Origin: Guillardia theta CCMP2712
Lineage: Eukaryota; Protista; Cryptophyta
Direction: 5' to 3'
DNA: 64,000 nucleotides
Assembly: GCF_000315625.1 (NCBI RefSeq)
Contig: NW_005434658.1
Location: 108,535 to 172,534, forward strand
Within the stretch, counting starts at the first letter, position 1; the number at the start of each line of letters is the position of its first letter. Both the position numbers and the translations under genes were made by a program. The notes beneath the pieces were generated by a model. That model saw only the letters and a list, made by a program, of their open reading frames with translations, did no database searches and was not told the DNA's origin. This document shows positions 1-64,000 of this stretch, piece after piece.

Positions 1-439
1 CGTTCCTGTTTGACGTCAGCAAGGAGAGGAGGGAGAGGAGGAGGGAGAGGAGGAGGGAGAGGAGGAGGGAGAGGAGGAGGAAGAGGAGGAGGAAGAGGAG
101 GAGGAAGAGGAGGAGGAAGAGGAGGAGGAAGAGGAGGGAGACCAAAAGGAGGGGCAACGAGGAGGAATGAGGAGGACGGGAAAGAGTTTAAAGGGGGAGA
201 TTGAGGCTGCGGACGATGATATGAGGGATGATAGGAGGGCAACGAGGACAAGGAGAACGACAGGACAGCTCTGAACAAGCAAGAGAAGGTGAGGGTGAAA
301 GGTGGGGAGAGGAGGGGTGGATGAAGGAGCACAGGTGGAGAGGAGAGGAATGGAGGGGAGGGGAGAGGAAGGGAGGGGAGGGAAGAGGAAGGGGGGGGAA
401 GAAACGAGGGGAGGGGAGAGAAGGGGAGAGGAGGAGGAG

Positions 440-780
440 GTAGAAATACCTATGATGAGGGGGCCAGTGACTGTGCAGTTACAACGACACCCGTCAAGAA
501 TGGCCTGAGTGAAGAAAGAAAATCAGGAGCAAGTACACCAACATACCTCCTGCTCTCCCCGTCCCTCCCTCGCCCCCCTCTTCTCCTTCCGCTGCGTCAT
601 GTTCACTACCAAGGATCCTGCCTTTCACCTTGCCTCCTCCTCCTCCTCCTCCTCTCCTCTCCTTCTTCTCCTTAGCAGTAGAGAATTCATTCTCCTCGTT
701 GTGTTCTCTTCTTACGTCCACTTCATCCCCACCCTTGCCCCTTCTTGTATGGCTTCGCCTTCATCGACCCTCTCATTTCC

Positions 781-850
<70 letters not shown>

Positions 851-877
851 AAGGTATGGGAGGCCTAACTGCTGGAG

Positions 878-925
<48 letters not shown>

Positions 926-1602
926 ACTCCTGCTCCTGCTCCTCCCTCTCTCCCTCCTCCTCTCTTTGCATTTCTCTGCCTTGTCCTTCCTCTGCGCGAC
1001 CTGTCTTTGCATCCGGATCGCTGCTCCTCCGAAGATGCAAATCCTGCTCACCAGAGTGACCGAAAAGAAGATTGAAATCATAGAATTGATTCAAGGAGGC
1101 GAGGCGAGGCGAGGGAGATGAGGGGAGAGGAGAGGAGAGAATGGGAGGGGGGAGGAAGGGAGAGGAGAGGAGAGGAGAGGAGAGGAGAGGAGAGGAGAGG
1201 AGAGGAGAGGAGAGGAGAGGAGAGGAGAGGAGGAAAAGGAATGGAAAGAGAAGAGCAGTGGAATTTTCTTACCACATCAAACTGACGATCATTGGACCCA
1301 CAACACCGGCGAAGACCAACTGATCGCGTTCAAGTCAGGCTGAGGAGAATGAGAGGGGCGGTAGGGGAGGCAGGGAAAATCATGAGGGAACGAACGAAAG
1401 AGGTAGAGGAAAGACAAACAAGCAAGCGAGGGCAAAAAATGAAAAGCAACATGCACAGTAGTGGTACAAGTAGGAGGAGAAAGAGGTGTTGGTGGTTGCA
1501 GCGGTGGTGCAGGAGGAGGAGGAGGAGGAGGAGGAGGAGAAGCAAATGCAGCAGCAAGAGCAGCAGCAAGAGCAGCAGCAAGAGCAGCAGCAAGAGCAGC
1601 AG

Positions 1603-1646
<44 letters not shown>

Positions 1647-3349
1647 CAGTCTGCTATGACCTCTCTTATGCTTCTTCCCTTGGAGATCTTTGCTATCCAC
1701 AGCCCGACCACAGGAGCAAGAGACATCCACCATCCCCAGTACTACTCCCCGTCATCCCCTCCTTGCCGTACCCTCCGTCCCCCCCCGGGGTGCGACTGCT
1801 GGTAGTACCCGAACCAGCCGTTGCCTGCCCACCCGTCGAACCAAGGGGAGAGTCGACTTCGACCTGACGAANNNNNNNNNNNNNNNNNNNNNNNNNNNNN
1901 NNNNNNNNNNNNNNNNNNNNNNNNNNNNNNNNNNNNNNNNNNNNNNNNNNNNNNNNNNNNNNNNNNNNNNNNNNNNNNNNNNNNNNNNNNNNNNNNNNNN
2001 NNNNNNNNNNNNNNNNNNNNNNNNNNNNNNNNNNNNNNNNNNNNNNNNNNNNNNNNNNNNNNNNNNNNNNNNNNNNNNNNNNNNNNNNNNNNNNNNNNNN
2101 NNNNNNNNNNNNNNNNNNNNNNNNNNNNNNNNNNNNNNNNNNNNNNNNNNNNNNNNNNNNNNNNNNNNNNNNNNNNNNNNNNNNNNNNNNNNNNNNNNNN
2201 NNNNNNNNNNNNNNNNNNNNNNNNNNNNNNNNNNNNNNNNNNNNNNNNNNNNNNNNNNNNNNNNNNNNNNNNNNNNNNNNNNNNNNNNNNNNNNNNNNNN
2301 NNNNNNNNNNNNNNNNNNNNNNNNNNNNNNNNNNNNNNNACCATTAGGTTCATGATGTACCTGATGATGCAGAAACTAGTTCATTGGGATAGAGGGACAG
2401 GCCAGGGGGGGAGGAGGAGGAGGAGGAGGAGGAGGAGGAGGAGGAGGAGGAGAAGGGTGATGATAGAGAAAGAAGGAAAGAGAAAACGGAGGAGCAGAGG
2501 CAAGAGGAGGAAGAGGAAGAAACAAAAGGACAGGTGTTCAGGCCATCCAAGTATGAGGAAGGAGGAAGAGCAGGAGCACGAGGAGGAGCAGGAGCATGAG
2601 GAGCAGGAGCAGGAGCAGGTGCAGTAGGAGGAGGAGGAGGAGGAGGAGGTGCAGTAGGAGGAGGAGAATTGTGACCAGGTATCGTCCAAGAAGAGAACAG
2701 TGAGCGCCAGGAAGGAAGCGATCACCTGGAACACTCAGAGTCACATCCAAGGGAACGACCGCAGGACACGTACCACAGCCAGGTGAGTGAGATACCTCGA
2801 CCCTCCGATGACCCCAGACAGTGACAAGACAGCGAGGAAGCAAGGGGCCCAGATAATGACCATCTGCAATGCGATCATCGTCTTTCTGGCAAGTTCGTGC
2901 TCTGGTTACCAGGGTCTTGTAATTCTGAATCTCCTTTCCATCAATTCCGATGTACGGAATTTTCTGCTCAAAGTCAGGATCGAAGGAGACAAACAATGAT
3001 ATCTTGTTCGAAAACATCACTAATTCGATCATGGGATCTGATACAATCACATTTGTTGAAACACACGTCTGAGGTATAAATGCGTTTGACACTGGAGTTC
3101 AATCACCCGTTTTCATAGTTGATTCCTGCTGCAACCTGAATGGCCGCAAAGCCAACCAAAGTGCTGACTCCTGCGGTCACAGACAAAAATAAGAAATTCA
3201 ATCTGGATGTCCCACGGGTGAAGAACACATGTAGAAAGAATCAAGCATTGTTTGATTATCACGATGGAAATGATAAAACTTGATTTGAAAATTATGGACA
3301 TGATGATGGAGTGATGATTATGATGATGATTGTGATAATGATTGTGATA

Positions 3350-3406
<57 letters not shown>

Positions 3407-3432
3407 GTGATTATGATGATGATGATTATGAA

Positions 3433-3477
<45 letters not shown>

Positions 3478-5426
3478 AACGGTGACGATAGAGATTAGAC
3501 GATGATAATGTTTTGGTAGCATCAATGATGACGTTGCCTTTGAGACTTACCGACAAAGGAGACAAGAGCGGAAAGGATGTCAATGAAATCTCCCAACCAC
3601 CCGTAGATGTAATCCTTGACGATGGGGTAGAAGGCTGATCGCATGGCGAGCGGGAGACCAAATCTTGAAAAACAGTGAGCGAGCTCTGTGAGCACGAAGG
3701 AGACGACAGGGGAGGAAGCAGAGGCACGACAAGGGAGGAGCAGGCAGAGGAGAAAGTAGAGGCACGACAAGGGAGGAGCAGGCAGAGGAGAAAGTAGAGG
3801 CACGACAAGGGAGGAGCAGGCAGAGGAGAAAGCAGAGGCACGACAAGGGAGGAGCAGGCAGAGGAGGAAGCAGAGGCACGACAAGGGAGGAGCAGGCAGA
3901 GGAGAAAGTAGAGGCACGACAAGGGAGGAGCAGGCAGAGGAGAAAGTAGAGGCACGACAAGGGAGGAGCAGGCAGAGGAGAAAGTAGAGGCAGGACAAGG
4001 GAGGAGGAGGGAGAGGAAGAAGTAGAGGCAGGACAAGGGAGGAGCAGGCAGAGGAGAAAGTAGAGGCACGACAAGGGAGGAGGAGGGAGAGGAGAAAGTA
4101 GAGGCAGGACAAGGGAGGAGGAGGGAGAGGAAGAAGTAGAGGCAGGACAAGGGAGGAGGAGGCAGAGGAAAGCCATATGCCTGTATCTGGCAATCGCAAG
4201 AGCGATCCCCACGAGTGCAAAAGGGACCCAAGCATGAATGCCGAAATGGAAGTAGGATAGCATCAGAGCCTGTAAAGCAGTCAGAGGGCAAACTCCCCCT
4301 TTCAGCGTTACTTCTTTCGATGCAAGGTTGTACGACATGAAAGACTGGCCCTGCAAGAGGTTTCAGTTCTCGTCGATACAGCCCTTGCTATGCACATTCA
4401 AAGATGGCAAATTGAATCAGGTGGAGAGAAAATTCCATACAACACGTTGAGGATGTGATAGAAAGCAACGCGGCGAGTCGGCATGAACATTGGAGATGAG
4501 CTCAGACGACTTGAGGGAGGGAGGAGGAGAGTCATTGTCGTGCTCGTCTCACCATGGCGGTATATCTCACGGACTGTTCTAAGTGGTAGATCGGCTCTGA
4601 AGCTCCGAACATGAAAAGAGCTATTCCCATACCCGTGGAGAACTGCATCTTACGTCACGACTGAGCAATGGCTCATGGAGGACTACCATCATCAGGAACC
4701 AGGAGATGTCCGAGTACTCAGGTCTTGTGTCCCTCTGGCTCTCCCCGAGTGTGAAAGTGCCCCACCGCGAGTAGCACAGCCATATAATGAAAATGACCCA
4801 TACCTGCGACAAGCTCACTCACACGGAGAGGAAGCCCGTTGAGCTCCCACGTTCTCGCAGAGGTAATAGAGCCATAGGAAAGTCGACAGAATCTGACGCT
4901 TCCACCACCTAGCAGCCAGGTCAAACTCAACCAAACCTCTCTATCTCCCCTCCTCCTGCTATCGCTCTTCTTCCTCGCTTCCTTTCCATTCGTCTCATCC
5001 CTCCTCTCATCTCCTTACCATATCTGTCCCGAAAACTCAACAGGAACCGCGATACACGCCACTATGAAAGCCCAAATGATCCCAAACGCAAAGAACGCGA
5101 CCTGAACCAAGAGTCAATCCTTCCTACCTCCAGTGATAGATCCGACGGAAACAGACTAACTAGACCAGCTATGCTCGAGCACAAGCTACAGAGGGAGCGT
5201 CTGAGCCGATCGAGGGCAGGAGCTCGTGGACAAGGTCCACTCGAGAGCAAAGAGCGGGAGAGGAGTGAGGGAGGAAGTGAAGTGTAGTTAACAAAGGGAA
5301 AGAACTTCCGAGGACGAGGAGGCGACGAGAGGCGGGGGAGGGAGGAGGAGATCTTACCACGGGGTTCAACGCGAGGTCCAGAGGAGGGAGACGGAAGGCG
5401 CGCGGAGCCCCGTCGAGCCTGCCCAT
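440..5426 (-). CDS. BCCT-family (betaine/carnitine/choline) transporter, multi-exon; 3' end probably continues beyond the window start
   Basis: Spliced minus-strand exons give BCCT motifs: YSRWGTFTLGE..RPEYSDISWFLMM / FSTGMGIALFMFGASEPIYH (~4580-4800), SYFHFGIHAWVPFALVGIALAIARYR / FGLPLAMRSAFYP..GDFIDIL (4280-3560), YYWGWWMSLAPVVGLWIAKISKGRSIREVI (~1745-1655). Start and end approximate. Confidence 0.9.
3312..3478. repeat. (GAT)n intronic microsatellite, representative of many simple repeats: (CCTGCT)n 781-850, (GAGAG)n 1160-1230, (GAT)n 34020-34150, (CT)n 29447-29565, (GTCCT/GTGCT)n 29950-30130, (GCAGGA)n 42374-42488, (GTTGAT)n 42834-43005
   Basis: Directly visible tandem repeats, mostly between recognisable exons. 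Confidence 0.95.
3705..4170. repeat. 38-bp minisatellite (~12 units) inside a BCCT intron
   Basis: Unit gaggagaaagtagaggcacgacaagggaggagcaggca; gaggcacgac recurs at 3721 and 3759 (period 38); no unique spacers. Confidence 0.95.
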
Positions 5427-5817
5427 GGCGGGAGTTCGAAAGATGACGGAGAAAAAAGCGGCGCCAGAGTTTGACTCTTTTTTTTCTTTTTCTTTGACTC
5501 TTTTTTTTTCTTTTCTGTAAAAGGAAAAAAAGAGTCCCCGCCCCCACAACTAGGATCCGATTCTTTCCAGACCAGCATCGACGAGTCACAAGGAAGACGA
5601 GGAACCGGCGTTCCGAGTCACGTGAGTTGAGCTCATGCTGGCAGCAATTAAAAATGATTCATGATTCAAGGACTGACTGGAGCACCCGCGGAAGAAACAG
5701 AGAAGAGTCAAATGATTTAATGATCGTTGATGAGATTAACGGTTTGTGCTACTGATGGAGATAAGGAGTCTGATGGTGTCCATGAAGTAACCTTAGGATG
5801 ACGTACAGCTGAGCGTT

Positions 5818-6405
5818 CTACTTCTTCTTCTTCTTGTCGGGCTTGGTCAGGTCCTTGAGGATCTTGGCTTCGTTCTGAAAGACCAACAAACAGTCAGGAG
5901 CGCGAGATCTCGAGACGACCGTTGAACAAATAATCCCTCACCTTGACTTCACCGGTGATTGTCTTCATATCAGCCATCGCTTCCTGGACCTGCATCTGTT
6001 GTCACCGACGACATCGGCCAGCCTCTCGCGCGACGTTACCTCCTCCTCCTCGACCTTAGGATCAAAAGTCAAGGTCTTCTTCACAGTATCGTCCTTGCTG
6101 TCCTTGAAGGTGGCAAACGCAACCTGTCGTTGGATGACAATCAGGTGCTCGCGGATCCTCCTCCTTCATCTCCCTCCCACCTTGATGGCACGGTCGTCGG
6201 CGTTCTCCATACCAGGGCCGAGGGTGAGCTTCTGAGATCTGACGCTCTTCAAGATTCCTCTCTGCTTGTTGGTGAGAGGAACGTTCAAAAGCTCCTCCGA
6301 GTTGTCGCTGGACTGATTTGTAACCACGAATGCCAAAGTGCAGACTGCGAGCAGGATGACGGAGACGGCAGCTGCGATTTGCTGCCAGATAAACATCAGT
6401 GACAT
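5818..6405 (-). CDS. Small hypothetical protein with N-terminal hydrophobic anchor and Lys-rich C-terminus (about 4 exons)
   Basis: QQIAAAVSVILLAVCTLAFVV hydrophobic stretch; short GT-AG introns join ..DDRAIK / VAFATFKDSKDDTVKKTLTFDPKVEEE / VQEAMADMKTITGEVK / NEAKILKDLTKPDKKKKK*. Start codon uncertain. Confidence 0.6.
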
Positions 6406-7977
6406 CCAAGACGTGGTTCAGTTTAGTCCGGAGGAGATGACGGGATCGTACAAAACACATGCATAATGAATAAGCAAGACTGAATATCTAGGTTCTCCGC
6501 CTTGATTCATCAAGGACATCGGTGATATGTGGAGAAGTCTAACTGAAGACAATGTTGTGATCTGGTGCATTTCACATCTTACTGAGTGATGAAAGATAAT
6601 ACATGTTGAGATATCAAAGCTTCTAGTCTAGCTGAGGACGATAGGGCAAAAATGGAAGGCGCACAGTGAATGCTCAACTCCAGCTGTGCACTCGAGCTCA
6701 ATCCCTTACCGTTTCCTCTTCCTTCCCTTACATCTCACTCGCGCTCCTCATAAATCGCTGTCATCGTCCCCTCTGCCTACATCATCTTTCTCCCCCGCGC
6801 ATGTTCTCTTATTCCCGGGTGAGCTCCACCTCTCAGTGAATCATCATCAACATCGGCAGAGTTTGTCACAAAGGCAGCACTTCTATCTTCCCACAATCGC
6901 GATCACTCGCTGCATACCTTGCCGGAGCGAGCATTGCGCTCAACAGGTCGAACGAGGCTCTCAGTCAGCAGCATGGCAGTAGGTGGCGGTATCGTAGGGC
7001 CTTTGCCCGAAATAGAACAAGATAAACGGTGGGGTAGGGTCCTAGCCAACTTCACTGCCATCGAAAATATTCATTTTCTTTATTTGAAATTTAACTTTAG
7101 AATTCTAGCATGCCTGAATATAAAGCTGCCCAAGTACCTTCCGGTCCTCAAACGAAGTTGGCTCTAGGCTAGTACTGGAGGGTTCCGAGCCAAGTTTACT
7201 CAGCGGCACCCCGGTGATCGGACCCGGGCCCGGGTGTGACGGCCGGGCGCCGCCAGGCCTGCCCCCGGCCAGTGACTCGACTCTATGATGCCCGGCGGCG
7301 GGAGTCGCCTTTGCCTCCGGGGCAAACTTACTAATGATTGATAAGGGCCTTATACTTGTCACCGAGTCCTGCTCGGACCCTCAAAGAAGCGCGCGCCGGT
7401 AGAGGAAATCTTGTGACTCGGAAGTAGAGGCACGTTCATCATCGGACTTGGAAGCGCGCGTAGAGGAAATAAGCAGACTCGGGCACCGTTCATGACTCGT
7501 ACTGATTTTCAATTTACCTTCGAGTCACGTCGGAACTTACGGGAAGAGCATCTCAGTCATGACTCACAGAGTCAGTGACAGTGAGTCCGACGGACCGTCG
7601 GTCACTTTCAAGTGGCATGACTGATGGAAACACTGAAAAAACTGCCCGGCCCGATCGAATCCTAAGGTGACCCCCAGACGACCCGGCGTCAGGCTCCGGC
7701 GCCGGAGCCCAGGCGCTGCAGGCTTTGCCCACAGTCCCACGCCTTGAGGCAGTGATCCGGCGGACGCTGTCACGAGACGGTCGAAGTTGCACTGCACGTT
7801 CGCAACTTGACAGACCGAGTTACTCAAACTGAACTTGGAAACTGAAACTTTCACTGGCGAAATGGCGCCAGTCGAGAGATCGTCGTGTTAAGGTCCCAAA
7901 GTCCAGCCTGATCGCATGAGGAAGCCCAACGGCTCCTGAACTGTGACTATACTCGGAGACTGAGTAGCTCGCAGCCG

Positions 7978-10036
7978 TCACAGAGATCCGAAAGCAGAGG
8001 AGGAGCCTGATGGCAGGTCAGCCCGGCTCCGACGACTGTTGATGGATGACGAGGTTTCAAGGACTTGCCGTACCTGGCTGAAAGATTCTTGACTTAGCCT
8101 TGGGTTTGGCTGCCGCTGTACTCTCACTGGTTGTGCTCTGGGAAGGAGAATCAACCAGTGAGATGGAGGAGGAGGAGAAGGAGAGGAGGGGCAGGAGGAG
8201 GAGGCGCAGGAGGGGCAAGAGGGGCAGGAGGAGGAGGAGGTCGAAGAGGAGGACGAAGAGCAGGAGCAGGGGGAGGACGAGGAGGAGGAGGAGGAGGAGG
8301 AGGACGAAGTGGTGGAGGAGGGAGGGGGAGGAGGGGGAGGAGGAGGAGCCCCGTGCCTGTCTCTCTTCCTTGGCCAACTCGATGCTTGTCTTGCAGCGGA
8401 TACCCGCCAAGGAAGAACTACACGAGCGCAAGTCAACATTGCACCTGAGAAGCCTGCACGATCAAACCTGAAGCGAGATTTTGTTCGTGTACTGGCGCTC
8501 TCTGCAGTCGTCGGTCAGAGCCGGTGAATCGCATGTAAGACGGACTCACTTGGCACGTTGGAGTCTTCCGCCACAGCAGACATCATCTGCTCTTGGTCAA
8601 GGATCTCGTTCATGAGCTGAAAGAAAGTCACCACTCCCCTCACAGGCTTGTCCCGACTTCCACGACCTGGGCACGAGCCTTGATGTCTAAATTCGTCTTG
8701 TCCAGAAGTTGTAGCCCTGAAACGTGTCAGCCTTCACCGCATAACCTCCACTCTCTTCACCAGCCATCGCTTTCTTCAGGATCGTGCAGATCGCTGGGTC
8801 GGTGTTCTGCGGAGCCTACAGGTGTATGTCAAACTTGTGGTTGAAAACGAGCAAAACACAACATCGCTTAACGGTGTCCGGCCATCAACATTCTTGTGGA
8901 AAGGATCAGCTCCATTGCGGAGGAGCAGCTCGACCATGTTGACTTGTTTCTGCCAGTGGAAACAAAAACTCAGAAATCGCTGTAAAGAAAGGATACAATC
9001 CCATTACCGACGAGATGATTGCATAGTGCAAGGCCGAGTCAGAGCTTGTGTTTTGCAAGGCAACGGATTCTGAGCCCAGCTCAGAACGAGCACCAGAGGG
9101 TATGAACTTCACCTGGATTCTTCTTGAGTAGCAGCTCTGCAACTCTAATGTGGTTCTGCATGTGCATTAGTGTCGTCTACCCTGAAGTCCCTCCGGTGTT
9201 GCCTCTTGTACAGCGCACATCAATGGCGTCAATCCGTCGAAATTTCGACAGATCGTCGATGCTCCTGAATGGTTAAAGATCTTTCATCACATAAACGACC
9301 ACAACTTTGCTTTCTCGAGATCTCTCACCGCAATCTTCAATCAGAAATTTGGTGATTTCCACATGCCCTTCACCACAGGCATAGTGCAGCGGATAATATC
9401 TTTCATTTCGCCCACAATCAGCAGACTGCAGGCGAACACTTGAAGAAACAATTTGAAGAGTACCCTTGAGCATCGCGGACTTCTATGTCGCTCTTGGACG
9501 CAACGAGCAACTGCCAATCGTAAACCTCTACTCTTACTACACCTACAGTCTACCTTCAGGACTTCCATCTTGTTTGCAAGAGAGGCAAGATGGATGGGGA
9601 GGTCCTATCAAGCAGCGTGAGTCGCTCAGTCTCTCGATCACAACCTAGGACCTTGTTCTCATTGCCCATGGCGATGTCCGCCTTATGCTCCAGCAGCAAC
9701 TTGGCCACTTCTGTCCGCCCCCTGCGAGAGCATGTATCCCAGCGAAAGCAACAGCAAACGGATCGAAGACCTGTAAGCTGCTAGATGCAATGCTGTATTG
9801 CAACCATCGTCCCTGCGAAGAACAACTCAACCCTCATCAACTCCCTTGTTATCATCCCTCTGAAACCATGCATCCCACTTCCATCCCACCGGTATCACCA
9901 CAGCATTCATCCAGCCCTCGCTTGCGCTCTCTCCTATGACATACTTGAAGTTCACGGAGCAGGAAGCTTCGAGGGCTCTCCTGGCTGCCTCCACGTTCCC
10001 GGCCTCGGCAGCCTGCAGCAGCGCTTTCCCCGACAT
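7978..10036 (-). CDS. Ankyrin-repeat protein, multi-exon
   Basis: LLQAAEAGNVEAARRAL; NTALHLAAY / GRTEVAKLLLEHKADI; HLASLANKMEVLK; YPLHYACGEGHVEITKFLI; DGLTPLMCAV; MVELLLRNGADPFHKNVDGRT. 3' end approximate. Confidence 0.85.
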
Positions 10037-10955
10037 GACTGGCGCCGCAATGGAGGGATCCGCGGAAGTTGGTAGAACCGATATGGCCGTTATGACCGTT
10101 TCATCGAAACCGTCACCCGGTGGCCTGACACAGTGACTCGGACCGTGCCGCCGCCGCCATGCCGGGCCACGGATCATGATCGGCGCCGCGCCGGATAACA
10201 GTGATTGAACGGCAGCGGCGTCACAACTGTCAGGAGGCTCGGCGCTCACCGTACGGTACGCGCCCGCCGGGCGGCCCGGGCCGGGCCGCCGGGCCCGGGG
10301 CGCCGCGGCCGCGGAGGCCGGCCCGCCACTGGGCCCACCGTGGCTGGAAGGCCCGGGCCCCGGCCGGGTGACTCACTGCGGCGACTCGGAAGGACCTGAC
10401 TGTCAGTCGGAGGCTCGGATCATCGCCGCGGTCACCGGGTGGCCCGGGGGCGGTCAGCGGGCCGTCGGAGTACGGTACCAGTACCCGGTACTCCGCCGGC
10501 GCGCCGTCGGGTCGCACCGAGTCTCAGACGGTACGGTACGGTAAAGCGGCGAGGGGGCCGGCGCGCCTGGCGGCGGGCCGCGGACCGTCACTAAAAACTT
10601 TGGCTTCCCCTACTCTCCGAGTGATTGTCCTCGCCGGTACCGTCACTGATTTTCAACTTAACGGACTCCGGGAAGTTTGAGTAACTTTCAAAGAAGTAGT
10701 AAGGCGTCAGTTGCCATGTTAAGCCCAGCCTCTCCCTTCAAGTCCGGGCCGCTGGTAAGTTGAAGGCTGCATGACAGCGGATAAGTTGCGCGAGGAATCA
10801 ACTTGAAAAAAGAAAATCTTAATCGTCAGGTTTCTGCAGAGCACTGTACCTATTTTACTACATCGGACATGTATTTTTTTTGAAGATAACCGACGAGACC
10901 GCCTTATAAGTCAGTGCGCAACAGAAGTTTCTCTCACCATCACAACGAACGCAGC

Positions 10956-11480
10956 ATGCTCGCAAGCTACGATCTCTGCTCCTGCGATGACGACTGTCTG
11001 GTGTGCTCCATGACCCGGACTTTCTCGCCTCCCGTCCCTCCCCCTCCTACCCAGCGCCCAAAGAAGTCCGACAAGTGGACCCAAGACAGGAAGCAGCGCC
11101 ACAAGCTCTCCTGCAGGAACAAGAGCAGGCTCAGCCTCCAGGACAAGATGGACATCGTGTCGCTCTTCTACAGCACGATGCCGTCGTCGTCGACGCAGGT
11201 GGTCACGCAGAGCTCCATCGCCAAGATGTACGGGAAGAGCCGCTCCGCCATCTGCAAGGTCCTCAAGTCGAAGCAGGTTGAGGCCTTGCTCCGCAAGGTG
11301 GTCATGGCCGGGCAGGGGCTGCCTGCTGGGGTCATGGGGAGAGAGCGATGGTCAGAGGCTGAGGCCTTGCGGGAGGCGGAGATGCCAAGGGTGAAGAAGG
11401 AGGAGGGGGCGGAGGAGTCTACTACACGGGCTTACACGGAGGCGTATGAGCTTTGCGACAGCGGGAGGAGCGATTTGTAG
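10956..11480 (+). CDS. 174-aa intronless CENP-B N-terminal/psq-type helix-turn-helix protein, copy 1
   Basis: RNKSRLSLQDKMDIV..TQSSIAKMYGKSRSAICKVLK resembles the CENP-B/Tigger N-terminal HTH pattern (RxxLSLxxKxxII..xxIAxxYGxxxSxIxxIxK). N-terminal CxCxxxCxxC cluster; no DDE domain. Confidence 0.75.
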   Translation: MLASYDLCSCDDDCLVCSMTRTFSPPVPPPPTQRPKKSDKWTQDRKQRHKLSCRNKSRLSLQDKMDIVSLFYSTMPSSSTQVVTQSSIAKMYGKSRSAICKVLKSKQVEALLRKVVMAGQGLPAGVMGRERWSEAEALREAEMPRVKKEEGAEESTTRAYTEAYELCDSGRSDL

Positions 11481-12656
11481 GGCTACATGGGGGAATGTAG
11501 ATGAGAGTGAGGGGCTGTAGGGCGAGTAGGGAGGAGGAGGAAGCGAAGAGGATGAGCGAGTAGAGGGAAGGAGAGCGTGTACATGTATACGCGTGTTTGT
11601 AATTAAAAGCATGTTGTCTGTGAAGGTTGAGAAACAATATGACGAGCCGGGGAGAGATACCATGCTGAATGCATAGGGTTGGATGGTTTGGATACGAGGC
11701 TTGTGAGTTAAATGAGCTTTAGTCGTGGTCTAGGTGGGATGGGACTTGCCTGCTTGGATCAGATGGCATGAAGGAATTGAGTGAAACTTGGAATTGTGGA
11801 GCACAGAGGACATTAAAGGAAGGTCATGCAGAAATGATATAAGTCGCATGTAAATGATAATGATGAGGGGGCATGTCAATTGAATGTCAAGGGCTCGGCA
11901 TCGTAAGGACTGGGGATGAGTCAAGTTTTTGCGTCTTCCTTTCCTCGTGAAAAATTCAGGTGAAGAACAGGAGGAAACGAAATATCCATTCATCGATGGT
12001 AATGGACAACTCATTGATAAATGAGATGAGGGTCACCAAGTTGTAATGTGAACATCGTATCTCCAAGACACGAAACAGGAATTTGCCAACTAGACACTCG
12101 TTCACTTGTCTTCTGTATTCAGATACAGCTTATCGCTTACAAGTCAAAACAAATAAATTTATCGGGGATGCTAATAAGGCTTGATACCAGGCACGCCGGG
12201 TGGTCTGGTCGACTCAGATGGTGGGCAGAAGAGGAGAACGAGGAAGAGAGCCTGCGAGGATGAGCGAGTAGGAGGAGGGGGGCGGGAGGGGGGCAAGGAA
12301 GGTACGGCTGCTGGGGAAGGAATGCGAATTTTGGACTTTTTTACCACCAAGAGTTATCAACTTTACTACCTAACTTTGACCATTTCTTTTTTTGTTGACC
12401 AAGGGCAAGTCAAATCTCAGGTTGCTCTTTCAAAATCTCAAATATCCCGAGCAAACTTCAAATTACCTTGGCTCAGGTTCGAGGAACGGTTTGGGCCTCA
12501 AGTTTCTTTTTTGAAGTTGACGGGCAAGCATTTTAAGTGTTTCCTTTTAAAGTTTTATTTTGATCCTGAGATACCACTTATCGATACTGTACCTCTTGCC
12601 CCCCCCTTTATATCAGTGCACGATGGAATTCTCGTACCATCACAACCGCGATCAAC

Positions 12657-13181
12657 ATGAGCACATGCGCCAACTGTGGCTCCTGCGATGACGACTGTCT
12701 GGTGTGCTCCATGGCCCGGACTTTCTCGCCTCCCGTCCCTCCCCCTCCTACCCAGCGCCCAAAGAAGTCCGACAAGTGGACCCAAGACAGGAAGCAGCGC
12801 CACAAGCTCTCCTGCAGGAACAAGAGCAGGCTCAGCCTCCAGGACAAGATGGACATCGTGTCGCTCTTCTACAGCACGATGCCGTCGTCGTCGACGCAGG
12901 TGGTCACGCAGAGCTCCATCGCCAAGATGTACGGGAAGAGCCGCTCCGCCATCTGCAAGGTCCTCAAGTCGAAGCAGGTTGAGGCCTTGCTCCGCAAGGT
13001 GGTCATGGCCGGGCAGGGGCTGCCTGCTGGGGTCATGGGGAGAGAGCGATGGTCGGAGGCTGAGGCCTTGCGGGAGGCGGAGATGCCAAGGGTGAAGAAG
13101 GAGGAGGGGGCGGAGGAGTCTACTACACGGGCTTACACGGAGGCGTATGAGCTTTGCGACAGCGGGAGGAGCGATTTGTAG
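12657..13181 (+). CDS. 174-aa CENP-B/psq-type HTH protein, copy 2
   Basis: Same as copy 1 from codon 9 onward except 2 nt; the N-terminus is MSTCANCG instead of MLASYDLC. Confidence 0.75.
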   Translation: MSTCANCGSCDDDCLVCSMARTFSPPVPPPPTQRPKKSDKWTQDRKQRHKLSCRNKSRLSLQDKMDIVSLFYSTMPSSSTQVVTQSSIAKMYGKSRSAICKVLKSKQVEALLRKVVMAGQGLPAGVMGRERWSEAEALREAEMPRVKKEEGAEESTTRAYTEAYELCDSGRSDL

Positions 13182-13664
13182 GGCTACATGGGGGAATGTA
13201 GATGAGAGTGAGGGGCTGTAGGGCGAGTAGGGAGGAGGAGGAAGCGAAGAGGATGAGCGAGTAGAGGGAAGGAGAGCGTGTACATGTATACGCGTGTTTG
13301 TAATACAAGTAGTGAGGAGTGAGAAACTAAGTGATTCAGTAAATTGCTCGTGTTTGTTGATTTTATAAAATGCTGGTATAGAATGGGTGAGACTAGAGGT
13401 GAATCAAGATGTTCACGCAATTCTACTTGTGCCAAGCATCTCACGACACAAAAAAAGTTTCAGCAGTCATCAGCCGTCTCTAGCTTTGTTTGACAATGAA
13501 TTTGCTTCATCGCATCTATACAGCTTGTGTGTGGCCGAGCTGTAAGTCCAAGGAAATCAGAGATAAAGGAAATCAAGGAAATCATTATGCGACATAATTT
13601 ATCTATCAACATTCATGATTTGCTCAACTTCGCCGAGCATACAATACAATGATTGAAGATTTTG

Positions 13665-13966
13665 CCTCATCACCAGCTTTCTACCTGCTTCGAACTTGCA
13701 TCTTGGCGATGGAGCTCTTTGTTTGATGATCCCTTTTTCAGCATTTCATCAATCTCTGTGTCGTTGAGGTAGAGGCCGTTGTAGTTGCCGTGCTCCCACG
13801 CATTATATCAGTATCAGGCAACATACACTATATTATGTCAAGTAATGTTAAAAGATCATGTGTTTTGTGCTAAAGCGGATACGACGGCATCGAAGAGCGA
13901 CACGATGTCCATCTTGTCCTGGAGGCTGAGCCTGCTCTTGTTCCTGCAGGAGAGCTTGTGGCGCAC
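13665..13966 (-). pseudogene. Fragmented, inverted third copy of the HTH gene
   Basis: 13894-13964 is the reverse complement of the segment encoding RHKLSCRNKSRLSLQDKMDIVSLF. 13683-13718 retains gagctccatcgccaagatg and cgaagcaggt with internal deletions; unrelated sequence lies between the pieces. Confidence 0.75.
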
Positions 13967-14139
13967 CTTCCTGTATTCCTTTATTGACTGAAAAAGATTA
14001 AAGGCACTGTCTTGGGTGACCGATCCCCAACTTCCGCTGACGCGGCTTCGGAGGGATCCGGCGGGTCACACTACTTCGGCCTCTTATGGGACCCCTGGTA
14101 AAGTTTCGGCCTCCTATGCGGGCCCGTAAACTTCAGTGA

Positions 14140-15650
14140 AACTCAGTTTACAGGAAGGGAATGGTAACTTAGTAAAGCACTTTTAGACTGAGAGAGAGTC
14201 ACGCCCGGGTCAGTCGGAGGGTAATAAAAGCCGGACTGAGTAAATTGATAGTCGGTGCCTAATAAAAGCCGGACTGAGTAAATTGATAGTCGGTGCCAGT
14301 CAATTTAGGCTCAGTCCGGCTTTTATTACCCTCCGACTGACCCGGGCGTGACTCGAGAGTCTCTCAGTAAATTGACGCGACGACTGGCAGTGAGTAACCG
14401 AAGTTACTAAAACTAACTTGATGTGCCGTCACGTCGTCGGACCGGACGGTCCGGCGAGTCCGCGGCGAGCCCGGCGACGGTCACTGACGCGGCCCGACTC
14501 GGCGACGCCCGGCCGGGCCAGGGCGAGCGGCAGCGGCCCGGGGCCGGGCCTCGGGGCCGCTGGCACGGTCCGATCCGAGCCGCCGCGGCACTGAGTACGG
14601 TCCGAGTAGTGTAGTACGGCGGGTCACTGCAGTGCGGTCAGACTCTCAGGCTCCCGGCGACTGAGCAGCGCGGCCTGGCAGACTGAGAGTGACCGTCACG
14701 GGGCCGATCCGACCGATGGTCGGATCGGACGGTTCACCGAGCCTGACTCTCCGAGTGAGCCGCCCTGATTCCGTACCGGGTGACGGACGGACCGTCGGAC
14801 CGTCCCGGGTACTGCGCGGCCGCCGCGATGATCATCGGATTCTGATTCTGGGGCGGCGTACCGTTCCGTACGGTAATGGTTGGCCGCCGCCGTGCGGCGG
14901 CCCGGGCAGCAGTGCCAGTCGGACTGACCGACCGTACGGTACCCGGTTGTACCCGCCGGCCGCCGGGCTGGCCCTCATCGGACCGGGGTGAGTCTCAGTG
15001 CCGCCAAGGGCCTTCAACCGGGTCCCCCGACAGTCGCCGACCAGTGACTAATTCAATCCGATCAGTGACTCGGCGCCGACTCCCGTGACTCTCAGCAGTC
15101 GTCGGAGGTCCGAGCCTGGGCCGACTCAGAGTCCCAGTTGTGATCGGATCGGACAGTCGGACGGCACCGTGCCGCCCGGGCCGCCGGGCCCAGCCAAACT
15201 GTGGCTGGCTTGAAACTTCAAGTTGGCAGTCCGACTGCCCTGAAGTTCATACGGCCGGCCCGGTTCGGGCGGCGGCATCATCGCCGGGCCGCCGCGGCCG
15301 CCCGGATATTTAGCCGCATCAATGATGAACTTCGGAAAGTTCTGGCACCCGGTGACCGGTCCGGGCCCGGGCCGACGGTCACTGGGCGGGAACTTCCGAG
15401 TTCGGAACTAAGTTCCGGGGACCGTGCCCGCCTCAACGGGCGCGACCGTGCAGTACGAGGCGCCGCGGCCGCCGGGCCGCCGGGCCCGGCCCGAGGCCCG
15501 GCCGGGCGGCACTGAGCGGAGCGGCGGGGCGGGGCCGCACCGGCTTCTCGGAACTCCCGGAAGTTCCGAAGTTCCGAAGTCCCCGGGCACTGGCGGCAAC
15601 TACTACCGACTAATCGGCCGTTGATCCCGGTTAATAACGCAAGTTTCCAA
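14140..15650. promoter_or_regulatory. GC/CpG-rich, palindrome-dense intergenic island; the largest of seven (others ~7160-7870, 10110-10800, 52240-52920, 54110-54790, 59085-59350, 63210-63870)
   Basis: No credible ORF; dense GAGTC/GACTC, CAGTG, GTAC, CCGG and AACTT/AAGTT words and short hairpins. Each island lies upstream of at least one gene. Regulatory role is inferred from position. Confidence 0.55.
14196..14354. repeat. Perfect 45-bp inverted repeat (14196-14240 / 14310-14354) overlapping a perfect 38-bp tandem duplication (14222-14259 / 14260-14297)
   Basis: gagtcacgcccgggtcagtcggagggtaataaaagccggactgag and its exact reverse complement, checked base by base. Confidence 0.95.
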
Positions 15651-16863
15651 CTGCCGTGTCCACCCCCACCCCTGCTAGGCAAGTTGGGTGTTCGGGCCTA
15701 CCCCCACCCCATGATAGTGTCCGATCTTCATGCGGATATCGGACCCCCAGGCTGGTAACAGGCTACCCCCCGGGTACACCACTCCGGCCTTGGGTCCCTC
15801 AGGCCTGAACTGACCTTGGCAACTGACCCCCAGGGTCTGCCCCATAAGCAGCGAAATGGACCCGGTCGTTGCGGGATGAGATGCATTCGATCTTGGCTTG
15901 GCCTGGACAAACCAATGGCGTGAGTATACCCCCTACGATTTCTCGATTACCCTTCTAATTGAAATCTGCCTACATCTGTACCCCAGTCACGGTGCGAAGG
16001 GCTACAAACATATAGGCAAGTTTGCTACCCCACCCACTGATTTGGCTCACAACCCCCACCCTTTGACCTCTCTTTAGCCACTTCCGGGAGGTAGGTCCTC
16101 CAGGCACTACCCTCTAACAACCTCATTCAACCACCCTACCCCCTCCCTTCTTCGTTCACCCGCTGAGCCATGCAGGAACCCCCGCCCCTCCACCCTGCCG
16201 AGAAGTTCATCAGAAGTAGATGATATGCTGTCTGTTCTCTCCCTTCCCCGCTTACTTGACATGCTTTCTCATTCATTGAGATCCTTGATAGATGTTCCTT
16301 GGCTCCCTGCCTCCACTTGGCTCAGGGACCGACTGAACGCTTCATTGATGGAGTGTGGTTTACCTGGAACAGTGCAGCTGTGTCGGAATACATCTGTTTT
16401 TAAGTGATTCTATTCCAGAGTTACCATGATGTTGGTATCAAGAGGTCACAGATGTGTTAAACAGTAGGTAGGCGTGCGAGGTGGAACACTTCCGTTAGTA
16501 CCTGAGTCTCCGTGCAAGTGGATGAGGGTGGTGATTTAGTGCAAGCCAAGTCATCTCCTTGTATCAGACCCTCTCTGAGATGGTTTCCTTCAGATTCTGA
16601 AGGCTGTTTGTAAGACCGTCCTGGACCATTGAGCGCTAGAGGATGTCTTTCCCGACTTTCAACAACGGGTCAGCATGACCGTGGGATGCGATGCGAGTCA
16701 ACTGAGCCTGGGGGATGGCAGGAACATTGCGAATGAGACCATGGTCGAAGACTATGTTCAGTCTCATCTTGCAGGGAATTATGTTTTCAAGCGTGGGAAG
16801 AATGGTCACAGGGAAACGTTGAGCTGCTTTGATAAAACCAAGCCGGTTTGCCCCGCCGTTGAG

Positions 16864-18078
16864 ATGAGCATGCAGTCATCTTTCAATCGCAGATCAATCC
16901 GACAAAGCGAGCAGGAGGGCATGGCCCAGCACGGGTGGGAAAATGCCTTCTCCCATCCTCCAACCTTGATCCTTGCGCTTGCGCAGGTCCCAGACCCGTC
17001 GGTCGATCCTCACTACAACAACGCCACTGCCAAGTTCTCCTTCACCACCAAAGTGAACGGACCAGACAGCTACCAGAAGGCGCGGAGTCCCGTCCATGAG
17101 GTGCTGATCTCTCGAGCTGGTGACGCTCTCCGTTGACCTTCTGCTCCCAGGACTCACCGGGGGGAGCCTGCACTAGCCTGGCCATCGGCAAGAAAGAGCT
17201 GAAGCCTATCACCCCTCCAGTAGGCCTCCAGCAGGATTTTGTCTCTGTTTCTAGTCTCACGCTCTTCCTCGCAGATCTCGGGCGCTTTCAAAGTGAGAGA
17301 TAATCCTCCAAACTCAGAGTTCCGACGATTCTACGAGAGAGGAGACCTGCCCATCGCTATAGAACACCGGGGGGTTGGAAATCGAATCCAGTAAGATTGC
17401 ACTGACCTTGATGCAAGCGTTGAAGTAGTGTTGTTCAGGTGGAAGATCGACATAGAAAAGCTTGATTATCATCACTACCTCCCGATCTTCTTTGATGGCC
17501 TTCGAGAAAAAGAAGAGCCTTATCGTTTCTTGGCCGTGCAGGGCACGTTTGACATGCTTGAGGTAAGTTTGAATGCTCCATGTTCCTCAGAGGCTGATGT
17601 CGTTGGCAACCAAGCACGGAGGCACAAAGATCTTACCTGTCATCCCTCAACTCATCATCCCCATCAAGACCGCCTTGAACACGCGGGAGCCAGGAGTAAT
17701 TGTCATCGTGTTGAAGGTTTTACAGCAGCTCGTGGTGTCGGGAGAGATGATAGGAGAGGCGCTGGTGCCATACTATCGTCAGATCCTCCCCGTTCTTAAC
17801 ATCTTCAAGAACAGAAATGTGAATGTGAGTGCTATGTAGCACCCGACGGCACCTGATCGAGAGCTGTGCAGGTTGGTGACTGTATAGTATACAACCAGCG
17901 GAAAAGGATGATCCTCGGAGATCTCATACAAGAGACGCTGGAACTGCTTGAGACGTGATAGTGTCCTTCTCATCTCGAACTTAGCTCAACTGACATGCAC
18001 GCCAGGCATGGAGGCGAAGATGCTTTCATCAACATCAAGTACATGATTCCTACATATGAGAGCTGCGTTCTCAACTAG
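16864..18078 (+). CDS. PACRG: Parkin co-regulated gene protein (axonemal inner-junction protein)
   Basis: [16 protein letters not shown] / [32 protein letters not shown] / [43 protein letters not shown] / [13 protein letters not shown] / [23 protein letters not shown]. Start approximate. Confidence 0.97.
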
Positions 18079-18129
18079 TCCTCATCATAGCGTTTTCATT
18101 GTTCTTCTTGTTTTTGAAACAAAACACTT

Positions 18130-21100
18130 CATCTTTATTCATCCAACGTGTTCTTCCACATTCATGCCATCGTCGTTCGTCATTCGCGGATTCCTTTCAT
18201 CTGTCAGGCCTCTTGCGTTGCTGGCATGGTTGCGCTATTCGCGAATCGATTGACCTGGATCGTTTACCTGACATTTCTCATGGCAGCACATGAAGAGAAG
18301 AACAATGAAGGCGACGATGTACAGCAGCAAAGCATCCATGCCGCAATTCTCTTGCGCTGTTGTGCAACTTGCCACCATGTTGCGCTCAAAGTGAAGTGAC
18401 GGTTGCTCCAGGAAGGACTGACTTGCAAGAATGAGCCCTGAGCTCTTGTAACACGATTTGATGCACTTGTCTCCTGCCGTCTCCTCTTCCTCCTTCTTTT
18501 CTGCTTTTCTATCTCTCCCTCCTTCCCTCCTTCCTTGCTCCACTCTCAGCTTGCTCCTTGTAGCTCCTTCGACGAGCCCTCAGACGTTTACCTCTCCTCC
18601 GACGCTCCCCCTCTTCCTCCTCCTCCTCGGGTCTCCCATGCGCCTCCATCGCCTGTCATACCCTTTGCCGCTCCCTTCATCCCTGCCATGGCGGCCCTAT
18701 CGCACAACCGCCGGGCTGATAGGGGATGAGGGCGGGTGGGCTCCGAAGTACTTGAAGTTTTACTCACCGTCGGTCATGATGGCCGGGCGCCCGGGAATGA
18801 AGTGACTAGCTACTACTTGTAGCTAGTAGTGGTAGATGATGAGATGATGGAGATGTTGAGATGATTGAGATGATGAGATGATGGAGATGATGAGATGATG
18901 GAGATGATGAGATGATGGAGATGTTGAGATGATGGAGATGTTGAGATGATGGAGATGTTGAGATGATGGAGATGATGAGATGATGGAGATGATGAGATGA
19001 TAGAGATGATGAGATGATGGAGATGTTGAGATGATGGAGATGTCGCAGTGGCAGGATGTTGAGGTTCTACTGGCAACTCAGGAGAACATCGGGGTTTGAC
19101 GTGTACATTAAAAACAAATAAATGGTTGACAGACATGGTGGCCGGGCAACAAAGTTCCTCTAAGTGAGCACTGGCATGTGATGAACGGTTTTAGCTTTTG
19201 ACCGCTATTCTGCTCTGCTCTGCTCTGCTCTGCTTTCCCAACTCCTCTCCTCTCCTCCCCTCCCCTCCCCTCCCCTCTTCTCTCCTCTTTTTTCTCCTCT
19301 CCTCTCCTCTTTTCTCTCCTCTCCTCTCCTCATCTCTTCTCTCACACTTTCTCCTCTGCTCGTCTCCTCTCGTCATGAGCTCTGCTGTGATGTCACAAGA
19401 TCTTGATGTTGTCTTGGAGCACTCCGAGGAGGAGCAGCCGATCTTTGACCTTAACAACTGATCAGCAATAGCCGGGAGGGAGCACGAGCGAGAGAACCGT
19501 AAGACACATCTCTGTGTTCCCACAGAGGACCGCTACTGTGCGCGCGGGTTCTGCGAGCTCCTCTGGGACACAGAAGTCCTGACAATTCAAAGGATATGAG
19601 CAGCAGGAGCAGGAGCAGCATCGTCAAAGGAGGTCAGGAGGAGGAGGAGCAACTTAAAGATGTATGGGGAGGAGCAAGAGAAGGGATGTCAGCAACTTTA
19701 CCTCCAGTCTTGTCCCTCTGTCCTTAGAGGGAAGTCGGATGACGACGCCGCTCTCTTCCCACCTCCTCATCCATCCCTGCAACGTCTCGCTTGCTGTGGG
19801 AGGGTATGTCAGAGTATGATGTCAGATCTCAGAGTATGATATCACGTTTGACATTTGCAAGGTCTGCTACTTCTCACCTTGTCCTGTTACGCTGAAGAAA
19901 ATTTTGGGGCTACAAGAGGTCCAGGAGCAACTTTCTATACAGGATTTGATAGGAGCGATGCCTGCCCTGAAGGTGTAGCAAGGTGAGAGAAGAACAAGAG
20001 TAGTGAGAGGAGGAGAAAAACAAGAGTAGTAAGCGGAGAAGAACAAGAGCAGTGAGAGGAAAAAGATACCACGAATGAGAGGAGGAGAGAAATGACGAGA
20101 AGGGAAGTATCACGGATATCCTAGACTCACCCGGAGGCAAAGAAACAAAGTGTCGAAGACTTGTCAAGCATTTCCTCCACCTGACAATGGTTTACTGCCA
20201 TCGCTTCTTCTCCATGCCCTGTCACATTGAACCCTTCTCCCAGTGGCGACGAGATCCAGCAATTGGTACCCTGCGTGGGACGCTGAGCATAACCGAGGAG
20301 AGAGGGGAGGAGAAAAGTGAGAGGAAGAGGAAGAGGAAGAGGAGGAAGAGAAAAGGAAGAGGAAGAAGAGGAAGAAGAGGCAGGTTGATGACGGCATCAG
20401 GACGTAAAGGAGAAGGCAGGTGCTTAGGATGGAAGGAGAAGGGGGAGGGAGGGAGGGAGGAGGAGGAGGAGGAGGAAGATGAGGATGAGGAGGGCGAGGT
20501 AGGGCGTTACCTGCTGTGCCTTTGACAGCAGCGCGGAGGTTGACATCTCGTGCTTGTTGGCAGTCGAGACGAGGAACTCAAAGGAGTCAGCAGAGGCTGC
20601 AGGGGAGCTGGCAATGGCGAGAAAGATTGTTTCCCGGTCCTCCTCTACCTCCCTCCTCATCTGAAGCTTCACATGCTGGCCCGGGGCCTGAGACTCCTTT
20701 CAAACAAGGAGGTGGAGGAAGAGGAAGAAACAGAGACGAGAGGAGGGGCTGACAGCAAGAGGAAGCAGGCAGAGCGTACTGGTGAGTGCGACAGGGCTGA
20801 AACGAGGTGGAGGGGAAGTGAAGAAAGGAGCAGGCGGAAATGGAAGAGAAGGAGAGGCAAGCAGAGCGTAAGAGAGGAGGGGATCAAGGAAAATTTGTAG
20901 AGGATGGTAGGGTATAAGAGCGTAGGAGAAGGTAAGAGAGTGGCGGGGGAGGGCCGAGAAAGGGGGAGGAGAGGGGGAGGGAGGGGAGGAGAGAAGGACC
21001 AGATACCTTGTGCTGTTGTGCGAGGCTGGGGGGTACCTTGAGGATGACCCGGTGGAGGGACTGGTTCACTTGCTCCACCAGTACGGCTGTCGCCTCCTGC

Positions 21101-23172
21101 ATGTCGCCCGACTTGGCCTGCAGGTGAGTGAGCTGAAGATCTTACCCGAGTTGAGGAGCTACGAGAGGAAACGTCTCGATGACCTGTTGCACAGGCAGCA
21201 GCTTCTGTGACCTCTGAGCACCGGGAGGAGACGCGTGCTCCTGCTCCGAGCTGCCTCGCTCCATCGTCGTCGTGTGTTTCGCATCCTCGTCCGAGGAGGT
21301 CGGGCTCGCGCTCCTCCTCTTTTTCTTCTCCTTCCTCACGTTCCTCTGGATGGACTCCACAAGCCGGATCATGTGCTTGTGCTGCCTTGCGTGGTCCTTG
21401 GTGTAGATGTCGAAGTAGTGGACGTCAGGCCGCGTCCTCTGAGCTGCCAGGAGGGTGTCAGGGGTCGAGGACCTCGTTATCCTCTTCTTCTCCTTGAGCC
21501 GCAGCTTCTCCCCCCGCCCGTCAGTCATCCAGGGCATCTCCTGGATGGAGGAGACGAACTGTCTGCTGTCAATCGTCCTGGACGAGCCCCGGGACCAGGA
21601 GGAGTCCAGCAGAGATCGGACCCCGTGATCAGCATCGATCCTCAGGCCTGCCAGCTGCTCCCCGTCTCGCCTCTCCTCCCCGTTCTCTTCCCGCGGCGAA
21701 GCGACGAGCGAGGTTCTCCCCGTCCTTGCCAGCTGATCCTCGATCGACTTCTTAGACGCGCTTACCCGGCATCGAGGTGGGAGAGGACGGGGAAACAAGG
21801 GATCCTGCAGCAAGTTTCAGCTCTGAGGGACCTCATGTAGGGAGTGAGGGGCAAGTTCAGAGTTTGAGGAGCGGTACGATGTCGCAAAGAATAAGTCACA
21901 GCAGAACGAGAGGAGAGGAGGAGGGAGAAGAGAACGAGAAAGTTGCAGTGGGAATAAACGACAAGGAGAGTAAAAGGGTTGAGAAGGAGTGAGGGAGGGC
22001 GAAAGGGGGCGGGGGGCGGGGGGCGTTCGGAAGGAAATGGGGAATGGAAGGAGGGAGAGGGACAGAGAGTCGAGTCTTAGGGGATGAGAATGACGGAGGA
22101 TGAAAACGATCATCAGCAACCATAGACAACATGTGCCAATAAACAAGATGGAGGAAGGCATGGCGGGTGGGGTTACCTTTCTAGGAAGTGAAACATCGTC
22201 AGCAGATCGGACCATCGTCCTCGACAAATTCTCCATCTGCTTCAAGTACACTTCTTCCGCCTCTGAGCTATCCTTCGTTGCAGGATGCTCGTCTCTGATA
22301 ATCGTCCTCCTCCCTTCTCTCTTGGGGTACGTCTGAGAATGAGGGTGGAAATATCGCGCAGGAGATGCATTGGCAGAGTTCAACCCCCTACAAAGATCGA
22401 GTTCTCAGTACCTCCCTCCCTTCGCCCCCCCTTTCCTTCTCTATTCCTTCCCCCCTCCACCTCCCTACCTCTGTTCTCTCTTCCTCTCTCCCTCACTCTG
22501 TCCCTTCCCCCTCCTCTCTCCTCGCTCCCCCCTTCCCTCCCCGCTTCCCCTGCTGCTCTTTTTCCTTCCATATCCTCTTACCCCTGCTCTTCCCTACCTT
22601 GACATGTTTTCACTCATCGGCGACAACCCTCTGCTTTGACTCTCGGCAGGGCTCTCGAAGCTGACAGAAAGGAAGCTCGAGCCCAGCCTCTGATCCGCCG
22701 ACCCCTGGGCGATCGAGAAGGAGTCTGCCTTGATGTCTGGAAATACCTCAACTCTGTTCCTGCTGTCTTCCAGGTGCTGCTGCCTGTTGTCGAACAACTT
22801 TTGCATCAGCAGTGTGTTGCTTTTCCTCACGTCCCTGTACTCGAACAGGCTTGACTTCCAGTACGGAGCCTCGTCTCTCTCCTCCTCTTCTTTTCTCCTC
22901 CTCGTCGACCTCCTCACCGTTTGTCCTGGACTGTGTTGAGGAGAGGCCAGAGGTGGGGATCGGTCCTGCGCAGCTGCTGCTCCACGACTCCAGGAGACCC
23001 TCAAGATATTCGGAGTTAGCGTCCTCACCTTCACATCCTCTTCTCCTCCTCTCTGCTCCGCACGAAGTGCTCTCTTCGTGCTGACAGTGGATGCCTTGGA
23101 AGTGTCCAGCTGCTGCCTTGCAGCTGAGCCCAGCTCCCTCATCTCGATGTGCACCAGGTGGACCCCCTCCAT
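18130..23172 (-). CDS. Long multi-exon hypothetical protein, no domain recognised (may be more than one gene)
   Basis: Long complex minus-strand ORF segments (22594-23172, 21142-21813, 22180-22383) bounded by splice-like signals and simple-repeat introns. 3' end poorly defined. Confidence 0.5.
18835..19042. repeat. GAGATGATG/GAGATGTT-based minisatellite, probably intronic
   Basis: Visible tandem 8-9-mer variants. Confidence 0.9.
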
Positions 23173-23941
23173 CGTCGGAGCGAGGAGAAGAGCTGAGAAA
23201 ATGAACTTATCAGATATCGCCTGTAGACTACCCGCACTGGGCTGGAAAGGGACGAAAATTCTACAGGGAGGGGAGGAAGTTTAGGTCAGGGCAGATGGGC
23301 GGGGAATGTGTGAATGGCAGAGACTGGGCGTGAGGGGAGTAAAAGTGGGGGAAGGGAATGAAAGGAAGATGTGGAATTGAGAACAACAGTCAAAGAAGTG
23401 GAGTGAAAGGTTGAGAATGTGTGAAGATACGCCTGCTCTGTGAGTGATCGACAAAGGAAGTTGTTGAGCAAATCAAAACAGAGAAGTCAACAAATCGTCA
23501 AGATTCATTCGCAGAAAGCACAAGAATGGTGTGCTCGAGAATGAAAGGGATTGAAGCAAGAATGGCAGACACGTATCGGAAGGCGGAGTACAGGCAGGAA
23601 GTACAAAGAGAAAACGAAGGGGAAATAGCAATAATGATGGTGCAGGGAGTAGAAGGATCGAAAGCAGATGTGGGAAGCGTCGTAGCGGAAGCAAATTCGC
23701 AAGAGTAGGAAGAGGAGCAGAAGGAGGAGAAGGAGTGGGGGAGGAGGAGTGGAAGGAGTGGAAGGAGTGGAAGAAAGGGAGGGAGTGGCAAAAGGCGGAG
23801 AAGGAGGAGGATGTGAAATTGAAGAAGAGGAGTGGGAGTAGGAAGAGGAGGAGGAGGAGAAGCAGTAGGAGGAAGAGGAGAAGCAGCAGTAGTAGTAGTA
23901 AGTGGAGAAGCAGTAGGAGGAGCAGAAGGAGGAGGAGCAGG

Positions 23942-23973
<32 letters not shown>

Positions 23974-24868
23974 TAGTAGTAGGAGTAGGAGGAGAATATG
24001 GATCTTGTTGTATCAGGTTCATCATTTTCTCTCTCTCTGGCCTTTTTTTTCCTGCCGCTCTTGTCAATATTTTTTTTCCCATCGTCAACTTTTTCAAAAT
24101 ATTTTAGATCTCATTTAAAATCTAAAAGAAGAGAGGAAAAATATTTTAAACCGAGACATCTCGCCAACTTTACATTTGTTCCGCTACCAGGCAATCGATT
24201 ACTACCAAGTTTACATCACCAAAATGTTGAAAATATTTTGAACAGTAATAAAGAAAGTTAAAATTAGTGAACAAAAATCTGGCTGGACACGCTCGAAACA
24301 AACCTTGGTACAAATATAGATATATTTAAATTGATTTCTTTTTTATTCCGGCATGGATGCTGCTTTCGTACGCGGCATCCACAGAGGAGCATGACGGAGG
24401 GGGAGGGAGGGAGGGAGGGAGAGAGGGAGAGAGGGAGAGGGAAGGAGGGGGAGAGAGAGGGGAGGGAAGGAGGAAGGGATGGAGGGGCAAAGAGAGGGAG
24501 GGGGGAGGTGAGCGAGTTGAGTATTTGAGGGAGGGAGGGAGGGGAGGGGAGGGGAGGGGAGGGAGGGGCAGAACGTTTGCTGTGGTTGGAGCAGGCACGT
24601 GATCAAAGGGATGAGATTGCAGATCAAGAAGCATAGATGATAATTTTCAACGCGATCATTAACGCGCATACGTAGGTGGACAGCAACCCAAGAATGGCGA
24701 ACTGTTTCTTTGAAGACTTACTGATGGTCTGGGAAGCAAAGCTGCATATCTCAATCTAGACAGGATTTGTATCATTTTTTTCAGAAGCCCGTGATCCTTG
24801 TTCCTCGCATTGGACAAGTTGAGGAAGTTGAGGGGGAAGGACAATCAGCATAGGAAAGACGAGCAACC

Positions 24869-30682
<5,814 letters not shown>

Positions 30683-30955
30683 CCTCTTCGTGTACAATTT
30701 TATGAAAATTCTAATCTACCCCCCCTCCCCTCCCCTCCTCCTCACTCTCCTCCTCCTCATTACTCTCCTCCTCCTCCTCACTCTCCTCCTCTTCACTCTC
30801 CTCCTTGTACTCGTCGTAGCTCTTCATCACCATCTACATCCATTTCCTATTCGCACTCATCCTTCCTGCTTTCACCCTCCCTCCCCTCCCCCCGCTTGCT
30901 CCTGGTCTCCTGACCTGAGGCTGCCTCCTCTGCCCTCCTTTCTTTCCTCCCTCCC

Positions 30956-35029
<4,074 letters not shown>

Positions 35030-35456
35030 GATCCGCCCAATGCCCACACCCCCTTCTCGTGAGCCCGCCTCCGAATTTTAATAACAATTTGTACCACTAT
35101 TTTTAACCATCACTTTTTTGAGTATTGTCAGAGCCATTTCCAAAAGATATCCAATTTTAGTACACAACTCAGATAGATGAGTGATAAATTGTAATATCAA
35201 TTTTGTAGTGATATTACCAGCACAACTAATAATTTATATCTGATAGCACATTTTTAATAAAGCTGTTTTATTAAAATTTTTTTTGAACGTAGGAAAACAC
35301 CGATCAAACCTCAAAAACAGCTGCCCACCCACCCCCACTACTCTCTCAAGCATCTTATTCCAAGTACCCCACCACAAACCGCTGGCACCTGCTTGTCCCC
35401 TCCTTTATAGCTCTTTAGTACCCCCTTTATCCCCACTATATCGGGAAACCATTTGA

Positions 35457-36029
<573 letters not shown>

Positions 36030-36419
36030 GCAGTCTGAGGAAGCTCTGACAGAGACCTGAGACCTCTTAGACCTTGGTTCCCTTCCTGCCTTCTCCTTCA
36101 GGGAAGGGACAAGATGTGCAGGGAGGGCGAAGCGTCTCACTGGTGTTGTCAACACCCATCTGGCATGCTGGTGCTTGTGGCAGTTCGATTCTGCCGATGC
36201 CATGAACGAGAGATGGTGATCGTTGTACAGATGCAGAGGGCTGACCAGATCAGTTGATAGTTCTTGATTAATCTTCAGCGTCATTACGTTGTTACTGATT
36301 CAATACTCAGTGATGATCCGATAGCTGTTGTGATGAAGTAGAGATCTTTCGACACATGGGAAGACGCGATTTGGCACATGTCAAGCTACCTCCAGAGGTG
36401 ATTCCTGGTTTTCGTTGTC

Positions 36420-39400
36420 AGGATGAATCCTTGCTTCCTGCCCTTGAATGAGCAACGTCAATAGTCACAACGGTCACGTTACCTCCTTGCTCCCCCAGAG
36501 CATTCCCATCCAACTGAAGTGACGTCAGGAGGGAGGAAGGAGAAGCGACGTCTACCTCGACGTCAAGATTCGCATCGCATGCACCAGCCATCCTTCGCTG
36601 TGATGGCTTCCTCGCTGCTGCTCCTCAGCTTCACCAGATCTCCTCCTCCTCCTCCTCCTCCTCCTCCTCCTCTCACCAGGGCAGCAGATGGGGTGGGGTT
36701 GCCCGTGGCTGCAGGCGAGTTGTAGTACATCTTCTCCAGCTGCGCCAACATCGCGCGGACCTGAAGTCACGTGACCAAGTAGGGTGGGCAGGGAGGCGAC
36801 ACCGTCGCATGCTCGGTCCGCAGCCGGTTCAGCTCCTGCTTGAAATTCTCCTTCTCCTTCTGCTCCCTGCCATTGCCAATGATCCACAAGCAGGAGGCAT
36901 GGACAGAGAACCACGGGAAAACAGGAAGCGGGAGGGGGGAAAAGAGCGGCAGGATGGGCGGAGAGGGAGAGAGAGGAGAGGAAGCGGGAAGGGCAGAAGA
37001 AGGATGAGGCAAGTTACCTTGCAAGGTCCTCCCTCAAGAGTCTGCACATCGCAACCATCAGGAACAACTTGAACCCTCCGCTCTTCACCTGCACGCGTCC
37101 CTCAGCTCCTCCACCGACCCGTCCTGGACCCTGCTAAAGCTCAGCCTACGAGCACAGTCGAGCAAGGGTCACCTCAGCGCCCAGTCTGCGTCTCTCTCCA
37201 GCCGGAGCATCATGACGTCGTTGAGGTACCTGCCGTTGAAGCCTCCAAAGAGGAAAAGCTTCGAGTCGTGCATCACGCACGCTGCCCCCTCCCTTGCCAC
37301 CGTCAGGCAGCTCGTGCTGTGTGCGTATCCTGCCCGCAGTATACTCCAGCTCCCCTTGACCTCCCCATCCTCTGTCTCGAGGTCGAAGATGTGCATCCCC
37401 AGAAGGCCCTGCGCTCCGTTTCCTCCTCCCATGACGATCATCCTGTGAATGGAGCTCTATGAGAAACGTCTTCCATTCTCACTTCCTCTACCCACTCCCC
37501 TCAACACAAATTGTTTCTCCTGATCCTCCTTCCCCTCCTCCTCCTCCTCCTCATCCTAGTCCATCGCCCTTCTGACTGCTTCCCGCTCTCTCCTCTTGTC
37601 TCCTTCACCTCCTACCCTCAGACCTTGCAGCAGCTTCCTCTCACTCCCAGCTCTTGGTCTCTTACCTTCCTCCGTGTAGGACGCAGGCATGTCCAGCACG
37701 AGGCTCAGGAGGAGGACCCTCGATGGGAGAAACCTTTCTCCACCTCTTGTCAGGAACGTCGAAGACAAACACATCCGCAAGCTGCGTCTGCGCGTTCGCT
37801 CCCCCGAAGACGACGAGATGGTTTCCGATCCTCACCTGCGCTCAACGGTCATGGCCGCATGCAGGAGGAAAGGAGCAGCACGGACCATACTCGCGTCCAT
37901 CCTCTTGGAAGGGCAGCCCTCGATAGGACATCTTTCCCTTCAGAGTATCAATCAGCACGGCAAACCCCCGTCCTCCTCTACTCCACCATGTCTGCTGGGC
38001 GAGGTCGAGGCGCCAGAAGTCATCCAGACACTCTCGCTCGTCCGACTCTCCTCCAAACAAGTAGACGCTACCCTGGTGCTCTGCTGCACAGTGGCTTCCT
38101 CGGTTAATCGGGTAAGGACCTGAGCATGCACTCAGTCAGCTCTTCTCTTCCCGCCCTCCTGCCTCCCATCTTCACCCCTTCTGTCATCACTTGCATCCCT
38201 ACTAGGCCCCCACCTCCTCTCCTTCTTGCTCCTCCTCATCCTCCTCCTCAACTTATCCCTTGATGGTCTCGTCCCACGGCCTCCCTCCTCGCACCTGAAA
38301 TCTCCTGCCTCGTCCAGGTGAGGATCGGTCTCTCCGACTTCTTGAGCATCGTGTTGATCCCATGCTCCACTTGCAGGATGTGAATCTCATTGAACTTCCC
38401 GTTGCCTCCATGACCGCCAAGAACAAGCACTGTATCCTCGATATCAGACGAACGCTGAAGCAAACAGATAGCGAGACAGTAGAGCGAGCAATGTGGGAGG
38501 GATAGGAGACATTGCAGGGTGCCGGAAGGGATGGAAGGCGAAGGACGGAGGAAGAGTAGAGCATGATGGGAGATTGAGCGAGGTAGCTGCCTTCCTACCA
38601 TGCTCCTCGTCGAGGAGCGTCGCGCTATGCCCTGCTCGCGGGCTTGGAGAGTTTTCGACGTCATAGGACATCCAGGTCATGCTCTCAAGGTCGAGGACGT
38701 GTGTGTCGGCCAAGAAGCAAGTCCCGTGCCCTCCAAAGACAATCATGTACTTGCCGACGACGGTACAGGAGTGCTGCCAAGGATGATGGTTACTTCAGCT
38801 GGGGGAAGGGCACGAAAGATGGGGAGGAAGGAGGAAGGAGGAAGGAGGAAGGAGGGAGAGGAAGGCATGGATGAAGAGGGATCCCAGGTAAGGAGGAGGA
38901 GAGAGCAAACCTGGTATCTGGGGGAGGGAGGAGTCCCAGTGGTCAGCCCCCCTATCCACGTCCGGTAAGCCGTGAGCTCTCCTTCAGGACGAGGGATCGC
39001 CTCCATTCTCCTGCTGGATGGCGACTGTAGCGCATCCGCCGCCTGCTCCCCTCCCTCGCCGTCGAGTGCCGCTTTCACTTCCGCTTGTATCCCTTTCCAC
39101 ATCAGCCACTTGGGACAAACCTCCTCGAGAGTTCGCACGAAGAGAAACATTGCCTCCATCTTGCTGGTCTGTAGAGCACGAAGTGGAGGAGGAGGAGGAG
39201 GATGAGGAGGAGGAGGAGGAGAAGTAGCACAGAGGGTGGAAGAGGAGGAGCAGGATGAGGAGGGAGGTCATCAGGAGAGGTAGCACAGGAGGGGGAGGAG
39301 GAGCAAGAACGGCATGAAGGCAAGAGGACAAGGACGGAAAAATGGCAGGTCGAGCGGAAATATTGAGATGGACAAGTGACAATCAGGTGCTACAGAGCAT

Positions 39401-39961
39401 AGCATTGCTTCACCTGCCCCAACTGCTTCCAGACGTCCCATTTAGCTCGTTCGACTCGATTCCACTGAGACGATAGAAAATCAGAGGGCAAAACATGGCG
39501 GATCGTACCACGTGAGGAGGAGGAGGAGGAGGAGGAGGAGGAGGAGGAGGAGGAGGAGGAAGAGGAGGAGGAAGAGGAGGAGGAGATGGTGATGGTGGTG
39601 GTGGTGAGGGAGAGGGAGAGGTAGAGGTAGAGGGGGCAGGAGCAGGAGCAGGAAAGACCATGACAGACAGGGAGGTACCAGGTGCGGGCTGGGGGTATTG
39701 CAGGGTCCAACACTTGCTTGCTGATGCAAGCTGTAGAGAAGGAGCTGGTCGTCCACATGCAGGGACGTCAGGACATCGGAGGAGCGCTCGTAGAACTGAA
39801 CGCTCAAGGGTCACTCGCTCCTCCGCCGTGAGACTACCATGAGCACCAACCTTAGCTGCCAGCTCAAACTTGTGAGGATACTGGATCGTTGATAGCACGG
39901 AGGCGTCGGCGTCCTGAACAAGATCCTCCGGCTTCAAGTCTATCACCGCCCGCTCCGTCAT
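36420..39961 (-). CDS. Acyl-CoA-binding domain + kelch-repeat + coiled-coil protein (plant ACBP4/5-type architecture)
   Basis: YPHKFELAA; LLLYSLHQQASVGPCNTPSP; WNRVERAKWDVWKQLG; MEAMFLFVRTLEEVCPKW; kelch motifs MIVFGGHG..DTHVLD, PSPRAGHSATLL, VLVLGGHG, LFGGESD..LDDFWRLD, LFLFGGFNGRYLNDV. Both ends approximate. Confidence 0.9.
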
Positions 39962-40925
39962 GGCCTGCTACCAGCATCATCAGTAGTGGTTCACAAGAGA
40001 CAGCAGGCGAGAGTAGTGTGCGCAGGGGGAGCGGCGGGGTAGAGACAGCTGTCCATAATGTAACCTACGTCTTGTGTCTAGAAGATCCTTCCAGGCTCTC
40101 CCTTGAACTGTCTTCACGTCTCCATGCAACCTGAAATACCTTGAGAGGCAGGTACAAGGCTGTGAACGAAGAGCGATCAGGGCAACCGAGCAAGAGAGGA
40201 TACAGGGCAGGTGGGAAAGGCAGGAGAGCCAGGTGGTGGAGACAGGGAGCTAGACCTCTTAGTCGTACTCTTCTCACTTTCTCCTCCTCCTCTCATCCCT
40301 GCCACGGCTACAACAAGATTGGAAGGGGGGCAAGGTAGGTGGGGCTGCCATGCAGGGGTAGAATTATGGGCTTGCCCCAGTACAATTCTATAAATTGAAA
40401 AAGGACAGCACAATTTGTTCTACATTTTACTAGCAAGAATTTTGGTGCCTTGGTTCGCCGGGCTTGGCAGTCGGGCCCGAGCCGGAGAGACTATCGAGAG
40501 TGAAAGAGACTTCTTGGCACTGCCTGTACCGCAAGGAGTTTTACACATAAATTACTTATAATATTTCTATACAAGTTAAAATAAGTTTTATCATTTTGAG
40601 ATATATTTCTTGATTTGTACAAAGATTTTATTCAGTGTACTGGGCATATCTGTAGCATCTGGTAGAACATCTTTAAAATTGTGTTTTTGTGTTTTACCTT
40701 TAAAATCAAGGGTGTACCAATTAATATAAGTGTTTTTGATCATACCAATATTTTTGTAAAAACCTCTTTATTGTCCGATGAGGATCAAATGGATGGTACT
40801 TATTTTGAGTTACGCATTTTAAGCTTCTTCTATCAAGTTGTCAACTTTTTGTTTTTATTTTGCTTAAATGTTCTTATACAGATATACATGATTTTATATT
40901 GCTACTAGTTGAACCGGCACAGCAA

Positions 40926-42392
40926 ATGGACTTTTTGGGCGGCGGAGCCGTCGGGGCAGGAATGGTAGAGAGAGGGGATGAGGTAGATGAAGATGCGAGG
41001 AGTGTAGGGGACGAGCTTGTATCTAGATATCATCAAGACTTCCTGTGAAAAAATATGTTTGAATGTCACTGTGTTGGTATCAAAGCACAGCATACCGCTG
41101 CTTTGAAAGTAAATTTGTTCCTGGCCTTGTAGCTAGCTCTTTCTTGTCATGTTGCCTTTTGACTTGTCATGGCGTGAACGAAACCCATCTGCTCAACTCA
41201 ACGATGTGAAGAGGTTGTATGTTATGTTGTCGCTAAGCAACTTGGTAGTGTAACACTGTGTTGGAGCCGCCTCAATCTTTGCATGACAATGTTTTGATCT
41301 ATGTTCCATTCAATCGGCAAATCCTACACAAGTCATAGGATCTGTCTGATCAGACTCTCTGACTGACTCGATGTCACAGCAAACACTGCCATGAAGGCCA
41401 CGGGGTGGTGGCATTTCACAGCGTTTGCAAAACATAAAGGCGGAAGAAGGGGCTCATAACAAGACTTGTTCTTCATGTCTTCATCAGTTGTCAACATCAA
41501 GACCCCCGCCAGGTAGGAGCGGGAAGGCAGGAGAAGCGACTGACATGTCTTGCTGTGTAGGGGGCTGGGGCAGCCCGCAAGGGGTGAAGGGAGTGGGGCT
41601 GAGGCTGGAGCAGCCTACAAGGTTGATGCTGCGTAATCCTGATCGATGACTAGTGATGTGCGTTTCAAGCAGTCGAGTCATTACAATGGAGGCTCCCAGC
41701 AATCAGCAGCAGCAGCAGGAGTGACAACAATAACGTCGACAGCAGCAGCAGCAGGTGCAGCAGCAGCAGGTGCAGCAGGAACATCGGCGGCAGCAGGGTC
41801 GAAGGTGCCTGGGTCCACTGACAGGTACGACGTGAGATGTGGATCATGATCGCTGGTTTGTGCGGCTGTCTGAGACTTCACTCTGTTCTCCTCGTTGAGC
41901 TCCTCTTGCAGTGAACTCTTGACATTCCTTTACTCGCAGCACGAGGAGCGAATTCCTGGGGGAGGCAATGGCGTTGGGAAGCTTGATTCAATCTAAGGTG
42001 AAGAAGCAGCATCGGCAAAGATCTCGTCATCCCTTAAGAAGACCTTGTCTGTCTTGCCCTCACCTGTTGTCTTGCCTCCATCTTCTTCGTTCTACCTGTC
42101 CTCTGTTTCGCACTTCTACCTGTCGAGGAACTTCTCCTCATGTTAACTTGTCCTTTCTCTCCTGTCAGGTCGTGGAAGCTATTTCACACATCTCTTTGAA
42201 CCCCGTCGCGAGCTCAAAAGGAACAGCGTCAGAGAGCTCGGAACAAGTTCGCCCAGACTGACCGCGTGATGTCCGACTTAGTATTTGAAATGCAGGCGCC
42301 TCGAAGCCTCGACATGCTCTTCCTTGCTCGTGGAAGCAAGTAAGAAACAGGAGGAGAAGGAGGAGGAGGAAGGAGCAGGAGCAGGTGCAGGT

Positions 42393-42442
<50 letters not shown>

Positions 42443-44794
42443 GGGAGCAGGAGCAGGAGCAGGAGCAGGAGCAAGAGCAGGAGCAGGAGGTGGTGGTGGT
42501 AGGTCGTGGTCTTGAGAGGAGGGGGAAGAAAGCCGTGGGATTCAAACTGACCCGATGCTTTCAGCAGTCAGAACTCCAAGACATGTCCAGGATCGACTCT
42601 TCCTGACGCTGATGTGATAGCTTACAGCTGTTGCTGGATCATTCCGCTAATCCGAATCGTGCTAATATACAGAACGGTTCCGATGATGGAAGTGCGTCCG
42701 CATGGAGCATGGACAGTGAAGCAAGCTCTGTGCAGCTGCTGGATGGGACGGATGCGATGGTAGTCATGCTGTCATTGATGTTGATCTTCCTTGCATGGTT
42801 GATGATGCCGATCAGGATTTGTTTTTTTTTTTTGTTGATGTTGATGTTGATGTTGATGTTGATGTTGATGTTGATGTTGATGTTGATGTTGTTGTTGATG
42901 ATGTTGATGTTGTTGTTGATGATGTTGATGTTGTTGTTGATGTTGATGTTGATGTTGTTGTTGATGATGTTGATGTTGTTGTTGATGATGTTGATGTTGT
43001 TGTTGNNNNNNNNNNNNNNNNNNNNNNNNNNNNNNNNNNNNNNNNNNNNNNNNNNNNNNNNNNNNNNNNNNNNNNNNNNNNNNNNNNNNNNNNNNNNNNN
43101 NNNNNCGGGGGGGGGTGGAGGAGGAGGCTGATACTTTGTGCAGCTGCACATTTTGTGAAGGATGCCTTGAGAATCTAATCAGAATCAGCGATGGAAGATG
43201 TTCTTCATGTCAACAGGTGGGAATGTCGTCATGTGCTGTGCTGATCCTTCACCTCTTCCTCCCTCACTCCCTTCTACGACTGCAATCATGAACTTGTCCT
43301 CTACCATCAGGACCTCCCAAAGAAGATCGGCATGTGGGTCCCGAATCAAGAGATCATCGACGCGATCAGCAAATTTCAGAAGCAGGTGAGCGCGGCAGAG
43401 TTGACTTGACGATGCTCAAGTTGCCCAGGGAGGGGAGGATGCCGAGTATGCGAACATGATCAACCAGATGAAGGAGAAGAAGAGGAGAGCGAAGTGAGTG
43501 TCATGTTGTGCTCTAGAGCTGCTCTTTCTCCCCTTGCTGGGCTGCTGGTGGTCGCAGTCTGTTCTGACATGTTTTCGCGCATTCTCTCGTGCCTCACTTG
43601 TGTTTAGATATCCGATCCTCCGCATCTCTGAGTTCGATCTTGATCCGAAACCAATCGCGACGGGAGCGTACGGACAGGTGCGATCACTCGCTGGAAGGAG
43701 AAGATATGAGAAGTTTCATCTGGTGGTGGTGGTGGTGGTGGTGGTGGTGGTAGTGGTGATGGTGGTGGTGGTGATGATGATGGTGACGATGATGGTGATG
43801 ATGATAGTGATGGTGAGAATGATGATAATGAAGGTTGTGATTGCGATGGAAATGTATTGATCACGATATCTTCAGGTCTTTCGTGGTGTATGGAAAGCGA
43901 ACAACAACGCCTCGATAGCCCTGAAAAAGATTTTCTTGTACGATCTCTACTCTTATTCATTCGTCCTCTCTACTTTGAGTTACCACAGTCCTTGCTCCTT
44001 CCACTTTCTTACTCCTTTTTCCTGGTCCTCCACGTCTCCCCACTCCACCACTTCCTCCTTGCGTTCCTCCGCGTCTTTCTCCTTTGTTCTCATTCTCATT
44101 CTCTCCCTCTACCCCGAGCTTCAACAATTTCCTCCTGCCCTCGATGTTTTTGACTCTCACGCCAGGAACACAAGCACTCACTCTAGACAACAAGTTCTAG
44201 ACAACTTCAGGAAAGAATGCGAGGTATCCCTGTTACCTTCTTGCTATCTTTTCCTCCTCTCACTCGTTCTTTCTCTTGCCCTCATCAAACATTTGATACT
44301 CTTATTTCGTATTTTACTCCTCTTGCTCCCTGGCTGCCTCTCGCCCTCCCTCCTCCCTCCTCCTTCTCTCTTTCGCCTCTCTCTCACGCCCCCGCAGGTT
44401 CTCGCCATGCTTGATCACCCGCATGTCCTGCGCCTCTACGGGGCTGTCGACGACGACGAGAACGTCTGCATCGTCACTGAGCTTGTTCCCGGCGGATCTC
44501 TCTTCGACCTTATCCATACCAAGCCCCTCCTCCGCCCTGTGAGCCTGCGCTTTCTCTTTCCGCTTTTTCTTCCTCCCCTCTTCCCTCCCCCTTCTTCTCC
44601 AGCTTCCCCCGCCTCTCCATCGCCCATCCGCCACCTCTCTGCTCTGCTCCTCGTCCTCTACCACCTGGATCTTCACTCTTCCTCTACCACCTTCCTCCTC
44701 ACTCTCCTCTCCTCCTCTCCTCACAGCCTTGCAGGAGGCGGTCATCGTGATAGGAGGAGGCGTCTGCAAGGGTATGACTTACCTTCACTCCATG

Positions 44795-44827
<33 letters not shown>

Positions 44828-47785
44828 CTCTTGATGGCTGCCGTCCAGTCTCCTGCTGGACCCCAGCTTGTGGTCAAGGTCGCAGACTTCGGGTTGGCTC
44901 GGGTCCAGGTTGCCATGATTTCCCTGCTCCTTTCCACCTGCCCCTCTTCTGTGACCCCCCCAGCTACCCTCCTGCTCCCCCTTAGCTGCTCCTCTGGTCT
45001 CTCTCAGCTGCCCCTGTGCTCTTTCCCAGCTGCGCCTTCCCTTTCATTCACTCTGACTTGTTCTCATCTTTGCCTCAGGACTCGACGAGGACGATGACGG
45101 GAGGCATCGGGACCTCCCAGTACACGGCCCCAGAGGTGAGGGAGGAAAAGAGGGGGCAGGCAGGAGGCAGGCAGGAGCTGGGAGAGGAACAAGCATAGGA
45201 GGCGCAGGAGGAAAGAGGTAGAGGTCGCAGGGTAGGAGGGATGACTGATGGTGACTTGGGAGGAGAGATGGAGAAGGATACTGAGGAGGAAGGAGATGGA
45301 GCAGGAGAGAGAGAAGAAGCTTGAGTAAGAGCTGGGAAGGTCTGGGAGGGAAAGAAGGAGGAAGGAGGGGGAGGACAGCGGTGATCAGGACGGGCAGGTG
45401 CTGAGGAGCGAGAGGTACGACAGCAAGGTGGACGTTTACAGCTTCGGCATCATCCTCTGGGAGATTCACGCGAAGAGGCTTCCTTACAGCGACATGAACC
45501 AGATGCAGATAGCCGTCGCTGTTGCTACCCAGGTACTGTCCTCCTCCTCCTCCTCTTCCTCTTTCTCCTNNNNNNNNNNNNNNNNNNNNNNNNNNNNNNN
45601 NNNNNNNNNNNNNNNNNNNNNNNNNNNNNNNNNNNNNNNNNNNNNNNNNNNNNNNNNNNNNNNNNNNNNTCCTTCTCTCCCTGTCTCAATCCTCCTCCTC
45701 CTCCTCCTATCTCGTTTGCTGGCAGCGAAGAACTCTCAGGATTTCTCACACTACCTGCAGAACCATCGTCCTCCTCCTCCCCCCAACTGCCCTGCTCCTT
45801 TCTGGCAGCTCATGCAGAGCTGTTGGAACTCCAGACCTGCAGAGAGACCGTCTTTCCCAGAGGTTCCTCCTCCTCCGCGATCATCACACGGCACACGTTT
45901 CCTTCTTCCTCCTCCTCCATCTTCTCCTGCAACTTTCCATCCGCTCCTTTGCTTCCTCGATCTCTTCCCTGCCAGCTTCTGAGTCTCAAGCAGGTGCTCT
46001 GTCAACTGGAGGACATGCAGTTTGTGTTCAATCTTGTAGCATCCACAAGGAACACTCAGCAGCATTCTGAGAGCTACGTGAGTTTCTCCGCCTCCTCCTC
46101 CTCCTCCTCCTCCTCGTCCTCGTCCTCCTCGTCCTCGTCCTCCTCGTCCTCGTCCTCCTCCCTCGCCTTCTCTTCATCTGTGTGCTATCACATCACAAAT
46201 TTCTTTCTCTCTGCCCCCTTGTCTCGCTCCCTCTGCTCATCCTGCAGCAGGGAGGAGGTGACGGTCAGGGCTCGTTCGCTCGCACGCTCAACGGGGGAAA
46301 CGAGAATGGTGGAGGAGAGGGAGATGCGATGCCCATCAGTGGAGGTGAGGGGCGGGTAGGAGGAGGGAGGGGGCGGAGAGGAGGAGGGATGGGGTGGGAA
46401 GGAGGAGGGAAGGGGCGGAGAGGAGGAGGGATGGGGTGGGAAGGAGGAGGGAAGGGGCGGAGAGAGGGAGGCGGGGATGGTCGGAGGGAGGAGAGAGAGG
46501 TGGAGGACAACAGGAGGGTTGTGAGGGAGGGAATGGGGGATATTTTCCCTTGACAGAGGGGGGGTGGGGGTGGGGGTGCAGGAGAAGGTTTGACTCGGCG
46601 GCCTGTAGAGCACTCGGCACTGCTGGAGGAGCAGGTGGAGGCAGCTGAGCGGAGGGTCTTGCGAGTGCCGGGGCAGTACAGCAGCATCAGCGAGGCCGTG
46701 AGGAGCGCGCGAGCAGACGATCGTGTGCTGATCTCCCCCGGGCACTACCGAGAGTCTGTGGAGATTCCAGCTGACCTGGTGCTGGAGATCGTGGGGGACG
46801 CGGACCTTCAGGGGCTGCTGCTGGAGGGGGTGGAGGGACGTCCTGTCTTCACTCAGGTCGGGGGCTTCGTGAGGGTCAGCAAGCTAGCGATGAAGAGCTC
46901 GGGGCCAGCTGTGCTAGCTGCAGTGAGATGCTCCTCCTCCACCACCACCTCCACCTCCACGACAACCTCCTCCTCCACCTTCTCCTACTCCTACTCCTCC
47001 TCCTCCTCCCCACTCTCTTCCTCCCTCCTTGCTAGTCGTTTCTTCCTCATTCAAACGCTGATCGAGGTAGCAGAAGAATTCGATGATGGTGATTGAGGAT
47101 TGCTTCATGAGTGGAGCACAGTACGGGCTCCTGGCACTAGAGGTAATTCGTCGCTCCTCCTCTTCTCCCTTCTCCCTGATCATTCCTTTGCTCTCCTCTC
47201 TTATTCTTCTCCTCACGATCCTTTTCGCCCCGACCCCTCTCCCTCCTCTCCCTCCTCTCCCTCCTCTTCCTCCTCTCATCTCCTTGCAGGGAGGAGAGGT
47301 CACTATTCGTCGCTCAGTCTTCTGCCGCTGCCGCGAGCATGGCGTCTTCCTCGGCGCGGGAGTTCGCGCTATCATGGAGTCCAGCAGCGTCTTCGAGAAC
47401 GGCAGCCATGGGGTGCTGGCAGCGAAGCCCGACTGCTCGCTGCACGTGACGAGGAGCAAGCTGTCGTTCAATGCAGGAGGTGAGGGAAGAGAGAGAGAGA
47501 GGAGGGGCGAGGGAGGAAGGAGGGGCGGTGAGGGGCGAGGAGATGGAGGAGAGGAAGAAGCAGGAGGACGGGGGGGCATATGACTTGCTGGGCTGCAGCT
47601 GGGATATTCATAGACAACGGAGGTGGAGGGCTGGTGGAGGACAACGACCTGAGAAACAACACGAAGGTGACGATTTGACGTCCACTGCAGGGCTTGACGA
47701 TCTTGACGTGTTATTTTTTCAGGGCCCTCTTGTCGTCGGCGTGTCTTCAGTTGGTTCGGTCGTCTTGGGATCAAACCTGACATGA
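40926..47785 (+). CDS. TKL-group protein kinase with an upstream RING-like Cys motif and a C-terminal right-handed beta-helix (PbH1) domain
   Basis: [12 protein letters not shown] then [10 protein letters not shown]; [53 protein letters not shown]; then [21 protein letters not shown] and GVFL/GVLA/GIFI..NN beta-helix turns. 5' exons uncertain. Confidence 0.85.
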
Positions 47786-47918
47786 GGATGTTGACCAGGA
47801 GAAGGAGCAGGAGCAGGAGAAGGAGAAGGAGAAGGAGAAGGAGAAGGAGAAGGAGAAGGAGCAGAAGGGTATGTCTGGTGAATAGGAGGACGAAGGGAGG
47901 AGGCGGAGGATCGCAACT

Positions 47919-50900
47919 TTATTCTTGTGTGTTTGGCATTTCAAAGGTCTTGTATAAAAATTGATAGGCGAGGAGGTTGAGGAAAGCGCGTTGTCTGCTG
48001 TCTGCCGCTCCTCCATGGCCGCCCTCGATGTTCTCGTAGTAGTGGACGCCTGCTGGAAGTTAGCTGGGAAGACAGCGAGGAGGGAGGAGAGGAAGAGGAG
48101 CATGGAGGACAGGGAGGGCTGAAGGAGGAGGGGAGGGAGGGAGGGAAAGAGAGCAAGGAGGAGCAGGAAGCGGTTGCTGAGGGGAGGATGGAGCTGCGCG
48201 CGGACAAGCAGGGAAGGGGAGGAGCTCACGGGAATGCCCAGCTGAAAGAAGGTTGGCGACCATCCTCCTCGCATGCCCCGGATGCACGCGGTCGTCTCGA
48301 GTGCTGGTAGTGAAGAGAGCAGGAGGGTAGCGGGCGCTGCTGGAGACCTGGTGGTAGGGGGAGATGTCCTGCAGGATGTGAGGCGCGGGAGACAAGGAGG
48401 TGGCAGGAGGGGAAGGGGAGGAGCTCGCGATACTGAAGACAGGAAGAAGGGAGGAAGAGGAGGAAGGATTGCGAGGGAGTTGGAGGAGGACGCCGAAGAC
48501 ATAGTAGGCAGGAGTCGATATGAAGATAACGAGGAAGATGGAGAGGAAGAGGAGAGGTTGAGGACAGGAAAGAGGGAGAAGAGGGAGAGGAGGGATGGGT
48601 GGAGGGAGGGAGGGAGTCGCGTGCGGGCACCTTGAGGTACTTCCAGTCCTCTCCGTCCGGGTCGCCGTACTCGTCCATCCAGGATGCGCCAGCAAGGAGC
48701 TTGTGGTAGCGGCGGAGGTCGAGGAGTGGAACAGAGCAGATGACAGCTCCGAAGAGGTCAGGACGCTGCGTGAGAGCGTTGCCGACCTGAGGACGATGGT
48801 CAGGGAGAGAAGGATAAGAGGGGAGAGGCGGAGGTGGAAGAGAATAAGTTGGAGGAGCAGGAAGGGGAGGAGGAGGAGGAGCAGGAGGGAGAGGAGGAGG
48901 GAGCAGGAGCAGGAGCAGGAGCAGAAGGAGGGGATGACTATGACATGAATGGTACCAGCAATCCTCCGTTGGATCCACCTTTGCATGCAAGCAGCTCTGG
49001 CCTGGTCACGTTCTGCTTGCTCGTAAGCTTCATATAAACCCTCTGTGTCTCCCTCCCGCATTCCTCTTCCTTCTTGTCTCTCCCTCCCTTCTCTCTCCTT
49101 TCTTCGCTCCTCTCCACTCTTCTGCTGTCTCATTCCCTCCCTCTTCCTGCTCCTCCTGCTCCTCCTTTCCTCTTCTCACCATCGCCACAAGCTCTTCTGC
49201 CACAGCAAAGAAATCTTCGTATGCTCGCTGTCGCTTCTCCCGCATGGCTGCTCGATGCCAGGCAGGGCCGAACTCTCCTCCTCCTCGGATGTTCGCAACC
49301 ACGTACGCTCCTCCTTGCTCCAGCCATGCCGCGCCCACATCTGCCTGATAGTTCGGGAGCATAGAGACTTGGAAGCCTCCGTAGCCGTAGAGGATGGTGG
49401 GACGAGGAGGAGGAGGAGAGGAGGAGGAGGAGGAGGAGGAGGAGGAGGACGCAGGAAGATCTCTGGCGATGAGGAAAAAGGGTACGCGAGTTCCGTCCTT
49501 GGAGGTGGCAAAGTGCTGGGTGACCTTCATGTCACGATGTTGGAACATGTGGGGAAGACGTTTGACAACGAAAGCCTCGTCGAAGAAACTGAAAGAGGAG
49601 ACAGAAAGAGGGAGAGAGGAGGAAGCAGGAGAATGAGGAACAGGAACAGGGGAGCAGGAGGGAGAGCAGGCAGAAGAGAAAGTGATGGAGAAGGACAAGG
49701 AAGAGGAGGCAGAGGAGGCCGATAATGAACAAGAGGAGGGGGGGGGGGGAGAGGCGACAAGGTCAGAGTCTCAGTTGAACGCAGTTGTCCTCCCCTCCCC
49801 TCACCTGGTTTTTGACGACAGCAGGTCGTTCACGTGCAGGAGGGAGAGCGAGGTGGGCTCGATGTAGGAGGACCGAGTCAACCAGACCTGATCCTCGTCT
49901 TCTCCCTCCACTGCCATGACGTTGATGGTTGAGATGTCGGGAGATGACTGATGTAGCTCGCACACCCATCCGTCCTGCTCGCAAGCGACAACAGTTCAGA
50001 AAGAGAGAGGGGGGAGGGAAGGGCGCTAGCAAGGACAAGGAAGCGAGCGAGCGAGGTAGGAAGGGAGAGAGGAAGGGAGGGAGGGAGGGAGGGAGGGAGG
50101 GAGGGAGTGAGGGAGCGGGCGGACGGATGGACGGATGGAGGGAGGGAGGGAGGGAGGGAGGGAGGGAGGGAGGGAGGGAGGGAGAAGAAGGCAGCTCCTT
50201 CAGATGAGGACCAACGAGCAGTAGGATCTCCCCGAATCCCTCCTCTCTCCCTCCTCACCTCCTGCATCTTCCATATCCTTAGGGAGCTCTTGACTTGATC
50301 GAGGAGGGTGAGGACGAGGAAGCCCTTGGTCTTGCACCAGCCTTGCAGGAACGTCGTGTCGCTCGGCTCAAACAGCAGCGTGAATTCACTCCGCTGCGGC
50401 TCCTGCAGGAAACTTTCCAGCTGCACCGCCACCAGCGATCCCTGCTTGAACTTGTACCGCCCAACCTCCCAGTCGTCCTTGACCAGCACCAGCAGGAACG
50501 AGCCGATGCAGGATACAGAAGCGGTCTCTGGTACCTCCAGCATAGTCCACCCCTCCTCCTCCTCCTCCTCCCCCTTCCCTCCCTCCTTGCTGTCTCCTCG
50601 CATCCTCCTTACGTATCTGACGGAGGAAAAGAAGCTCTTCTGACATACCCGCCACTCCAACCTTCTCTCCCCGTGTCTGGTCACGTAGGAGGAAGCCGAG
50701 ACGCTGCTGTCCTCCACCTCGAACACCACCCTTGCCTCCTCCAGCCGCTCTCCCCTTCTCCACCTCCGAATCTGCGCAGGGTACCCGCTGCGAGTGACGG
50801 ACCGTTCTCCTACTTGAGTCCCGATGAGCAACGTGTCCTCATCAACATGCGACAGGTACGTCTTCCCGCTCCCCACAAAAAAGCCTCCTTCCTCGGGGCG

Positions 50901-51836
50901 AACGAACCTCCTCCTCCTCATATCAAACTCTCTCACCTCTACCGCGTCTGTTCCTCCTAGCGACAACTTAACGATCACACGCTCGCTCTCCCTCCCTCCC
51001 CCAAGATCTGCAACCTGCGTCCCCCGCCACACCCAGGACTTGTTCTCCTCCTTGCAAAGCTGGTCTAAGTCGATTAACGTCTCCCACTCCGGGGCATCCT
51101 CCTTGTATCCGTCCACGCTCACCCTCCTCCAGACTCCTCGCACGTTCTTCTCGTCCCTCCAGAAGTTGTAGAGGAAGTTTCCTCGTTTGCTCGCGTAAGG
51201 GATGTTGTCTTTGCTTTCATAGATTGACATCAGACGGTCAAACAGAGGTTGATTCGTCTCTTTCACAAACTGCTCCATCGTCTCCTCGTTCCGCTTCCTC
51301 ACCTGGGCAACCACCAGTGTCAAGTTCGTGTCCATCATTATCATCATGACCATCATCATCATCATCATCACCACCACCACCACCACCATCGCCATGCAGT
51401 GCAGTGCAGTGCAGTAGATGTTCATTACCCATGCCATGGCTTGCTCAGAAGAGATCTCCTCCAGCCACAAGTCGTCTGCTGTCCTCACAGGAACGCTGCT
51501 CGACATCCTCGAGCTCTGCAGGGAGGGCAGGAAGATCCTCTCCTTGAGCTTCAGCTTCAGCGGGAGTGCACGAGTCGCCCTCGCCCTCTGCTGCAAGGGA
51601 GTTTGAAGGCTGCGACCCGGCATGAAGTGCATGGTGGAGGTCTTGGAGGACATGAGCATGTTCATGGGGAGCTGAAAGAGCATGGTGTCTCTGCGAACAA
51701 ACTCGTCCATGTCCAACTTAGGCAGCTTCCCGAGCTCCAGGAAGACCTCTCCTTCGGACCAGGTGGACTCTAGGAGGAGGGCGACGCATAAAGCGCGCAT
51801 ACCCGTACGAGCCGTCCGGGAGCTGATCACAGACAT
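47919..51836 (-). CDS. Prolyl oligopeptidase (S9A) with N-terminal extension
   Basis: DLWLEE, YNFWRD, SKDGTRVPFF, LYGYGGF, ANIRGGGEFGPAWH; catalytic GGSNGGLL (Ser), TSTRDDRVHP (Asp), EGGHGG (His); TAA stop at 47921-47919. Confidence 0.95.
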
Positions 51837-53048
51837 GTTCTACAGGAAGCAGAGCAGCGAGTCTGCTAGTCAAGAAGTCAGGCAGTTGTACATGAAAAAT
51901 AAGGCAACGAAGCCTCCAAGTAAGTCCAACGACCCATTCGAACCTTGTGACAAAACTTCCAACCTTTCTGTCCCCTCATCCTCTCTTCTACTCTTCATCT
52001 CCATTCCCGTCTTCCCTTCATCAGAAACCTTCCTCTTTCGATAATCTCTACCTTCCTCGTTCGATCTTCTCTACCTTCCTCGTTCGATCATCTCTACCTC
52101 CTTCTCCTCCCCTCAGTTTTCTCTCCACCTCGCCATTTCCCCAGGGACCCTGCAAGAGCCTTTCGGCCCCCCGGAATCCTGTAAAAGTGTTGGCTAAAAT
52201 CTTTACTCACCACCACGGATCCTTCCGGGCAAGGAGAATTTCAGATAATTTCGGAACCGTTGCCACTCAGTGACTCGGTCACCGGGGCGGCGTGACGTCG
52301 CCGGGCCCGGAGAGCCCCGGCTCGGAGTGGCGACTTGAATCAGTGATCGGACCCTGACCGACAAGTCACGACTGAGCCCGGCGGCTCAGCAGCCGCCGCG
52401 TGACTGCGCTGCGGCTACCGTACTGAGCACTGCCGGCGTAGTGCGGCCGCGCGGCAGCCTCGGATAAGATTCAGTCACGGCGCCGCGCCACCGTTCGCTG
52501 ATCGAGCCTGCGGCCATTGAACGACTAGCCTGCCGGAAGTTCACCAGTACACCGTCGTCCCGGGTTCGCCGGGACGCCGTTGGAAGCGGCCTGCCAGGCT
52601 GCCTGCCAGCTGACACACGGTGACTCTGTGAGTCGGACGGACCGTACGGTGCCTCAGTGCCGCGCCCCGTGCGTCGGATCGGCCCGGGCCGCCGGACCGA
52701 CCGGGGCCGTGCCGTACCGGCGGCGCAGTATCATTCGCCTGTCAATGATTGACTCGATCCGATCGGGTCACCTACGAGAATGCCAGGGCTGGTCTATCAC
52801 GGACTGTCACAAGTTCAATGGAGAGGTGACCGTCAACGGGCCGAAATCACGAACTTCGGAACTTCGGAACTTCGGAAGGTAGAGTCAGCTAGTCTGGCAC
52901 TGAGATCGATCAATCCGATCTAGTTGCGAATGAAGAGCGTCTGCTGATCTGACTCATTCTATTGTTGTAACTTGGATAATTGACATGGGAGAGTGCTAGA
53001 GCGAACACGGGAAAGATCATTCAAACTATTTCGATGCCGCGATGGCCT

Positions 53049-53660
53049 CTAGCAGGATATCCAACGTCTCTGGAGGAGGCAGAAGCATGTCATCACAAAG
53101 TCACAGCAAGGAGACATGTCACCTTTCTCTGAAATGAAGCGAGCCATGTGAGTGAGCCTCTGCTGTGGGGCGTTGTGAGGAGACGACTTTGTCGTTTCTG
53201 GTGCTTTGGTGTTGGCTATTCGAGCCACGAGGTTGGAGTATGAACCGCAAATCGACCACCTCCTCTGCTTCCCCTTCATGTTCGATTCTTCTCCAGGAAG
53301 ATGAATTACTGACCCTCCTCTTGGCCGGCATTGCTGAGTATTGAAACTCTCTGGCCGACTGTCACTTGCAGAAAAACTCTCAGGCTGCGATGCAACGTTG
53401 CCATGCGCTCCGTCTTCTGGCAGGTATTCTGCTATGTTGAGGTTTGGAGGCCATTCAAATACATGCATCGCTCGCGATGTGCACGGATCAATCAAGACCA
53501 TGTCTGAATCAACGCTCAATCTCTTTGACGACTTCCATTCCACCATCTCTGCCGCACTCATATGATACCTCCCTTCTCTCTTGCTGGTGATTTTCTTATC
53601 CTCCTGCCTTCTTTCAATCCATCAGTCACTTGTCACTTGGTACTTCTCCTGCGCATGATG
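53049..53660 (-). CDS. Hypothetical protein
   Basis: 170-codon non-repetitive ORF downstream of an intergenic island; no motif recognised. Confidence 0.45.
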
Positions 53661-54971
53661 GGCGTTCATCTCTTGTCAACTGTGCATGCTCCGCTCAGCC
53701 CTTGTACGATCGGGTGCGCGGTTTCGCTACAAAGCCATCAAAATGCACTTCGACCAAAAAAATGTACTACCACCGACCCCCAGCCGGTTCTCGGTAAAGG
53801 TGACCGTTCTCGGAATTCAAGTGCTTCAAGGGTGGGTACTTCACTTAATATCTGAATAGTCTTTTGATGGGTCCCAGGGTGGGTCCCAAGAGAGCGGGTA
53901 GGGTACTTGTTAAGACCGGTTATACTACCCACCCCTCTTAAAATCATATCTTTACTCGCCGCATGAGTCAACGAGGACCAGTCTGGTACTAAATATTTAC
54001 TCAAGTCGGATAATTCCGCTCCCGACCCCGATTCCGATAGTGACCCGTTTTTACTCAAAGTGACCCGTACTACCGTACACTATTGAGATATGACTCTTCA
54101 TCCCCCTCATTCCTCTACTACCGTACTGTACTAGCGCCTACTCGGCAGCCTACTCGGAGGCCGGCGGCCGCGCGCGGTAAGCCCGTCAGTCACGGTATGA
54201 CTCGGACTCGGGGGCCCCGGACAAGTTACTAAGTTAACAATGTCAGGCCCGGGAGCTGAGCCTCGGAGGCCCAGCCGCGCAGTTCCGGAGTGACTCGCCG
54301 GATCGGACCGGCGGCACTGCACCGGCGGCACCGTCCGACGGCCACGGTCACCGTCGGACGGTGCCACGGTGCCACGGTGACGGTGCCGACCGTGGCACCC
54401 GAAAGTTCTCACACTGGCTGAGGCTACTGAGACGGCAACTTATATGATAGTTACGACGGTCTGGCGGGCGGGCCCCCGCGCCGACTCGGAGACTCACTGG
54501 CTCAGACTCAGTACACGGTACTCCGAGTCTTCCCTGCCCCGTAACTTGTCGACGGTCACAGTGCAGCCTGACGGTGTTTAACTGATTCAAGTAAGCTTTC
54601 AGACGGTGCTGAGTAAACTTTAGTAAGTTCAGGGGACCGGGAGTTCAGGGGAGTGCTGGGCGGTGGCCGCGCCCGCCATGTCCGTGCGGTCGAAACTTGA
54701 AAACTGTACGGTCACCACTCCGACAGTAGCCCAGCAGCCGGGCAGGCTAGGCACTAGCCGATCGCACTGGCGGTACCGTCGCTAATGTATCAAAGTACGA
54801 TGTTGACAGTCACCTCATTATCTCGGCCGCATGTCTTGCATGGGTAGATTTCTGTGAGTGAACGCCTGGCAGTGCGATGCCATGATGGGAGTTGGACCCA
54901 CTCTAACCGCCGAACTTCGCAGTGATGGTTGTAATTTGCGACAAGAACCCCGAAGGTTCACACAGTTCACT

Positions 54972-55492
54972 TCAAGTTTCAACTATCTTGTCAGATACTA
55001 TTCTACAAAGAAGGATACGGACAGGGGCTGCCATGCTGTCTGTCATAGACATCATGAGCTTGATATCATCATCCTCTTCTACCATGATGCAGCTTCCATC
55101 ATCCTGCTCCTCCTCTCCTGTGCACTCACGGGTGCTGCATCTATCCTGCAGTCGCATGTTGTGAGCGCCCCGCATGCTGTACCCATTCTGGATAAGGTGA
55201 AACCCTGCCTTCAGTGCTTTTTTGCCGTTGCATCCCTCGAGGCTTTCTCCCTCGCTGCCTTCACTGCTCTCAGCACCATCGCTCCTCCTGCACTCTCCTC
55301 CCTCGGGCTTGACTCTCCTCCCGGCTCCCCGCCGGTGAGGGAGGAGGCGGCCTCGGCTTCCTCGCGGCGACGCCCTCGCGTCGCCTTGACTCTCCGATGC
55401 AGGCGAGACACGGTGGAGCTCTTGCATGACCATGTCGGCTTGGAGGCGATGCTGATGCTACGACGAGCGGGGGGCTGGAGGGGGGTCTGCAT
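54972..55492 (-). CDS. Hypothetical protein, tandem paralogue A
   Basis: 153-aa ORF (54972-55433) overlapping the 338-bp duplicated block; true reading frame uncertain. Confidence 0.35.
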
Positions 55493-55749
55493 GGTCGCGG
55501 GAAGCTGGGGAGGGAGCGGAGTTTACGGCGAAGGAGTTTGGGGGAAGAAGGGGAGGAACGGAGGAGGTTGTACAACGGTATCGTGACGGCCACATGACTT
55601 CAGTCACGAGGTCAGGTAATTCTCGTGGTAAAAGGATTTCCTCGGATACGCTGACGTCAGCCTTGTGATGTCACATGCCCTGTCTGTCACGGCATCGTTT
55701 GGATATCGTGACAGCCACATCGAACGCAGTCATGACCGCTGGCTGTCAT

Positions 55750-56457
55750 GCCTTGGTGCTTCCTGTTGAGTTTCTGTCTCGTCACTACTGGATGTCAAGA
55801 CAACCTGCAAACATCAAGGGCGCGGCAGTTTTGTCGATCACGTCCAGCTTCGCATTCGTGCACTATATTCACTTTATTGATTGATTGTACACTCATTCGA
55901 CACCAAAACATCCAGCTCACTTTAGGCATGATTGAAGTCGATGCCATCCTCTACTACCTTGCTATCCCCTTCCTCTCCCACGCCGCGTGACTTTGAGCCT
56001 CCTGGCACATCGCGATTCGATCTTGCATGTTATGCAGCTTGAAGCATACATACACCGCATGCCGGAGCTCCGTGAAATCAACAAGCTTGAGAGCCTATCT
56101 CGGATAAGGTGGACAGCGACCTACAAGAAAGAAGGGAAGCAACCAACAGAATTCACCACAAACAGCTTGTCCTTATCTCCTTCCCTGCGTCGTTGCATCC
56201 CTCGAGGCTTTCTCCCTCGCTGCCTTCACTGCTCTCAGCACCATCGCTCCTCCTGCACTCTCCTCCCTCGGGCTTGACTCTCCTCCCGGCTCCCCGCCGG
56301 TGAGAGAGGAGGCGGCCTCGGCTTCCTCGCGGCGACGCCCTCGCGTCGCCTTGACTCTCCGATGCAGGCGAGACACGGTGGAGCTCTTGCATGACCATGT
56401 CGGCTTGGAGGCGATGCTGATGCTACGACGAGCGGGGGGCTGGAGGGGGGTCTGCAT
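55750..56457 (-). CDS. Hypothetical protein, tandem paralogue B
   Basis: Shares the 338-bp block (56191-56528 vs 55226-55563, 2 mismatches seen) and residual downstream similarity (caccttatcc, aacatgc). Confidence 0.3.
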
Positions 56458-56670
56458 GGTCGCGGGAAGCTGGGGAAGGAGCGGAGTTTACGGCGAAGGA
56501 GTTTGGGGGAAGAAGGGGAGGAACGGAGTATCGTGACTAAAGTCGTGATAGCTAGAAGCACGGACACCATCGGTCACGATTTGGACACGTTCCAGCTTCC
56601 AGAAGTTCTAAAACATGCTGTAGTAAATAATATCCTAACTTGCGGCACGGACATATTGAGTTCTAAGTTT

Positions 56671-58902
56671 TTACAGGTAGGAGAGCAACGGTGCTACAGC
56701 AAGAAAAGCCTGTTTGAGCAGCGAGTCAAGCAAGACGGCTCCAACAAGTCGCAAGATACTTGTACCTGCAAGATGATGTTGACAGAGAGTGAAGACGCCT
56801 GTTGAGATATCAGCTGCATGCGAGCTAGGAGCACCTGTCAGACTTACAGCGCTGAGCACCGTGTTCTTCTTTTTGTTGCAGTCATACGACGTCTTCGAGA
56901 TGGTAGCGTTCACAAAGTCCACGTACTGACATGAGCATGGTCAGAAGCCGAGCAAAGTCGCATGATCTCTACAGCAGCCGTTGCCGTCAACACGGAGTGT
57001 CGCCCGACGGCGCCGCACCTCCAGTCAGACCTGCCCGCCACTAAGACGCACTCGCCCCCCTCCTTCGTCTCAGTACTGTGGCCATTCCGAGCCCAAGATC
57101 ACCAAGCCGACAATCCTCCATCCTGTGTTGCTCTTCCTGTCATCAGCTCTGTAAGATCTAGATCGCATCAAGGAATACTTCACCATGCTACCGGGCTGCC
57201 GCTGTCACCATTGCAGCTGTCGTATCCTCCCTGCCAAGCTTTAACCGTGCGAAGGCGCTCGAGTCGCCGAGCACCTGATCCGCCATAGCGCCGCCCGCGC
57301 AGATGACATGCCCGTACTCAAACAAGTTCCTGAGTCATTCAGTCAGCTGCATTTTCCCGCATGTGCACAACTGACTTGCAACGCCCTGCTTGACCACAAT
57401 GTCCACTGCTGACCTGAAAGGCATGTCAACACGGAGTCTGAATGATTTCAAGACATCTCACCCCATTGTTCACAGGATTGACATCTCTGCACTTCTGCAT
57501 GGAGCTGACGGGAACTTCCAGTTTCTGCGTCCATGTGTCACCCGATCTGTCTGCATGCTCCTGGTAGAGCGAACTTGTAGCACTGAAGGAACGCATCTGC
57601 CATCACCACATGTACTTCCCCAGCCCATCATAACAACTTTTTCCTGGAGGTCAATCGATAAAGTGAGAAATTCTGGTTCCTTGCAAAGGATGCACAACCT
57701 TGGAAATGTCAAAGGGAAACAGCGGCACAGGGATGTTTGTTCTGCTGCCATCAATCTCTCCTATCCATTCCTTGGGCATGGCTGAATCCAACAGTCACTT
57801 CATCTTTGCCAATGCTTCCATAATTTACACACCTTTGTCCACTTTTAGCATAGCGATATCATGGTAATCGCAGCAAGGATCGAAACATGGATTTGCTACG
57901 ATCTCCTTCACTATCCTTTGTTGGCAGGGATAAGACGTGGAATGCAGATCTGAGCATCCAAAGTAAACGCGTTGGGAGTCAGAGGCCGGAATGATCTGTG
58001 TCTCTGCAGCATTCAGCACGCAATGGGCCGCTGTAAGAATCCACCTGGTTTGAGGTGTAAAAATGAGTGAGGGGAACGTAAGCATCAGGGTTGGAAGACA
58101 AACAGTATTCACATCCAACACATTGACTTCTCTCAGTCAATCCGGTTCCTCCTGCCTCCATCTCTCTCTCCACCACTTCATTTCCTCTCGTTCCTGCTTC
58201 GCCCTCGGCCCGTTCGCATTCCTAGTCAGGCCACCTCCCCTCCATCGATCTTTCTCTCCTCATAGAGCATCGCTGTTGCCGTCTGAGCATGCAAGTTCTT
58301 GTCATACCATTCAGAGATAATCGCTCCGCCGCAGCGCGGGAGGGAGCCGCCCAACATGGCGATCCAGGGGAAGTTCTGAAGCCTTTCTTCCTCCTGGAGT
58401 TGCACGCAGTCAGGATAGGGCACATCATTGCAGGAGTGTTCTCACAGACACCGCAGTGCCTCCTATGATGCGCAAGTTTGAGCTCTTGGACTCAGAGACC
58501 TCTTCCTTGTTTCGATGTTGTCTACTGACTCGCTCAAACCCTGCAGGGAAACTTCATCAGAAAATGAATTATTGCCAACAATGTCGGGGATGAGCTTGAC
58601 AGTTGACATGAGTGCCAAACCATGAAATCCACATGCAGTATTCTTCCACTTTCAGTCTGGGAGTGAGGGGGGAGCACTTGTGCTTGATCCAAGACATCAA
58701 ATTAAAAGCAACCCCGTTTGACGTTTGTTCTCCCAGCCATCAAGGATACAAAGATCTCCAGAACAAGGTTGTCGAGCACAGGAGCACACACAGGGATCAT
58801 TGCGCTCCTTGTCTCTCCCTTCTTACCGGCTGCTTCGCCATCTCCCGACATTGAGACCGTTGCCGCCGCAACCATCACAGCCATGGTAACCCACGACCGC
58901 AT
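56671..58902 (-). CDS. Secreted trypsin-like (S1A) serine protease, multi-exon
   Basis: Signal-like MRSWVTMAVMVAAATVS; activation site LR|IIGG; FPWIAML..CGGAII; WILTAAHC; HDIAML; GWG; VICAG; YDSCNGDSGSP. 3' end approximate. Confidence 0.92.
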
Positions 58903-59834
58903 GATGAGAAAGGAGGAGCGAAAGGGGTGTGCCCAGTTTCACTTCATGAGGGGGGGTGGGGGTGGAAGAAAAGGATATCCATGATACGAGTCTTGAGGGG
59001 ACTACAGCACAAAATGAGGGGGGTAGGGGTAGTCACATGGGGGTAAGGGGGTACGTTTCTTTTAAGCTAGAAAAATAGAGTCGGTACTTTCAGTGAACGG
59101 TGCGGCGAAGCCGGCCGCCGGGCCCCGGCCCGCCCGGCCCATTTTTAATGGTACTACCGTACGGTAGCCTAGTAGGGCCGGGCCCGGTGCTCACGGTCCA
59201 GCCCGTGGGGCTTTACTCAAAGTTAAGTTAAAAAATCAGTACGAGGACAATCATCAGGCCCCCTGAGAGTAGAGGAGGCTGGCCTGCCTACGGTACGGCA
59301 GTACGGTCACTAGCGTCTCCTCAGGCTCTCAGAGCCTCTGAGCCTCGTCGGGTTCTAGTTGAGCCACAGAACGGTCGAAGGATGATAGCGAAGAACTGAA
59401 TGAAAGATGACTGGAAGATGATGATGGTCACGGTGACGAGGACAAGATCAAGTTAATGTTACTGATTTGAACCTGTGGAGAGGTGGATCTGATTACAATC
59501 AGTGACAAGCCGAGGAGTTCTCAAAAGTATTAACTGAGAGTCACCTGCCACCTTGCATTGATTTCTTGATGAGAGAAAGTTTCCTTGTTCATCCCAAGTT
59601 GGGACTTCGTCGAGTACTAGCGAATGTCGGATCCTTGCAAGACGCTAAACGAGAGCAAAACATGAATGTTACTTCCCAGCTGACATCCAGCTACTCTCAC
59701 GCCCTTGCATGACCAGTAGCTGAGGGCCGTCCGGTCGTCAGACAGCATCTAGAGCTCGCACGTGCATTCCTGCCGTGACATCTCTGGACTGTCCTCAGGT
59801 CCTCACCTGCAGCGGTGAGAGGAGGAGCTGTAAG

Positions 59835-61778
59835 ATGGCAAGCTTGTCGGGAGACGAACGACAACTTGGCGTCTGGATAGCAAGAGCCAAGACGTCGATG
59901 CAGGAGGCTACAGAGCTGAAGAATGCCCTCAAGAGCCACAAGGAGGAAGCTCTGGCTCTGCGGCAGAAGGCTGAGGCTGCTGAAGAAGCGATACAAGTGC
60001 TTTTGAACCAGGAGAAGCAAGTGAGTTGTTTAGAGGTCGATTGTCCGTGTTTGATGGTGTTCTGCAGAGAGAAGAAGAAACGTCTATCTTTGCTGACTGG
60101 AATGGGGAGCTTTATCACATACTTGCGATCCAGAAACAGATGTTGAAGAATAAGGTGTTAGCGCATCTTTGCAGCTCCTATGAATAATGATGTCTGCAGA
60201 CGCAAACTCAAGTGAGCTTCTTCAAGATTATGAAGAACAAGCAAAAGGCGTTAAGAGTGATACAGGCCCTCAAGGAGATCAAAGATAGCAAGAAGCGACA
60301 AAGGTCCGTGGACTTTATATTGCCAGGCCATAGAAGAGATTACAAAAAGTTTTGACAGTGTTGAGCAGCAAACTGGCAAGAATCATTGCAAGACGGAAGC
60401 GTTTCAAGACCTTGCGTCGCGTCATTGACTCTTGGGCATCATGTACTCGACGACAGAAACAGGTTCATATCTCAGATGCCTCACATTGTTGTCATGCAAT
60501 TTTCAGATCGGCCGCCGCAAAGAAAATCTTGCAAAGGCTAGGAATGGAACGATCTTGTGTAACCACATGTCAAAGTGGTCTCAAGTGTGCTTCTTTCACC
60601 AAAAGATTGAAGACCAAGTGCTTTTTCGATTCAAACATTTCGTCAGAAGACGAGTCTTGTTTTCATGGAGAAATGGACTGGCAAAACATCATTGTTTTTC
60701 AAGGCTGCTGTGGAGAATGTTTCATCGTTGGAAAACGCTCTACATGAGGCACAGGCTGATGACGGAGAGCGAGCTCTGGTTTCTCGACAGGCACGAGTTC
60801 CTGACAGGCAACCGAGTGTTCCTTGCTTGGAAGTGCCTCGGGCAGGAATTGGTGAAGACGAGGGTGAGGTTCGAAAAGTGTCGAGGATTGATCAGACGGT
60901 CCTGGTACAGGCTACTCTTGCTGTGCTTTGGAGTTTGGCTGTCTGCCATGGAGACGGCAAGGCTGATCAGCGCGAAATGGATGATGAAATGTAACAAGAT
61001 CGTTCCTGCTCAGATGTACACTGCCTTTCTGTCATGGAGATGCAGGAACAAGCACAAGGTGTTGGGGAGGATTACCGTCATGACGAAGAGTACAGGCCGG
61101 CGTGCCCAGTGCACTGCAAGGCATTTCTCCTGCTGGGTTGACATGATATCAATCAAAAGAAAATGCCTTGATCTGAAGAGGGAGGTATGTGAACAATCAG
61201 CAAGGCGAGCTTTACAAGGAGTTCTCAACTGCTGGAAATACCTCCTCCACCTGGCTACTCGTCGAAGTTGGGTGGATCACAAGCTGCATCTCGCCTGCAG
61301 CGATGTGCTCCGAACTTCTTTCGTCCTCTGGACGTTCGGTCACCTACAGCTTTGCCTCAAGATCAGCAGGTACAGCTTGAACAAGCTTCGGCGTAAGTCA
61401 GCCCTGTCGATGACTCTTGACCGGTGGATGTCCAGCACCTGCTGTGCTGACTACCTGCAAGTATGTTCGCTCGCCTGGTCCAGGGCCGCCCGGGCCCTCC
61501 TCTCGTTTCGGGCCCTCCTCTCATGGAAGTTGGTTCTAGAGGACCGGCAAAGGAAGCATGAGAGGAGGCTGATGGATCAGGTTATGGGCCTCAAGCTGAT
61601 GATGTTGTCGTGCTGGAAACTCTTTGCGGCGACGTGCAAGACTGAAAGGGCTGTGGTGGACAACTTTCAGTCGCTCCTCATGAGGAAGGAAGCTGCTCTT
61701 ATCTTGCAATGCTGGAGGGGCTGCGTGCTGAAGCAAGGCTCCAACTGTCTGAGCTCCCCCGACTACCAGAACGAATAA
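59835..61778 (+). CDS. Coiled-coil protein with Sfi1-like (putative centrin-binding) repeats
   Basis: N-terminal coiled coil, then more than 10 regularly spaced F/LxxW(K/R) motifs (VLFSWR, VFLAWK, AFLSWR, VLNCWK, ALLSWK, MLSCWK, ILQCWR). Confidence 0.65.
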
Positions 61779-61783
61779 AAGCG

Positions 61784-63190
61784 TCATGAATCTTTTCTTT
61801 CCTCTGGCACAGGCTTCAGGTCAATCATCAGGTTGTACTGCCTTGTCCCGTGAACTCTTGACATCTCCGTCACGCAAGAGACTTTCCCTGATGGCAAGAA
61901 GGAGGGCAACACCTCTTCGGGGAACATAACTGCGCCGTCATTATTGATGAGTGCATCCATCACATCAACACACTTACCCAAAGTTTGCTTCCAGTGAGTT
62001 TCCGGTTTGGACGGAGAGGTGTCCAAGACGCTGTTCGAGCTGTCCTCGCTCACCTCGAACCAGATGCAAGCTCCTCGCATGGTCTGGTTCACTGCGAAAG
62101 TCATGCTCTTAGCAATCTTCCGCACCTCTGCGGGTGTTATCTTGTACATGTCACACTCCCACAGGACTTGAGGGAGTTCGATCACGTCAGTCTCGTCCAC
62201 TCTGACGATCATCGGTGAAGACACCATCTGCTCTACTGCGACCGGATGGACAGCATGCAGCGTTAGCCCCCAGGTCTCCTCCGGGTCCGACCAGAATTCA
62301 ACCTTGTCTCGCCAGACCCTCTCAGCAGAGACAGGCGCCAACAGGATCCTAGCGGAACTCGGAAGCATCGTCCCCTCCTCCTTCAAGAAGTTGTCCCTTG
62401 CAAAGATGACCGAGTCAATCATCGACTCGTGCAGCAGGTAGTGGCCCATCCACTCGCTCACGATGAGATCAACTTTCTCTGGGAGCTTCACGTCCTCTAT
62501 CCTGCTGTGCAGCACGTCTACGATGTCGCTCATCCCGTTGTCGAACACGTTCATTTGCGCCAGGGAGGCCATTCTGCTGCTCTCCACAGCGTACACTTTC
62601 CTCGCTCCTGCTCTTGCCGCAAACATGGCAAGCAGGCCAGTCCCAGTCCCCACATCCAGCACAACCATTCCCGGACGCTCCTTCAACACCTGCTCGATGG
62701 CATTTCTATACCACTGGCATCGCTCACGGTCCCGCAGCATGGACTGGTGTACACCAAGGTCGCAGTAGCTCTTGGTATAGGGATCCTCCGCGCTAGGTGC
62801 AGCTCTTGAACCTGATCCTCTGTCATGAATGCACAGCTCCATGCTGCGTTGCGAGCGCTGGAGCTCCGCAAAACGCTGGGCCGACTCTCTGTCAAGGAAT
62901 TCAAGTCTTGGGAGCTTCCCAGCGACGACCAGCCGATCGAGCTCCTTCTGCGTACACGCATTCTTGCTCCTCTTGTCTTCCACGAACCATCTGGACACAA
63001 TCTTCCCGTCCTCAAACGCCTCTTCCTCGCCCACCACTCTCAGTACTAGTCGGTCATGCCCTGGAGGCTGACTGCCCCGAGCATGGCCGCTCGTGTATGG
63101 CGTCGAGTCGTCAACGAGGAGGAGGAGGAGCATGATGTAGCTCGTCGAGGGACACAGCAAGGAGCGTCTCCAGCAATACATTCTGAGCAT
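61784..63190 (-). CDS. Type I protein arginine N-methyltransferase (PRMT1/6-like) with N-terminal extension
   Basis: HQSMLRD, VLDVGTGTGLL, VYAVE, VDLIVSEWMG..LLHE (double-E loop), THWKQT; one probable in-frame intron at ~61930-61977 (gtaagt..gcgcag). Confidence 0.93.
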   Translation of the reverse strand: MLRMYCWRRSLLCPSTSYIMLLLLLVDDSTPYTSGHARGSQPPGHDRLVLRVVGEEEAFEDGKIVSRWFVEDKRSKNACTQKELDRLVVAGKLPRLEFLDRESAQRFAELQRSQRSMELCIHDRGSGSRAAPSAEDPYTKSYCDLGVHQSMLRDRERCQWYRNAIEQVLKERPGMVVLDVGTGTGLLAMFAARAGARKVYAVESSRMASLAQMNVFDNGMSDIVDVLHSRIEDVKLPEKVDLIVSEWMGHYLLHESMIDSVIFARDNFLKEEGTMLPSSARILLAPVSAERVWRDKVEFWSDPEETWGLTLHAVHPVAVEQMVSSPMIVRVDETDVIELPQVLWECDMYKITPAEVRKIAKSMTFAVNQTMRGACIWFEVSEDSSNSVLDTSPSKPETHWKQTLGKCVDVMDALINNDGAVMFPEEVLPSFLPSGKVSCVTEMSRVHGTRQYNLMIDLKPVPEERKDS

Positions 63191-64000
63191 GATGCGGCTC
63201 GTCGCCTCTGAGGCGGACCGCAAATTGGTATGCGTGCCAGGCCCGGGCCCGGGCGTCGCCCGGCCCGCCCGCCGGCCCCGCCGCGCGGTACTGTGAACTG
63301 ACGGTCCGATCACCGGTCGCCGGCCTGGCCGGGTCGGACCGTACGACCCGGCCAGGCCGCGGGCAAGTGAAAGAATGTCACGGTTACTATGATGGGTACC
63401 GGCAGCCTAGGGTTCCCGGAACTCGGAGTTCCGCTACGGAGTACTGCCAGGACGGACTCCCCGGACTCATGGGCACCGGCAGTCACGGTAGCCCGGCCCC
63501 CGGGCGCTGCGCGGCGGCAGAGCGGCAGTTTACCGTACTACCGTACTAGGGCAGTAGTAGGGGATATGATGATGGACAGGGGTTACTATCAAAAATCACT
63601 GAGTAGTACGCACTATTGTTTCCCACGCCTCATCTGTACTGATTGAAAGTACACTGCTACGGTGGTGGATTTCTCGGGGCAAATTTCAAATCACTTTGTA
63701 CAAAGTCAGAAACTAGCAACCTGGGCCCTGAGACGGCGGGAAACCGGGGGAGTGTGAGAACAGATATTGCCTCACTGATTGAAGTTTACCACAGCGACTC
63801 CGTCACGAAGTTACTACCGTGATGGTCTGTTGCACTACTGAGTGACCCGAAGTTGAGTAAAGTTTCAGAGGTTTTTTTTTTCCGAGGCTGGGAGAAGTGA
63901 ACAACATTGGAGGAGGGATGCAGGGGGGGTGGATGCAAGGGGGATGCAGGGGTGGAGGTGGGTGGGGTAGGATCGGTGATCCGAAGTTGATATCGTCACG

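Follow-up and report, generated by a model that had tools for sequence, protein, structure and literature searches.

The GC-rich islands found in nuclear DNA of Guillardia theta CCMP2712 are mosaics of short perfect odd palindromes and micro-tandems, and are neither sets of binding sites nor copies of an element. The feature common to them is a complementarity rule, not a word list: the palindromes are centred on G or C, and are visible as complementarity between bases at distance 2. This unifying rule was missing from the original prediction, which had described the islands by their shared vocabulary, and had offered either a promoter grammar or the footprint of a local mutational process as explanation. 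A copying error, made while DNA is repaired or replicated, fits the pattern better than ordinary gene switches do. In our leading, tentative reading, the islands may well form a class of CpG-rich GC islands specific to the lineage, with lengths of 0.3-1.5 kb, located 5' of some G. theta genes and built by pivot-base copying.

Islands in the window

The window analyzed is a stretch of 64,000 nt of scaffold JH992980.1. Its gene map is made up of GenBank gene calls, retrieved via exact-protein look-ups. The seven non-coding islands predicted are all present, and vary in length from 266 to 1511 bp.

Island 1, 7160-7870: tandem intergenic region, upstream of the (-) strand gene 5818-6976; GC 0.584, CpG o/e 1.02, leave-one-out hexamer LLR +0.70, distance-2 complement o/e 1.42
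Island 2, 10110-10800: divergent pair, Ank (-, start 10036) and 174-aa gene (+, start 10956); GC 0.682, CpG o/e 1.13, LLR +1.54, distance-2 o/e 1.49
Island 3 (focal), 14140-15650: tandem intergenic region, with the ParcG mRNA start 0.5-2 kb downstream; GC 0.657, CpG o/e 1.18, distance-2 o/e 1.64
Island 4, 52240-52920: about 1 kb upstream of the (-) strand prolyl oligopeptidase gene, annotated start 51278; GC 0.643, CpG o/e 1.21, LLR +1.17, distance-2 o/e 1.50
Island 5, 54110-54790: without adjoining annotated gene; GC 0.627, CpG o/e 1.08, LLR +1.35, distance-2 o/e 1.49
Island 6 (small), 59085-59350: divergent pair, trypsin (-, start 58851) and 247-aa gene (+, start 59835); GC 0.609, LLR +1.19, distance-2 o/e 1.48
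Island 7, 63210-63870: upstream of the (-) strand PRMT6-like gene, start 62842; GC 0.592, CpG o/e 1.01, LLR +0.94, distance-2 o/e 1.41

When six islands are used for training, a hexamer model is able to recognize the seventh, detects three further islands within 15.5 kb outside the window, and also transfers to another scaffold. The GC content of the seven islands is 0.58-0.68, and their CpG o/e varies from 0.89 to 1.21, the value for the window being 0.70. All seven have the size and composition of CpG islands (at least 200 bp, GC at least 50%, CpG o/e at least 0.6). The window value of 0.70 may hint at a methylated, CpG-depleted background. Their composition is strand-symmetric, with a GC skew of about 0. 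No RNA family was detected in the window by Rfam at gathering thresholds, and no account of such islands was found in the searchable literature on G. theta.

Shared words and lack of homology

Most of the words ascribed to the islands are indeed enriched. AACTT/AAGTT was found 45 times against 4.5 expected (about 10x); CAGTG, GTGAC and GAGTC are about five times more frequent than in the rest of the window; CCCGGG was found 20 times in the islands and 8 times in the remaining window, which holds eleven times more DNA, and CCGTACGG 5 times in the islands and never in the rest of the window. The exception is GATCGGATC, which is weak, with one copy per strand. GTAC and GATC are enriched 1.9x and 1.5x, respectively, and ACGT is depleted five-fold. 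Since only ACGT, of these three words, obeys the palindrome rule, some words may be selected.

The excess of GTAC, GATC and AACTT, as that of TAC-S-GTA (see below), goes beyond the palindrome rule, and is in favour of a selected regulatory grammar, according to which the islands are activating or boundary regions carrying dyad sites with a central C or G for dimeric proteins, and are CpG-rich through being unmethylated. bZIP proteins, for example, prefer the dyad-symmetric TGA-S-TCA sequence, with a central C or G. The CpG o/e, about 1.1 in the islands and 0.70 in the window, fits this interpretation, which we nonetheless consider unlikely on the evidence given in the following sections.

The islands do not align with one another, as had been noticed by eye. 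The longest match found by blastn-short among islands is 21 nt, no 36-nt window at 81% identity or more was found in an ungapped scan, pure G/C runs excepted, and the sharing between islands is explained by an order-5 model. A perfect fold-back resides at the focal-island edge, and encloses a perfect 38-bp tandem duplication at 14222-14297 (period 38, 2.0 copies, 100% matches).

14196-14354: fold-back at the focal-island edge, perfect 45-bp inverted repeat, 14196-14240 and 14310-14354

Both the fold-back and the length of the island-bearing intergenic regions (0.9-6.3 kb) would suit degraded relics, or nested insertions, of a small promoter-targeting mobile element, be it a MITE, a fold-back or a palindromic insert resembling GC clusters. 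Yet the islands have at most 21 nt in common, copies that align and have common termini did not emerge from the island-versus-island comparison, and the order-5 model accounts for what is shared. In addition, no second copy of the fold-back was found in the 100 kb of G. theta DNA examined, and no transposase or other domain was detected by Pfam in the ORFs beside islands 4 and 5 or in the 174-aa genes. A mobile origin is largely refuted for the window, and is very improbable. The 38-bp duplication within the 45-bp inverted repeat, as the perfect micro-tandems described below, suggests recent events.

Odd palindromes and distance-2 complementarity

An odd palindrome is made up by an arm, a single central base and the reverse-complement arm, and about one is found every 14 bp in the islands. 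Odd palindromes with loop 1 and arms of at least 3 bases number 517, against 147 in dinucleotide shuffles; Markov expectations for the same count are 248±16 (order 2) and 423±21 (order 5). The enrichment over shuffles climbs from 3.5x to 12.9x with arm length, with no preferred length or mode. Even palindromes in the islands are not above the order-2 model. Odd palindromes of at least 7 nt take in 44% of island bases, and 131 of them reside in the focal island. One with 10-bp arms is centred at 10280 in island 2, and overlapping palindromes with 7-bp arms are centred at 59330 and 59335 in island 6.

The central base is C or G in 81% of the island palindromes, against 65% in base composition. 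Correspondingly, A-S-T and T-S-A trimers (S = C or G) are found at 2.4-2.5x, and TAC-S-GTA is overused 2.5x. The arms are generic: 58 of the 64 3-mers are used, usage correlates with background frequency (Spearman 0.82), and arm entropy is 5.16 bits, against 5.69 in the background. Stretches of up to 1.5 kb with a palindrome every 14 bp, and with arms tracking the background, are unlike what a few regulatory factors would leave. Neither the restricted half-site repertoire nor the fixed site length of dimeric transcription factor clusters was found, no palindrome length being favoured, and the choice between C and G at the centre shows no strand or orientation bias relative to gene direction. 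The palindrome density, the generic arms, the lack of a favoured length and the unbiased centre all argue against a regulatory grammar.

Base complementarity exceeds expectation at distances 2, 4 and 6 (o/e 1.52, 1.30 and 1.11, respectively), and is about 1.0 at odd distances. The profile holds in 10 of 10 islands, the seven in the window and the three outside. The distance-2 o/e is 1.50±0.14 inside islands and 0.86 outside; in windows outside islands with GC of at least 0.60 the mean is 0.81 and the maximum 1.10. The statistic is a simple, alignment-free, genome-wide detector of such islands.

That chance, or misassembly of GC-rich sequence, produced the pattern is hardly credible. The assembly is a draft with gaps, and short-read contigs break inside and beside the focal island. 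Yet z values reach 12-17 against shuffles and Markov models, the signal is absent from GC-matched non-island DNA, and the model is transferable to unseen sequence, another scaffold included. Contigs from a DNA run, which may be the assembly's own source, span 14325-15666 without differences; 13779-14325 is almost without cover.

Hairpins, tandems and local repeats

Perfect hairpins (stem of at least 6, loop of at most 12) have a density of 17.3 per kb in the islands, against 2.5 per kb in the remaining window. They are 4-7 times more abundant than in each island's own dinucleotide shuffles (z 3.6 to 12.6), except in island 54110-54790, which is weak at loops of at most 8 (z 1.6), its long stems having loops of 9-10. 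In the focal island there are 44, where its shuffles have 6.4 (z 12.6). For both hairpins and odd palindromes, the density surmised by eye is thus well above that of shuffled DNA. The stems at 14704-14728 and 54327-54365, and the three micro-tandems reported earlier, were also recovered, the latter by TRF.

14704-14728: perfect hairpin, 11-bp stem, 3-nt loop, focal island
54327-54365: perfect hairpin, 15-bp stem, island 5
54368-54399: perfect hairpin, 11-bp stem, island 5
63321-63359: perfect hairpin, 16-bp stem, island 7
10528-10543: micro-tandem (ACGGT)x3.2, island 2
52851-52877: micro-tandem (GAACTTCG)x3.4, island 4
15560-15580: micro-tandem (GAAGTTCC)x2.6, focal island

The 15560-15580 segment is the exact reverse complement of 52853-52873, forming a 21-nt inverted match between islands 3 and 4. 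Repeated 9-mers are also abundant. Direct repeats number 47 at less than 20 bp (8.3 expected from the order-5 model) and 34 at 20-40 bp (6.4 expected), inverted repeats 20 at 20-40 bp (5.8 expected). Direct and inverted repeats exceed the order-5 vocabulary model only at distances under about 40-80 bp, the excess being a statistical one.

Long perfect stems of 11, 15 and 16 bp, the 45-bp inverted repeat and the strand-symmetric composition without GC skew could also denote structural DNA, i.e. cruciform- or hairpin-prone regions which exclude nucleosomes, or act as origins or recombination hotspots, GC-rich via biased gene conversion, with palindromes as a by-product of break repair. Break hotspots lie promoter-side in many eukaryotes, as the islands do, and the notion of a repair by-product overlaps our preferred explanation. 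Most palindromes, however, have arms of 3-6 bp around one base, and are unable to extrude stable hairpins. We regard a structural role as improbable.

Position relative to genes

Each island had been placed 5' of at least one gene. According to GenBank calls this is correct for five; for 52240-52920 it holds only at a distance of about 1 kb, from the prolyl oligopeptidase start codon, and 54110-54790 has no adjoining annotated gene. Islands were found in 7 of 12 intergenic regions containing a gene 5' end, and in 0 of 4 convergent regions. The distribution would suit a regulatory grammar as well, although the 5' restriction has a p of only about 0.07 by the Fisher test. On the other hand, 5 of the 12 regions with a 5' end carry no island, DNA from 15650 to 52240 is island-free throughout, and islands are missing at the divergent promoters in 39961-44395 and 69557-70185. 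Close paralogues also differ, gene g4 having an island and g5 none, and the g5 orthologue of a relative is likewise devoid of it. The inverted duplicate of another gene, g11, is identical only as far as the 5' end of the gene.

A close relative of G. theta, represented by a syntenic metagenome contig which stops just short of the focal island, differs from it by ordinary indels in the neighbouring non-island DNA covered by the comparison. A copying process would therefore have to be limited to islands.

The islands precede the probable proximal promoter, and steady-state RNA does not cover the focal one, in which it was tested. RNA depth in the focal island is about zero in three RNA or RNA-like runs, with about 0.5 at 15355-15748 in one of them. 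The region downstream features:

15662-16178, (+): ACCCC/TACCCC motif zone, separating the focal island from the ParcG mRNA start
16144-18078, (+): ParcG-domain gene, CDS 16643-18078 (annotation), RNA contigs from about 16144-16184

The ParcG gene has introns of 47-55 nt with GT-AG ends, and is highly expressed, as judged from RNA contigs, a point in favour of a regulatory role of the island upstream. However, its mRNA start at about 16144, the only mRNA 5' end mapped, lies about 0.5 kb past the end of the island, which consequently does not overlap the start site. All 13 ACCCC/TACCCC copies are on the strand of the ParcG gene, and a mirror of the zone, made up by seven GGGGT at 58924-59048, is found upstream of the (-) strand trypsin gene. 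The ACCCC/TACCCC zone is probably the proximal promoter, outside the palindromic core. Because 5 of 12 5' regions are island-free, g4 and g5 differ, and the ParcG start is outside an RNA-free island, promoter grammar is weakened as a general or necessary explanation.

A possible origin by pivot-base copying

Of the two alternatives originally put forward, a local mutational process is favoured, because palindrome arms are generic, enrichment rises with arm length, repeats are local, and simulation matches the islands. The labile presence of islands, as seen in g4 and g5, and the lack of alignments beyond 21 nt among them also speak for it. A recurrent local copying error, in repair or replication, would build and maintain the islands. 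The growing strand would turn back past one unpaired pivot base and copy a few bases just made, or the displaced identical strand, the outcome being a short inverted copy adjoining its template; slippage-type direct copies would arise alongside the inverted ones. GC-rich self-complementary sequence would be the best primer of copying events, and the process may thus feed itself, leading to discrete islands which converge on a common vocabulary without common ancestry. Both the mechanism and its self-reinforcement are what we infer from the anatomy of the islands, and a link to open chromatin or break hotspots is conceivable. Break repair is known to involve templated synthesis by snap-back and loop-out, primed by 1-4 nt within 10-25 bp (PMC5728401). 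It is a possible, still doubtful, extension that self-reinforcing template switching at a single C/G pivot is active in G. theta, perhaps in cryptophytes generally, and gives rise to new palindrome islands of kilobase size, promoter-side of genes.

In a toy pivot-reflection simulation, distance-2 and distance-4 values were 1.33-1.38 and 1.25-1.29 (1.50 and 1.29 in the islands), and palindromes per kb numbered 70-82 (odd) and 27-35 (even), against 71 and 26-33 in the islands. Sequences simulated from random seeds scored +0.66 to +0.86 with the hexamer model, random sequence +0.06, and real islands +1.6. Only about half of the vocabulary signal is gained, distance-2 complementarity is below that of the islands, and the C/G centre preference is not predicted by the simple pivot model. 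The hexamer score of real islands, twice that of simulated ones, is in line with a regulatory grammar. Even-pivot and 3-nt-loop simulations gave the wrong complementarity profile.

If mutational footprints, the islands record single-base-pivot template switching, which would be frequent within defined chromatin contexts and produce new promoter-proximal DNA without transposons, which bears on the origin of non-coding sequence and of regions similar to CpG islands. A single C/G-pivot process, if true, would be a sequence-generating mechanism so far undescribed in any nuclear genome. A regulatory code based on generic dyad symmetry, rather than on specific words, would also be unusual. Histone ChIP profiling of G. 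theta has been reported (preprint 10.1101/2025.03.17.643675), and these data, along with public RNA-seq, bring promoter and chromatin questions within direct test.

Comparison with known systems

Yeast mitochondrial GC clusters and bacterial REP elements feature family consensus sequences and defined lengths. As the islands, they are GC-rich palindromic intergenic sequences recurring in a genome; the G. theta islands differ in being nuclear and in having no alignable common sequence. In quasipalindrome template-switch mutagenesis (Ripley model), switching inside inverted repeats yields more perfect palindromes. The long perfect stems, whose loops measure 3-10 nt, would be explained in this way, but the process corrects palindromes that are already there, and generates no dense arrays of new 7-13-nt odd palindromes.

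Templated insertions in break repair (SD-MMEJ/TMEJ) are copies made within about 10-25 bp from 1-4-nt primers, and the excess of island repeats under 40-80 bp may be a counterpart of them. Their footprints, however, are single scars at induced breaks, whereas the G. theta pattern saturates kilobase regions, and neither the single-base pivot nor the preference for C/G centres is reported for them. The loops of the snap-back hairpins documented so far comprise several bases, and a pivot of one base is no established outcome.

The G. theta islands resemble vertebrate promoter CpG islands in being discrete stretches of 0.3-1.5 kb, in their elevated GC, in a CpG o/e which is not depleted (about 1.1, the DNA around having 0.70), and in being located 5' of a subset of genes, divergent pairs included. 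Unlike CpG islands, the G. theta focal island excludes the mapped ParcG start by about 0.5 kb, so that the start site need not be contained in an island, and the islands have no GC skew. To our knowledge, the distance-2 complementarity rule has not been described for CpG islands. The G. theta islands are made of G/C-centred odd palindromes obeying this rule.

Islands as a sequence class

The seven GC-rich, palindrome-dense, non-coding islands (islands 1–7: 7160–7870, 10110–10800, 14140–15650, 52240–52920, 54110–54790, 59085–59350 and 63210–63870) have a GC content of 0.58–0.68, and a CpG observed/expected ratio of 0.89–1.21, vs. 0.70 for the whole window. Perfect hairpins (stem at least 6, loop up to 12) number 17.3 per kb in islands vs. 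2.5 per kb in the remaining window, and are 4–7 fold above the dinucleotide shuffles of each island, which bears out the palindrome density of the original prediction; every stem and micro-tandem it named was located in the sequence. As also anticipated, islands do not align to each other, the longest inter-island match being 21 nt. The words said to be common to islands are enriched over both a first-order model and the rest of the window, with the exception of GATCGGATC, which is marginal.

In a leave-one-out hexamer model (six islands train, the seventh is tested) held-out islands scored between +0.7 and +1.5 bits per hexamer; bins outside islands averaged −1.39 and reached 0.32 at most. 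Islands are thus a real class, and none was missed within the window. Three more islands (islands 8–10, about 65300–65850, 67100–67600 and 77500–78350) were found by the model in 15.5 kb of unseen sequence past the window end, and two small ones, about 8900–9500 and 11700–12200, on another G. theta scaffold (L005). A full-text literature search, with the genome paper outside its coverage, found such islands described neither for G. theta nor for any other cryptophyte.

Odd palindromes and shared vocabulary

Palindromes were sorted by true loop size and compared with shuffles. Only odd palindromes, in which one centre base separates an arm from its reverse complement, stand out: 517 with arms of at least 3 were observed vs. 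147 in shuffles, 76 vs. 11.7 with arms of at least 5, 30 vs. 3.4 with arms of at least 6. Loops of 0 and 2–9 (arms at least 3) range from 1.1 to 1.6 times the shuffles. The 517 odd palindromes exceed order-2 (248), order-3 (238) and order-5 (423) Markov models as well; even palindromes show no excess over the order-2 model. Odd palindromes of at least 7 nt recur about once every 14 bp and take in 44% of island bases. C or G occupies 81% of their centres, vs. 65% in base composition, with no strand bias between C and G centres. Of the 64 possible 3-mer arms, 58 are in use, roughly tracking background frequency.

The 10–12-mers common to islands are far above first- and third-order models, and are matched by a pooled fifth-order model, which places the vocabulary at the 5–7-nt scale. 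Of the 25 pentamers with the strongest enrichment, 13 are odd palindromes X-Y-S-Y'-X' (S = C or G; e.g., AASTT, ACSGT, TCSGA, CCSGG, GTSAC, CASTG, GASTC, CTSAG), a class including merely 16 of 512 canonical pentamers, and the top-enriched trimers are the four X-S-X' classes (ACT/AGT 2.5x, TCA/TGA 2.4x, CCG/CGG 1.55x, GCC/GGC 1.5x). In all ten islands complementarity exceeds expectation between bases 2 apart (d2, 1.52x) and 4 apart (d4, 1.30x), and is as expected by chance at distances 1, 3 and 5. The d4 signal is not a by-product of the distance-2 rule, since the rule alone gives identity at distance 4. Per 300-bp window, d2 is 1.50±0.14 in islands vs. 0.86±0.13 outside; non-island windows with GC of at least 0.60 average 0.81, none above 1.10. 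At 29940–30130 a pentanucleotide microsatellite, (TGTCC)n including G/C variants, gives a false high d2 (1.44), but its d4 is low (0.61).

The rule foretells the sign of deviation of 14 of 16 even tetramer palindromes, CCGG, GGCC, AATT and TTAA being raised, ACGT (0.2x), TCGA, AGCT, TATA and others lowered; GTAC and GATC break it. As GTAC, GATC, AACTT and TAC-S-GTA are commoner than the rule accounts for, and ACGT is markedly underused, some of the words are possibly under selection.

Position relative to genes

GenBank gene calls in the window, and genes of the extension to coordinate 79557 obtained through the overlapping locus L003, are listed.

GenBank gene calls
2722–5426, minus, BCCT
5818–6976, minus, g2
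8515–10036, minus, Ank
10956–11480, plus, g4
12657–13181, plus, g5
16643–18078, plus, ParcG
19393–23172, minus, g7
ends at 39961, minus, Kelch/ACBP
44395–45982, plus, kinase
47919–51278, minus, prolyl oligopeptidase
56671–58851, minus, trypsin
59835–61141, plus, g9
61784–62842, minus, PRMT
L003 extension
69114–69557, minus, g11
70185–72368, plus, g12
73161–75378, minus, Na/Ca exchanger
starts 79556, plus, metallophosphatase

The closest foreign match of the PRMT6-like ORF (61784–63313, minus) is in the cryptophyte Hanusia phi (66% identity); exact-protein look-ups assign the window to G. theta CCMP2712 scaffold JH992980.1 (assembly GCA_000315625.1), coordinates about 108535–172534, and a second protein is recorded as GUITHDRAFT_67323.

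The flanks are known for 16 intergenic regions. Islands reside in seven of the 12 containing at least one gene 5' end (three divergent, four tandem) and in none of the four convergent ones (Fisher's exact p about 0.07), a restriction that is suggestive only. The notion that each island is 5' of a gene is largely borne out by the gene calls, and is unproven for island 5; islands 5 and 8 have no annotated neighbour. Five 5'-end regions lack an island (upstream of g1, g5 and g7, Kelch-kinase, and g11-g12, the last having a weak signal only), and none is found between 15650 and 52240. Island 9 lies a short way upstream of an inverted copy of g11 (147 aa) that is not annotated. The copy (L003:11260–11728, extended 67830–68298, vs. 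68961–69449) has its 5' end toward the island, and consists of two near-identical blocks with a divergent, intron-like segment between them.

The tandem paralogues g4 and g5, 174-aa genes of unknown function, are 96% identical over 702 bp (10904–11603 vs. 12608–13304), only about 50 bp upstream being duplicated; g4 has island 2, g5 has none. An inverted 105-bp fragment of the 174-aa gene lies beside the focal island (island 3) at 13881–13977, and scaffold JH993003.1 (L005) carries a pair of such paralogues. A 2319-bp contig from ENA metagenome ERZ930071 (L006), from a close relative of G. theta, corresponds to 11411–13645 and is syntenic through intergenic DNA at about 77–83% nucleotide identity. 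It has no island upstream of the g5 orthologue, and ends just before the focal island. Indels in this non-island DNA adjoining islands are ordinary; a 124-bp segment is inverted in place (L006 821–942 vs. 12412–12535).

The focal island and ParcG

RNA depth over 14140–15650 is essentially zero in three RNA or RNA-like runs, one reaching ~0.5 at 15355–15748. ParcG is very highly expressed, its RNA contigs starting at about 16144–16184, roughly 0.5 kb past the island end; the mRNA carries a ~500-nt 5' UTR (16144–16643) and ten very short introns (47–55 nt), and no spliced-leader sequence was found at the contig end. The first of three strand-pure clusters occupies the stretch from the island to the mRNA start.

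ACCCC/TACCCC clusters
15662–16178, plus, 13 copies, all on the gene strand
58924–59048, minus, 7 copies, mirror arrangement just upstream of the trypsin start codon
35331–35544, plus, 7 copies, no GC island adjoining

ACCCC/TACCCC is likely an oriented proximal-promoter motif of a subset of genes. The zone looks like a proximal promoter; the island is a separate upstream module devoid of orientation.

Short-range copies

Compared with the fifth-order model, direct 9-mer repeats are in excess at <20 bp (47 vs. 8.3 expected) and 20–40 bp (34 vs. 6.4), inverted ones at 20–40 bp (20 vs. 5.8). The excess is confined to short range, counts beyond about 160 bp equalling the model. Perfect micro-tandems (5–8-nt units), perfect 11–16-bp stems, and a perfect 38-bp duplication nested in a perfect 45-bp inverted repeat look like recent events. 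DNA-run contigs leave 13779–14325, the region of the 45-bp repeat, almost uncovered, and have loose ends inside the focal island (15342, 15465, 15562) continuing into dissimilar sequence; graph breaks caused by repeats, or structural variants, could explain this.

Two other kinds of repeats were noticed. Purine-rich low-complexity repeats cross-matching within the window (3698–4170, 33968–34154, 23800–24000, 42340–42500, others) are probably coding or microsatellite-like, and unrelated to islands. The unannotated stretch between island 5 and trypsin hosts a 338-bp direct duplication (55226–55563 and 56191–56528, 99.4% identity); ORFs spanning it have no Pfam match.

Possible origin of islands

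Most odd palindromes, having arms of 3–6 bp and one centre base, cannot form stable hairpins. This, the generic arms and the smooth rise with arm length argue against both structure-forming elements and sites for a few factors. The pattern fits a copying process, in which synthesis would turn back after one pivot base and write the reverse complement of the preceding bases alongside. In a toy model, random GC-rich seeds underwent insertion, after a pivot base, of the reverse complement of the preceding 2–8 bases, along with tandem duplication, deletion and point mutation.

Pivot model compared with real islands
d2: model 1.33–1.38; islands 1.50
d4: model 1.25–1.29; islands 1.29
d1 and d3: model about 1.0; islands about 1.0
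odd palindromes per kb: model 70–82; islands 71
even palindromes per kb: model 27–35; islands 26–33
real-island hexamer score: model +0.66 to +0.86; islands +1.6 out of sample

Composition-matched random sequence scored +0.06 under the hexamer model. The simulated profile came out wrong when the turn-back was blunt (even) or left a loop of 3 nt. The pivot results indicate that islands can converge on a common vocabulary with no homology between them; in simulation pivot copying appears enough to yield island statistics, which shows sufficiency and is not proof. Speculatively, the single-base pivot and the C/G centres might reflect repair centred on lesions in C:G pairs, or switching to the displaced strand with the junction base skipped. 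GC-rich self-complementary sequence would prime preferentially, making the process self-reinforcing and islands discrete.

Alternative end joining features snap-back and loop-out templated synthesis from primers of 1–4 nt, within 10–25 bp (PMC5728401). Although the single-base pivot and the preference for C/G centres are not explained by it, this synthesis is the nearest documented chemistry to the copying proposed for islands.
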